A stretch of 62,262 nucleotides of DNA, the filler included, from Sphacelaria rigidula (taxonomy: Eukaryota), in assembly GCA_964200075.2 (NCBI GenBank). It is 4 parts of 4 records of this genome, joined end to end, with 100 filler letters (N's around TTAATTAATTAA, not from the genome) between each part and the next. Parts side by side here need not be neighbours in the genome. Positions count along the whole stretch, not along the records: positions 31,190 to 46,681 come from CAXNAA020001726.1; 3 more parts are not named here. One strand, 5' to 3'. This document shows, in pieces, positions 1 to 62,262 of this stretch. Numbering within the stretch: position 1 is the stretch's first letter; the number at the start of each line of letters is the position of its first letter. The translations under genes and the position numbers were made by a program. The notes beneath the pieces are model-generated. The model did not search any database. It was not told where the DNA came from and saw only the letters and a list, made by a program, of their open reading frames with translations.

Positions 1-281
1 ACCGATACAAGCATTTTCAAGAAATAGAAAAAAATAAAAAACAAAAAAAAAAAAAAAAAAAAAAAAAACGAATTCTGAAAACGTCTGATGCTGACAACCA
101 GAGGACTGTACGCTCAGGGAAAGGATGACGAGTGATATCAGGTTTTTGGCCCCCATGCGAACAGATGCGTGGAGAGGCCCTCGGAAGGTGAGAGGGTACT
201 ACTCACCGACTAGATACATATGAGTGACTGAGGGGTTTTTCATCCACTAGTGATCATCGGTATCTTTGCATATTTCACGAG

Positions 282-480
282 CTGATTGATTGATTGAGTG
301 TCGCACTTTAACTGACCACTCATGGGTCCAGCCGTGGTCGTACGTTAGACCTACTCATGAAAAGCAAGACTGAAACACTCGTTCAAGAAAACAAAGGAGC
401 AGAAAGAAGTCGAACAGAACTACATAGTAGACCAAGACGTGAAAAAAAAAAAGGGCCGTGTCGTAAAAAGCCGCGTTGAC
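282..480 (-). mobile_element. 3' end of non-LTR retroelement/SINE with (AATC)n tail
   Basis: The reverse complement ends GGGTCAGTTAAAGTGCGACACTCAATCAATCAATC, matching the termini at about 1705-1783 and 31676-31718; pyrimidine-rich body. Confidence 0.6.
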
Positions 481-1172
481 TACCGATTGGATTCTGTACC
501 GGGGGGGGGTTGATTTGGCGCTCGGATGTCCCTTCGCCTTTACTCGTCGTTATGCGAGTATTACGAGACGCTCATCCAGTGTGTCCGTATTGACGCACGG
601 AATCAGGAAGCAGATTCTTTAGAGGGGTGCTCATCGTCATCCATGCGGGATGCTATTGTAGTACTCATCCGTGAGGGGTGGAATGTTGTGGTATGCCATA
701 TACACAAACTCTGGAGTTTGGTCGGTTGATCTCCGTAGGCTGAGTGTGTCCACATCTTCAAGGCACGTCAATTTTTTCCACTGCTGGCTCACGCACACTA
801 TGCTGCGATACTGTGTGCTTCGCTCTCACCCTCCTTTCTTTCTGTTGTAAACTGTGAACTGGACACCTCCTCTTCATTGGTGATACGTCATCAGCTGCGT
901 CCATCTCTGATGCGCTTTTCATTTGATTGATGGGCTACGAACACTCAAAACATCACAAAAGACCCAAGTCTGGTGCCATCAACTTGCCTGGCGATCGTAC
1001 ACAAATAGAAGGCAAGGGAAACCAACCTCAAGCGACACGCACATCAAACTTCGGGCCTCGGAAAAAAACTTTTTGTGCTGTAGGTACGTATTACTCAACC
1101 TCATTTTTCTATTTGAATATCCTCGATGGTTAACTTACTCGCGGCTAAGCTCTTACCGAGCACAAGACTCAC

Positions 1173-1742
1173 ATGTCCTTGGGCGGGAAGTTCTCGATCA
1201 GCCAGGGCTTTCCCTTGAAGATGTCTGGCATCGCAACGTTGAAACCCGCGTTTGCGAGAGTATCACATACCTGAATAGAACACATGTGACCATCATACGT
1301 GGAACACGAACGGGTTATTAAATGACTCCGTCACTTGAGATACCTCGATTTATTCATATACCAAGGCTTTACTCTCCCCTTCTTCCACTGTTGTGTAGAT
1401 CGCGCGGTACGTCTTTGTTTTCCAAGACTGGGTATGAATGCGGTCCTCCGCAAGACCTTTTCCGCCCAAGTCATACAGCAGAGATCGGCCATTTATTTCG
1501 TTTCGTTTCGTTTCGTTTTCTTCCATTTCTCTTCTTTTTTTGTTATTTTCTCTTGTCCTTATACATTCACTTTCTTTATCACGTCTTTGTCGGCTATGTT
1601 CTTCCACATTTACTGTTCTTTTTCTTCAGCGAATGCTTCACTTTTGCCTTGTCTCGGGTACGTCTTATCATGTGGATAATAACCACCACTGGATCATGAC
1701 TCCTGCAGGGTCAGCTGAAGTTCGACAATCAATCAATCAATT

Positions 1743-1785
<43 letters not shown>

Positions 1786-2762
1786 TACCAAAGAATTGTG
1801 CCTGAAACAACAAACAAAAACGGCGACACATGAGCAAGAAACATACGGTGCCTGTTATGGGAAGCACAAGTCATGTCGGAGAAACACAACACGGTGTCCG
1901 CAATTTTCACGAGTGACGACTGTTAGCTCAAATACCGTCTACGCGGCAGACGGAGATGTGCAACCTTCCGTACCCACGGCACCATTTCCAAGACGCTGCG
2001 TCCAATGTGTCGCGTCTACCACACACCCTACTGCATACTGTTGGTGCTTGAAGATGTTCTTGGCAGCCAGCGACACAGCCCCGCTGTCCTGCAATGCGGC
2101 AGTGTCTACGGGACATGTCACACCACAATACTGCCCGCAGGAAAGGGGTATCATGCTAGAGCTTCGTATGTTTCTCCATTTTTCTGGGACGAGATATATC
2201 TCACCTGCTTCGTTTGGGTACTGAATCCGAAGATGTCGTAGACCACGATCAAGGTCTTCGGTCCGGAACCTAAAAAAACAAAAACACGGTCACATAGAGG
2301 TCAGCCGCTGTCACCGGACGTGTTCGGCAAGGAGCGCCAAACCAGCACGAGAGCAATAAAATAAAATGACCCCTGTGCAGTATCCCTAGACATGACAGGA
2401 AAGACTGGTACCTTACATCATTCGGTATTATGAAGCAAACATGTTCATTCCGCTTTGATCTACTGTAGTACAAACACAATTAACTTGGTAGCATGTCCCC
2501 GTTTGCTCAGCTTTTTGTGATGAACGGAGGAACACCGTCTCGACGTAGAACCTGCAACTGGAGAAAGTCGAAATGGTTCGACAGCGAACCACCTCTGCAC
2601 GCAACATAGCACCCATATCCTACGGAGCGCTTGCTCTTCTCGTATCTCGGCTCAGGCATGCCAAAACCGAAGCAAATTCTGACTCACCGATGAAGTAGGT
2701 GTCCACATCACCAACCTTGGATACCGTTCCTTTCGGTGTGTAATCGCTTGACACAGGGGGTC
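1173..2762 (-). CDS. Dienelactone hydrolase family (alpha/beta hydrolase) protein, partial, 3 exons
   Basis: GT-AG exons 2688-2762, 2205-2269 and 1173-1270 join in phase to GPPVSSDYTPKGTVSKVGDVDTYFIGSGPKTLIVVYDIFGFSTQTKQVCDTLANAGFNVAMPDIFKGKPWLIENFPPKD. The YTPKG, DIFG and GFxVxMPDxFxG motifs are typical of eukaryotic DLH/AIM2/CMBL-like enzymes. First exon not identified; the exon carrying the GxCxG nucleophile was not found and probably lies beyond the left edge. Confidence 0.88.
1430..1783 (+). mobile_element. 3' end of non-LTR retroelement/SINE with (AATC)n tail, inside a DLH intron
   Basis: T-rich body, then GGGTCAGCTGAAGTTCGACAATC and about 14 AATC units (1727-1783). Related termini at 282-330, 31676-31718, about 33365-33390 and about 36915-36950. 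Confidence 0.65.
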
Positions 2763-4403
2763 CTGATGTTGCAAGTCCCGTTACATTGCGGTGGGAAGGG
2801 CGTCAACAACATATCACCGAGCAGGTGACCATCAGCTGATTGTTAACGTTTTTGCTGCGAACGAAAAGAAATTGGACCGCGGATGGATCACTGATGAACC
2901 ACTCAACTTGGGCATCGGAAACGACTGAGTTCAACCCTCTTAGCGCACGGGTTTGGAATGACACGTCGGGCAGTTGGACATGGTCTTGACTGAGGGCCAT
3001 TTGCTTCTTTGGTGGGACGACAGCGCTTGCATGAAAGGCAGGGGGTTGGGGCTAAAACTCTCGTGCACGCATTCGGCAAAACACAACAACTGCGCCGTTC
3101 GTCTCCGCTGTCACATGCATCGACAACAGCTGGAGTGGAAATACGACGATGGTGGGTGTAGTTGTCATGCCGAGACCAGGGCCTCCAGAACGAACAATAA
3201 AATAGTGTGTGCAAGATGGTCGTGACTCCCGCCTCTCAACCATGCCGGCAAGCTGCGGCAAGCCTATTGGCTAACATCTATATTTGGAGATCTCCCTACA
3301 GCAAGCACACCTACTCGGTGCTCATCTACTGTACGCCTACAGTCCGTTTTATCCCATTCATCTGCATCTCAGGGGTGCCCGTAACCCATCTTCCAAGATA
3401 TAACAGGCCCTTCAAGTTGAGATTCGGTGAATTTGGGGAAGGGAGCGCGCGGGGGGGGTTTGGCCACAGTATACTTTGTGCTACCCTTAGATATAGTTAT
3501 GCTCCAGCATGAGGTCGGCGTGCAGAGTATAGTGGGGGATCCCACCACGATGCGGTTCAAGTCACTTATCCCAAGTCCGATGTGAGACGCAAGAAATTAA
3601 TACATTAATCGAGATACCACCTAGTACTGCAGCTCTTCAAACTTTCACTTCTCGAGTGTCTATTGCCCCGTCCCGGTGGAGGTGGGGAGGGGCTATATCG
3701 CTGTGTATCCTAAATTGTGGACCCCTCTCTTGCCTCCAATCCCCCAACTCGGGGAAAAGGGTTACTAGATTCCTCGAAAGAATGAGCATGGGCTATGTTG
3801 GAATTTGCCCGGTGTCGGGCTATTGCATCCCTGCCAACACACGTCGGTCCGGGGCCGCGGTACTAGGAGCAGGATCAACGCAACACTTTGAACGCCACGG
3901 TGGCTCATATGTTGAATGGATATTATTTCCACCTGATATACTGATATTTTGTATGTACGACGCAAATGGCCTACCCCGGCCGTCAAAACGTCAAGGCGAT
4001 TTATATAGGTTGTCCTGTGCCCAGGGCGCTCCCAATTTCAATTTAATTCGGTGTAAGTGACGTTGCGATCTTGGACTGCGGCGGTGAAACCGGAGTGGTC
4101 TCGGCTGAGCCCTTGTTAGAAGTGGCTGTAAAATGAATGTTTGCCGCAGGCACCCGGGGTATGGTGATGTGTCGTTGCACGGCAGCGTAAAGTTGTATGG
4201 AAGCAGAAACGTGTTCGTGTTATCGTTGTCGCCCTACATTCGCAAGGACCGGCAGCAAGCCGGCGCTGAGACGCGAGCCGTGTCCCGGCAAATTCCCGCT
4301 AGGTCGTCCCGCACTAGTCCCAGCCACTACCATACCTGTTTTCAAGTATAAGTACAGGACTTGCTTCCCAGTATGCCATAGACTGCAAGTTAAAAACTGC
4401 TGT

Positions 4404-4669
4404 CAGCCGGGACGGAGCACACCGGGTTTTCGCCGGACAAGGCTCGCACCCGATCACCACGCGCGAAGCGCCGTCATGTGCTCGGCGAGTCGCATGAAGG
4501 GTGAGCTGCATCCAGCTAAAGATTGTTCGACCCGAAGCCTACTGATTATTTTGCATCTGGATAACAACCTACAGTGAGTTGCTTTTTTTCTGGTATCGCC
4601 ACTCCCAGAGACAGCCATGGCTTATACACTGCCTCATGGGTGTCTCACCAGAAGTGGAGGGGGGGGAGG
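4404..4669 (-). mobile_element. C-tract-associated structured interspersed element, long copy, 3'-truncated
   Basis: The reverse complement aligns with 61885-62080 and 46782-46920; C-run at its 5' junction (G-run 4656-4669 on the plus strand). Confidence 0.8.
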
Positions 4670-4753
4670 CTGGGTACCCTATTTGAGGAGGGGTCCCCCC
4701 TGATCGATGGATGATGGCAATAGTAGTTGCTGTGTGTGCGCGCATCGGTATTC

Positions 4754-5209
4754 GACCCACCCTTGTACTAACGAATCTCGATTTGTACAAATATGAGGAT
4801 TTCAATCCATCTACAGGCGGTATTCTCCCGTGGATTGATTTTTCGGGCCCCAGTCCGTCGGGCAATGTTTTTCGGCTAGCTGTCAACAAATCAGATCAGT
4901 TCGCCCATTCTCTGAGCGTTGACTTTCGATACATCACCTTTCTGCTGAAATCGGGACACTCCCGCATCTCCCCCGATTATTTCAAGAAAATCGGGGGAGA
5001 TGCGGGAGTGTCCCGATTCGGGCGGAAAGGTGGTGACCAAAAGTCAACGAGAGAATCGGAGAGTTGATCTGGTTTGCTCACAGGTAGCCGGAAAACATTC
5101 TCCAACGGACTGGGGTCCAAGAAAATCAATCCACGGGGAAAATCGCCTGTAGACGGGCTGAAATCCTCATATCTGTACAAATCAATATTTGTTGCCATAA
5201 AAGTGGGTC
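4754..5209. mobile_element. Foldback MITE, probably PIF/Harbinger (Tourist-like)
   Basis: Near-complete imperfect palindrome GACCCAC...GTGGGTC with centre near 4982 (GGGACACTCCCGCATCTCCCCCGATT / AATCGGGGGAGATGCGGGAGTGTCCC); flanks TTC and TTA. Confidence 0.8.
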
Positions 5210-5212
5210 TTA

Positions 5213-5651
5213 GGCCGGATGTTATGGCAAAAAGATTTTTGGCCCACGGATTATTCACTTTTGGGACGTTTGAGCCACTTTTTGACCCCCAAACAGGGAA
5301 AATCGCAAACACACGCGTCGGGCACTTTGCATCACCTCACAGAGAGGAGCCTGGTCTGCTTTTCAGATTCGCTTGGCTCCGAGGTTTCGAGATTGGCCGC
5401 TCAAGAATAATTTGTGTGCAAAAATCTGTGCTTGCAGACCCTAACCAGTTTGCCCGATAACCAGTGGAGATCGCCGCAGATGTTGCAGACGGATTATCTA
5501 AATAGGGGTCTAGGCCCCTATCTGTGGGGTGATGCAGAGTGTCCAAGACGTGTGTTGGCGACTTTCCTTGTTTGGGGGTCAAAAGGTGGCTCAAACGTCC
5601 CAAAAGTGAACAATGCGCGGGCCAAGAATCTGTGTGCCATAACATCCGGCC
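5213..5651. mobile_element. PIF/Harbinger-type MITE with about 140-bp TIRs and TTA target duplication
   Basis: GGCCGGATGTTATGGCA ... TGCCATAACATCCGGCC, with TTA at 5210-5212 and 5652-5654. Confidence 0.88.
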
Positions 5652-6275
5652 TTAGAACACACATCCATGTACAGTACACAACATATGCTGCTTACTGCTG
5701 TGATCGACGCTGCGTACCAACAGCAGCGTGACGCTTTGAGCGGTACTACCTGCTCATTGCAGAGCGGCAGGGTGACAAAGCACACCGCAGAACGTCACAC
5801 CCTTGGCCTATCCCTGCCCTGTATCCATTTCGCGCTGTCCTATGTAGTTCCGCCACATCATGAACGCAGCCGCTTGGACCTACGGCCAATGTGTACGCGG
5901 GATATCACCTCTTGCTACGTGCTATATCGCTACGCCACATTTTTCAAAGCTGTCCGTGTTGCAGCTACAGCGTGCGTTTGTAGCATTCCACACCGTGATC
6001 GCACTGACTACAGAAGTGCTTGTCTAGTGTCTGGTACATTTCCACATGCGTGTAGCGTTACTCAGTGATATCATGAGAAAATCCGCAACATCTGGGCGAA
6101 CTGCAGGTGAGGCAATCGCCAAAAGATTACCAGCAAACTCTGCTCCAGTGCGGTCTAAGTTGATATCGCTGGAAGGACGCCACCATAACCACCTTGCCGG
6201 CTGCCAGACTGGAAGGACCTACGATCCGCTGGCATTGCTACTGTCTGTACGGAGATGGTGCCCCCTTGTCGGGCA

Positions 6276-6424
6276 GTGCTCCGTCTCGAAAGGGATGCGT
6301 GGTCAATGGTCAGACGACCAAGGCAAGCAACAAATGAGTACGCCCCCCCCCGGGAGGGGAGGGCGGGCTATTTTGCGCGAAGCACCGGAACCACCAAATA
6401 CGTACCCCCCCCCCCCCCCCCCCC
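6276..6424 (+). mobile_element. C-tailed structured short element with 15-bp flanking duplication
   Basis: GTGCTCCGTCTCGAAAGGGATGCGTGGTCAATGGTCAGACGACCAAGGCAAGCAACAAATGAGTACG+C9, then 53 nt and C20; CCCCCTTGTCGGGCA at 6261-6275 and 6420-6434. Confidence 0.85.
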
Positions 6425-8259
6425 TTGTCGGGCACGTGGGGAAGGGTCCGTGGCAGAACGCAATGGTCGCGTCAAGGAGCTGCATGCTAGGCGTTCTCAC
6501 TCAAGACTTCGATTTGCAGCAGATTCGATGGGCAGTACCAACTGCTGTGTCTCCAAGTGCCACTTGGAGCAAGATACGTTTGGTTTCTGTTTGACAAAGT
6601 TTTCTCCCCAAAAACGAAATCAAAAGGGGTCTTAGAGTGGGGAAAGTATAGCAAAAATCGAGTCGCAAAAAACGGTTAGCCGAATTTTTTACTCGGAGCA
6701 GAAACCAAGTTCACTGAGTGAAATTGGAAATTCCTCCGCCTCTTACGTTGGAGTACCTATGGGCAAAACGTTGCCTGGGTGCAACCGTGCTAGTGAGGAT
6801 AGTATAGTCGGGTTTGTTATAAACATGAAAACGAAGACGAAGCTAGAGAAGAAAAAAAAAACGAGGTTCTATTCCTTTACCTAAAATGGGTTAAAATATA
6901 CCCCATGTTGGCCTATTTTGGGAATATTTTTTACAATGTTTTTTATTATGTTTTCGAGAATTTTCGAAAAATTCTCGAAAGCGTCAAAATTTAGGACCCC
7001 ACCTGCCCACTACACCATTCTAGTGATAGACTCGCCCCCCAGCACTCCACCACCTCGCAAAGCGGGGCGCCGAGATATCGGGTGGTGACGGCTACTCAAT
7101 GGCGGTAGAGATTGCGATGGTCATGCAGTCCCGTGGGAAAGGCGTGAATTACGGCGACTCTCGGGCCGACTGATTTTTTTCGGCCGTTCGGCCGCATGGT
7201 TCAGGCACCGGCTGAAAAAAAAACATGCTTTTTACTTCGAAAAAACACCGAAGAATTCAACAAAAAAATCGAAGAGCAGCTCGGGCACGGTTGAGCACCC
7301 GTACAAATTTAGATACCCTAACTTATGAGACAGAGGAAGTAGAGGCGCTCAATATAGACAGCCCGAAAAAACGTGATGGTCTGTACACAAGACTTTGGAA
7401 AAGCCGAAAGCTCGGTTGAACCCCAAATACGTACGCGTGATTGGCGTGAACCTCCCGATGATGTAATCAACCCTAACATAGGTGCGGTGAAGGTTAGGGT
7501 GAGTGATAGATGTTTTTGATTGATTGTCGACATTAAGTGATCCCCGAGGGACCCAATCGTGGTGAAAAAAAAAGTACCAAGGATTCCCAGGTTCCTCAGT
7601 ACTTACCACAAGTTTGGCCAGCATGACATACGTCAGGCTTAAGTAGGACGTGGCCCAAGATGATTGACTGGAGGGCAGCAGATATAGGTGCAGTTGGTAG
7701 ATACTGTTATGGGTAGGAATGGGGGCCCTTATGACCAAACATCGACACAAAGTTTGAAATAAAAAATAACGCGGAGTAATAATGAACACGTCAGTAGGTG
7801 GTCGGACCTACGCCGGGGACCTCACGAACAGAACACATGCTCCATCACTCATCAACTTGGTTTAGTATGGGAAAGCTGTAGCACTGGAGATTGCTCTTTT
7901 CTTGACACAGGAAGCAAGCCGGCCAATGGCACTTGACGGCCCCCAGCATACACACAGGATCTAGGGAACCTATCTTGATTTTTTGCTGGCGTCGCGTCAG
8001 CGTCCCGTAAACCCCTCGCCAGAGCGGAATACACCACATTCTAGTGTATTCAAGTCATTTACGAGTCAGTATCACGCGCAAACGCGAAACACAAACTAGG
8101 CGACATAGCTTGCGTGTGTGGGAAGCGCACGCAAGAAACCGCAGTCCAATCCCCCGCTTCGTCGCCGACATACAAGCGTTGCGCGATCGGCACCTTTGGG
8201 TTGAGGATTAGTAGCGTCTTTTGAGATCGAAGATGGCAAATTCAAAAAAATCGGTGCGC

Positions 8260-9312
8260 ATATTTTTTTCTCCTGCCGCAAGCAAGTTGTGACGATACTG
8301 CATGCAGTTTGATTGCGTGCCACAAGTCGCTGCTTTGCTCTGTGCGGCTGTGCACAAAGGACAAATTCGCCTTTTGACAGCGAGTATCCTTCCAAGTGTC
8401 GAATTACAGAGGGGGAGTTCACAGAAGAAAGACAAAGCTGGCGGCTGCTTCGTGTTAGGGCTCCAGTGCAAAAGCCAAGGCGTCGAGAGTAGTTTTAGTA
8501 TGTGGACCGCCTTACATCTGCTTGCGACTGCGGTCATGTATTTAGTAACTGTCTGTACATAATATTACAATAATAATAGAAGAATGAGATGCAAACTATG
8601 CGACGTTCGACAAGCTTCGTTTTAGGCTGCGTGTTTTTTTTGTTGCGGCGAGCAGTGTGTGACGACATTTCACTTTGTAGCGTGCCACCAGGTGCTGCTT
8701 CGTTCTGTACGGCTGTGCACAAAGGGCAAATCCGCATTTCAACAGCGAGTATCCTTCATGTGTTGAGTTGCAGAGGGCGAGGTCACACATGAACTTCGGC
8801 GGTTGTGTCTGAGGGTTCCAGCGGAGAAGCCAAGGCGCCAAGAGTGATTTTTATTTTAGACTGCGCACCATGTACGCCCAGGTCGGCAGAGCCACCATGT
8901 TCCAAGTGACTGCCTGTACATACTGAAAATAATATGCAAACCATGCGATTTGCGCTGACTTGCATCTTCGATCAAATGCTATTTTTCGGCATAGATCAAT
9001 GTCATGATATTTGCTTCGGTGGCGGTCCGCCATGTGCTGCTCTGTTCTGTGGGGATGTGCACAAAGGACAACCTCACGTATCATGAGCGAATACCCTTTT
9101 ATCCCTTGACTTGGAGAGGACGAGTTCACAGATGAAACACGGCTGTCTTGTAGCAGACGGTTTCGCGGCAGAACCCAAGGCGGTGGAGCGATTTTTATTT
9201 TCGTTGACGCACTGGCCATGCTTGACCGTATCGGCAGAGCAACGATGTTTTACGTGACTGCCTGATCATATTGCAAAAAACATCTGAGCTATGCGGCTTT
9301 AGCCAACTTGCT
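8260..9312. repeat. Three diverged tandem copies of a roughly 350-bp unit
   Basis: Anchor TGTGCACAAAGG at 8349, 8714 and 9056 (periods 365 and 342), with collinear AGCGA(G/A)TA, CCAAGGCG and G(T/A)ACTG(T/C)CTG blocks. Confidence 0.8.
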
Positions 9313-10669
9313 GTTTAAACGGGACAGTACACAGGCGTGAGGAGCGCAATCAGTTACCAACCAGTTCACCTCATTTGAGGAGCGTCGCCCCCTCCCGTAT
9401 CACCATCCATCCCATCTCTGCCGGCCTCGAAATTATTTGTCGTCACGTTTGTCCAACTTCGTCCCTTGCGAGATTTTGAAATTAGGGGAAAATTGACGTT
9501 GAATATGTTGATCTGGACAGAGTGGACCAGACTGTGCCCAAGCGACTGACAAGATGGGATTCCTTCCACTCATGCCTTGACCTTGACTTCATGGGGCCCA
9601 CGAAAAATTCACTCTCCAATCCCGCAGTCACAGCTGTGTGTGTAGGACATGCAGCGCGCAGCCAATCCGCACAGCGTAAACCTCTTGATCGTCAACATCA
9701 ACATCGTTCTCAGTAGTATTCGCATGCGCGACACTGCTGCTCATGATCTCAAAATTTCGGTACTTTCTCGTTCTAGCACTATGTCAGGCACGCCTTTCAC
9801 TGCAGTTACGTTGGTGTGTGGCGGCCACAACAGCTGCTGTTCGTGTTCCTGCCTTGCTATCTTCGCACTGACGATAAACGTGGGGTGGAAGCTCGGGGGC
9901 GTGTGCTTCCCGAGTGGTACAGACAGAAGCAAGACACTAGCAAGTGCAACAAGATTGTCCATCTACTGATGCGCAGCGAGCTTTCTGGAGGAACGATATC
10001 ACCTGAACACCGACCACTCCCAGGCTTGAATAAATCTACTAGAAATATAGTTCATTTCATATGAGCCTTATCCTTATTTATAAGTGACGCGTGTATTTTC
10101 CATTGATATGATTCGTTGGATTACGGGCCACTTCGGACGAATATAGAATTCAGCTTGCACTTTCCAGGAATATAGAACCCAAATCGGCCCCCATTCCTGC
10201 CCATAACTACGGGCTCGGGTCGGGTTGCCCAGCCCATGTCTTTCAGCTGTGTCCACAACCCACACAATACAAAGCGAAGCTCCGACATACCGATGAGGGT
10301 GCACTGTGAGACGTGACGTGCGTACTGACACATCTTCGGTTTTGATACCGTTCATCTTGGTCTTAGAAATAAAAAAAAGAAAGTACAGCGGCAGCAGACA
10401 TATTCAAAGTGTTCCTACATTGCGGGATAAAGGAAGTGGGTCTGTACATGTGCGGTTGCATCGCGAGATGGTGTAAGGAAGTGGGGCTGTATGCACAGTA
10501 ATAGCGAGGGTGCCTACAAATATGTATATCAAACCATCTCCGACCGTCAGTTTTTGGTCTTCTTTCGAGAGGAAACTAAAACACACACACAGTAATACAG
10601 TACCGTGTTTTTTCCTTCGCAAGGCCCCGTCTATACCAAGAGGGGAAATGGAGAATGATCATGACCATT

Positions 10670-10860
10670 CTGTGTGTGTGTGTGTGTGTGTGTGTTGTCG
10701 TCCCGTCTAATCTGGACGCCGGTCTACACCTTTCGATATATGTGAGCGCACCAGCCGGGGTCACACAGGAGGAAGGTCAATACAGGACCTTTTTCTTCTT
10801 TTTTTGTTTTCAGTGTCCCACCTTCCTTCTACGGTGCTTGCCTTTATTTGTTTATCGCGA
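10670..10860 (+). repeat. Interspersed repeat adjoining (TG)n; second copy at 17164-17252
   Basis: TGTTGTCGTCCC..T.TGGACGCCGGTCTA.ACCTTT.G.TATATGTG.GCGCA.CAGCC.GGGTCA is shared by both copies. Confidence 0.75.
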
Positions 10861-11029
10861 GTGGGGTTCAGCAGTCCCTTACCCTCGTCGACCGTCAAGT
10901 CGATTTTTGTGTATCCACGACATGTCACTCTCCACTGTTGGGCATGGTGTGAGAAAAATCCCAGATCGCTCCGAGATTTGCACCCACGACCCACCCGTCA
11001 GAGGGTGTCGAGGTTACCAACTGGGCCGC

Positions 11030-12420
11030 CGGGGTGACCGGATTTTAGGGTTCAAAATTCCATCAACAGAAATCACCTGCTTGTACTGTTTGAGGGCCCG
11101 TTTTCACGAGACCAGAAATGTGGGGACGCGACGTGATACGTACTGACTATGACTGCAGGCTGATTCAGGCATATCACCCGGAAAACACTCATCGGCAAAA
11201 CCTCACGCCGTTTCAAGTAGTTAGACCCTGAAGTTTTGCACAGATGTTCATGGGGCATTACGCAACATTGGAAGATGGAGGTTTTTCGACTTTTTATTTT
11301 TATTTTTTCAACGTTTTTCGGGAGTTCCAGTTTTTTCCGGGGAACAACGATCCAATCGGACCCCCATGAAACGGTAGAGAAACAAAAACTCGAAAAACTT
11401 CGTCCATCCAAAGTTGTGCAATGGCCCATAGCAAAGTTGTGCAAAATTTCAGGGTCTAACTCCTTGAATCGGCGTGAGGTTTTTCGCTTTGTGCGATGGA
11501 CTTTGACGTGCCGCGGTGAAATCGCAAACTACTTGATTTCAGTATGAAAACGGCGTTTTTGGGCCTTCTTTGACGTGGACATGAAAATTCAAGCATCAGC
11601 TGATCGAGTTTTGCGACAAACGTTTGTGGTACTCTTCCTCGGGTTATGCGGGGACAGGTCGCTCATGAAAATATGAAAAAATATATATCGTCGTGCCGGT
11701 TTCCCCGGGTCCCAGAATGGGGACTACTTCGAAAAAACGACTTGGATCCCCGTCGGACCCCCGAAAAACGGTGAAAAACTCAAGACGTGAAAACCATGAT
11801 CCATAGAAATTTGCGCAAAGATACATAGCATATTTGTGCAAAGTCTCAGGATCTAACTCTCCATAACGGCGTAAAAGTTTGGGCGTTTGTGGAGGACGTC
11901 GGCTTGAAACGTGCAACTCCTAACTACTTGGTTTTAGTATGGACGTCTTTCGAGGCGAACTTTACGTCGAGGCAAGAAAAGCTGTATGAGATTTTCGAGT
12001 TTCTCCACCAAACTTTGTACGTGTGTTACTTGGACGATCCCAGGACGCACCACTCTATTATTTTTCTTCTAGGGCATTCTCTACCGCCTTTCGGGGGTCT
12101 TCATGTTTGGACCCGCGGAAGCCGGTAAAGAACGGAGAAACCATGAAATATTATCAATAACACAATTCTTCTGTTTTGAGCATCCATACCTACGGAACTA
12201 CCAAGTTTGAGGGCGATCTGAGCTTTTCTACAACAGATATAGGGGACACCGTCACGAGGCTCCCTGGGTCTTTCGTGCGTATTAGTGGAAATTAGAAGAC
12301 GCCGACACTTGGCATCACCGAAACATCACGGTTTCGGGTATAATTCGACCCCGTAGTAACCGTTTTCAAACATGCTTTTTTCGTTAGATTCCCGAGCCAA
12401 TTATGGTTACTATGATTTGA
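11030..12420. mobile_element. Non-coding DNA-transposon-like arm with internal inverted and direct repeats
   Basis: 11195-11300 is the reverse complement of 11380-11485; a third, direct copy lies at about 11745-11880; no credible ORF. Confidence 0.55.
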
Positions 12421-12506
12421 AGCATGTGGAGATTGGGTGAAAATTGGGCTTGAAATTCGTCATTTCGATCTCGGAACAATTTGACGGGCGCTGATTGGTC
12501 GATATA

Positions 12507-13348
12507 CCGTGAAAGTGCGAGAGATGGCACCGGTCGGGAAGATGGTACCGGGGTGCGCAAAAAAAAGTGGAAATGGCATGATTTAATTGTATTTTCGCAC
12601 CGGGGTCGGTAACATCACACCGGGGCGCGATCTTACCGACCCGGAACCCAACTTTGAGGGTTCCGCGGGTGGAGCAGGGCCGCTCAAGAGCTGCTGCATG
12701 TACACACATGAGTACTTTTCACGTGTGTAGTGTTGTCAAAATGTTGTCGGGGCAACACTGCTTTGCGTATGGTCACGGTCCAAGCAGGATGATGTCTGTT
12801 ATTTTCGTTTAATCCGCATGGAGAATCGCTCATTCCGTCCGAGCAAAGTACGGTACACACCCAAATGAAGCAGCCAACATTGCTTTACCTTCACGCCATA
12901 TCCAGACTAGCACTGAACACCTACCGGTATACAGCAGATGGCCTTTGTGCTATGGTGATCTACGGCAAGCTAGTGCGAGCTACTACGTTCCAGACCCCTT
13001 TCCCGTGATCCCTTCGAGCCAGCAACAAAGGTACCTAGATACCAATGATGCGCCCACCGCACAAACCAAAGTACGCTGCTCTCTACGGATGATCTTCTGT
13101 ATTCTCAACTAGCGATCTTTCACAACTCAATGCCTCCTTCGTCCCCATCCCCCAACACGCCCAAGTATGTAGGCCACGGTTTGCATTTGTTTGGGCATCG
13201 CACCGGTCGGAGAGATGGCACCGGAGTGCGTTGAATAATCCAGAAATAATCATTTAATTGTATTTTGGCACCGGGGTGCGAAAAAAAATCCGAGAAAAAA
13301 CATTTAAAAAATCGATCGCACCCGGTGCCATCTCTCGCACTTTTACGG
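12507..13348. mobile_element. Tc1/mariner-superfamily (pogo-like) non-autonomous element with TA duplication
   Basis: TA-CCGTGAAAGTGCGAGAGATGGCACCGG ... CCGGTGCCATCTCTCGCACTTTTACGG-TA (27-bp TIR, 1 mismatch) with repeated subterminal GCACCGG motifs. Confidence 0.88.
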
Positions 13349-13439
13349 TACCTTCTCGCCCTTAGCGCAACCACTATGACCTTACACTCAAATCCGGCTC
13401 TGTCAGGCTCTTCACCTGCCCATGGCGGTCAGCATGATA

Positions 13440-14240
13440 TCATGAATGCGACTATTGGGTAGGTAGTGCGAAAGGCATTTGCTGATGACACAATTTTGGG
13501 TGATGAGCGTGAACCAGCCTGTATCGGGAGTTTTTTTTTGTGATTCCGGTTGGTTTTGAGTTGATGGCAGATTCTCATCTTCTCCTAAATCACTATCAAG
13601 AACATTCATTATTAACCCTTTTGGGACCGGACCTCCAGAACGGCCAATGAAGCTGGTCAGGAATGACGTGTCTGGCGTTTGCACGAAACAGTGGCGTCTT
13701 GCTGAAAATCCGCGTATGTAAGCGCACGGTTATTGCGAAGACCGAAAGTTCCTATCTATTTTCAGGTGCAGGGTGCGCATTAGGTGGTGTACATCCAATG
13801 TAGCAAGCAGTATGGGTTGTGGTAAAGAGCTTCCAACAGGATGAGGAGACCGGCGGGCCGNNNNNNNNNNGGCTTTGGATGATACTTTTGTCCCCATCAC
13901 CTCGCCACACAGCCCTTTATGGTCGGGGTGGGCCGCCATTTCCCCCCTTGTTGCATGCGGCAAATTCTCTTCGAACGGCATTAGCGTGGCGGCGCGCATG
14001 CATACAACAGCATAGAACAGTACAGTGCAGTCTAGTACGCCTCTCCAACTGAAGCAGTAGCTGCCGCTGCATACTCCCTTGCACGTTCTGGGCAATATTC
14101 TCAGCTACCGAAATCAGCTGCCTATATACAGCTTTGTCATCCCCGTCCACAACATACATGTGGACTGCACACTGCAAGTCATCCGCAAAGGGACACGCAG
14201 AAGTCAATGGCGGTAGCTCCTGTTGTCTTTCCACAGCCCA
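13440..14240 (-). pseudogene. Possible degenerate KDZ-type transposase fragment
   Basis: A frameshifted reading gives ...GLLILL...RNNRALHTRIFSKTPLFRANARHVIPDQLHWPFWRSGPKG...INS, resembling by eye the KDZ YDNxCxL...RxP...DxxHW...NS series. Contains stops, frameshifts and a 10-N gap. Confidence 0.4.
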
Positions 14241-15495
14241 CCTGGATTTTGTGCCTCATGAAAATAACCTCACGGTGGCATGTACACTACTTCCCGGTTA
14301 TTTCCGGTCCACCCTGTGTAAGTGTAAATTACTACGTTTCAGTATAGAAGAAAGTACCGTATTAGGCCCACCTCAAGCCACCCCTGACGCCAGTGGCTGG
14401 TTTGTCGGTAGTGTTTCGACTTAAACCGACATTTTGGTATCCAATGATAACTTGGACTCCTCTCCAACACTCCAAAAAAGAAAAGAAAAAAAGAGTGATA
14501 CGGAGAGGCGGTAGCGGCTCTGCGGTTCATGGTTCCTCCGCACAGAAAAGTCTGAAAGAACGACTGCTGTCCTATTAAGCACATTTTTGCGTATTATGCG
14601 ATTACCTGCGTTCTGGCACGTATCAAAACCCAATACTTGGTGTGCACATAATGTGTGTACTTGACACCACTACCGAAAAAAAAAGCACACTCATGCCCAT
14701 ATCCGGGGACAAAAAACACACATCCCCGGGGTTCAGGACCGTTGAGTTCGGGGCAATTTTCGTGAATTTTTACTTCATGCGTGCCCCGTGCACGGCAGGC
14801 GACGCAAAATCAACAGTTTGATGCATTGATTGACTACTGTGTGGACATGTGAAGGCTCCCGAAAGAAAATCATGGGTTTTGGTGCCAGCTTGCTCACTTT
14901 ATGGGGGTTCAAACATGGGCACACGCTCCTGATTTCGCCTGCGCCACACGTGGAAGCAATATAAAAATATCTTGTCGGGTCAAAACTGCTGTAGGACCGA
15001 CTGCTGTACCCTTTTTACAACCGCTCTTCAGGTGACGAGTGCTGTACAGCGCTAAAACAGCCTTCTCAGCCGCGTAGGTATCATGTGCTTGCTCCTGTCA
15101 GTGCATCGGGCCGCCTGGGCCACGCTCAAGTCTACATGTGTCACATTTTGCCTCGTCCTTATTAGCAGCACGATCGAGACCAAACCAACATCAGCCTGCA
15201 CGGCAAGACCCAGTGATTGTGACTGCCGTAGCTCGTGAGTGACGAGGTCGATCGGCACGCTGAAGAGCGCAAACGAAAGCTGGAGATGTAGTCTCACCGT
15301 TGCGAACGAAAAAAAGAGGAGCTCCATGTAGTGAGCGTCATTTTGTAAACGTTTTTCCCGAAGTGTGCGTAATATGGCACTGGGCCTAATAAGGCACTTT
15401 CCTTTAGAATTGGGACCCAAAAAACACTCCGGAAAAACTCGGGAACGGTATACTGACTGCAAGTAATGCCATAAAACCAAGCCGCGACCACCCTG

Positions 15496-15595
15496 NNNNN
15501 NNNNNNNNNNNNNNNNNNNNNNNNNNNNNNNNNNNNNNNTTAATTAATTAANNNNNNNNNNNNNNNNNNNNNNNNNNNNNNNNNNNNNNNNNNNN
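15496..15595. other. Artificial assembly spacer (N44-TTAATTAATTAA-N44)
   Basis: 100-bp N run with a palindromic six-frame-stop linker, identical to the other two spacers. Confidence 0.97.
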
Positions 15596-17163
15596 AAAAA
15601 TATGTTGATAGTTGATAGTTGCTGCGGCATGAACAACATGATATTAGCTGGGTGTTGAAGTGTAATCCTGTCATGAGAGTGTGCATTGCGTAATGACAAC
15701 CGTTCACACCCGCCGCAGCCCATGCGCAGGAACACAGTGCATCCGGGTAGATAACGACATTTGGATGCTCGGAGTACTCTACACGGCCCGTATACCCGCA
15801 AGTAGGAAAACTTGTGAAATCACACCATCATCGTACTACAAGTGCCGTTGTCTGCTGGCTGCTGTGCGGACTGTACACTATACACAGCGGGCAACAGACG
15901 ACAGCAGTACAGAAGTACTACTGTACAGGGCCTATAGTACTCTGAACAGTTGACAAGTGATGCAATACAGGACCACTCCCGCTACTCGTGCTGCCACGTG
16001 GATAGCCTGCACAGTACACAGACACAGTGTGCAGAGAGCGTGGTGCCTTGTATAACAGCAGTGCAACAACAGTATGTATGGCGGTACTCCCGATGGCAAG
16101 CAGTTGATGCATACTGTATAGAGTCCGTGTCGTCAGAGCATCCATACAATCAAGCATGCGCGGTGCTTGGCTGACCAAGAACACAAGACGATTGTTTGCT
16201 CGTCATTATCAAGCAGAGAGTTTATCGCCGCAGGCGTGCGGTCCTCTGCCCTACCACAAGATGCTTTCTTTACTGCCCTGCTGTGGATTGCTGTGAAGTG
16301 CACCTGGCCATTGTTTCGTGTGTGCAGCATTTCGACTTGAGTTTGGGTTTATCGTGGGTTGGTTGTGGACACTCATGCAAACAGCATATAATATGAGAAA
16401 TTTCTCGTGCGTGTTATATGACGTGAAAATTTTCCTCCATCTACAGGCAGTCAGTCATGGCTCATATATCAAAGCCGTGTCCACGGTGTCCACGATGTGT
16501 TTCATCAGAAAAATTGACGTCACTGTCTCCACTTTCGATTTTTTCGTGCCTGAATCCTGCCACGAAACATTCGCCGACAAACGGGCAAGATCACCCCTGC
16601 GACACAACAGGCACGGAGGAAGCTATCGGTGTTGATGCGTGGTGTTGGCCGAAGTGCGCTCTCGCACGCAAGATCAACACATCGCCGGCCGTAATGTTAT
16701 CAAGGTTGTACTAAGTCCAATTCACGTCGGAGAACACGTGCTCAAAACTGTAATGTAACGAAGAAAAGCATCGTACATCAACACATATCGGCTGATATCC
16801 CATCCGAACGACGAAAGCACGCTAGACCATAAACATCAGAGTAAGACCATGCTGCGCGCCGCTCACCCCGACTAATGGTACGCAGCCGATCGTCTCTGCC
16901 CATAATCCCATCCCAACCCCCGTCAATGATCTCCTCCTCCTTCCGCTCCGGGCCGTCAGTAGTGTACGCTCCTTTTCCGGTAATCGTCAGTCATCTCCAC
17001 TTTGGGCCGCTGCTGTTGCGGGCATCCGCCTCTTTTCTTTGTTCTTGGGTTTGATGGTGGTATCCTCGCCTCGAAGCTTCCGCTGCAATAGAGCAACACC
17101 CCCCCCCCACATCGGCAGACTACAAGTTGCTGCTGTCTGCTGTGCGATATTTGTATGTACACT

Positions 17164-17252
17164 GTGCGTGTGTTTGTTGTCGTCCCATATATTCTGGACG
17201 CCGGTCTAGACCTTTTGGTATATGTGGGCGCATCAGCCAGGGTCATTCACAC
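17164..17252 (+). repeat. Interspersed repeat, partial copy of 10670-10860
   Basis: Direct sequence similarity to the first 100 bp of the 10670 copy. Confidence 0.7.
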
Positions 17253-18243
17253 AGTAGGTCCGTGTTCAGGTTCCAAAACTAAAAAACACTGCAGAACTGC
17301 CGTGTTGTCTTGTATTTAGGGTGGTAGTCTGTAGTACATATACCACTGCAGAGTTGTCTTGTTTTCAGTGTAGTATCCTGTACTCCATATAATGGGGTCA
17401 TCTTTTGAGCAATTTTTGGAAAAGTTCTGCTTGTTTTTTCAAAAGTTCTCTTTTTTTGTGAAGTATTCGGTTTTTTCTATAAGTATTCCGAAAAAAACGA
17501 GAGTATTTTCTGTCACAGAAATCTAATGCCGAATCTGGAATAGCCTGAGACAACAACCAATTGGGAAATTGGAAAATCGGAAAATTGGAATTCAGGACTT
17601 AGCCATGAGAGAGCTTGCCCTACACATGAAAGGCCTTGATTAATTACGGCTTAATTTTTCTGCATTTCAGCTGCTAAAGAGCACGTGTGTTTCCGCGTAC
17701 GCGTAGAAAGACACCAAAATACCACGGAGGTGCACAATGCAGCTTTAAGATATGTATACACAGCCGCGAAACGAGGGTCATGCTCTGGGAAACATTGTGG
17801 ACGCGACCAGTCCCTGGGGGGGTGCACCATCTGGACTTTGACAATGGCAATTCATCTGTGGATTAGGTTGGGCCAGAGGGTAGGGCCAAACTCAGCCTCT
17901 AATGAGCGGAGGACTCGTGAGTATAGATATATAGGGACAGTCTGCCCGGAATAACACAGGCGAACAGTAAAAAATATTTCATGCGTACTCGGAATATCTG
18001 CCTGAGCTCAAACGATTTCAACTTTGTTGTGAAAAGTTTTACACAGCTAAAGGGACCATCACACATCGATATTCCCGGGATGTGAAATGGCACCACCGCA
18101 CCCGTCAACACCCGAAATTCTCAGCTAGGTTGTGAACTCTATACCCAAAGAATAAAAACACATATGCATGCTGGCCCCCCAGATGCCAACGGGCAATGGA
18201 ACCACTCAGGTACACCTTTGGTGTACTATATACATGTAAAACC

Positions 18244-21200
18244 TCAAGCATCTGCACCATGGGCAGAACTTCGCCATGACCCGTCGCACTCGTCCTTTCC
18301 ATTCCCTGTTTTTCTCACTTGGCGCGGAGAATGCGTAGAGCATGATTCTTGCCCACCTCGTTGAAGAGCATGTACTGTTTCGCGAGCGGACATAACATGA
18401 AATTGGGACATGGTAAGCTGGCGGGAGTAGCTCGATTTGGTACACATCAGGACTACTCATCATACCAAATCGCAGCTGCTACCTTGTGCAAGCAGCATTT
18501 AAAACGTTTCTCCCACCTGCGGCAAATGAGTAGATGCGCATGATGCCAATACAGTAGACTGTAAAAAGCGAAAGCTTGGAAAAAATAAAGGGGTGCGCAA
18601 ATTCAATCGGATTGAAATGGATACAAAAATAGCACAGCAACGAACCATGTCAGGCACTTGGATTAATTATAATTAGTACCCAGCTGATAACCCAACACTT
18701 GCTGACACACCGAACCTTCAACAAATCTTCTCAAGTTCCATGAGGTACAAGAGTACAGTGCTGCACACCCTGGACAATATGTGGTCAATAGATGCAATAG
18801 GTCTATACTCATTCCGGTACATTTTTGGTCTATTGAATATATTTACCATATTCTGTCCATGGCGTGCCGTGCAGCAACATCCTTGACAAAATCATACTCT
18901 CATAAATCCACACAGACAACTGCACGCATACAGCAACAAAAGTGCTTTCGCTGCGTCATGACAACTTCAGAATCGCACCTGGTTTTCCCTGCTGACAAAT
19001 AGATCCCTCTCGATCATCTCGAAGTGTTTGGAGCTACTTGTGTGCACGTTAGTTTCATGGACTTCGCCTGTGGATCGCCTACCGGCGGGGGAACCAATAT
19101 ATTCTCCACGCGAAGGTCTGAGCTCCTCTAGAGACTTTGATCCCGTCGCGCCGTCCTTCGGCAACCGAGACAAAGCCATGCGTTCGAAGAGTGCGGAAAT
19201 GCTTTGTGTGCATACGACAATACAAGGTCGAGAACGTTTCCTTCAAGACTAAGGGTGAAATTCCCTGTCTCTGCTGCTTCCGAAACTGGCTGGCAAAATA
19301 AGGATAAAAGTGAAGACACTATTCGCAATGGTGCACATGTGCCAGCAACAAAGAGCACGCAGAGCTTATTACACTACGTGACAGGTCGCAACATACCTTC
19401 TCGAAAAACGAACAGTAGAGATCCATGCTTTCAATCGTCGTCAACGGACTGCTCATCGCTTCTAACGCCTCCTTTCTCAGGATTTCCTCCAACCGGGCTT
19501 TCTCTTGCTCTTCCTGCCTCAGCATGAAGCAAGCAAATTATCAGGTGACGTTGCGGCACGCCACGTCAAAACGTTGAACACGAGACGGACTTCGTTCCGA
19601 ATTCCAAAGCTTTCACGACAAATCGAGAGTATTTACGGCGTGCCGTGTTTGTTGCATTCACCATGTGATGATACGTACACACCCTGGACAAAGGATTGCA
19701 TTGTCAAAAAGTGTACTGCGTACAGTATGGAATTTATCGTCTATTCGAATGGACGCAATACTCGACACTGTGCGCAGCAGACTTTTTGACAATGTAATCT
19801 ATTGTCAATCGTCCAGTGTGCGAAGTACTGTTTCACTTCAGCAGGGTAGACGGGATTAAACTGCATGAAGACGGCCATACAGTTTTTCTCATTTCAGAAG
19901 AAATAAAATGCTCGGAGCGTCAACCCATTGGCAAAAATGCGCGACGAAAGAATGTTGAGCCAAGGATCATGACTTGTCAAGGCCCAGCATTTTGTCAATC
20001 GCGCTCGCGCCGGTACTTGATCTCCTGCCAAATTTGTCATCGCCATTCAGAGAAAAGCCAAAAATGAAGTATAAGCAGAGCAAGTCGAGGTTCCATCTTC
20101 ACTTCGATGGGTCCTCGACCCATAATATGTATCAATACTCGAGAGACTCATGACGTATGGGGCATAGTAGCCTGCTCGCAAGTGTCCAGCATGCTGAGTC
20201 ACGCAGTGCCTTACGTGGTCTAGTTGATCCACGATCTGGTTGACCACGCCGTCCACGTTAATGCCTGCGTCTTGCATCAAGTGGCGGATGAGCTGCCACT
20301 CCTCTTCCAAGTTCAGGTCGCGTTGAGCTGCCCATCCTAGCTGCTGGACGTGCAGAACCACAGCTGACGCGACTCTCCTGGCCGAGATTTCCTGCGGACA
20401 GTATTTTCTTTGGGTGCTCATCAACAGTACGCAGATTCGAAGGATTTTCGTCTTTGATGTAGACGGCTACATTCACGTCTGAGAACCACGTTGTAAGGGA
20501 TTCGAACGATTTCGAGCAATGAATGGTGCGGGAGGCATCGTGACTACAAGAAGCGCCAAGTGTCAAAGTCAACAGCAACATGAACAACGTGATGACGTCC
20601 CAAAAAACTATGCAGAAATCAGTCGAGTAACTTCCTGGCCGGCTGCAACATTCATACTCACACTAGGGTGCTGCGGATTATCGTGGCAACAGCATTTGTC
20701 GCTATATTAGGCAACAAAGGTGTTTCACGTTCAAGCAAGAGAAAGTGGATCGACGCTACTGAAAAATACTGAAACGAGCGACCCGGCTAGATCTTCTTTC
20801 AGCGTTGAGCGTTGAGTGTGGAGCGTGGAGATAGTGCAGGTATCACACACATGCGGGGCTGCCAAACTCCAACATATCAGACTTCATCGATCACCTTTCG
20901 TAGCCCCTCGTATGGTGTACATGCGATGGTTGCACCACAGTGGTGCTCTTCCGCCAACTTCTGGACAGACAAGGCCCCCGCTGCCGTGTCTGTTGCAATA
21001 TTGAAGTCTGCCAGGTACGAAGAGGGCTCCGCTTTACTCGCCTGGATCAAACACGCGACGAATAAAGGGTGTAAAATTATCATGCGGTAACAAGGGTGCA
21101 AAATTATCATGCGGTGACACTTACCGAACACAGTGGTGGGACGGAGATGGCGTGATCCCTTGTGACCACGGACTCGTCCCGAGGAAGGGGAGACTATACG

Positions 21201-24200
21201 TCGTGAAACAGTCAAGGATTTGATTGCCGAGCGTCGAAGACGACCCTCCCTCTGCTCATGACCACTCACCCCACCAGTGGTACCGAAAGCATGAAACTAC
21301 GATCAAACACCAAGAAATACACCGGGTGGGCTGCGCAGCAATAACGGCAAATCGACCGCGCCGTAGCCTTTGATGTTTGATGAAAATCAAGATATTTACG
21401 GCATCAACTTGCTCACCTCACTGGCTGAGTCAACCAGAAGGAGTAGGTCATTTGCGAATGATGTATATGATGTGAGGTCTGTCTCGATGCGTTCTTCGGG
21501 AGTCGTTGATCCAATGTATGCCTGCCGAGAGAGAGTAGCACACTGTGAGTTAGCTTCATGTTGATTCGAGGGATACATCAAGGTACGGCGAACGCTGCAC
21601 CGTGACATGTTCTTCGCTCGTAACATGAAAATGAGCCCATCGGCAACATGAGCTTGTTGCCGCACGCTACTACTATGACATCATGTACATCATGTATTTC
21701 TTGCGGCGAAAATGAAAGGTACCAACCCATCGAGACCGTAGAGTTGTGGCCTTGGAGCACGTGCGCAAAAACTTCTCACCACGTCTCCAGCGGCCCATAT
21801 GTGATCTTGCCGTGCATCCGGCTGTTGGGATGCGTGGTTGAACGTGGCTGGTCGTCTGGTGGCCCGACTGGCCTCCGCTTGAGGTCTGCCCAACATGCTT
21901 CGCGCCTTGTGCGATATCTCTTGCACGTAGCGAACGACTGTTACACCCTTTTCTCGTCCAGACCCGTCAGTCTTGCAATTCATGCACAGGATACCAAGGA
22001 ACACACATAGCCATCAAGAACAATCCGCGGTGCGTAAGACGTATCACCGATAAATTTGATCAAATTTCCATACGGTGGGGTGGGTAACGTAAAGGGATGA
22101 GCAGCTGGGTGGTTAGCTAAGCATGTCTGCTTCTCGGCGCACCAGATCTGAAAGCAGATTGGCAAAAGACGTGTGCACGACCCTGGGGTCTGGCAATTTG
22201 ACAAGAAGGACCCCACCTACTGCAATGTTCGCGGACTTCATCAAATAACCCCGACGTGTACAACCTTCCGTCATCACTGGCCGCGGCGTATTTCGAGTAA
22301 ACTCACCCCCGCACTTTTTTGGACGGCTCGGGAACTCCGCCTTTCACCGACCGATGGCTTCCCTGCAAACAGTAACGATGGTGTGAGGCAAACCACATAT
22401 TACAAACCTAACCCTTGCACACGAAATCGGCATCCATGGGTATTCCATATTCCCTCGTCGTTCATACCGCCGCGCCCCGATGGTCTAATGGGATCTAATG
22501 GGCTCTAATCGTACAACTTGCACCACTGGGTAGGAAAACGCGGTTCGATTCCTGGCATGTGCATTCGATTTATTTATTTTTGAAAAAGTATCTGATTTCA
22601 GTGTTTGAAAACGCGATCCGATCCGCGACAGATAATTGCAGCGCGTGCACCGGGAGGGAGATGGTTCGACCCCTTGAGAACACAGACTCGTATCGAGGAA
22701 GCGAAGGAGTAAAAAGTGTGGCGAAAAAAAATCGATACGAATGCCTCACTATGATCAAAACATACCTGCCCGCGAAGGTTTGGCATTATGCACGGCTGCC
22801 TCCTTTCGTGGAAGTACCGGCTTGGCGAACTCGTGGTCGAACCAGTCGTCGAAAACTGTAAGACGATGTGGCTAGCACAAAACGTGGATACATCGGAGAG
22901 ATACATCGGAGAGATACATCGAAGAGATCAGGATTGTATTTCATGTACACCTAGACTTTGAGGACATGGCGCAAACTTACTCATCCCGATATATGGGAAC
23001 TCCCTGTAGTGCAAGCGCATTTGAAAAACTAGCAATACCTCGTGAATACGGACAAAGCGCTCCGGAAGTTGTCCTTGTTTGGGAGGGCCCAGGTGCATCC
23101 ACATTCGTCGCTGGGCATACCGTTGCAGAGAATCTCGCCACCACTGACTTGTAGCAGCCAGTTGACGTTCGCTCATTCGGCGTACTCGCCGCCTTTTCAG
23201 CTGTATCTCTGCAATGCGGTCCTCATCGATCATGCCGCTGAGGGTTGTTGCCGCCGAAGATGAACCACCTCCTGTCTCATCACTCTCAGCGGGTTCCTGG
23301 AACACAACGAAATTAAATGCCACGTCGTTTACTCTACATTTAGGCGTGGCAACATAAAGTAGTAGTACAGACAAAGCCAGATGAGCTGTTGCACGATAAT
23401 ACCATTGCATATCAACGAATACCACCAGGTGGCCACGGTGAATTTCTTACGGGCTGGTCATGAACGGACGGGGCGTAAGTATGCACACGATGACACATGA
23501 CACATGACACATGACATAGTACGTGACACAGGAACGAATGCCACCACTAGAGATGAAGCGGCGCGATGTTGAAGAAAAAATGCCAACGCACTTTCCAAAC
23601 GCAAGTGTGCCTTGCACACCACATACTCAACCTTCACATTGTCCATCAATTTGACTCACCTCGTCTTGGTCAAGGAAGTACTGGTTTTTCTTGTATTCTC
23701 TCATGCTCTGTAGCCCGGAATTTTCCACATGAGTGTTGTGCAAGAAGTAGTCGGTATCAAGGTCCCACAGCTGTGTCCCGTTGCTGGTTGGCACGAAGTA
23801 GCCCAGGAAGATGTTCATGGCATCTTGTTTAGCACGGTCCGTGAAGGCGTTACTGTAATACCGCTTGATCGAGATCAGAAACTCGCGTTGTTTGTTCATA
23901 GACCCAACCTGCAGTCGCGGGTTCAGCAAATAACCCCAACAGTTGCACATATCTGTACTTGAGGCTATTTGTGCAGAATGTTATTTGTCTCGGAGACCAC
24001 CCACGCACAAGGAAGACAGTATGGAAACCCTGCTGCGCAAAGGGTGCTAGACAATCGTGGTGGCGAGCCATACCCAGTATTATTCACCTACGAAGTTGAT
24101 TAGCACTCCAGGATGTGTCGCGCCACACACGCTTGAGGTACAGTACATACAGTGCGTACTTTCTCACGGGTGAACGACGGGAAACTGATACCTATCCCGG

Positions 24201-27200
24201 CCAAGGGGCTGTACACAGTAGGCGTCGTAGCGCGCGAAACGAAGGGGATTTCTTCAGCGGGATTCACCTGCTTGCCGGGTCCACTGCTTCCCAGGTTCTT
24301 TTTGTGTGCTTCTGAGCCCCCGTACTGCCAGGCGATGCTATCTCCGAGCTCAGTGTAAAGCTCCATGAGAACTTGTACAACCTACAATGGATTCGAAGCG
24401 CCGATTGCATTTTGGTATCTCGAGCTTGGCGAAGAATCATCCCGGGTGTTTCGCAAGCAACAAGACATAGACGATCAATCGATTTTTACTTCCCGTCAAG
24501 TTGCGAGCCCTCAGTTCCTAGCTGCGATAACTTCACGTACCTGGGATCCCGAATCTAATGACTCCTGGCTGCTGACTCCCATGACGTAAAGTTGCTTGGC
24601 GAGAGCGTGTACCCCAACGCTAAACTGCCCAACGTTGGTTCGATCTAGACAATCGATACAGTTTGTGCGAAGAACCCCCTGTTGCTCCATCGGCATAACA
24701 GCGAATCCCTGTCCCCATGGTGGTGGCAACAGCGTGGAGACATCGCCAGCGGATAGCCTTGGCGTAGTGTTGTCCATGACTTTATTAGATCCGCTGGGGT
24801 CATCTTCTCGAACATTCTCGACCGGAATATGACCGCCGGGTACGCTCGAGAATGGTTCCGATTCTTCTTGGCTTTTACCAGTACTACGCTGAGTCTGGCT
24901 CCGCGGACGCTTGAGTGAACGCACCTCGCCTGCTCCGGTGATACCGTGTTCGAACGGCAGTTGCTTCAACGTACGACGCGGAGCGCTACGAACCAACAAA
25001 GGGCATGAAGGATAGGATTGGACGGGACGGGACAGGATAGGATAGGGGGAAATGACACCAACACTATGACGTTTGATATTTCGCTGGATATTATGGTATT
25101 AATACATTACGCGAAGAAGGAAACGGATTAAGCTGCGAAACCCAAGACGCACCCACGGTGCGCACGAGTACCAGCCCTGTTTCATTGGTACATCGTACGG
25201 TTCAAGTATGCTCCCTCCCATCGGTGAGATTCGTAAATCTATTCGCAGCCAGGCAGCTATCTTCTTTCCAAGACATTAAGGAAAAAATGATACGCGGGAA
25301 AATTGCCGGCGACGAAGATGAAGTACTACGGGGAAAAGGATACCTTCGTCGATTCCAAATGACGAGGGAGCGAAAGTGACACATCCACCACGTAACTACG
25401 CAAAGGTTGCCAGCCCGTAGAGCGCGGCTTCTCCAGAATCGTGAGGATCATCAGTTGCGGGAGAAAGAAGTGACACAAAATACTGTCATGGGCACTCTCA
25501 CGACACAACTTCAGTGCGGTTTCAGCCAGGGGTGCTTTCTGGAACACAAAGCCTTGAGTTTGGTGCGTCTCACCTGCAGAAAAATCCAACTTGACCGACG
25601 GTCCACGCGGCCACCTCCTCCAGCTCCTTCAGCACATTCATGTGCCGATGCTTACTGAGAACCGAAAAGTCCAAGGCACAGTATCTGATGCTGTGGTCCT
25701 GGCTCGAAGAAAAGGGGTATCGACAATTAGAACTGGGACACATGATGAGACAACACAAGACAACACAAGCCTCCTTCGCCATACCAACAAGATGGCCATA
25801 TAGGCTTTTGTGCTGTGGATCCATAGGAAAACGGAAGAGGAAATAAGGACGGAAATCCGACGAATCCGATAATACGAGGGCGGGTGTTCTCACCCACATC
25901 ATGATGATGCACTCGTTTTGCAAATGTTCAACCACATACGAACACAGGCGCCGTATACACGCGGAAAACAGTGAGCCTTCACAGCTTCTACAAAATCACC
26001 AGGTTTCCGTCATGTCCAATACATTTTAGTATCGTATCTTCAATTAATTGCGCTGCGATGGAATGGTGCACATCAAGCGGCAGTAAAACACCCGCCTCAC
26101 CTGTGGCATGGTGGAATTGACGTGCTCAATCGCCGACCGGTAATCCTGCCCCACTATGCTTTCGCGTTCCCTTTTTTCAGTGTGTTTAACCAGATCAAGT
26201 ACCAGCAATGGGGACCCATAGCGCTCCAGGAGGTCAGCAAAATGTGCCTGTGGATAACAATGGAGAGCGCATGCAAGCACGTGAGAATACTGTCGGGGAA
26301 ACGAACTGAAGAATGCAACCGCGGAAATTGATGAGGAGATATCCTCCATGCTCTGTACGAATAGGACCAACACGCGACGACATCGGACACTTGCGTGCTG
26401 CCGCTTCAAACAGATTGTCTCATGCATCCACCCTCAAATTCTGCAACACTGAGTTCTCGACACTATAGGCGGTTTACACAGAACCAGTAAATTTCACCCT
26501 GTAGAATCCCATGCAGAACACGTATAGTGCAGTGTTCCCGGCAAACCAAATAAACTTGCCAGATAGCTCCCACATACCCGGTGAATGGACACAGTAGCAC
26601 GGGCTGTTCCATGAGGTGTTCCGCAACGACACGCTGACACCAGAATATCAATTGCTTGGCGATCTTCTGCCATACTTGTGGATAACTCAAGCAGTGCATG
26701 ACACGACAGTGGACCAGTCGGCTGAGAAATTCCATCGCCACCAATTGTCGGGCTGGACATGGGCACTCACCTGCGTGGCGCTGTACATGGGATCCACACG
26801 GCTGATGACGATGTCCGGCTTCGGAGTATATTTGCTCGTGTCCTGAGTCCAAAACGTGGGGATAGACCCTCTCATCTGCACAAATGATGAGAACAAACCC
26901 TCCTTGATTTCCTCCGCATGAGCTATCTGTACAACCGCATACAACAAGCAAATAAATGTCAAACCCGATTCTTGAGCTGACGAGGGGTAGCACGCGTTGC
27001 TAGAATAAACATTGCAGGTGTTGATGAAACGGAGAACGGAGAAAGGCGACGCGGTTTTCGGTACCCCACACAATGGCCATACCCACGTACGTTGTACTGT
27101 CGATGGCTATACGTTTGAGTATGGAGTGTGTGAAGAGTTTGGTTCAAGTGGGTGTTCAAGTAGGCGTCCATCCTCGCCGCTCACGAAATACAACCTCTTA

Positions 27201-29870
27201 GGCGCCATACGTCACGAATTACCCTCATGTCGACCACTGTACACAGGACTCACCACAATTCTCATCACAACGCCGCTTACATCATGTCCGGGGAGGCGCG
27301 GGTTTGTATGGAAGGTGGACCTTAGTCACCCCCGTTATTTCATGCTGTAGTTTTTCTCAGGTGTGTCGGGCTTGTGTTGACCGTTTTTGTCGTGGCAGGA
27401 AAAGTGGGGCGCGGTGTGCATACACCTATGGCCGCTGCTACAGAAGCGTTGTACGCGAAAGCTGTGTCCCTCGAGTGTGGTGTCACCACACCTTGCTGGG
27501 CAGTTGGGTTGCGTTTGTGGGTTTTAGCAAGGTCTTTGATGCAGCATTTGGTAATCAGAAAAAAATCAACGAAAAGTCAGACGGTCCCATAACGCCATCG
27601 GCCACAAGCATCATCGTACTGTAAAATCCTTACTACACCACAAACTGTACATATATGTCTTGGCAGCGCTGTCCTATGAGCTTCCCATGAAGCTAAGCCA
27701 TTGTCTCACAATCACGAAATCGTGGTTGCACTAGAATCCAGCACCAAGGTCAGCAATGTACAAAGTAGAACGTATATTCAAATCCTCCAGGTCTGTGTTA
27801 CACTCGATTACCAAGTAAATGGTCGAGTATAGGATTGTCTTGGATCTAGTATGGCTTGCATAGCCCCTAAAAAATCCCAACGACACCCCTTTCAAGCACT
27901 TCAACAGGACTGTCAGAGGAAAAAAACAAAAGAGGCTAGGCGCCGATGGGATTGGACGTTCCGAACCAAGTTCAGCAACAAAAGTGCTAGTCGTGAAATA
28001 CCAGGTAAATCACATTCCCATGGGCGTGTCAGGGTAGCGGGGCATGTTTCAATCCAAGCTCCAAACAAGGTGTCGACAGCAACTTTTGCTCGCGACTGAA
28101 CCACGTGCTCCATTCGATGGATGATCGCACATCCACCGCTGCGCCAGACGCGGATCAGTCAGCGCTTGTATTAGGTCGCGTCGACAACCTTCTCTACTGA
28201 TTGTTTGTGAACTATGTTCGTGAACTCGGTCGGGGGATCTGCAACGCAACAACCACAGCGTAACAAACGCCGGGCAAGCACCCACTTTCAACTTGGTCAC
28301 ACAAATAACAACATGACAACATATCGCAATGCTTTATTTGCGAAATACCCCTGTCCTAATACTTCCCCCCGTGGGAGATAGGGTGGATCTTCGGGGTATT
28401 GCATTCATTTTTCAAGTGAAAATTGTGCCGATTGCACTCATGACCGACCATGGCCGCGCACAGGTTGAAGTAGTGGGCTCTCACCTGCTCAACCTCGACA
28501 TCATTCGCAACAATACCACCGTCGCTGACCCCACGCTTCAGGTACCTGCGTGCAGCAAAATACGCAAAAATAAGACAACAAGTGACCATGTTGCCCATTT
28601 CCTGCGCTCAGTCGTTACCTTGGGTCATGGGGTACTTCGAAGCGACGTGCTCGGGAACGACTTGTTTCAGAAAAGCTTGGTTGAGCTTCCATGTTACCCT
28701 AGTGCACCGACACGACTGAACGTGCGAGATTTTCGCACTACTGTAGAACTCCTCGTCGAAATAAACTGTGCAAATGTTCGCTGTGTAGTATTGCTTCACC
28801 ACAGAACCTGAGCAGCTTTTGAGAAAACGTGTTTGTTTTACATCCCTCTCGCCTGCTGCGACTCACCGCGCCATAGCAACTAATGACGGGGGCAACTTGT
28901 GGTGATCAAGTAAGCTCGTCGAGAGGGCGGGCCTACACAACTACTGTGTTCCGTGCTTCCGAAATCAACATGTTTAATTTAGCCTTCATGGTGTCACACT
29001 TACCGAGTGCCCGCGAAGTGCCTAGAACGGCGGGCGATGAGCGTCACATTTAGCACTCGCCCCAGCAAGTTGCACTTGCGCTGCAGGAAGGCCCCGTGAA
29101 CGATGGGCATGACCCAGAAGGAAGAGTTCAAATGTCCCACCTGGGCTTCGAGCTCGCGTGTCTGATGGAAATTCCACGCGTACATGTCCTGCGGGAACCA
29201 AGAGGTGCACGAGTTGAAGGTGGACACGATAGGAATACAGCTAACATAAAACATTTCAATCTGGTTTACAACTATTAATCGACAGTTCAACTGTTCATTT
29301 AATCGCGCAACGTTCCCGCTATGCACGACGGTGAAAATAGAAGTGAGATAGATCACATGGTATCCGCACCTTGAATGGTGGAGGGGGAAAGGTCTTGCTC
29401 GTCGCGGCCGTCATGTTGTGCTGCAAGGAGTTGGTGAGGTCGTATGTATATGAGTAGAAGAAGTCCTTCGAGAGGTCTATCAGCTGGAAGAGCCCAAGAT
29501 ATCGCGCCTCAGTGATCTCCCTGTTGACAAGGCGAGGTGGGCATTCTTAGCGCCAGCGAGGAAAGACATGCATGGCGATGGGTCACAAGCGTGTAACACT
29601 TATCGGCGGGAGTAATTAGACCTAGGCCAGCGGAGATGGAAACACTTGGCATCACATTAGGTAGCTAAGGTAGAAAAATATAGTCAAGACATACCTTGGC
29701 GTCGGGTTGAGACGACGGTTGACCTTAGCCAAAGTGTTCACGAACGCGTTCGAGTCGTTGCCATGCCCGGCTGCCGAGCTTAGTGCCGCCGACGCCGCGT
29801 CCGCGGGTTTAATGGGGAACATCTGAGTGGAACCGATAGCGTAGATGAGGTTGCCTCCGATCGCACCGAC
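18244..29870 (-). CDS. FIG4: FIG4/SAC3-type polyphosphoinositide phosphatase (SAC domain), 5'-partial, 20 exons, about 1105 aa visible
   Basis: In-phase exons: 29695-29870, 29370-29520, 29004-29188, 28485-28545, 26771-26926, 26101-26247, 25574-25698, 24541-24985, 24268-24381, 23660-23908, 23039-23296, 22766-22871, 22307-22362, 21780-21971, 21417-21521, 20895-21041, 20215-20391, 19397-19513, 18979-19155, 18244-18417 (stop). Motifs: [57 protein letters not shown], catalytic [12 protein letters not shown] (CX5RT at 24637-24660), [49 protein letters not shown]. Exons below 22400 rest on splice signals and phase only. Confidence 0.95.
22472..22731 (+). mobile_element. tRNA-derived SINE (family 1) in a FIG4 intron
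   Basis: A-box-like TGGTCTAATGG, B-box GGTTCGATTCC (22542-22552), body matching the reverse complements of 57630-57700 and 60065-60140, A-rich end. Confidence 0.7.
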
Positions 29871-31089
29871 CTGAAGTGCAACAGGTAAGATACGTTTCAC
29901 GTGATCATAGGAGAGCCATACGGATCGGAAGTTGCAGCAAAAATGTACAGCAAGTCAAGGGCCTGCTTCATCGGGAAAATACACACTTTTTTTCAAAAAC
30001 AATCAACAGCGTTACTTATTCTCAACAACCATGAACATACTTGAGTCTTTTCAAGAGAGCATTTTTTGCGCGGAGATGCACGAAGCTTCCGACTGTCGGT
30101 TCGGTTGTGCAGTGCGATGGCCGTTGGTCCAACCACGCGACAGAAACAAACATGGCACCCATAATTACACAAACCCCTTTACCACACACATAGACACCGG
30201 CGCTTGCCCTTGTTCGTGAACACACATCAGTCTTTGCTTGGAAAAAATCTGCAAGGTTGTGTTCTGCAGGGCATACCTGCTGAAATTCGACTATCTACAG
30301 AAGTATAATAGAGGCACTTGATCGGTAAATGCCCTTCGGAACAGTATCTGAGTGTTTGGGACAGGGATACCGTGTCGAACTATACTGAAGTGTTCGATAC
30401 GCGTTTCGGCATGATTTAGTAGACCTAAAATCCCCCACTTCCGGGTATACCCTGCAGAAGACAACCTTGAAAATCTGTGCAGTAGTGAACCACGGGCGGT
30501 CGAATGTGGACAAGAGCAGTTGTGAGGAGTCCAGTCCTGGACCGTTTCTGTGCATTCGTCTTGCCATGTCTTACAAAATGGTCATCTTCACCCGATACAT
30601 GGAGCTCTCACCACCCAGACGCCCGAACTACTGAAAGTGCTGAGCAACTCGTTCATACACTCACATGAGCTCCACGTACCAGGAGAAACAACTGAGCAAT
30701 GGAAAAACAATGGACATTAACCCCAAATCAATATTTTGGCCTCCATCACCATAGGAAGGTCATGCTCTGCACTTTCCACGAGATGAGATGCGAGGTTGGG
30801 GATTACTGCAATTACTGCACAGGAGGGTTGTACATAGGTGCGGCGTCTCGGCGGCGCGCCGGGCTCGTCTAGAATGCGGTGCGCAGGGCCTAAAAATATT
30901 TCGGCTATCGGCGGCTTGCCACCGAACTCAGTTTCAGGGGCCCCCGAATGTTGGAGGCTCGAGAGCGTTGATTCTGCGCGGTTGCTGGGCGGCTGCTGAC
31001 TGCTGCTGTAGAGGTTGTGACGCTAGCCAGCGCTAGAATGACAGCGTCAATATGCTTGTTCGAGGGACTCCCCAGCTCTCGCTGGCCTC

Positions 31090-31189
31090 NNNNNNNNNNN
31101 NNNNNNNNNNNNNNNNNNNNNNNNNNNNNNNNNTTAATTAATTAANNNNNNNNNNNNNNNNNNNNNNNNNNNNNNNNNNNNNNNNNNNN
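31090..31189. other. Artificial assembly spacer (N44-TTAATTAATTAA-N44)
   Basis: Same 100-bp linker. Confidence 0.97.
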
Positions 31190-31306
31190 CGCGCGTGGTG
31201 GTTGAGTCCGAGCCTGGTCCGGTGAAAACCCGGCGTGCTCCGTCCCGGCTGTGTAGGGATGCGAGGTCAATGGTCTCATGACTATGACATGCATGATGAT
31301 GAGTAC
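31190..31306 (+). mobile_element. Structured interspersed element (subfamily B), cut by scaffold start
   Basis: GAGCCTGGTCCGGTGAAAACCCGGCGTGCTCCGTCCCGGCTGTGTAGGGATGCGAGGTCAATGGTCTCATGACTA...GAGTAC matches 62041-62137. Confidence 0.8.
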
Positions 31307-31429
31307 AGCAACTGCAAACACACCAAATTCGGGCTCATAACGCTTTTTGTGCGTGGTACTGGGGCTGAGAGATACGCCATCCTTTTTAACCGGAGTTTCC
31401 TCTAGGTGTATGCAAGCCGGAGCTTGGTA

Positions 31430-31718
31430 CCTAGTTTCCATAGGGTTCACGGCTGAGAGCTCACACCCAATATAGTGCGGGCATTTTCTAGTTTCTACGA
31501 AAATATTTCTTGTCCTGTTTTTGATCGTTTGTTTGCTCCTATTTTCAGTCTTTACTTCATGTCCGTTCCACCTTTCGGTTATCTTCACTTCTCTTCAGCG
31601 AGAGTGTCCGTTTCGTCTCTTGGTTTTACCTCGGATACATCAATAATGTGACTACGGTAGGGCTGGATCCCCGGGGGGTCAGTTAATATGCGACAATCGA
31701 TCAACCATCAATCAATCA
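31430..31718 (+). mobile_element. 3' end of (AATC)n-tailed non-LTR element
   Basis: T-rich body ending GGGTCAGTTAATATGCGACAATCGATCAACCATCAATCAATC. Confidence 0.6.
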
Positions 31719-32808
31719 AAGTAAGCGGTCGGTGGACACAGGTGTTGAAAGACAGTTTTCGCCGCACCTGAGCAGTTTGCCCTCCAACATATCCGATGCG
31801 ATTCCCAGAGGATTGATTGATCGATCGATCGATTGATCTATTGATTGATTGATCCGTTGATGGATTGATTTGGCTGATTGATCTTCACATGAACTGATCA
31901 CCGAGGGATCCGGTCGTGGTGACAATCTAGATCACAATCTAGATCACAATCTAGACATGCCTCACGTAGACACAACATAAATACTCTAGCTGCAGGCTAC
32001 TACAGAAAGGGAAAATATATCCACACAAGGATGGAAGAAATGAGGTCAGCTGAATCGAAACGAGAGAAGAAGCAATAAGGAAAACAAACCGGCATACACA
32101 AACGGACGGAAAGTTTAAGCATAGCTATGATGTTAATCCAGACTCCACGAAAGCTTGATTTTCGGGCGAGTACCGGTAGATATATCAATGATCAGTGCCC
32201 GGTCAGCGCTGAGACTGGGAAACAAGCTAGGGCTGGAATTACCTGAAGAATGTAACGTCCAAAGATCCCTGAAGGAAGTGCTCGCTCCACTCCCCGTTCC
32301 ACCCAGAGAACGTTCCCAGCGCCGATTCCGGTCCTCCGCTGTTGTACAGGGTCCACTGTCTCAGGATAACCACAAGTGGGAGACAAGTCGAGCACGTCCG
32401 AACGATGGAGCACCCGCGCACGGGAGGGTGCGTCATTACTATCCCCGCTCAAAGATTCCGCTGTTGACTGCTAAACGTAAGCTCTCACATGTGAAGAGAT
32501 CTGATGTTAGACCAGGAGGAGTACCCATATTTTTCAACTGTCAAGACAACAGCCCGGACCTCCAAGTTGAAGTACAGTAGTTTTTCAAGCAGAGGCCAGG
32601 GAGGACGGAGGACGTGAGAGGAGAGAGACGGAGGGGGTCATATTTGCGGTATATGGTGTTATATGGTGTGCTACCACAAATAGGCGCTCCAAGATGCCAT
32701 CCACCACACTGAGAAAACCGTTCGGAAGTCCTGTTGATGGCCTAGGATAGACTTTCACATCATTCCCAAGTGAAGACATCATAATCAGTCTGTTCAATAG
32801 CCAGGGAC

Positions 32809-32884
32809 GGGGGGGAGCGTACTCATTTGTTGCTTGCCTTAGTCGTTTGACCATTGACAACGCATCCCTTTCGAGACGGAGCAC
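32809..32884 (-). mobile_element. C-tailed structured short element (subfamily A)
   Basis: The reverse complement is nearly identical to 6276-6351; CCCCCGTCC occurs on both sides (32891-32899 and 32805-32813). Confidence 0.85.
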
Positions 32885-34683
32885 TACGGAGGACGGGGGC
32901 CGAAAACGAGATTGCGCAAGTAGTGTTGGTTTTACGCTATTCCCCCAGTACTTTACACGTTTTGATCAACAAATAAGCACGAGCATACGGAATGCCTAGC
33001 TGCTACCGGTGTTATGGTGTACGATCCCCTCTTCGCACGTTTGTTTTACGCCGCGAGCCAAACATTTTGGGTAGCCGCTGCAACGAGCGAGTCGTATTGG
33101 ACAAACTCATAGCCAAACAGTAGGATAATCATAGGTGGTCGAGCGAGACGTTCGCATACACGCTGCAAGGACTACGACCAAGTATTCCTGTCGCTTCGCT
33201 AGAATGGCACACCCAGCTGCCTGAACATCAACGTTTACCGCAAGGTTGTTGTCAACCTCCCCTGATTTTACCTTCCACCACTGGAGCGTTAAACATGCGG
33301 TACCATACATTGCACAGCACTTTCCCTCCCGGCGACTGATGGACTTCACTGATTGCTTTATTTCTTCATTGTGGCACACTAACTGATCCTCGAGCGATTT
33401 GGTCTTGGTCATCATGCACAAGATCGACGCACCCCACGTAAAAACAGAAACGGAAACATTCGTCAGAGAAAACTCGAGAAAGGGAGGAGAAAAACAAAGA
33501 AAGCAAGGCGGAATAAAAACGGAACAAAAGTGGACAAAAACGAGAGACAAGCAGCTCATGACTTTGCCGCCCTCGACGGTGGTGCAGATTTCGGACTTTC
33601 GGCAGTGACGTGGACGTTGGCCTCAAAACTCTCCTCGAAATAGATGTCCATTCGACATGGGCTCTTTCGGCGGGACAGCGTTTTTTTACAGGCAATCAAA
33701 AAGTTAGCGACGTCTTGATGCAGTACCTACAATTTACTCCAAATATCCTGTCCATATGAGTGCCCGTCGTAGGTAATGTTGTGGGGCAGTCAGCGATTCT
33801 TGTATCTGCGATGGGTGCCGACCAAAGCTAGTAAACCAACCACCGTGGGGCTGAGTCCAATATGGACGTCCGCTTCCGAAATATATATCAGCACTCGAAA
33901 TCGGTGCCTATACCTCCCACTCCGCCTTATCCCAGTAGTACGCGTCCCTCGCGGCCCGGAATCTCCTCGCTGGTTTTCTGCCGTACAAGTGGCCTCTGAA
34001 TATTCTGGTGGCCAACCGACTGAGGTTCCTCTCGTCTCTTGCACGTTTGGCGTCGCTGAGGGACTCGAGAAACATTCGCCTGCGATCGCAAGAGAGACCG
34101 TGCGGTTTGGTACACGCATGAGCAGCTACACGGTACGTCCCGAGACGCAGGGTCACACGAGAGGGATATTGCTGTGGAGATTTGAATGGCAGAAAGAAGA
34201 TTGAAGTGTTACCTGTAGTAGGGGAGTGGGTTAAGGGGAAACGGTGTACTGTAAATCGAGGCTTGTTGCCGTTACTACTGCTACACTACTCTCGAAATGG
34301 TGCTTTTCTCGGGACAGAAAACAGCTCAAACCACTATACAGACAGCACACACCGGGAAAGGATTGTAGTATTTCAGTCGGGTTTATGGGTGTAACGGCGA
34401 GTGCCACCCACACGGCGATAAAGTTCATGTGCGTATCGTTTTGTCTAGAAACGAAGACCCTGTACTCCACGGGTCGACACATGGAACGGTATCGTCGCTG
34501 CAAGATATTGCCCACTACTGGTTGCGACATTTGTCATCTATGAACGGAGTTCAGCGTACATCGTGACGAAAGTGTTTGGACAACCCTACGAGTGAAATCT
34601 GTACTGTCCGCACAGCACGGACGGCGGTCTCTCGTACAACCTCTACAATGTATAATGTATACAGTACACGGTTGTCCTTTCCA

Positions 34684-34873
34684 GCTTTTGTGATGTAGTG
34701 GTTACCATTCCTCATTGGGGTTGAGGAGGCCCCGGGTTGAAATCCCAGCTAAAGCCGGGGATTATTTTCTGTGACCACGGAAGGCGTCTGCATCAGATAC
34801 CCAGTACAGAGATCTACACAGATATCCGAACGATTTTTACTGTGAAGACAACAACAACAACAACAACAGCAAC
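34684..34873 (+). mobile_element. tRNA-Pro-derived SINE with (CAA)n tail (head is a tRNA pseudogene)
   Basis: Cloverleaf 34684-34756: acceptor GCTTTTG/CTAAAGC, anticodon arm CCTCA-TTGGGGT-TGAGG (GGG), T arm CCGGG-TTGAAAT-CCCAG; then about 90 nt of body and ACAACAACA repeats. Confidence 0.7.
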
Positions 34874-35824
34874 AGTGTATGTACAAGCATCATTTCACAT
34901 TTTCACCCATTGTGCGGAGGTTTCTCTGGCGGTAAGGCATTTTTTCGCCCTTTTTTTTGCAGCGCCTTACGAAGGCTCAGCGGCACATTACCGTTCAGGT
35001 TTGGGTGTCATCTGATACCTGTGGCGCGTGTTCTGGCTACCGGAAGTTGCTCAAATTGGCTCTTTTTCGCGGGGTGTCGATCCCGAACCACAAGAACCTT
35101 TTCAAGATAATGAAAAACTTAAAACAGGAACCCGAACCACAAACGCCTGTTGAAGATCAAAGATCTTGGAAAACTTCAAACAGGATCACTTTTGGCGGGG
35201 TATATTTTCCCCGTGCTTCTCTTTGTCGCGTTCTCGTTCATTTAGAAGCACAAACACACTGGTTATGCCGCCAATGTCACGAGAACATGAGAGCAAAGCA
35301 GTTGAAAGCAAGTGAACATTGCCTTGGCCTAAGTCAGTATCAAACACAAGACCGTGCAACGGGCCGTTAACGAGTTGAATAAGGCACAGAGGCACGCAGC
35401 ACAGGAATGTTTTGCCGCAAAAAACAATCACCCTGTTTTAAAAAAAGCCCCGATGATGTGGAAGCCACAGTGATGTACAAAGAACATCCCAAGAATGTTC
35501 CACGCATTCCATTTATTCGGGAAGTGTCTCCCGTTGTCATGGCTTTGTGGCACGAGAGCTACTTTGCACTCCGGTACCTCGGAAGCACCACACATGTCCT
35601 ACGCCGCCGGTTCCACCGTCGGCCCCCGTCCAAATTCCCTTATTTCCGAACGACATCCGACAACACATGCGATGTTTTGTACGGCCACGGCCACCACTGT
35701 ACATTGAGATACAACAGCCTCTCTTGAACATATATTTTCGACTTGCGTCACCTCCGGGAGGCCCGTACCTACCTACCGAAGGGAAACCTTGTACAGTATA
35801 TCGTTATGTTTTTCTATCTTTGTA

Positions 35825-36032
35825 ATGCGTGGGAAGACCGCGAGCGTTTTGGACCCCATCGGAGTGTCAACACCCCTATGGTTGGGGTTAGTGTTATGGT
35901 CAGGGTTAGGGTTAGGGGTGAGGTCAGGGGTGTGGTCCCTGCAGGGACAGGTCCAAGCGATATTGAAAAGTGTCGATCCTGGGGTGTTCAAATTGCGATA
36001 CCTTCCAAGAAACACGCGGTCCTCCCACGCAT
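35825..36032. mobile_element. MITE with about 29-bp TIRs, TA flanks and an internal telomere-like tract
   Basis: TA-ATGCGTGGGAAGACCGCG ... CGCGGTCCTCCCACGCAT-TA; degenerate (GGGTTA)n at about 35880-35930. Confidence 0.75.
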
Positions 36033-36323
36033 TAGTCTTCTCTTCACATGGTTAACCGCTGTCCTTGCTCGGAATGAGCCTCCCCAGGGAATCAACATAT
36101 CTCTTCCCTGGAACCTTCCTGAAAAAATGTCGCCGAATACAGGATAATGATCACTCGCGCTCCCACAGCCCTTCGACTCCAATCACCCCTTCATGTGCAG
36201 TCCTCATTTTCTCGAACTTCATCATGATCGCATATCTCGCGATCACAGTAGAACCCACGAAGGTCGCTCAAACTAGCCGTTGGTGTATTAGTTTGACCGC
36301 TGGAGCATGGTTTCTACTCGCAC

Positions 36324-39300
36324 CGCAGCACTCGGCTTTGAAGGTGCGCAAGCACATACCGCCTGGTTGGTGAATCGGCCAGCGGAACGAGCCTAAGACA
36401 TGCTGACGATGAGCCATGCACTTTGTCGTGACATGTGGATACTGAAAATTCCGTTGAATATATACAAACATAAATATAAATCGAGGAAAATCGGAGCCCG
36501 AAATTTGTGTCAAGATAAATACAGCATTCGGGGAATACGGCCACCCGATGGTGATAGTAGACCATGTTATGTGTACAATATCTGGCAACGGTCGGACGAA
36601 TGAATGAGTCGTCTGAAAATTACTTGTTTGAGTGTTGTTAATTTGTACTGTACGAATCAATCCCTAGGCTTTGTCTTCAGCGTTGCAACCCAGGTACACG
36701 CACGGGGAATGACGGAACAAATGCGTGAAGACTTTTTTGACCAGCGATCGACTTTTTTTCTCTCTTTCGAGTGAATCAGGCCTGAGAGATGGTGTATTTG
36801 GTGATTCGAACCGGCGATGATATGATTCGTCCGAAGTGTGATATCTTGGTGGTACGTTCAAGCGATATATATATACCTACATAGGCGTGTATACTGAATG
36901 ACTTGCTTGACGTTGATCGATTGCTTAGTTGTCACACAGTAACTGATCCTTTGTTCCCCAGGAATCTATCCGTCGTGACAACACAGGCGCCCTCAAGGTA
37001 AACGATGCGGAGGCACTTGATCAGGGTAACGCAAGAAAGAGGAAACATGAAAAGAAGGACTGCTCACAAACAAACGAACGAAGTAATATGGACAAAAACG
37101 ACAGACAAAACAAACAGCAACGCTCATGCAGTAGAACAACGGAAACGTCGACAGAAATCGGAAAAGGATACAAACGAGAGCACCAAAGACCCGTCCTGAC
37201 GACACTGATCGATCCCGGCGAAATTGATCGGTCCCGACAATCTTGAGAGCAGTGCATATCAACATCAGCACACGACTAAACAACTGCCGCGGGACGCCAA
37301 CGCCTGGATCGTGCAGGTTTGACAGCAGGAATGCAGGAAATAAAACGCTGCTTGACTAAAGCTTTCCAAACAGTTTTTGCGGACGCAATGGAAATAGACA
37401 TCTTCGCTCCTCACCTAGTTAAATATCCCCGGACACACCGCTGCAACCTGCCACACGCCATCTGCGCCCTCAGGATACGGTTGTGGCGACACTTTCCTAA
37501 GAATCGTCGAACTCCACGCTGAATCACATTTGCCGATCTTTTCACATGGCGGCGAGCACGCACGCGGTCGTAGGCCAGTCCCGAGTGGGAACCGAAAAAA
37601 ACGAAAGAAAAAAAGGACCCGGAAACGACGGAACGGGATGAGCACGTTGTTGATCATGAGCCAGAACCGAAGGTCCGTTGACAGGTTTTCCTTGCCGCGT
37701 TTGATCCAACCGAACCACTTTTCCCCGGAGGAAGAATGTTCCGTACTGAGGCATCTCCTTTCACGGGAGCTGCGACATCACGTGACGTTTGACGCGAGTT
37801 CACGCGAGGTTTTCGTCGGAGCATCAAGTCGGACGCATTCCGAACATGTGTTTTCCCTAACCCGAACCCAATCCGTCGGGTAGGGGATAGGCACGTGGTG
37901 TCCTGGGAAACGTGTGCGTTGGCGGAGCTGAAATCGGCGCCATTTCCGGCTCCGGGCAGAGCAGAAAACGTGCGTGCTGCGTGCGATAGGGGAGCTTTGG
38001 ACCGTCAGTCCCTTGAATATCCGAATTTTATTGTCCTACACTAAAGTCAAGAGTTTTTCAATAGTGACGACCTTACGGCGAACATGCGTACACCATACTG
38101 TGTGTTTTTGTGCTTTCATGCTTTTTGGGGCCCTTGGCTTTCAGGTGAAAGGATTAATCACAATCTGTGTCGACTAATGCTTTCCCCTGCCTGATACTGT
38201 CCATTTTCTCTTCAGGGGAGCTTCAAGGTTTGTAGCGTTTTTCGGTTTTCTTGAGCTTTTTACGGCCAAGAGAACCCCATTCGGTGTTCCCCCCTCCCGC
38301 GATATTATTTTGCGTTCTGTTTCCTCCTCGAGATCTCTGCCGTACACCCCTTGGTTGTCTTGGACTCCTCCCCATTGTCACGGGTCAGATTCTACTTTGT
38401 TTACTGTCCCGCCTTGCAGATCATCTCCAGTTTTAAGTGCCTGTATTCCTCTCGATTTAGATCTGAATTGTGGTCAGAGCATAGCAAAAATTGGTGAATT
38501 TGAAAAATATTTTGTTGTCCAGCCCCACGTTGATTGGCAAACGAGCTGTACATAACGCGTGGCGGATAGTTTGGAGTCCTGAAGTGGAATGTTGTCAAAT
38601 TAAGCATTGTCTTCGCTCTGTTAGTGCAGAAATTATCTCGAGGAGAGCTATGAAGTAAAAGCACGTTCGTTTCTTTCTCCCCGTCTTTGGGCCATTTGAG
38701 ATACTCCCGGTGTTTTTTTCTCTTACCCTCAGATCGGACTGCTTTTTTCCGATGGTATATACTGAGTCTTTGCGGATTGCATGCCACGAACTATGGACAG
38801 GGCGTGGTTACTTCAGGTGGGTACTGAATCTTGCTTCGGTCCCCCCTCCCCCCCCCGCCCTCTCTGTGTCACGAGTAGGAGGGGTGCTCCATCTCGAAAG
38901 AGATGCGTGGTCAATGATCAAGCGGCTAACGCAAGCAACAAATGAGCACGACCCCCCCTCCCTCCCCGCCTCCCCAGGAACATGCGTATTATACCTGTGT
39001 TCGAGCCGCATGTGGCTTGCTATCGTTTGGGCGAAATGCATCCTCCAACCTGATTGAATCGCCGTTGCTGCCTGAACCAACGTGGGTAAGAATCGACAAG
39101 CATGACCGAATGAGGTATCCATGAAACGGGGTTCAACCTAGCGTATTGATGGGGGAGGTGTATCGCACTTCTTCTACCGTGGAGTACCTAGAGATTCATG
39201 GAGGTCGCGTATGCACACGAAGAAACGTTGCCTATAACGAGCCCGTACAGGCGGGGGACGCATAGGGAACACGTATGAGGTTTTGCATCTCTATATGTTG

Positions 39301-40152
39301 CTGCACCGTACCATGCAGCAAACAAACACTTAGATTGGGGACTGGCGATAGGGCAAGTGTTGGAGCTTGCGAAGTTAATGCCACAGCAGCCACGTCAAGA
39401 TATGGCCGAACCTTGTGCGTAAGCTTTTGATGATCCAGTTCCTCTTGCTCCTCCTCAAACGCATCCCTTCGAGTACGGGTAAGAGGACGGACGGTAAGGG
39501 CTAAGCTTAGAGCTAGGTTCAGATTTAACGACAGGGCAAAGTGAAGGGTACCGTGGAGTGCGGAGGTACTGTAGCATGCCCCCCCACCCCCCACCCCCTT
39601 TCGGTGATAGATATATTCATTTTCCCTCCTCTCGTAGGCTGCCGTAGACGTAACGCAGATGCTTGTCGCATCGAGGGGACACTAGGAATATTTGCCTACG
39701 CACGAGGCCTTACGGGCATGCAGGATCCTTCCCGTTGACAACCTCAAGGTGGGAACATGATCAAATATTGTCCTAGGAGCGGCACTTTCTACGATACCCC
39801 CCCCCAAAAAGTGCCTGGTCTGGGGAGGCAAATCTTGACGTAAATCGAAATGAAAAAAGCCGAGCACAACGAGCAGCTGGGAATTCCCACTCTTGGGTTC
39901 GTTCTCGCCAATGTCACCCATATGAGGCGCTTCATGCAGCCTGAACCCGAACATCAGGCGCTGTATGACCATTGTTTCGTGACACTTTCGGGCTGGTTCT
40001 GACGGGGGGGTTACTGTATCGTAGAAAGTGTCGAGCGCAACGTCCTTTTGAAACGTTTCTCTAGATACAAGGTTTTATTTGACGTCGTTCCGACGTGCTG
40101 CATAAGTGCCTAAAAAAACTATGAAGATAGATGGATACTGTAGGTAGGTAGG

Positions 40153-40195
<43 letters not shown>

Positions 40196-43100
40196 ATAGA
40201 TAAATAGATAGATAGATGGATTAGTGCATACATACATACATACATACATACATACATACATACATACATACATACATACATACATACATACATACATACA
40301 CATACACAGAGGGAGAGAGAAAGAGAGAGAGAAAGGAAGGGAGAGAGAGTGTCGCATTGGGTGCGGACGATAGTATCATTACCATTATTTGATTATTTTC
40401 GCACATTAATCCGATCTTGCGGGCCCGTGGTCACAGTAAGTAATAGTATTCTGTGGATTGGCCTTCAGAACGTGGCGCTCAAGGTGCCTTACCTATGAAA
40501 CTTACTCCTTCAACCAGTACGTTTAATATTTCAAAGTTGAATACTCCGGAGTAGTATTTTACCAAGTGTCCATCAACAGCCACACGTTGTGTTTGATACG
40601 CGATTTAGGTGTAGTTATTCTCCAACCAACAACCGAAAAGCAATGGCAGGGGGTCCTACCGTCGAGAGACACTTCGACACGTGCGACAAATCTGTTCACA
40701 AGTTGCTGTTATGTTGCTGCCCTCTCGGAACAGAACGCTCTGCCACCGCAGACCAAGTGTACCGATATTCGTCTTCAGTAAAACATAAGGTCGCTCTGGT
40801 CTACCCGTGGAATCAATTCACAACGCGAAAGTCACGAACCAGTACTTACCTGTAGTCCGCAAGACCCACAAGGCTATCCCCTTTCACAGCCGCCACCTTG
40901 CGACGGTAGGTCACTTTTGCGCCAGATCTCAACTGTTCCACACGTGCCGCCTATCCACAGGTCAGGCAGGCAATGGTTGTCTAGTCATTGCAACGGAAGA
41001 CACGAGTAGATTCTTCCTACTATACACGCCATGCCATGCCACGCGCTGTCGGTTGTGCGTACCGCTAGTGTAAATAGCAGTGGATACAGCTGCACTATGC
41101 CAAGCGAACGGGATCACCTTATTTGTCACTGAAGTGCCACCATCGCTAATCGTAATACTATTTATGCGCTCCAGCACATCGCGACAGGGATGGGCGGTAG
41201 TACTGAGATATCATCCATGGTGGTGTTCTATGGTAAAAGTGGAGAAGTAGCATGTTCAGGATTTGTGTGGGAATATAGTGTGTCCCAAGTTTTGTGTCCA
41301 GAAATGTTTGTGAAAAATGAGACACAACCCCCCGCCTTCCCTCCCCCTTCCGTCGCGAGTGCCACTCACCCAGTACAGAACAGCGGGTTATTGTTTGGTA
41401 AATGTGCCAGTAATGTCGCACACGGTACATGGCCTCAATGATGCGTATAATAATCGCTAGTGTCTTCCTCTACACACCTTTCAGATCGGCGCCCACCGCA
41501 CTTTAAACTAGAATTTCTACCGTCAGGAGAATACATCGATATTCTGGGCATTGGTGTGTCGGCCGTCATTTCAACAGAGATATCTAAGAATACTAGGGCT
41601 TCGCTGCTCTCTACTGAAAGCCATTCCAGGATACAACATGTATGCCAACGGTAAAGAAAGCCATGTTCTTTTTATTGCGATAATTGCAGTGCGCTCTGAG
41701 CGGCATGCGTTGCCCAGCATGTATCAGGAATATATGCAGTCGACTAGACCGTTCCGTGCCGTCAACCGTGCATTCCTGTTCCGTAGGCGGTGAATGGTAG
41801 CTCACCGATGCCCTACAGGGCGCGGTGGCGCTAGTCTCCCCAGTGTCCACGTTGTAGTAGTAGACCTCCTGCTTCCCGTCGTCCCAGGCCTGTGGTGGCA
41901 AGAAAACATGGTCAGATATCATCTAGGGTATGCCCGATAAAACCTGGGATTTTCCCACCACCTAATGTCATTTCTCAGATTCGGTCTTCGCAAGAGGCAA
42001 GACCCTGCACTGTCGACTGAGTGGGTCTGCTGTCATCTCCCGGACGAGGCTTTGCTAACAACGAAACTTATCGGCGCAATGAAGGTCGTTGTTTGCGAGA
42101 AAAAAATAAATCAGGAACAAAACGTGTCGGGGGTTGCCACAATCTCCGTTGTTGTGCCAGACCACACCCCTTGATATAGCACGGTGCGAACTTTCACGAA
42201 TAAGGTGTTGGAGTTTCCCACACCACCCCGCATCGTTGTTGCACTGGGCAAAATAGCAAACGGGAGCGTGAATGAAATCAACTAGGGATCCTCATAGGCG
42301 TCTTGTTGAGTTAGTTTTCTCACACAGCGCTTCCTTCGCTGCGGTTGCATCAGCCGCGCGGAAGAACGAAACAGACGGCGGAAGGCGCCACCTTTTTCAG
42401 TCAATCACTTCATCGTGCGTGTTGCCGGTCTTGACCGTCTCCTTGCGTGCATGCACAAAGACACCTGTGAACCAACGCGTGTCTCGTGTAAAAATGAACA
42501 CCCTCACCACATCATCTGTTATGATTGCACCCATTCCCACTATCGTTTTTGGTGTCTGGGACGCTCAAATCCGAATCCTTGCGTCATCCTCCCCCTGCAA
42601 GGTCAATGGTCCTATGATTACGACATACAACATCATGCGTACAACCCCGCCCGCTCGCGAAGTGCTCCGTCCCGGCTTTGTAGGGATGCGAGGTCAATGG
42701 TCTTACGACTACGGAATGCAGAACCATGACTACACTCTCCCCTTTGAGAAGGCAAGCTTTCACGGTCGCGTATGTATGACGTGATGATCGCACCCCCCTC
42801 ATTCTTATCCCGTGGGATATTCCATGGTTGATGTGAGCTTGCATTTGCATCCGATGTTATGATCCCGGTGCTTACGGTGTACGTCTGATACAGTCAGAAT
42901 CGGCGGTACATCAGCAAGCGTGGTTTATTCATGCTGTGAAAGGCTTCGATTTTGGCCCACACACACAGCATCTTGTAAAGTATGAGGTATGCGATTCGTT
43001 TCAGAAGTAAAAATCGGCCGGTGCCGACGTATGATACAATCCAAGCATACAAGCGATGGAGGAGCCCATGTGTTCAGTTGACGCAATATCGAAACGTCGA

Positions 43101-45790
43101 GATGTGTGTATTGGATGTCAACAAACATTTCTGAAATTTACCGTTTCGTGCCCACCTTATCCCAGCCTTTCCTCTTCTCTTCAATCTCTCTGTCCCAGGC
43201 CTCTAATGGCGCCGCGTGGCTGTCGCCATGCTGCAATAGTGCGGGGTTTTGTTGTGCTTTGCTTGTGCTGCCGAGGTGACTGGGCGTGAAGCATTCGGAC
43301 AGGAATTTCGCCACCTTCATCGTGATTCACAGCAAGACGGCCCAGACAGTTGCGGAATTCATGCAGACAAAAGGCGCGGGTGCGTGGGGGCTGCTATCGC
43401 TAAGCACAACTCGCCTGCACTCTTGATTGGCCAACATGGTTCTGAAACCTGCAAGACATGGATGCACACGTGCCCACATGATGCACAGCGGCACAGCGTG
43501 GTGCCATTAGCATTCCGCGACGCACTACCTGTGCAGCAACGGTGGTTTGCTGCACAGCAGTATGTACACGACTTACAAAAGCGACCAACCGCTTTACACA
43601 TGACACGTACAAATGAAGGCAGAGGAATATTTTGTTGATGAACGCATGTGCAAGTCGTAGTCATCATCGGTACAACGCGGGTAGCTGTCACAGAGGGACG
43701 TTTGATATCGATACCTGCCGTTGATCAGTGAGAGGACTGCGTGCAGCTCTGATCCCAGCCTTCGTGCCCGACCCTCTCCCACTCACCCACCCACCCGTTG
43801 GACAAACAAGTAACGACCTGGGCTACCCGGGCTGGAAATGCAATGCTTTGGTGCCCGCCTCGTACTATATCACACGTTGGGGCAGGGCACCCTCTCACTG
43901 GTGAACGCCGGAACTGATGGAAGTACATACACTCTACACTCGAGCATTCTTTTCGCCTTCGCAGGCGACTCTTCCGCTCTAACTAAGTGAGTCGCCGAAG
44001 TCGGAGAAGAACAAGCAGTGTTGATCCAGGAATTTCATCACTGACCACACCGATAGGTGACTTTCGGAATCCATCTTATGGGCCGCGGAGTGCATAACCT
44101 TCGTAACTCTGATCCGCAAATATTCGGGAATTAATCCATTTCGTTTCCTTGCGAATATAACGAGAAAGCCATAACCGTACCTGGGTGTGATTGTTCATCC
44201 GAGCCTCGCCAAACGGGGTGTAAGCATTCCAGTTCCTTTGTCCAATGTGTACGTCGTACAATACCAGGGCTTGGACCATCTGAAATCTCAGCAAGTGAGT
44301 GTTGGAAAACACGCAACAAACGGAGTTTCTGTAGCAGCCGTGCGGGCGAGAAACCGTCTTTATTCGTGTGTACGATGTCTTCTTTCTGCCAGCGCTTGTT
44401 TGCCGCATATTTTGTGTAGTCGCAGCGCACGTGCACGGGCGTGCGAGGGGTGTCTTCAAATACACGTTTGTGTGCGAAATCGCAGCAGTCGTGCGCCTTT
44501 GTGTGGTGTCACCGCAGGCGTAGATCATGATATGACGAGACATGGAGCTTCGGGGCATGGGTGAAACCTAGCCAATGACATGGTGCGAGCTTGGGGAAAA
44601 TATATATCTTCTTTGTTTTAATAGTCGTCGCCGCCCGTGAAGTAGAAATGTGCAGGTACGAGCGGGTGGAGCGGATCGAACCATATACGTATACTCTCGA
44701 AAGTCTGCAGGCAGCAGAAGGAGGGCGTAAAAACCATGCGTCTATTTGGTGGACGTAAAAGTGAGCTATGAATCAGAGGTACATTTGCTAGCCGTTGATG
44801 GAGCCACGCTAGATCTTCTCACGGCAGAATAGGTTTCGCGAATGTGCCTTACAAACATGATTGAAATATATGACACCATTCCGGTCGAAGCCACAGGAAT
44901 TCCGGCTATATCCAAAAGGGTAGAAAATAACATTCTAGCAAGATACGTGAAAACGGATGCATAGATAACACCATGAGGCTTGATGCTAGCCTCGCGCAAT
45001 ATTGCAACCTGCTCGATTGCTATCTCACCTCAAGATTGCCATTTCTGGACGCGATGTGAGCAGCATTATCACCATGCCGATCCTGTATGTTCGGATCAGC
45101 TCCACCTTCGAGCAACACCTGTAACGCCTCAAGCTATGATTATCGGCGATCCGTCGCACACCACAAGAAGAAACATAGGCGCCGTTCGGGAGAAGAACCG
45201 TCGTTCAAAAGGGCTTGTCAATCGGCGGGTATACCGTAAGTCTGACAAGATACGGCATCGTATGCATAGTAAATCCACCGTTGAAGTCAGAAGCCCCGCA
45301 GTAATCTATTGCGAGGCGCGGGGAGGAACAGTGCAGCACGGGGCCCGAAGTACTAGTTGTGTGTTTCACAGATGAAAACGAACGGCACACGGCGCGCTCT
45401 TCGGTCAAGGGGGTAGCCTCCTCTTCGCTTGACACTGACGGAGCAATCAACACAGCCCAAGAGTAGAAGCGGAACAGATCCGGCCTGCAGTGTGGAAAAG
45501 GTCTCCAAGTATTCAGCACCTAAACCTTCGGCCTTGAAAAGGTACAACCTACGTATCACTTGAGTCCAAGCGGCGGCCGCCGCATAGCTTTTCCTGAAAT
45601 ACTCCATTAGAAAGCAATGCACGCAATAAGAGACCAGATAATTCGCTTTTTCATCCGAGAAGTAACGCTGTTCTGACATTGGGGTGGGAGCGATGCCTGT
45701 CGGTGACGGGTTCGCTCCGACCTAGGCTGAGAGGAATGTACCATAGTGCACTGCATGTAGTGGATGTGAGCCGTATTGGTCACACGCTGT
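36324..45790 (-). CDS. Ankyrin-repeat + WW + IQ-motif protein, partial
   Basis: In-phase exons: 45742-45790 (tentative), 45029-45118 (VLLEGGADPNIQDRHGDNAAHIASRNGNLE), 44181-44279 (MVQALVLYDVHIGQRNWNAYTPFGEARMNNHTQ), 43156-43314 (VAKFL...KGWDK), 41806-41889 (AWDDGKQEVYYYNVDTGETSATAP), 40850-40950, 39412-39466, 38995-39071 (AATAIQSGWRMHF), 37415-37537 (SANVIQRGVRRFLGK...ACGRLQRCVRGYLTR), 36324-36362. A possible terminal exon lies at about 36150-36235. 5' end not found. Confidence 0.88.
38884..38975 (+). mobile_element. C-tailed structured short element (subfamily A) in an intron of the ANK-WW-IQ gene
   Basis: GTGCTCCATCTCGAAAGAGATGCGTGGTCAATGATCAAGCGGCTAACGCAAGCAACAAATGAGCAC; similar C-rich tracts at 38841-38860 and 38952-38975. 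Confidence 0.85.
39781..40032. mobile_element. MITE with 17-bp TIRs and apparent 4-bp GAGC duplication
   Basis: GAGC-GGCACTTTCTACGATAC ... GTATCGTAGAAAGTGTC-GAGC; C and G runs just inside the TIRs. Confidence 0.7.
40140..40350. repeat. Compound microsatellite (TAGG)(TAGA)n(TACA)n(GA)n
   Basis: Directly visible. Confidence 0.95.
42596..42742 (+). mobile_element. Two tandem 5'-truncated copies of the C-tailed element (subfamily B)
   Basis: 42596-42654 and 42662-42742, each preceded and followed by C-rich runs. Confidence 0.75.
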
Positions 45791-46681
45791 CTGGATGCGT
45801 ACAACAACACTTTCGCCAAATTAAGAGTATACATTTTGATTGGGAGTGATGGTTTTCTCCGCTTGGACATTGACATCATTTTTCACTTTAAACGTTGCAG
45901 CGCGACCCTGATTTGCAACCCTGGTGCATGAAGGGGTCATCATTCTGAAGGGGTAGTCGTTCGTTGGGTGTATGAATCGGACGCAAATCGCGACGGGTCA
46001 ATACCCTACACTCGCATTCAGCATACTACGTCGAAGAGCACTCTTGGAAGTCATGGCGCTATGCACAACAGGTGATCACAATCTGCTCATCGTACAGCGG
46101 CGCATTAATGAAAGGAATGTTTGGGTGGTTCGTATGTTCATTCGCCTTCTTTTTATTGATAGTTCAACAACACGAACCGTTCCCTACTCTTAGTTGTCAG
46201 TGTTTTATTCAGTATTAGAGACATATAAAAACAACGAGTTCCTCACACGAGCTCACTTTGAAGAAGAGGCTACACCCTCAACCTCGATAAAATGATGTAA
46301 GTACGTTTTGAGCATACATCTCATTATCCGGTGTAAGGCGTCTACCGTGCGAGAGATGGGTTGATCACTAGACAACACCAACTCGTCCGGGAAGGGGAAT
46401 GAGTACAACTGCAAACGGTTAGAATATCCCGCACGTTGGCCGTTCGATAGCTCCACGCTCCAAATAATCAGTGGCGGAATGAGTATTTACGAAAGTCGAC
46501 CTTAGAGCGGTGAACCTATCAGCATCAGACCCTAGTATATATTGCGGCGTTTGGGGGATGAGCTGACACTCTGCACCAGCTACGTTTTCGCAACTGTTGT
46601 TGATACTTGAGAGTCATGTTGGCAAATAGCCCCCCCCCCCTCTATATACGAGATGAAGACGCTGAACGATAGAGTACCAAA

Positions 46682-46781
46682 NNNNNNNNNNNNNNNNNNN
46701 NNNNNNNNNNNNNNNNNNNNNNNNNTTAATTAATTAANNNNNNNNNNNNNNNNNNNNNNNNNNNNNNNNNNNNNNNNNNNN
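46682..46781. other. Artificial assembly spacer (N44-TTAATTAATTAA-N44)
   Basis: Same 100-bp linker. Confidence 0.97.
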
Positions 46782-46942
46782 CTCAATCACCAAGCCCGAA
46801 GCGTCGTGATGTGTTCGGCGAGTCGCATAAAGGGTGAGCTGCATCCTGCTGAGATTACTCCGCCCGAAGCTCACTGATAATCTTGCATTTGGATGACAGC
46901 CCCCGATTATTATTTTTTTCTGGGGGGGGGGAGGGGGGGGGG
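46782..46942 (-). mobile_element. C-tract-associated element, 5' part, cut by scaffold start
   Basis: The reverse complement aligns with 61920-62035; G-run 46922-46942 marks the 5' junction. Confidence 0.78.
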
Positions 46943-47142
46943 AGTTATCGATTGGACTAAACGTTGCCATACACAGTTCTTTCCCTTGAACCACCCCTTT
47001 CCCATTCCCACGTTCCGTGCCTTTGTCAGCGCATCCACTCCTTCAGCACTTTCCTGTCAGGCCTGTGTTGCCGATTCGCACAAAAACATGTCGTCAGTGC
47101 TGTTTTTTCGCGATTTTGACCCCCCCCCCCCCCTCCCCCCCC

Positions 47143-47325
47143 ACCTCCTCGGAAATGAGTCCGTAGTCTCAAGATATCAGCGGATCTTTGACCACGTACT
47201 ATGGATCCCTGACATTTTGGTTGTAACGTGGATTGATTTGATCAGAGCCTCCGCACCACATCTATTCGCTAAATTTTCTCTACTACTCGTGCCCTCACGG
47301 TTCTTCACGAAGGGAACCAAATGCT
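47143..47325 (-). mobile_element. tRNA-SINE family 1 body, headless
   Basis: ATGAGTCCGT.GTCTC...ACATTTTGG...CCGCACC...CTCACG blocks are shared with 57640-57800 and 60075-60250. Confidence 0.6.
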
Positions 47326-48846
47326 AGTCAAACAAATGAGATACTGTGTACGTATACTGTCACATAAAAGGGGGGAAATTCCCACCAGTGTCTGTCGAGG
47401 ACAATCACCTGTTCGCATTGGCAACACCATTCGATTGCTCTGTGCGCTTCATAAAGAGAAGGTCCCGGGTTGGAATCCCGGCTCCCCTGCTTGCCCCTCG
47501 CTGCTTTTTTGCTCCTTCTCCAGCATCGTTCCCTCTTTATAGTCGAGATCCTTGCACAATGATTTCCTTACTCTGCTCATTGACATCATCCCTCACTTTT
47601 ACCCTGGGTCAGCCTCTTCGATGTTCTTCACGTCATGGTGCAGATATAGCAAGGAATTCTAGAGAAAAGTTGGCGAAACTCAAGGACGGCACGAGAATCA
47701 ATCAATCATTCATTTGGTTTTAATTGTCGAGATATAGATGCAAATTACAAGTGACGAGGTAAAACGATGAATCAGCTGTAGGAGACGGCAGCAAGCGCAA
47801 GGAGATCCATTGTGATGGTGAAAAGACAAGGGAACGACGAAAACACGCGTGGAGTGCGACACACCCGAAATAAGGAATACAATAATTGAGGCAAGAACAT
47901 AAATTCATGGTCTATAAAAACACACGAGTAACAGCATATTCCATCAAGACCAGATCGTAACCTTTTATTTAGATTCTGGACCATTTTGTTTACTCGGTTG
48001 GCCTGAACGCCGGACTGCGCAGCTCGAGGCCCTCACTCGTGGAAATATCATGCCGTGTTTAGTTCGGAGATCCGGACAACATCTCGCGAAGTTACAGCCT
48101 TCTATTTCAAATCGACCAATTGAAAAAGTCGGAGCCATTATTTGTACATGGCCGCTACGAAGTGAACATTTTGATGACACTCTGTGCTTGGTCGGATGCT
48201 GTCGGATCGAAAAATCGAACACTCGAACACATATTGTTTCCACGGTTAGGGGGCTTCAACCCTTGTTCAGGGTGCGTTGACTGAATGTTGTTGTCCGTCG
48301 TTTATGTCGGAAGTGCAGGAAAGAAAATTAGGATATATGATCCCGAATCTGAAGAAAAAAAACGAACGTGACGAGTTGATTCACACGAATATGCTGTTGA
48401 ATACACAAAAATCGTGAGTACCAAATGTCAAGTAACCCATTTCCCGAAGTAACTGGCAAACACGCAAAGCATCAAGGTCCCAGGCGTGATTGGTTTACGG
48501 TACGTACGGCACGGCACGGGTAGTCTACAGTACGATGCGCTACGGTACGCTACGGTACGCTACGGTACCAGGGATTCGCGGTACAGATATCTCACGGTGG
48601 TGGGTTGATGATGTTGCGATACCGTGTTCACGGATTTTGAAAACATTTCGATGCTTGTCAAGATTCCCGGGGCTTATCGTAAATATATATATATATATAT
48701 ATATATCCGCAATCTGTGGAGCTCCGTGTTTACAACACTTGAGACCTCACCGGGGCGGAATTTGGACGTGTTGGGTAATGATCGCTATGGCCTCTTGCTT
48801 GCTGCCGTCCTGCCTGCACATGCTCACAACGGACACGTCGCCTTCG

Positions 48847-51800
48847 ATGTCTGCGGGGGTAGGCGATGGCGGCAATTTGGATCCTATGAATGATGACCAA
48901 GACGATGACGATAGTGATGGGGAATGGGATGCAGAGCAGGGCATGGATGATGACGATGGCGATTCTGATGACACAGGAGATGAGGAAGATGGGGATAACG
49001 AAGGCTTCGTTGACGAAGAGGTGATAAAAGTCTTGGAAAATGACGCGAAACTGTTCTTTTTTACAAGTGTTGAGTCTACGGCGAACAAGAGGGTGCATAC
49101 GCGCTACCCTTGATGCCTATTTTCCGTCCTCGAGTGCCTGTTTCGTCCTTATTGACGTTACAACCTCGTGTTGTACACATCTTTACCTATGGCCGTGTGG
49201 AGTCGAGTCTGTGATCATGATGCACCCCAGCTTAACAGCGTCCAAGGACAGATCTGGAGCGACCAGTGAAACCGGGTGATGGTGTTGTAGCAGTTCGTGT
49301 TATCCTTCCTGTTCGCCTTTTTCCCCCCCACTCTTTGCGTGGGATGTTACATACCGTTCAATTAGGTTCCCGCCAGGTGTAGAGGAAATCTTGAAGAAAC
49401 CGAACACGATGGACATGTGGAAGGAAAGAGCTTCGTCAGGACGCTACGGCAATTGGGTGTTCCTGTGTGTTCATAGTTGCTGGTCGCAGAGTTGTGGTGG
49501 TCGTTGTGCTTGTGGTTTGCTTGCGCGGTTCAGATCAGATTCGGATCTGATCTGTTCGATCTAGATCATTTTTGGGGTGATTTGCGCCCCGTCGCGCGTT
49601 TCTATGGGTTTTAAACCGGTATACTTGGATCAAGTGATTTCCGTCCACATACTTAGATCAAAATGTGATGATCTGAAGCGGTACAGATCATGTGCTGCTG
49701 CTGTTGTTGCTGTTGTTGCGGTATTATGTTCGCGATTGGTGTCGATGATGATGAGGAGATTGACAGTGTTGTTGAGTATGTCCATGTTGTGGATAATGAT
49801 AGCGGCTGGATACTTCGGGGATGAGATCAGTTCATGTGCGACAATCAACCAATGTTGTTGCTGATGGTGGCGGGGCTGCTGTTTGTTCAGGTGGAAGAAG
49901 AGGGAACAAGCGATGGCGGCTCATCCAGTGACAGCCAATACGACGACGACGACGACGACGACGACGGCGATGACGATGACGATGATGATGACGATGATGA
50001 AGGGCCCTGGGTGCACCCGGACCACGACGGAGGGATTCTTCCCGGTATTGTGCGAAGGCGACTCGTCCCCACGGTGAGATACTACCCATCATATACCTGA
50101 GAAAATAATGTACGGGAGGGTGTGCCGTATGTGCCCAAGATAATATATTCTCAGGCCGTCCACTTGTTGTGGTCCGTGTTGTGGAAAGCACGTTCTGGAC
50201 GTTGCTGAGGTTCCGTATTTTTGGTCCCCTAAACAACACCCACGAGGATGATTTTCCAAGGCCAGCAGTTAAGAGCTTGTTTGCTGTGTGGTCCTTAGCC
50301 TATGTGTGCTGCACACTACATCCACTATTGAATGTGGACTCGACAACTAGAGCGTCGACGCAGCATGCGGTATCCGCGGTAGCTAGCCAGACTTTTGTGC
50401 GAGCATGGTGTTGTCCTTCGGCGTCGTCAATGTTAATGTTTACCTGGGAGCTCGGGATGCAGGGCTGTTTCTTTTTCGCCTGATCGGGTACGCGACCTCT
50501 AATGAATTGCACCCGCGTCGCAGTCCCATACATGAAGCTGTTTTTGTGTTGTTTTATTGTGACCAAATACTGTAGTTCAAGTGTTTCGGTCATATTGCAG
50601 TATTCCTTTTCCCATGGGAAATTGACACTTGTAGGCCTAGACGCTTACATGACATTATGGAAAAAATCGTCTGCCCGCCACACGGTACAATATTCCATCC
50701 TTCTCTGTGTCGACCAGCGACATGTCGGCAACGTTGACTTGTTTTCTTTATTTTTTGTTGTACAAATGTGTTTGATATCTTGGACTGCGACCGAAACGCG
50801 GCTCAACGTATTCTTGAGCCGTCAGCTGTACTCAGCCCGATCCCACCCTGTCCATCAGCTATACACAATGTCCAACCCAGCTGCCCAGACAACACACCCT
50901 TTGTCCTCGTACGCAGCAAGCGCTCTAACCCTCAGAGTTCACGAAGCCTTAGATCACCCTTAGATTAGCCGCCAAGAACGTGCGCGTAAAACGGAGGTTC
51001 CGGACATATTGAAAACGCCGTATTCCGCGGGTGGGGCGGAAGGGGGTGTTGTCAGGGGTAAGTGGGTGAGACGGAAAAAGACTAAATCCAAGATATTCCC
51101 ATATCGGCCACTACTTGTGATTAGACTGAGGTGATGTGGCAAGTGCGAGGAGTATGGTGTAATCGTACAACTCCATAGTTTTTGGCACTGGGCCCTCAGA
51201 AAGGGGCAAGGATCATAAGAGGAAAGACTTTTCGACCAATCATAGTCTTGAAGTACACCAAAATGCGACAACCTTTCTTCAATCAGATGAGAACAACGAG
51301 TGGGATATGAGTCGAAAAGTAGCTTTGATTGGCCCACGCATTGCGCCGCTGCGACACAGACAGCTGCTACCGTCAATAAACGAGGATACAGCAGCTTCGT
51401 GCCGGATCAGTTTGTTTGTCCCAACCTGCATGCACCCGCCTTGCGTGTCTTCCCCGATCACAGCACCCGACTTTAATTGAAGTACCAGGGAAGACGCAAC
51501 AGATAGCTGCACAGCCGTCACGTGACGGTTGTTTCAACCTTTCTTCGTTTGGACAGCACTTTGATCCCCCCCCCAATTCTATGCAGACCGAAACACAACA
51601 TGCAGCAGTACAACTGCTCAGGCACTCTCCAGTGCACATCGCACCGTGATCGTCGTAGAGTGTCTAGATGCCCATCAGCACAGCGACAACTACAGCATAG
51701 AAATGATGGGTTTGGGGAGCGCTTTATTCGTTTGACTCGAGACGAAACAGCCAACACGCCATGAACGTTTCAGCAGTACAGTGTGTAGAGAGCACTGCGT

Positions 51801-54800
51801 GCCGACAACATCATTTTTCACAGAGATGAACAGAATGACAAAATAAAGCAACTCGAGCATTTCCAGCGGAGATCAAACCGGTTCCACAAAGGTCTGAAGA
51901 CGCCACAGCGCAGCGACAGCTACATCACACAAGACAGAGCATGAGTGTGTTTATGCTGCAGCACGGTGGTACAGGACGTGTCCCATTCGATTCCTTTCCC
52001 TGATCTCGGGTGGGTCCTCGATTTTTGCCCAGCGGCGGTTCTCATACGCTCGGCCATAATCGCGCTTTGCGCGAAGATATTTTAATTCACTTCGGGTAGC
52101 CTCTATCTGTGGGAGGTCAGCCTAGCATTTGCCATGTACGCCCAACATGAAATTTGGTCATCTATGCAGCCACGGGCTCATGTTTTTTTCCTCCTTGGAG
52201 CAAGGAGGAACCTCACCCAACACATACCCCGGAAGCGGGTTCATGTGCCGATTACCCGGAGGTTCGGCTAGACTGCTTCGCGGCAGTCATGTGGGATAGG
52301 CGCCTCGACCGTTCGCAAGCTTTGCTCAAGGCAGTGTGGGGGTCCGATCCACTGAAGCCCCGTATCAACTTGGCTTAGTCTACGCGCCGCCCTACTCTTG
52401 AGAGCTTCGGTCCTAGAGCCACGGGCTCATGTGCGAGTGCTTGATGATGGTCTCCAGAGCAACTTCGAGTGGATGATGGCGAGGGCGGAGTACACCGCGT
52501 GGTTTCTTGTCCTGTATTTTCCAATGGCGACCGTCAGTGGTTCACCGTCCACGCTCCGTCGCATAACACATTGCCGTAGTAAACACAGGAAAGCAATGGC
52601 CTCTGGTCAGCGGTTGTGGGGTCCACATCATTCATCATCTCCTTTGCACCGTCGCATGCACCACAGTGTCAGCATCTTTTTCCCGCAGACCGCTGAACTG
52701 CTTCACGCAAACTGTCATTCACATTCTATTTTGCAAGCGGTACTGTACTGCCTGTACTGCACGTTGTTCAAATCTGTTTTTCATCCTTGTGCATGCAGAT
52801 AGTGTGGAGAGTACTGTACTGTCTGCAGCTGCAAGTTGTTATTAACAGAGCCATTCTGCATGCTGGTGCGTGTAGGCGGTACAGAGAGCGTGTACTGTCT
52901 GTACTGAACATTTTCCAAATATTTTTTTGTATCCGCTTGTATGGAGACAGTACAGTGCTTGGTTGCACATGTATCTGCGGGAGTGTCGGCCAAAATATTG
53001 CACACCCTGGAAAATGACATTATATGGTCAAAATTTGCAATAGACATAAAATATAATGCGTAATGTATAGGCCTATTGCAACCATTGTCGGGCGACAATA
53101 TTTGCAATAGGCCTATACTCTACGCGGTATATGTTTGCCTATTGCAACGTTTGACCATGTAGTGTCATTGTCCAGGGTGTGCAATATTGCACCGACACAA
53201 GGCGGCCGGTGCCCAAAGGGTTCATGTATTAACTGATACTACAGTAGGCCCTAATTTGTGCTATCGAACACCACTTCAAAGATAACTGACATTTTTTTTC
53301 AACCACAGCAGCAGGCTCAAAGGTGCTGTCTGTGACAGGGGCCGTTGTTACTCAGTGGTAATTCTTTGTGCTTTTGCCCCAGTAGGCAGTATTTAAACAG
53401 TCAATACAGTCGATACAGCTGGTGCAATCCAATCTGCTCTATTAACAGCCCACGGAAACTGTCGTAGCTCCCGAAATACTGAACAGATTGCCTCCAGACT
53501 AGGCGTGGCGTTGGCAGCTGGGCAAGGGCGAGTCTTCGAGGTTTTGCACGAGGGCTGGGGATTTATGTCCATATCTTGTGCTTGCTGAGCATATGGTTTT
53601 CACAATTCACCACATGACGTATGTGTTTGTTGATTCCTGCTTTCCCATGTACGCGACAAACGGCATCCATCACTCCCAAAAGCTTGGCTTCGGAGCTCGT
53701 GGCGTCGTGGTAATGAGGCATACGTCGCAACTATCCACAGGTTGCTGATGACGCTATCATCCGGTCAAAGCTGGTGGTCAACGAGGCCCCTTAGTTGCGG
53801 AGCAATCACCTTTTTTCCCGCGGAGAGTTAGCCCTCGTACTTTGAAGTATTTTTCACGTGTGCTATGTTCGACCAAAAATGAATCCGACCCACCAAGTTG
53901 CCTCTCTATCATCTGGGAAGGGTTTCATAGTGCCGACCTCGATCTTTAAGTGCAGTCATCTCGATCTAAGAATACGGTGGGCGTGTCGCGTTCCTCGAAT
54001 TCCGAGTTGCACAACGGTGCCGTCGATTTGATACTTTCGAAGCACTACTTATATCTCATGACTGAATTAGCTAAACACCATCGACAGTGTGCCAAAATAA
54101 TATCATCGATCATCAGGTTTCAGCATACAGTTGCATGCGCCGACTCTTACCATGACAAAAGTGTCACGCACTCCGCTGTTTTTGGTTGCGTTGTCCTGGT
54201 CGTTTCATAAAGTGAACTGCAACGCAGGTGGTTCACTCATCGGCTCATGTTTCAATCTTCCGCAGACCGGCAGTCATCTGTAACATCTGTACATGTATGT
54301 GTGTGCATGCAACACACATTAGTTGATGGGGCAAAGCGACGCACAGAAGTTGTACAGTGCTTGTTTTTTTCGCTTTTCTGAATTTTTTCCCGTCATTCGG
54401 TGGGTCGGGTATTGTGCTGTGTGCTAGATATAAGCCACAGTGTTGCCTGTAAACAGCCTGAAACAAACCACACGTATTTTGCTCGGGATCTCCTTTTGTA
54501 GGTCGATTTCGTTATGGCGAAAAAAAAGCCGGAATCGTGATGCGAACTTACGTCATATTTTTTCCTTGTTGACGTGGGGTTTTCATCAACACTTTATCGC
54601 TCAACCCTAACACTGGTTGGTAGTGTGCGCCCTCTGTTGAATAGGCATCTTCACCTGTTAAATGAATAAATGCAATACCCAGGTGAACGAACCACTCTGG
54701 CAATCGACGGAGCTCAACCCGAACCTGTGCTCTTTTTTCGCTGGAATATGACTTAACTCTAAGCTGTAACTGCTCGAAATTGGTGTGGTGTCGCTGCAGG

Positions 54801-56100
54801 TGACAGGGCACACCGCATCCACTGTGCTCGGCGCCCAAATGCTAGTGCTGGGGGGGGGAAACAAGAGGCAATTCCACAGCTGTCGCCACGTGCTGATGTA
54901 CGACCCGATTGAGAGGACGTGGAGCAAGCTCTCTACTAGGGGAACCGCGCCCCAGACCCTCATCTACCACAGGTACAGTTGACCCTTCCTCAATTATTGT
55001 CGCGCGTCAACGTGTCCGCCAGAAATGAATCTAGCCCTGGTCATGAGATACAAGTGAAAATGCACGCTATTTATGTGTCGTGGCGATGCTGGAGAAGAGC
55101 GGGAAACGCGGTGGGTGGGTGCCGACGCTTTTTAAGCGCCATATGTCTGCTCCTCTTGGCAAGTCGCGCTATAATTGCCGCTACCGTCGCTAGCAGGGAA
55201 GTTACTGTGATGATTATTCGCTGGAAACACGTTGGTCAGTCTCCTCTGTCATGATGACGCAGATGTAAGTCGCTTGATGGTGTGTAACCACATGTTTGCG
55301 TGATCAGCTTCGGTAGAACCGTCAGTACCCGTGGTGTTGATGGAGCAAGGCCGTATTTGGAAAGCGTTTGCACCCCCGGAGTGCGTGCGATTGATTTTTT
55401 TCCCCACGCGTTTAATGACTCGGAGTCGGGGTCGTGGGAGTCGTCGTCATTGAATTGGTCGTCATTGTTCGAATTTATTTCGTCGTAGGAGTCGACTCTG
55501 AGTCGTCCATCATTTTCCGAATTCAATCGTAGGAGTTGATCACCAGTCGTTCCTCATTTTCCGAAGTCAATCGTTGGAGTCGACTCTTGTCAAACAAGCG
55601 CAGTCACGAACTTTTGTCCCTGTGGAGGTGAATATCATTTCCGCGCGAGAATAAAGTAAGTCTCGGGGGCACCCGAGCTCAGCAGTGGCAGTGGTACACC
55701 AGAGGCTGTGAATCATGCTTTCATGGAGAACAGTGTTTCTCGCCACCCCGCCGCTCAGATGGTTACCCTTCTTCGTTACCACACTCCCGACTGTAGAGAA
55801 CCCGCTTTCGGATGCAGCAGATGACGCTTGGACCGCGAGGTAGTTTTAACCTCCTCGCGGCAAAAGCGTCATCTGCATCCAAACGAGGTGCTCCACAGCC
55901 GGGCTTGGTAGTGACGAACAGGCATGACGGTCCGAAAGGGTGGATGTGGGGAGGCCGTAGCTATCGGTTCATGAACGCGTGAAACGCAGATTCTGGTGAA
56001 AATGGTGTCGGTTTTCCACGGCAGATAATCTACGTTTATTTTGTCGCCCCATAGCACGCAATTCATACACAACTTCTACATTTTTTTCAAGAATACTATA

Positions 56101-56176
<76 letters not shown>

Positions 56177-58897
56177 CCACTATTTTCCAAGTGTTGAGAG
56201 TCGTCAGTCCCCCCTGCGTTTGTGCTTGGGCTCGGAAGTCATCGGGCATCGATAAAACGTTAAACCAATCCGCACCTTTTTTCACCTCGACCCTCGACGA
56301 AGAAACATAATCCTCAAAGGACGAGCACGGTGGCTACACTATAGCCTCCGTGCCATAAAAAACAGCACCGGTGGCTCGTTGCGCGCTGTTACACCGCCCC
56401 ATCTTGAAATATGTCGTTACAGGACAAAACACCCATTTTGCTTTCCCAAAATAATGAACTAGATCCCTTGATAGATCCCGTTCAAAGCATGATTGGAGCA
56501 TAATCAGTCCTTCCTTGGTTATTAGTTGATCCACAACCCTAGTTCCAAGTGCCCCTTGGTTTGTGCCCCACGGGGCACCGATTTGAGCTCTGTCAATGCG
56601 CATAGTTGCCTAAGGCACGCCATGCACCCTCCTTGTCCGGGGGTTCTCTCTTTGCCTTGCGTTGTGTTCGCGGTTAGGCTTAGGTTCAGGGTTGGGGCTT
56701 GATGTATAGGAAGCAATATTTGTAGATCGTGGATTCCTGACAACAAAAATGCGTGATTTATCCTCGCTTCGGAGGTGCTGTTGCGTGTGGTGTCGTGGGT
56801 TGCGTGTGCAGTTAGGCCGCCCCGTCTTATCGAGATAAAATAATGAGAAGGACAGTGACGAACATCTCACGTGTGGCAACCATTTTACATTCCGTTTCGC
56901 ATTCGGATGGGATTGCTTCTCCCGTTGATCGTTTGTCGCATTTTGACTGATGTTATCCCAAAAGTCCAATGAAAAATAAAAACTTGTTCCGATGAAGAAG
57001 GATGAGGATGAGGATGAGGATGCGAAGGGGAACGTAAAAAGGATTGCCACACGTGAGATGTTCGTTTATCATTTGTCATTCTCGTAATCTCATCGTCATC
57101 ATTTTTGTCCCGATAAAACGGGTCCTTTATTAGCCATCGCGAGAAGAGCAAATACGTTGTTTCTTGTGTCATTGTTTTCATTTTCTGTGCCCGTTTTTTT
57201 TTTTTCGTGTGTTTGACCACCAACCAGTGCGAGTCCTTTGGAGCCACCGTGGGCGTACCCGAGAAACTTGCTGGTGTTTGGCGGCAACATGAGGAGCGCC
57301 AGTGTAAGCCCAACATTTGTGTTCCATAGCTGGTGTTCTATTTTTCAGTCTCACCATGTTGTCGTGATTTATATTCCTGTCATGAGGACTACCGTTGGTG
57401 GTTGTTGTACTAATATTACCTTTAGTCTTATTCGGCCGTATCGTTCGTTGTGTTTGCACCCCCTGGATGATGACAATAGACAGAATTGGTGAAAAAATGT
57501 GCTACGCAGAGTCCCGAATCTATTGTCTACGTATTGCTCTATTGTAATATACAGTAGATTCGATAATGTACGCAATGCACGCGTTGCTAGCGCAATCTAT
57601 TTTTTTTTCCCTTCCACTTTGAACCCCTTCCCTTCCTAGGGATGAGTCCGTGGTCTCCAGGGATCAACTCATGTCTTCCTCGGTACGCGCCTTACATTTT
57701 GGTCTCGCGGATTGGGTCAGTACTCCCGCACCGCGTCAACTCACGCCACACAAATCCAGTCGACTACTTTGTTTACTCACGTTCTCACGCTTTCCACGGT
57801 AAACATCATACATGACGAAGAAAAACCCAACCCATCGGGAATCGAACCTTCGTTCTCTCCACCCTAATCGCGACAGTCGGACCATTCATTACACCACCGG
57901 GTCGCAGCGGCAACGTACTACTCAGGGCGTATTTTCGAATTCAGTCGTACTGTCATAATCAGTCATCATTATGTGGCAATGGTCATCATCAACGAGGAGC
58001 GTGTGCTGTGGTGTAAATTGAAACAGCGGTGCGCAACAATTGTGTTGCAGCAGTCAGTCCGGTCCAGTTCAATTTGTCGTGCGATGGGCTATTACGTCTG
58101 GCGTGCGCAGGGTCAGTTCACTACAACCCGTCGGGCACCGGAGTCCACAATGACCCACAACATTTATTATTACTTTTTGCATCCAATTTCAAACTTTTAC
58201 ATTGTTGTCGGAAACTTGCTGACGAAGCTTCCCTTGGAATTCAGGGCGTACGTGCGTGATGTTCCAATGTTGCTGCATTACAGTGTTGCTGTACCGTATC
58301 TCTACCTCTGGCAGCTGCGTACCCTTTTGTTGCTGGGTTGCCGTGTTTGTATATTTTGTAGCGCAGTGCTGGTTGTCTTGATCCTGTCCATGGCCTGCTG
58401 TTGTTTACTGCTGTTTACACAATGTTTTGTTGTAAATACGTCTCTATCCTTGCCTCCTGTGTTGCTGGTGTTGCATCTGTACTCGAAAGTATAAAGGTGT
58501 TGGTTGGTCATGCGCATTCGTGCATGTTGTTGGCTCCTCCATAGCATAAGACATGAAACCAGCCGGTTTACACTTGGAAAAGTATTTACATAGGTTCCAT
58601 GTCATGTCATGTCATGTCCTGTCGTACCATGTTGTATGGAGCCCGCACGACAAAAGAGTAAAAATGGCTCTCGCCAAACGCTGTACGCGGGTTTGATTTC
58701 ACAAGTGAACCGCCTCTGCTGCGCTGCCGTGCCGCCGTACTTGCTGCAGTCGGAGCCTTCGCCGCCTGCTCAGGTGCTGGTATTGGATTCGCTCACGATG
58801 CGCTGGTCCAGACCCGTGGTGGAGGGGGGTCTCATTGGCCTCCGCACGCGTCACTCCGCTGTGTCTGTGCACGCTGACTACGCCGAATACACGCAGG
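48847..58897 (+). CDS. Kelch-repeat beta-propeller protein with an Asp/Glu-rich region upstream of the repeats, partial
   Basis: In-phase exons: about 48847/48863-49020 (acidic), 49891-50073 (poly-Asp), 54800-54972 (VTGHTASTVLGAQMLVLGGGNKRQFHSCRHVLMYDPIERTWSKL), 57228-57303 (NLLVFGG), 58750-58897 (VLVLDSLTMRWSRPVVEG...RTRHSAV). GH/HS-x-A, GG and D...W kelch hallmarks are present. The last exon ends at a donor, so the gene continues; start uncertain. Confidence 0.85.
52983..53198. mobile_element. About 215-bp hairpin/foldback MITE in a kelch gene intron
   Basis: Imperfect palindrome GTGTCGG..AATATTGCACACCCTGGA...TCCAGGGTGTGCAATATT..CCGACAC centred near 53090; shorter relative at 18762-18866. 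Confidence 0.8.
56103..56174. repeat. (AC)n microsatellite, about 36 units
   Basis: Directly visible. Confidence 0.97.
57600..57904 (-). mobile_element. Full-length tRNA-derived SINE (family 1)
   Basis: On the minus strand: CGACCCGGTGGTGTAATGAATGG (A-box-like) ... GGTTCGATTCCCG (B-box), about 200-nt body and A9 tail. Confidence 0.78.
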
Positions 58898-59405
58898 GTA
58901 AGAAATAGATACAACACCCGCCTGGTGTATTCAAATGTTGATCATGAAGAATTTTTTGGGGGTTGAGGATAGAAGGCCGGATGAGTAGAGGAACTCGTGT
59001 AAAGAGTCGAGCTGGGGTACCCAAAGGAACTTTTTTTTTCGGTCAGAGTGTGCGACTAACTGGGCAGGGTGGGGGAGTATACCTTGCCTTGGTGTGTTGT
59101 CTACCCGTGCAACGACCGAGCCAGCATTCATGACGGACTTGCTTGAGGGCAGATTGCTGAGAAGGCGGGGGAATGGAGCGCGGCCATCTCGGTGGCCAAC
59201 CTCTCTATACGAAACTAGAAATAGCGAAGTACACGTCAAGGCTTCTTCTTGCGTGTGTCTTTGGGACATGAATATATGTATGTACATACATATATCTGCA
59301 TTTGGGGGTGTAATTGGTTCAGAAAAAACGTTTCGGTTTGGAATTACTTCAAGTTTTCATTGCGTCTGTCTGTGCGTGTGTGCTGTGTGCGTACGTGTGT
59401 ACTCC

Positions 59406-59406
59406 G

Positions 59407-59437
<31 letters not shown>
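59406..59437. repeat. (GTT)n microsatellite
   Basis: Directly visible. Confidence 0.9.
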
Positions 59438-59438
<1 letters not shown>

Positions 59439-60059
59439 ACATCACGCCCGTGGCGCTTATTGATCGATGAGTTTATTCACCTAGTATGTTTCCGTTGGTC
59501 TTTCATCGATACTTTACTTTTGTTCTTACGATTTCTGCTTCCAAGAGAATCACGATTCATCACGGCTGTCTATCCTCGGTTTGAATTGGCACAAAATTAA
59601 CACAACAGATCACTGCGGTCAGTCGTGTGCGGCACGAACACCTTGGGGCAAACCATCCTTGTTCAAGCACTACGAAGAATACTAATCCCGACAGGAGTAC
59701 TTTCGTGATTTTTTAAAATTATTATTTTATGTCGATCGTTCATCACGGGAAATTTTTCGGGAAAAAAAGTACCGTGGTTGACGTCGGCGTTTGGTTACCG
59801 CGCAAAATCATCGTGGGTATATCTCACCTCTAACTTCGGAGGTTTGGGAAATCTGAGTCCGCCAACTTGTTTGCTTCAGGTTGGGGTCTCGTTGCCGTGT
59901 TTTATATATGTTCATAATGCGCTACGGTACTGCACGTGTCGGTGATTTTTCGATTTTGCTCCTGGTGCGGCAAAAAACGAGGACATCACTGCCATTCATC
60001 GCGTTGACAATACGGGAGTGTTTGTGTTGATGTGTGTGATTTTTTAATAAGGCACGCTT

Positions 60060-60290
60060 TGAACTCCTCCCATTCCTCGGGACGAGTCCATGGTCGTAAG
60101 GGATGAACCCATCTCTCTCCGGCACACGACTTGCATTTTGGGCTCGCGGCTTGGGTCATGACTATCAGCATTCCCGCACCACGTCGCCTCACATCATACA
60201 AACTAAGTGAAACAAAGCCTCTTTTGCTACTCACGTACGTCCTCACGGTTTCAATGACAGAAATTAGGCACCCGGAGAAGAAAAACAAAC
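60060..60290 (-). mobile_element. tRNA-SINE family 1 body, headless
   Basis: Aligns with 57620-57825. Confidence 0.68.
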
Positions 60291-61879
60291 TAAACTCGTC
60301 TGGCAGATTGATATCTCCATTTGGTCTGTTCTGTTTTTTTTCTTCTTCCCGACATGTGTGTGCACTTTTTTTCGTGGAAACTAGGGTGAGGTGAAGAGGG
60401 GGCTGTCTCGCTTGCGCTTCTTTTGCTCGGAATTAGCGGGCTTTACATCAGAAACGCCTCCTTGTGCGTGCATGTGCACGCGGCGTCTGCGATTTTTTTT
60501 TTTTCGGTCCTGACCTAGTTGTTGTACTCAAGCTCGTTTCTGGTCTCAGAACAAGGTTTTGCTGTATAATGTGGTTGAGGCCTCGAGTTCAAAACATCAT
60601 AGTTACGTTTCGATGAGGAGCAATTTGATGTAATTATGTTGACTGTGCGGAGTCCGGACGACAGCGTGGAGAACATTATCGAGTACGAATATCCGTAAAT
60701 AGAATGCGGTGACACGGCGGAGAGCTGCTGCGATACGTTGGGTATACAGTCGTTAGCTTCGCCAGGTGCAGCACCCTTTTTTTTTTTTTGCTTCGAAACA
60801 GCGCGCAAATTTCCGTGTGATGAACCCTGAGTTTGGTCGTCAAAGCGGAAGCCTATTTAAAGTCCAAAGCACTCTTCATGTGTGTACATGTGTTTTGTCA
60901 GTCTGTTGTGGTCCTGTGTCCGTTTCGCGGGAGAAGTGGAAACCCGTCCCGCTGACCGGCGGGTTTGGCGAGGACGATTTTTCTTGTTTTCAGCCTCTCT
61001 CGTGGTGTGTGAAGTATCCGATCGGCGGCCGTTTTTTTTTTTTTTTTTTTTTTTTTTTTTGTGTTTTTTTGTGTTAGTTTTTTTTGTTTGTTTTCGAACG
61101 TCGGACGGCTCATGAGCTGCTGAAACATTTCTTGTTTTTCATGTACTAATCGGTATCATAATCCAGCTCATTCGGCCACTTTTCCCGTATTTGCTCCCTA
61201 CAGTGCTGGACGCCGAGCGTGCTAGAGTAGCGGAAACATAGCGCTTGATTCCTCGGACCCTGCTCGTCACGTATTTTGTGGTTTTGGACAAGAGATCTGA
61301 AAGTCCTCTTGAATTATAAATTCGGTAGCTCATGAGCTGTCCGACGCCTGTTTGTTTTCGTTCCGTTTTTTGACAGCGAGAGAGAGCACGCCCGATGACA
61401 AGCTGGTGGATCGGTTTGCCGACCTCAATTGCACCGAGCTACACGCAACGGCACCGGGGGTGAGTGGGGGAAATCATGACAACTCGCGATCTTCGTTTTT
61501 ATTTTTATAAATGCAAGGTTTGATGGCACAGACGGATAGATTGGCAGATTCACAGATTGCCTCGCATCAACTGATCTATCAGCAACAGGCTCAACAGTGG
61601 TGACGAGATGTATGACTCTATCCGAGGTGAACAAACGGAGACATCGTTTGAGACAAACCGGATCGGAAAAAGACTCGAAGTGGAAACGGAGAAGTGTGGT
61701 CGAGGAAACCGGCAAAGCGAAGGAGCAAACTGACATGGAGGTTGTCAGCCGTTTGTTGTGTATTGTTTGGTTTTTCTCACCCGTTTGTTTGGATTCTGGT
61801 TGATTGCATGATGACCTTCAATCAGTTTCGGTCATTTCTACTGTACTGTCTTGTCGCCCATCAGGCTTTCGTTGACAGT

Positions 61880-62151
61880 TCTGGTGATGATACCAGAACA
61901 TAAAGCAACTCATTGTAGGCTGTCATCCAAATGCAAGATAATCACTACGCTTCGCGCCAAGCAATCGTAGCAGGATGCAGCTCATCCTTCATGCGACTCA
62001 CCGAACACATGGCGGCGCTTCGCGCTTGGTGACTGATCGCGAGCCTGGTCCGGTGAAAACTCGGCGTGCTCCTTCGCGGCTTTGTAGGGATGCGAGGTCG
62101 AAGGTCATGTGACTACAGCATCCAAGATCACGAGTCCCGCCCCCGCCCCCG

Positions 62152-62200
<49 letters not shown>
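61880..62200 (+). mobile_element. C-tailed structured interspersed element, longest copy with intact 3' end
   Basis: About 255-bp body matching the 4404-4600, 46782-46920 and 31190-31306 copies, followed by a C-tract of about 65 nt (62136-62200). Confidence 0.82.
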
Positions 62201-62262
62201 TTCTTCCCACCAAAACACCTCTCTCCCCCATCCTTTCCCCTATTACTCACACAACACAACCA

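Follow-up and report, generated by a model that had tools for sequence, protein, structure and literature searches.

A 144-nt insert in this stretch of Sphacelaria rigidula DNA ends in a run of 20 C residues and is bordered on either side by the 15-mer CCCCCTTGTCGGGCA, which raises the question of whether a retroelement can insert with a tail of C instead of A and, if so, of which element the insert is a copy. An earlier note on this DNA had proposed target-primed reverse transcription (TPRT) with the geometry known from L1 and Alu, C taking the place of A. The window, that is, the whole stretch of 62,262 nucleotides that was analysed, consists of four whole contigs, each about 15.49 kb, joined by spacers of the form N44-TTAATTAATTAA-N44. 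For a gene on a neighbouring contig in the window, the top protein match bears the name Sphacelaria rigidula. The exact 15-bp duplication described in that note was confirmed: CCCCCTTGTCGGGCA has two exact matches in the window, 6261-6275 and 6420-6434, and allowing as many as 2 mismatches brings up no third one (shuffles predict 0.18). The same pair was also picked up by an unbiased scan for duplications adjoining C runs. The final five C of the C20 run fall in the second 15-mer, leaving 15 C outside the duplication, and the insert between the two 15-mers is made up of four pieces, namely a conserved module, a C9 run, 53 nt of unmatched sequence and the terminal C run. Taking all of the evidence together, it is highly probable that the insert (6276-6419) is a severely 5'-truncated retroposed copy of an autonomous LINE of a brown alga.

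The module, which runs from GTGCTC to GAGTAC and is 68-74 nt long, was found to be the 3' end of an autonomous LINE, where it closes the ORF on three independent public contigs (L046, L085 and L119). This ORF (1253-1382 aa) ends with the approximately 19 codons of the module and a stop codon, followed by GTACG and C8-C12, and the copy in the insert has the same arrangement, with the last 19 codons at 6278-6334, the stop codon TGA at 6335-6337 and GTACG at 6338-6342. On L046, the ORF (697-4455, minus strand) encodes P0118, a protein of 1253 aa with an Exo_endo_phos domain at 64-285 (E = 3.1e-11), Exo_endo_phos_2 at 173-308 and RVT_1 at 634-883 (E = 7.7e-33), the endonuclease thus being N-terminal to the reverse transcriptase (RT), and the LINE ORF has a Cys/His knuckle at its C-terminus. 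This ORF recurs on L119 with 95% identity (1382 aa from stop to stop, the sole long ORF on the element strand), and L085 carries the end of the ORF. The autonomous partner with RT and endonuclease for which the earlier note had called was found on L046 and L119. The window copies translate to residues 1235-1253 of P0118 with 95% identity (tblastn), and the C-terminal peptide ...GCVVNG... is retained in homologs with identities as low as 38-41%. Past GTACG, the tails are C8 on L046, C11GC5 on L085 and C12 on L119. Only the five bases GTACG separate the stop codon from the C tail, and because the C run follows directly, the LINE has almost no 3' UTR.

Pattern scans for the module returned 118 metagenome loci, two with the module and 116 chance matches, and 76 loci in genome_contigs, where L174 (on the same contig as L119) was genuine and the others were chance matches in prokaryotic contigs. 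The viral_contigs scan gave no match to the module pattern, and the bin containing L119 holds one copy only, with no further module copies. In the window itself, Pfam analysis of 65 of the 97 ORFs of at least 110 aa identified just one gene, with a SacI domain, and no RT domain. A short RT fragment is present in the window at 47467-47619 (tblastn).

Self-BLAST, nhmmer and a covariance model (CM) run with filters off identified nine family copies on three of the four window contigs, and all nine members that had been listed beforehand, as at least nine on three scaffolds, proved to be real. The features are collected in the table.

Features of the insert and of the LINE-derived family in the window (positions count along the whole window)
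Feature	Position	Strand	Basis or remark
5' target-site duplication copy, CCCCCTTGTCGGGCA	6261..6275	+	exact repeat of 6420-6434
LINE 3' module, subfamily A	6276..6342	+	CM R1 98.7 bits; tblastn; fold; covariation
C9 run directly 3' of the module, within the duplication borders	6343..6351	+	
53-nt segment without a significant match	6352..6404	.	starts with G-rich GGGAGGGGAGGGCGGG
Terminal C tail	6405..6419	+	C20 run spans 6405-6424
3' target-site duplication copy	6420..6434	+	exact repeat of 6261-6275
Second subfamily-A copy	32805..32899	-	module 32817-32884, tail TC7; CM 98.9 bits
Third subfamily-A copy	38841..38975	+	module 38884-38951; CM 87.4 bits
Subfamily-B copy with the module reduced to its first 16 nt	4405..4666	-	breakpoint 4404
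Subfamily-B copy, cut by contig start	31190..31308	+	
Two head-to-tail subfamily-B copies	42596..42745	+	nhmmer, CM
Subfamily-B copy, cut by contig start	46782..46942	-	
Longest subfamily-B copy, non-coding, SINE-like	61845..62200	+	divergent module 62066-62139

The module is present in seven of the copies, named here by their starting positions and strands: 6276+, 32884-, 38884+, 31235+, 42662+, 42596+ (5'-truncated) and 62066+. The other two (4405-4597 and 46786-46901, both minus strand) are pieces of a longer form without the full module. As had been noted before, the copies vary in 5' extent; three window contig ends fall inside family copies.

The 32884 copy is 95% identical to 6276 and has CCCCCGTCC on both sides (32891-32899 and 32805-32813), in agreement with the repeat previously reported for it; this repeat has just 9 nt, and 6 extra nt are present at the 5' junction. 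In the 38884 copy, LINE homology begins at about 38862, with the tblastn alignment starting from residue 1227, and the copy is flanked by similar C-rich 20-24-mers (38841-38860 and 38952-38975), a pair of low complexity. Duplication searches around the other window copies, 42662 and 61889 among them, and around the L119 element turned up nothing beyond the 6276 insert and the C-rich pair at 38884, and CCCCCTTGTCGGGCA at the 6276 insert is the only clean duplication found in this alga.

Subfamily B consists of non-coding elements of about 300 nt that share the module with the LINE and differ from it in the upstream part. The loop of its module is 5 nt longer, which breaks the reading frame, and no ORF of at least 110 aa spans the element. 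No tRNA was detected by ARAGORN at its 5' part, the one tRNA of the window being unrelated, and a search for a Pol III-type head in Rfam with E up to 10 yielded only snoRNA-like matches with E >1. Since it has no Pol III-derived head, subfamily B is described here as a SINE-like non-autonomous element and not as a SINE. For its longest copy, BLAST homology starts from 61889 and a weak alignment reaches back to about 61845; the tail (62140-62200) is CCCGCCCCCGCCCCCG followed by C49. In the head-to-tail pair, the copy at 42596-42644 is 5'-truncated and has the tail AACCCCGCCCGC, and the copy at 42662-42735 is the module alone with the tail ACTCTCCCC. A C8 run (4659-4666) lies immediately upstream of the probable 5' end of the 4405 copy, and the 5' junction of the 46782 copy has C10TC10 (46922-46942 in minus-strand reading).

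The make-up of the 6276 insert bears on how many events produced it. The C9 run, which occupies the position of the C tails behind the module on L046, L085 and L119, lies inside the duplicated borders, indicating that the element itself carries a C run, and the 53 nt between C9 and C20, for which no significant match was found in the window, L046, L085 or L119, make a single simple insertion event less than certain. It is an evenly balanced question whether two events were involved, either a later C-tailed RNA (53 nt) inserting into the tail of the module or 3' transduction of a 53-nt flank. Two C runs with unmatched sequence between them would be left by such events, the 42596/42662 pair shows copies landing beside older tails, and the last 14 of the 53 nt (CCACCAAATACGTA) loosely resemble, by eye, the end of the LINE. 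However, a second duplication would be indistinguishable from the C runs, and the G-rich start of the segment, whose reverse complement would pass for a C-rich tail, looks like an inverted tail in a way that neither version predicts. Candidate sources of the 53-nt segment are 3' transduction, a template switch and a second insertion nested in the first. Since the possibility of two events concerns the make-up of the insert, it fits with the retroposed LINE copy as the explanation of the locus, for which the expected empty-site allele is GGTGCCCCCTTGTCGGGCACGTGG.

C runs are frequent at both ends of the copies. A run of at least C4 within 12 nt past the GAGTAC-like end was found in nine of 10 copies versus a background of 2.5%, by a test chosen post hoc; the exception is 31235, the only 3'-ended copy with no C run downstream, and none of the 10 3' ends has an A tail. 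Ahead of the 5' junction, C5 or longer was found within 25 nt in six of eight copies versus a background of 1.5%, again in a post-hoc test and with two of the six positive cases hinging on where the junction is placed. The 5'-junction C run that the earlier note had ascribed to most members holds for these six, and the 61889 copy has none. The same position of the C runs in three independent assemblies led us to reject an assembly artefact.

It was considered whether C belongs to the target only, in which case the RNA would end at ...GAGTACG, the endonuclease would be specific for C:G tracts, and the flanking C would be duplicated target that has been drifting. The flanking C-rich strings of the 38884 copy, which are alike in length and pattern, the counts at 32884 (C5 versus C7), the 5'-junction runs themselves and the fact that C runs of at least 7 are also common away from the family (24 in the window overall) could all be accommodated in this way. 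We nevertheless consider this explanation improbable, because the C9 run at 6343-6351 lies within the duplication-bounded insert, C5 at the 5' copy of the duplication faces C20 on the 3' side, C8-C12 occupy an identical position in three LINE 3' ends from independent assemblies, one copy has C49, and relatives of the LINE have, in that very place, (ATT)n as part of the element. A C run borne by the element itself is the reading retained below.

The module is under constraint at the RNA level, as judged from its retention in subfamily B despite the broken frame, from its fold and from covariation. Its structure is a three-way junction that includes a GAAA tetraloop, with -21.3 kcal/mol and z = -2.3 for the 6276 module, and good folding was obtained on the plus strand only. 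In a covariation set of 22 sequences, all distinct and drawn from several lineages, pairing holds in 92.4% of cells, compared with 27-46% with slid partners, both sides change in nine of the 21 pairs, and the observed score was reached by none of 500 shuffles; the covariation consists mainly of differences among few lineages, in an alignment fitted to the model. The 5' end of three short copies coincides exactly with the base where the outer helix begins.

The stability of this junction, its tetraloop and covariation, and the start of these three copies would also be expected of a dispersed host gene for a structured RNA or of a self-cleaving ribozyme. This is very unlikely, however, since the module overlaps the stop codon of the endonuclease and RT ORF in every full context and found no match in Rfam, either at the gathering score over the whole window or with E up to 10 over two copies (61800-62262 and 6200-6480), where the matches were just chance ones of snoRNA-like or miRNA-like type. 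The chance miRNA-like matches within 6200-6480 arise from a hairpin of the G-rich stretch and the C run. By eye, neither a hammerhead (the CUGANGA/GAAA core is absent) nor an HDV-like nested pseudoknot was seen.

Even less credible is the alternative left open in the earlier note, that CCCCC plus 10 nt is a terminal or tandem repeat of the element's own, and so is the idea that the family is a terminal part of an LTR element or DNA transposon, because, although several copies have CCCCC about 15 nt ahead of GTGCTC, the 10 nt vary by copy (for example TTGTCGGGCA and GTCCTCCGTA) and those of the 6276 copy are unique to it, the LINE differs upstream of GTGCTC and is coding there (...AGGAGTAGGAACG), no copy is flanked by inverted or long terminal repeats in self-BLAST, and the sequence to which the family maps is the 3' end of a LINE.

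Distant relatives of the LINE from another eukaryote, with 35-58% amino acid identity, keep the module and end in (ATT)n or (ATTT)n. They are the same as the algal LINE in domain order and in the overlap of the module with the stop codon and differ from it in the tail, which is Cn in the alga. Three relatives of 3.0-4.2 kb have duplications of 13-18 bp whose first bases are ATT or TA, and for L211 an uninterrupted paralogous site has a single copy of the 16-mer. The duplications of the relatives, which start with tail-like bases, have the same geometry as C5 plus 10 nt at 6261. The lineage D relatives sit on contigs labelled as a Nitrospirales MAG, and L198 is also a distant member of the clade.

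In the mechanism that we propose, the LINE protein would recognise the 3' stem-loop of its own RNA and, through the same module, would likewise recognise the RNA of the subfamily-B parasite. The endonuclease would nick the bottom strand at a G run, and the freed 3' end of the G run would pair with the C run in which the RNA ends and prime cDNA synthesis, with slippage on the homopolymer giving tail lengths that range from C4 to C49. A cut of the second strand 9-20 bp away would then generate a duplication starting with C, and old C tails may serve as fresh targets, which would give rise to head-to-tail copies. We infer priming from a G tract, a C-ended RNA and targeting of C tracts. To our knowledge, no cellular activity that adds poly(C) has been described, and since poly(A) is absent as well, the C run is probably templated; most likely, the C tail is copied with slippage from the element's own 3' end and is not added post-transcriptionally. 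More tentatively, it is possible that the LINE swapped an A/T-rich tail for a C homopolymer and homes to G:C tracts that include its own old tails.

LINEs usually end in poly(A) or in short repeats rich in A/T. In L1, the tail is poly(A) added after transcription, and the L1 machinery accepts any RNA with poly(A). With L1 and Alu, the algal family shares an APE-type endonuclease with RT, frequent 5' truncation and a duplication of about 15 bp that starts with the tail base, and pairing of the nicked strand with a homopolymer tail would be a further likeness; unlike L1 and Alu, it has no poly(A) and has a conserved 3' structure in common with a parasite family. The L1/Alu-like TPRT of the earlier proposal is thus supported as far as a C-tailed insertion with an endonuclease and RT partner is concerned, and not in being relaxed and poly(A)-dependent. 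A LINE/SINE pair with a shared 3' stem-loop and a simple-repeat tail is of a known kind. UnaL2 and UnaSINE1 of the eel, a stringent LINE/SINE pair reportedly described by Kajikawa and Okada in 2002, are said to share a conserved 3' stem-loop of about 60-70 nt that is recognised by the RT, and the short repeat tail of UnaL2 is said to alter its length by slippage at initiation. That pair belongs to another LINE lineage and another host kingdom and has a pentanucleotide tail in the 3' UTR, in contrast to the single-base C of the algal LINE, in which the stem-loop and the last part of the ORF overlap.

RTE-type elements carry one ORF for endonuclease and RT, a near-absent 3' UTR and a simple-repeat tail. 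The RT, the N-terminal APE-type endonuclease, the lack of terminal repeats, the variable 5' truncation and the duplications place the family among the non-LTR LINEs, and the presence of one ORF, a 3' UTR of very few bases and a tail of simple repeats (Cn, and (ATT)n in relatives) are features of the RTE type. Ectocarpus proteins match P0118 at 47-71% identity, and this identity, together with the LINE clades listed for Ectocarpus, suggests a link to RTE/RTE-X. According to the main text of the Ectocarpus study, LINEs are abundant in that genome and often 5'-truncated, and include RTEX-1/2_Ec32 and the non-autonomous RTEX-N1_Ec32; a short non-coding family shares the 3' end of the LINE, its Pol III head being unidentified, and the main text contains nothing about tails or target sites (PMC12477816). 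The RTEX pair, as presented there, is likewise a LINE and a short non-coding family with a common 3' end. The algal LINE differs from RTE-X in its long ORF (up to 1382 aa), its C-terminal Cys/His knuckle and its C-homopolymer tail; papers on RTE-X/RTEX that were consulted carry no tail information. No description of C-tailed LINEs was found in the literature searched, and curated TE libraries or the Ectocarpus supplements may record one. The family would be classed as an RTE-like, stringent LINE/SINE pair in which the tail is a lineage-specific variant, and not as a new class.

The difference in the tail only among close relatives, Cn versus (ATT)n, with matching starts of the duplications, amounts to a natural experiment that bears on whether pairing between the nicked target strand and the RNA tail is needed for priming reverse transcription. 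The family disrupts short-read assemblies of brown algae and spreads long C:G homopolymers, which readily give rise to sequencing errors and slippage in replication, and fragments of 68 nt escape protein-based repeat masking because of their shortness. If the more tentative reading, a swapped tail and homing to G:C tracts, is true, tail-target pairing in TPRT could be tested with a base that is neither A nor T, and the 68-nt stem-loop with a C run would be a sufficient unit of retrotransposition, which would account for the exact 5' ends of the three short copies. If true, the family would also seed and lengthen poly(C)/poly(G) tracts genome-wide, in a process that would be self-reinforcing.

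The sequence CCCCCTTGTCGGGCA was present exactly twice in the window, at 6261-6275 and 6420-6434, and no third match was found in the window with up to two mismatches allowed, which bears out the exact 15-mer described in the earlier note on both sides of the insert at 6276. The C20 reported at the end of the insert was also found, though its last five C residues are part of the second 15-mer. The C9 run that follows the module (the shared GTGCTC...GAGTAC sequence of the family) lies within the duplicated borders, which indicates that a C run was carried by the element and was not target DNA alone. The 53-nt segment after it had no match in the window or on the contigs carrying the LINE described below. 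Its opening bases, read in reverse complement, form a C-rich string that resembles a tail. Possible origins of the segment are a second C-tailed insertion that landed in the tail of the first, flanking sequence brought along from a source locus, or a template switch.

Coordinates of the insert at 6276, of longer-form family pieces and of other features of the window
Feature	Position	Strand	Remark
Module, GTGCTC...GAGTACG, 67 nt	6276-6342	+	First part of insert
C9	6343-6351		Second part of insert
53 nt with G-rich start	6352-6404		Third part of insert
20-C run	6405-6424		Last part of insert
Longer-form piece	4405-4597	minus	Breaks off 16 nt into module
Longer-form piece	46786-46901	minus	Cut by contig start
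Contigs	1-15495, 15596-31089, 31190-46681, 46782-62262
Spacers	15496-15595, 31090-31189, 46682-46781		N44-TTAATTAATTAA-N44
SacI-domain gene exons	26047-29410	minus	Introns 0.3-2 kb
tRNA-Pro (GGG)	34684-34756		ARAGORN call
Self-reverse-complementary stretches	4754-5209, 11197-11483, 19687-19806, 52994-53188, 55772-55918		71-85% identity
Reverse-complement match of same kind	5208-5368 with 5496-5656
Unit of ~250 bp with inverted ends	39780-40030		CACTTTCTACGATAC + C9 (39783-39805), G7 + TTACTGTATCGTAGAAAGTG (40004-40030)
RT-coding fragment	47467-47619	minus	51% identity to P0118 residues 633-680
C14TC8 tract	47120-47142		Near RT-coding fragment
GCAAA(A)TAG before C-rich run	46618-46640
GCAAA(A)TAG before C-rich run	6368-6386	minus
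CCAAA(T)-like string before C run	501-509, 3451-3458	minus

Public metagenome contigs were scanned with an 18-nt degenerate core motif, and the 118 loci obtained were then screened with a module profile; L046 and L085 were the two true module copies among them, and 116 of the 118 were rejected by this screen as chance matches. On both L046 and L085, the module forms the end of a long ORF. The ORF product of L046, P0118 (1253 residues, minus-strand frame 697-4455), contains an Exo_endo_phos endonuclease domain (residues 64-285), an RVT_1 domain (634-883) and a C-terminal Cys/His knuckle, and its TGA stop codon lies within the ...AAATGAGTAC of the module, followed by GTACG and then by a C run. 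The same element (95% amino acid identity) was found on L119, a contig filed under a bacterial bin; the only long frame there spans 1382 codons (999-5147), and C12 follows GTACG. By tblastn, P0118 residues 1235-1253 matched window positions 6278-6334 and 32826-32882 (95%), and P0118 from residue 1227 matched 38862-38942. Because the module ends ORFs for endonuclease and RT, and the end of P0118 matches the window copies, the 6276 insert is the 3'-terminal ~67 nt of an autonomous LINE encoding both enzymes. The 15-bp duplication and this partner, of the kind anticipated in the earlier note, support the reading of the insert as a retroposed, C-tailed LINE fragment. No Rfam family matched the module. 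L119 also carries a degenerate inverted module copy (470-520, minus strand), which precedes the LINE ORF by ~500 bp and has a C-rich string ~40 nt beyond its end; this copy probably stems from an earlier insertion that took the reverse orientation.

Searches by self-BLAST, by nhmmer and by a covariance model run without filters were concordant and recovered all nine family members previously listed. The shared 3' end ascribed to them holds for the seven that bear the module, at 6276 (+), 32884 (-), 38884 (+), 31235 (+), 42662 (+), 42596 (+, 5'-truncated) and 62066 (+), but not for the two longer-form pieces, of which one keeps 16 nt of the module and the other is cut by a contig start. In subfamily A (6276, 32884, 38884, L046, L085 and L119), the second helix has a GAAA loop, and the upstream continuation codes for the LINE. 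Subfamily B (31235, 42662, 42596, 62066 and both longer-form pieces) has a 9-nt loop in the second helix, 5 nt longer, which breaks the frame, and ~230 nt of upstream sequence unlike that of the LINE; this upstream part is not covered by any ORF of at least 110 aa, and searches for tRNAs and Rfam families gave no match to it. The frame break and the non-coding upstream part therefore identify subfamily B as a SINE-like, non-autonomous rider on the LINE 3' end. According to PMC12477816 (2025), the commonest transposable element family of Ectocarpus is a ~600-bp non-autonomous element with a 3' end in common with RTE-X LINEs and a 5' part of unknown origin, and the LINE and subfamily B show the same arrangement as the pair described there, with the 3' end in common. 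P0118 was 47-71% identical to unnamed Ectocarpus proteins, and an RTE or RTE-X affiliation of this LINE may be taken as a lead.

Of the two strands of the module, only the plus strand was predicted to fold well (-21.3 kcal/mol, z = -2.3; opposite strand, z = +0.15) into an outer helix, GUGCUC/GAGUAC, around two hairpin arms. A profile from 13 homologs, run on the genome_contigs collection, gave 31 loci, including one additional lineage (L198) and many loci on megabase contigs of a Nitrospirales-labelled MAG record (lineage D, 35-58% amino acid identity). The contigs of this record (L197-L226, CBDBCZ01...) reach 2.7 Mb and hold many endonuclease-plus-RT LINE copies that show target-site duplications; they are plainly eukaryotic, and the label of the record seems to be wrong. 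With six subfamily-A copies as the basis of a covariance model, the module was located at ORF ends in lineages D and L198 (22.5 to 38 bits), with 27 hits in total at E up to 1. In an alignment fitted to the model, in which most changes distinguish a few lineages, standard pairs were found in 92.4% of cells (22 distinct rows) versus 27-46% with partners slid by 1-3 columns, both partners had changed in 9 of 21 pairs, and the observed covariation was reached in 0 of 500 shuffles. The C-terminal peptide ...GCVVNG... is kept in homologs at 38-41% overall identity. Since subfamily B retains the nucleotides without the frame, constraint at the RNA level is the simplest reading, and we infer that the module is the part recognized by the RT. 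Three short copies from the two subfamilies, at 6276, 32884 (minus strand) and 42662, start precisely where the outer helix starts, which makes random truncation unlikely and points tentatively to a source RNA made up of the module alone or to a preferred RT stop.

At nine of 10 3' ends, a C run lay no farther than 12 nt from the GAGTAC-like sequence (background 2.5%), so the C run reported for most copies stood, with the 31235 copy lacking any. The tails were C9, TC7GTCCC, C7TC3TC4GC2TC4, ACTCTC4, AAC4GC3GC, C3GC5GC5GC49, C8 (L046), C11GC5 (L085) and C12 (L119). Lineage D has (ATT)1-4 or (ATTT)n at the same position, which makes the C tail a lineage-specific substitute for an A/T-rich simple-repeat tail.

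Among the alga's copies, a clean duplication was seen at 6276 alone. An unbiased scan, in which every C run of at least 6 was tested for 'CCC + 9 nt' upstream, recovered this duplication and the 38884 C-rich pair, with 0-1 hits in displaced-flank controls; the 38884 copy lies between similar C-rich 20-24-mers. A flank repeat of the kind noted earlier was also seen at the 32884 copy, where CCCCCGTCC is repeated and the 5' junction holds 6 additional nt. C runs of at least 5 in the 25 nt that precede the 5' junction, as had been claimed for most copies, were present at six of eight copies (background 1.5%), four unambiguously and two depending on junction placement, but were absent at 42662 and 61889. 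The C-rich tail of the 42596 copy lies directly ahead of the 42662 copy. Three lineage-D elements (3.0-4.2 kb) are flanked by duplications whose opening bases match the (ATT)n tail: one of 13 bp, or 17 bp if one mismatch is allowed, one of 18 bp, ATTACTACGTACGTACTA, and one of 16 bp, TAGTCACATGCCTAAA. At L211 (positions 5891, 8976 and 9529), TAGTCACATGCCTAAA flanks a 3-kb LINE copy, and an uninterrupted paralogous site 550 bp away has a single copy of it, giving a filled and an empty site. Insertion in this clade therefore involves staggered cuts and yields a duplication that opens in tail-like bases, as would be predicted if the nicked strand pairs with the RNA tail. The C5 + 10 nt at 6261 has the same geometry, with C.

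The window consists of four contigs of near-equal size, with G+C of ~49% and few long ORFs (three of at least 200 aa). It contains a split gene for a SacI-domain phosphoinositide phosphatase, of which an 80-aa exon best matched a Sphacelaria rigidula protein (98%; other brown algae, 84-90%), and the window is therefore brown-algal nuclear DNA. Family copies lie at or beside three contig ends, a pattern to be expected from assembly breaks at a common repeat: the starts at 31190 and 46782 fall within copies, and the end at 62262 is 62 nt past the C49 tail. The RT-coding fragment is a remnant of a related LINE. GCAAA(A)TAG with a C-rich run may represent the 3' terminus of a further C-tailed family or a coincidence; CCAAA(T)-like strings precede several other C runs. 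The reverse-complement stretches are long palindromic or hairpin-type repeats with no relation to C-tailed insertion, and the ~250-bp unit looks like a small terminal-inverted-repeat element with C:G runs in its ends, unrelated to the LINE module. GGG is an unusual anticodon for eukaryotic nuclear tRNA-Pro, and the tRNA may be a pseudogene or organelle-derived.

The family is not a new class: with its conserved 3' stem-loop and its simple-repeat tail, it is a LINE/SINE pair of the stringent type. The eel UnaL2/UnaSINE1 pair is of this stringent type, and RTE elements offer a further comparison; the LINE and subfamily B resemble both in the 3' stem-loop and simple-repeat tail. No C-tailed LINE was found in the literature searched, which included the main text of PMC12477816; terminal motifs may be listed in the supplements and figures of that paper. 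The unusual feature of the algal LINE is its homopolymer C tail, together with matching duplications that begin with C.

What the first reader, a model, noticed from the sequence alone, without database searches (positions are those of the whole stretch)
38884..38949. The 3' core of the C-tailed family is a covarying multi-stem RNA fold
Seen: outer stem GTGCTC/GAGCAC (GAGTAC, G-U, in other copies). Hairpin CATCTC-GAAA-GAGATG here, CGTCTC-GAAA-GGGATG at 6282 and near 32870, and CGTCCC-(9 nt)-GGGATG in subfamily B. Second hairpin TGGTC-N4-GAC(C/T)A with a freely varying loop (AGAC, AAAC, TTAC, TCAT, ATGT, CTAT). Substitutions mostly keep pairing, and the G-U pairs and GNRA loop work only on the C-tailed strand, which fixes the RNA polarity. 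Short copies repeatedly begin right at GTGCTC, the 5' edge of the fold. Inference: this is an RT-recognition element or an uncatalogued small structured RNA or ribozyme that acts as the minimal mobile unit.
Basis: partly seen in the sequence, partly recalled or inferred. Interest (0 to 1): 0.7.

Follow-up and report, generated by a model that had tools for sequence, protein, structure and literature searches.

The report
LINE retrotransposon 3' end, C-tailed
The 66-base "fold" is the very end of a jumping gene (a LINE retrotransposon of brown-alga type), covering its last 20 codons, its stop codon and the bases before a poly-C tail; it probably serves as the handle its reverse transcriptase grabs, but true covariation is not shown.

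Summary
Related DNA shows what the core is. In 4 outside contigs (L001, L004, L009, L017), an open frame runs straight through it. In L017 this is an intact 1382-aa ORF with endonuclease and reverse-transcriptase domains, and it ends ...GAPSRKGCVVNGQMTKASNK*. Its stop codon is the TGA inside AAATGAGTAC, followed by G and a C-run.

So the core is the 3' terminus of an APE-type LINE whose relatives are annotated in Ectocarpus and Sphacelaria. B-type copies have a non-coding body of about 170 nt but keep the same blocks, like a SINE sharing its LINE's tail. The family is hugely abundant in the source organism: 11,634 to 67,923 contig pieces laid per run.

Two hairpins (H1, H2) are plausible. Their loops are the variable parts, and loop 1 changes from 4 to 9 nt. 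Covariation is not significant: 95.2% of cells pair against 94.0% in shuffles, and the one double change lies in a poorly aligned decayed or partial B row. The outer stem is doubtful. No Rfam family or ribozyme matches.

Best reading: a cis element for recognition by the LINE's reverse transcriptase. That is a known kind of element, with an unusual poly-C tail and an overlap with coding sequence.

The parts
38884..38949 (+). A-type core, copy A3 (the finding): last 20 codons, stop codon and GCAC of a LINE ORF relic
   Evidence: 89.3 bits; frame by comparison with L001, L004, L009 and L017
38890..38905 (+). Hairpin H1 of A3: CATCTC-GAAA-GAGATG (6 bp, GNRA loop)
38915..38928 (+). Hairpin H2 of A3: TGATC-AAGC-GGCTA, degenerate (one A-C mismatch)
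38943..38945 (+). TGA at the position of the LINE stop codon, inside the proposed outer-stem 3' strand
38862..38883 (+). 22 nt of further LINE-derived sequence 5' of the core in A3 (resembles ...TCTCTATTAGGAGTAGGAACG of the LINE)
38950..38975 (+). C-rich tail of A3
6276..6341 (+). A-type core, copy A1; starts exactly at GTGCTC
   Evidence: 97.4 bits
6342..6351 (+). G + C9 tail of A1
6352..6424 (+). Second C-tailed unit (G-rich head ... AAATACGTAC + C20), inside the same duplication as A1
6266..6275 (.). Left target-site duplication TTGTCGGGCA, preceded by C5
6425..6434 (.). Right target-site duplication TTGTCGGGCA
32819..32884 (-). A-type core, copy A2; starts at GTGCTC, flanked by imperfect C-led duplications (32885-32899 and 32798-32813)
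   Evidence: (97.3 bits)
42662..42733 (+). B-type core, copy B1 (9-nt loop 1), short copy
   Evidence: 47.3 bits
42596..42654 (+). B-type partial copy B4, 5'-truncated inside the core, with a C-rich tail; directly upstream of B1
   Evidence: (E 0.018)
31190..31306 (+). B-type copy B2: 45 nt of body (starts at a piece edge) plus the core at 31235-31306; no C-run after it
   Evidence: (51.6 bits)
61893..62201 (+). Full B-type element B3: non-coding body 61893-62065, decayed core 62066-62137, long C tail 62138-62201
   Evidence: (22.1 bits)
46782..46900 (-). B-type body fragment at a piece edge
   Evidence: (D10)
4330..4640 (-). B-type copy with body and only the 5' half of the core (GTGCTCCGTCCCGGCTG), then unrelated sequence
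   Evidence: (D10)

Best explanation
The core is the 3' terminus of an APE-type non-LTR retrotransposon (LINE) of a brown-alga-like genome. It holds the last 20 codons of the single long ORF, the TGA stop and GTAC. It is followed by G and a C-run of variable length.

Shown:
- what the core is;
- that it overlaps coding sequence;
- the C tail;
- one perfect 10-bp target-site duplication led by a C-run;
- very high abundance;
- that nearly all copies are cut down to the core plus 0 to about 60 nt.

Inferred: the core is the cis element by which the LINE's reverse transcriptase selects its template and starts target-primed reverse transcription, as in 'stringent-type' LINEs. The G-run on the nicked bottom strand would anneal to the RNA's C tail. 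The ~75-nt A units and the ~245-nt non-coding B elements would be mobilised in trans because they keep this element.

The likely structural features are hairpin H1 (6 bp; loop GAAA in A, 9 nt in B) and hairpin H2 (5 bp, free tetraloop), together with the conserved unpaired GCG-N-GGTCAA between them. The outer stem GTGCTC/GAGYAC can form only in short units and is uncertain.
For: - An ORF runs through the core in L001, L004 and L009 and in L011/L017. The L017 ORF is 1382 aa without stops and carries Exo_endo_phos (E 8e-11) and RVT_1 (E 7e-32).
- C-runs of differing lengths (8, 9, 11, 13 ...) follow GTACG.
- A perfect TSD, TTGTCGGGCA, is preceded by C5.
- B elements have stops in all frames upstream. 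Even so, they keep GTGCTCCGTCYC, GGGATGCG-N-GGTCAATGGTC and GACTA, while loop 1 goes from 4 to 9 nt, which shifts the frame by 5 nt. The constraint is therefore on the nucleic acid, not the protein.
- Variable columns: 15 of 17 loop columns against 9 of 34 stem columns (Fisher p = 5e-5).
- In 46 protein tails, the last 21 residues match the consensus at 0.891 against 0.798 for the 39 residues before them. The most variable residues map to loop 2 and to one wobble position.
- The sense strand folds better than the antisense strand. H1 and H2 persist in RNAalifold and in the 205-nt context.
- Summed depth in the core is 10 to 14 million in X1 and X3, about 4 to 5 million in X4 and 1 to 1.4 million in X5, falling to under 1% within about 60 nt upstream.
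- Precedent: cognate ORF2 binds a 3' tail stem-loop in ZfL2 (PMC4176376, abstract). LINE UnaL2 and its partner SINE share a 3' tail that is required for retrotransposition (PMC1636434, abstract).
Against: - No significant covariation (39 of 500 and 32 of 500 shuffles reach the observed values). The one double change is in a poorly aligned decayed or partial B row.
- Because the 5' strands are G/U-rich, most transitions on the partner strand keep pairing anyway.
- Among changes inferred from proteins, pair-breaking transitions are as frequent as pair-keeping ones (1.83 against 1.82 per opportunity).
- The unpaired junction is as conserved as the stems (0.062 against 0.052), so conservation does not follow pairing.
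- Fold z-scores are modest (-1.1 to -3.0 for A-type copies, about 0 to -1.1 for B-type), and z is +0.22 in the 205-nt context.
- The outer stem is mismatched in 3 of 10 sequences.
- There is no RNA or binding data.
- Only 10 distinct sequences were available, and they are not independent.
Confidence: 0.7

Rival explanations
1. There is no functional RNA fold. The core is conserved only because it is coding sequence in the master LINE and because most copies are young descendants of a few masters. On this reading the hairpins are incidental.
For: - No significant covariation.
- Pair-breaking and pair-keeping transitions are equally frequent.
- The core is nearly uniform in depth-weighted terms: only one variant, a loop-2 position, appears among the 40 best-supported differences, which fits recent amplification.
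- z is +0.22 in the LINE context.
Against: - Non-coding B elements keep the stem and junction blocks across a frame-shifting change in loop length.
- Variation is concentrated in the loops.
- The protein tail is more conserved than the 39 residues before it, even in relatives that are 67-69% identical.
- Summed depth is flat across the core bins and falls only upstream of it, with the caveat that a contig's depth is one figure over its whole length.
Confidence: 0.2
2. The core is, or contains, an RNA processing signal: a self-cleaving ribozyme or a nuclease site. This would define the 5' end at GTGCTC and release a ~75-nt template RNA.
For: - A discrete 5' boundary at core position 1-2 in all 4 runs, and head-to-tail joints (442->369 and others).
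- A1 plus a second unit lie inside one target-site duplication, as expected if the RT jumped from the physical 5' end of one short RNA to the tail of another.
Against: - No match to any Rfam ribozyme family, even at E up to 10, and none at gathering score.
- By my own inspection of the sequence (no tool), it lacks the hammerhead core, and the order of helices does not fit an HDV-like fold.
- 5' ends also occur at other places (A3 at +22 nt; B4 inside the core; the depth gradient).
- C-run microhomology at the junction could bias where ends fall.
Confidence: 0.06
3. It is a host small structured RNA gene, or a tRNA-derived SINE, that was copied around the genome.
For: Its size (66 nt) and multi-stem appearance only.
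Against: - It is contiguous with, and inside, a LINE ORF.
- There is no tRNA or other Rfam match at any copy.
- No listed run is on record as RNA, so this could not be examined.
Confidence: 0.02

Closest known systems
3' tails of stringent-type LINEs and their partner SINEs (eel UnaL2/UnaSINE1; zebrafish ZfL2-1 and ZfL2-2)
   Same: A conserved 3' terminal element with hairpin(s), followed by a simple repeat or homopolymer tail. It is shared between an autonomous LINE and non-autonomous short elements. The hairpin loop differs between related families, as in the bipartite stem/loop recognition described for ZfL2 (PMC4176376, abstract; PMC1636434, abstract).
   Different: - Here the element lies inside the ORF (last 20 codons), with only about 5 nt of 3' UTR.
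- The tail is poly-C rather than a short tandem repeat.
- Two hairpins and a conserved junction are proposed instead of one stem-loop.
- No binding or mobility data exist.
- The clade is not determined; the nearest solved RTs are L1 ORF2p and R2, at about E 1e-21.
Human L1 / Alu (relaxed type, poly-A-primed TPRT)
   Same: A homopolymer tail, and a target-site duplication that begins with the same base as the tail (C5 before TTGTCGGGCA). This matches A-led L1 duplications, which I cite from general knowledge, not from a call. Trans-mobilised short elements and heavy 5' truncation are also shared.
   Different: The tail is C, not A. A specific sequence block next to the tail is conserved. Truncation is far more extreme: most copies are under about 130 nt.
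Self-cleaving ribozymes of retroelements (HDV-like in R2 and L1Tc, hammerhead in Penelope-like elements; these examples are recalled, not from a call)
   Same: A structured RNA whose 5' edge coincides with a recurrent 5' end of copies.
   Different: No covariance-model match. It sits at the 3' end rather than the 5' end of the element. No catalytic core motif was seen.

Membership tests
APE-type LINE (non-LTR retrotransposon), 3' end | Contiguous with an ORF that encodes an AP-endonuclease and a reverse transcriptase | tested here: met
   L017 has a 1382-aa open frame with Exo_endo_phos and RVT_1 that ends inside the core. No RT was found in the window itself among 279 ORFs of 80 aa or more.
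APE-type LINE (non-LTR retrotransposon), 3' end | Homopolymer or simple-repeat tail of variable length at the 3' end | tested here: met
   C-runs of differing length follow the core in 9 of 11 copies. B1 has only ACTCTCCCC, and B2 has none.
APE-type LINE (non-LTR retrotransposon), 3' end | Target-site duplications and variable 5' truncation | tested here: met
   A perfect 10-bp TSD around A1 plus a second unit, and an imperfect one at A2. TSDs were not resolved for the other copies. Depth falls gradually upstream of the core.
Stringent-type LINE/SINE shared 3' tail | The same 3' tail occurs on an autonomous LINE and on non-coding short elements | tested here: met
   B elements have a non-coding body of about 170 nt plus a related core. 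The B core is a diverged relative of the A core (51.6, 47.3 and 22.1 bits against 89-99 for A copies), so its partner LINE may be a sister lineage that I did not see.
Stringent-type LINE/SINE shared 3' tail | Conserved stem-loop supported by compensatory change | tested here: inconclusive
   Hairpins are kept and loops vary, but there is no significant covariation on 10 distinct sequences.
Stringent-type LINE/SINE shared 3' tail | The tail is bound by the cognate ORF2 and is required for retrotransposition | not testable with these tools
   Needs binding and mobility assays.
Known RNA families, including self-cleaving ribozymes (Rfam 15) | Covariance-model match | tested here: not met
   0 matches at gathering score in the window. 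Scans at E up to 10 of 38700-39100, 61700-62200 and L018/L004/L009 gave only unrelated noise.
tRNA-derived SINE | tRNA-like part | tested here: not met
   ARAGORN finds a single tRNA-Pro at 34684-34756, not at any copy. Rfam finds none.

The most novel reading that the evidence does not exclude
The ~75-nt unit (core plus C tail) is a self-contained minimal retroposon. Its defined 5' end at GTGCTC would be made by site-specific RNA processing at the base of the fold, either self-cleavage or a host nuclease. Its C tail would be added to the RNA or made by RT slippage. End-to-end template jumps between such RNAs would build the head-to-tail arrays. This would be a new way of generating a very abundant mini-element from the coding end of a LINE.
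Probability: 0.1. Interest if true: 0.7.

Novelty: new variant of a known kind. Interest (0 to 1): 0.35.

Why it matters
It turns an apparent 'new structured RNA' into something identifiable: the 3' recognition end of a LINE family of brown-alga type.

Three features are unusual for LINEs:
- a poly-C tail;
- a recognition block that doubles as the last 20 codons;
- amplification mainly as ~75-130-nt minimal units, at very high copy number.

If the hairpins are confirmed, this family would be a compact natural system for studying how a reverse transcriptase picks its template. It would also matter for repeat annotation of large algal genomes.

I found no description of C-tailed LINEs in four literature searches. 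I saw only the listings, and subscription journals and Repbase were not searched.

Tried and rejected
- **Whole genome:** none is held, so no genome-wide alignment was possible.
- **Earlier findings:** nothing relevant.
- **Viral contigs:** 0 matches for two patterns.
- **Metagenome scan:** 6 of 9 loci were chance matches.
- **Genome-contig scan:** 1 of 2 loci (L010) was a chance match.
- **G001:** holds only one copy of the core. Its other RT-bearing contigs (L012-L016) do not reach a 3' end.
- **MAFFT alignment of A with B:** it misplaced the loop-1 indel, so I used the CM-based alignment A4 instead.
- **RNA runs:** no RNA holder was listed, so expression and RNA ends could not be examined.
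- **Read laying:** it lists only the 40 best-supported differences (66 more not shown) and no per-copy sequences. Stem-versus-loop variation across the roughly 10^4-10^5 copies could not be read from it.
- **Relatives' DNA:** the tool that fetches DNA for the protein relatives is closed, so the 254 relatives (120 listed) could be used only as peptides.
- **Ribozyme families by Rfam:** no match.
- **Ribozyme and tRNA-like readings by eye:** the HDV-like helix order, the hammerhead core and a tRNA-like acceptor/T-arm reading do not fit; there is no T-arm.
- **LINE clade:** not resolved. PDB and Atlas hits are generic APE-RT proteins.
- **Literature:** searches for C-tailed LINEs and brown-algal LINE/SINE tails found nothing relevant in the listings. 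Searches failed on term syntax and were re-sent.
Full report
**1. What is in the window**

The window is four pieces of about 15.5 kb, joined by N/TTAATTAATTAA spacers. It looks eukaryotic: it has microsatellites, few long ORFs, and a Sac-domain gene split by introns. No whole genome is held.

The 29-nt 5' part recurs at 6276(+) and 32884(-), which is 3 matches against 0 expected. A profile search adds three B-type copies (42662, 31235, 62066) and a partial one near 42596. A covariance model confirms 11 members at E <= 0.05 across the window and the outside loci. Seven are A-type, of which L001 and L017 are identical in the core; three are B-type; one is partial.

**2. What it is**

A pattern scan of metagenome contigs gave 9 loci, 3 of them true (L001, L004, L009). 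A scan of prokaryote genome contigs gave 2 loci, 1 of them true. That one, L011, is a eukaryote-like contig inside a bacterial bin.

In all four, an open frame runs from upstream straight through the core. It ends ...NGAPSRKGCVVNGQMTKASNK*, and its stop codon is the TGA of AAATGAGTAC. The full contig (L017) carries an uninterrupted 1382-aa frame with Exo_endo_phos and RVT_1 domains and a C-terminal CxC...H....C motif. The nearest solved structures are L1 ORF2p and R2 RTs at about E 1e-21, and the Atlas hits are generic APE-RT clusters.

Protein relatives include 'unnamed protein product' entries of Ectocarpus sp. (55-67% identity) and Sphacelaria rigidula. One run that holds the window is labelled an algae metagenome. 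The host is therefore most likely a brown alga or a close relative.

The core is thus the last 20 codons, the stop and GTAC of a LINE. It is followed by G and a C-run whose length differs between copies. The window itself has no RT: 0 of 279 ORFs of 80 aa or more. Its copies are all short derivatives.

**3. Family anatomy**

*A copies.* A1 and A2 start exactly at GTGCTC, and A3 carries 22 further LINE-derived bases. A1 and a second C-tailed unit lie together inside one perfect 10-bp duplication, TTGTCGGGCA, which is preceded by C5. A2 has an imperfect duplication that also begins with a C-run. By analogy with A-led L1 duplications (general knowledge), this fits priming of reverse transcription by a G-run on the nicked strand annealed to the C tail. 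This step is inferred.

*B copies.* Their body of about 170 nt has stops in every frame and matches no tRNA or Rfam family. They keep GTGCTCCGTCYC, GGGATGCG-N-GGTCAATGGTC, GACTA and ...TGA(G/C)TAC.

*Abundance.* Contigs of four runs were laid on L001:300-700. Pieces laid numbered 59,426, 67,923, 36,886 and 11,634. Summed depth in the core bins was about 10-14 million in X1 and X3 (lower in X4 and X5), with none in the unique flank, and it fell to under 1% within about 60 nt upstream. The tool warns that this figure is not a copy number. Single-copy-like pieces have depths of about 20-30 in X1 and X3, so the family is very abundant, on a rough order of 10^4-10^5 copies or more. The window's own density is 7 copies in 62 kb.

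*Boundaries.* The 3' boundary lies at the start of the C-run. The only true 5' boundary among the best-supported loose ends is at core position 1-2, in all 4 runs, and it is usually preceded by a C-run. Head-to-tail joints (for example '442->369, goes back 74') show tandem arrays. The loose end at 475 is a break caused by subfamily divergence, not an element end.

**4. Is there a fold, and does it covary?**

For A-type copies z runs from -1.1 to -3.0, and the copy in question has z -3.0 with 2 of 200 shuffles folding as well. B-type copies run from about 0 to -1.1. The antisense strand gives +0.5 to -1.0.

*Pair counts.* On the CM alignment (10 distinct rows), 95.2% of cells pair. Shuffles give 94.0 +/- 0.5, and 39 of 500 reach the observed value. 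Only one pair shows a change on both sides, in a poorly aligned decayed or partial B row (shuffles reach it in 93 of 500). The covariation score is 0.142 against 0.118 (32 of 500).

Its covariation term is +0.3.

*LINE context.* In 205 nt of LINE context, H1 and H2 persist but GUGCUC pairs upstream instead, and z is +0.22.

*Why one-sided changes say little.* All stem changes are one-sided wobble switches. Because the 5' strands are G/U-rich, 4 of the 5 possible transitions on the H2 partner strand would keep pairing anyway (my own count from the sequence).

*Evidence that favours hairpins:*
- Variation sits in the loops and in the 3' linker. Variable columns are 15 of 17 in loops against 9 of 34 in stems (p = 5e-5) and 13 of 16 in the linker.
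- Loop 1 changes from 4 to 9 nt, a frame-shifting change, exactly between two retained complementary arms.

*Evidence against a purely structural constraint:*
- The unpaired junction is as conserved as the stems.
- Among 46 of 124 protein tails, pair-breaking transitions are as frequent as pair-keeping ones (1.83 against 1.82 per opportunity). The other 78 were dropped because they do not end at the tail, or do not match at least 30 of 60 residues without gaps. Transversions are rarer in stems (0.31) and junction (0.23) than in loops (1.0-1.1) or upstream (0.68).

These peptides are not independent of each other, and many come from decayed copies.

*Protein conservation.* The last 21 residues are more conserved than the 39 before them (0.891 against 0.798). 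They are nearly unchanged in relatives that are only 67-69% identical over the C-terminal region.

**5. Mechanism**

The best-supported reading is a cis-acting 3' element of a stringent-type LINE, recognised by its own RT and borrowed by short non-autonomous elements. This has precedent in ZfL2 and in UnaL2 with its partner SINE (abstracts only).

Shown: the core's identity, its coding overlap, the tail, the TSD, the sharing with non-coding elements, the abundance, and the minimal retained unit. Inferred: recognition by the RT, a role for H1 and H2, and G-run/C-tail priming.

The discrete 5' end at GTGCTC remains unexplained. Candidates are:
- processing of the template RNA;
- a defined transcript start;
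- junction bias from C-run microhomology;
- template jumping between short RNAs.

**6. Known families**

No Rfam family matches, at gathering score or at E up to 10, so the ribozyme and small-RNA-gene readings have no support.

**7. Novelty and limits**

The kind of element, a LINE/SINE 3' tail, is well known. Three things are unusual: the poly-C tail, the placement of the element inside the ORF with about 5 nt of 3' UTR, and amplification mainly as ~75-130-nt units.

Four literature searches found no description of such an element (0 papers; listings only, nothing relevant). This is weak evidence of absence, because Repbase and subscription journals were not searched and no supplements were read.

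The covariation question stays open.

Noticed in passing
window 15496-15595, 31090-31189, 46682-46781: The window is four separate pieces joined by N...TTAATTAATTAA...N spacers. Repeats sit at several piece edges (31190, 46782, 62262), as expected where an assembly breaks at repeats.
   Followed up: partly
window 6352-6424: A second C-tailed unit sits directly after A1. Its head is G-rich (GGGAGGGGAGGGCGGGC, the complement of a C-rich tail), and it ends AAATACGTAC + C20. In L017 the C tail is likewise followed by a G-rich tract. These may be tail-to-tail insertions into existing C/G runs.
   Followed up: partly
L017 4741-4799 (+ strand of the locus, antisense to the LINE): A diverged core-like segment (GGTGCTCCGTCTC...GGTCAATGGC...CATGAGTTC) lies inverted in the region 5' of the LINE ORF (CM E = 3.5 only). 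It may be a nested insertion of another family member.
   Followed up: no
window 39580-39598, 41323-41352, 46630-46645, 47120-47149: Further C-runs with no recognisable core before them. One is preceded by AAATGAGACACAA, which resembles the extreme 3' end AAATGAGTACG. These may be very short copies or other C-tailed families.
   Followed up: no
window 24514-29410 (-): Exons of a SacI-homology (Syja_N) phosphoinositide phosphatase gene, split by introns. It is the only clear host gene found by Pfam in the window.
   Followed up: partly
window 34684-34756 (+): tRNA-Pro (GGG) predicted by ARAGORN. Rfam reported nothing at gathering score anywhere in the window, so this call is uncertain.
   Followed up: no
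window 8293-9098: Three copies of a ~99-nt repeat spaced 342-365 nt apart (71-76% identity), on unknown sequence. A separate 98-nt repeat pair lies at 10681 and 17163 (82%).
   Followed up: no
window 55570-55845 (-): A weak hit to the hAT transposase dimerisation domain (E 0.0024, below the cut-off). It may be a relic of a DNA transposon.
   Followed up: no
L011 / L017 (G001:C43): A 5.3-kb contig carrying an intact eukaryotic LINE sits in a genome bin labelled bacterial. It is most likely contamination of the bin by algal DNA.
   Followed up: partly
window 40121-40344: A compound microsatellite: (TAGG)n, (TAGA)n, (TACA)n, then a GA-rich run.
   Followed up: no
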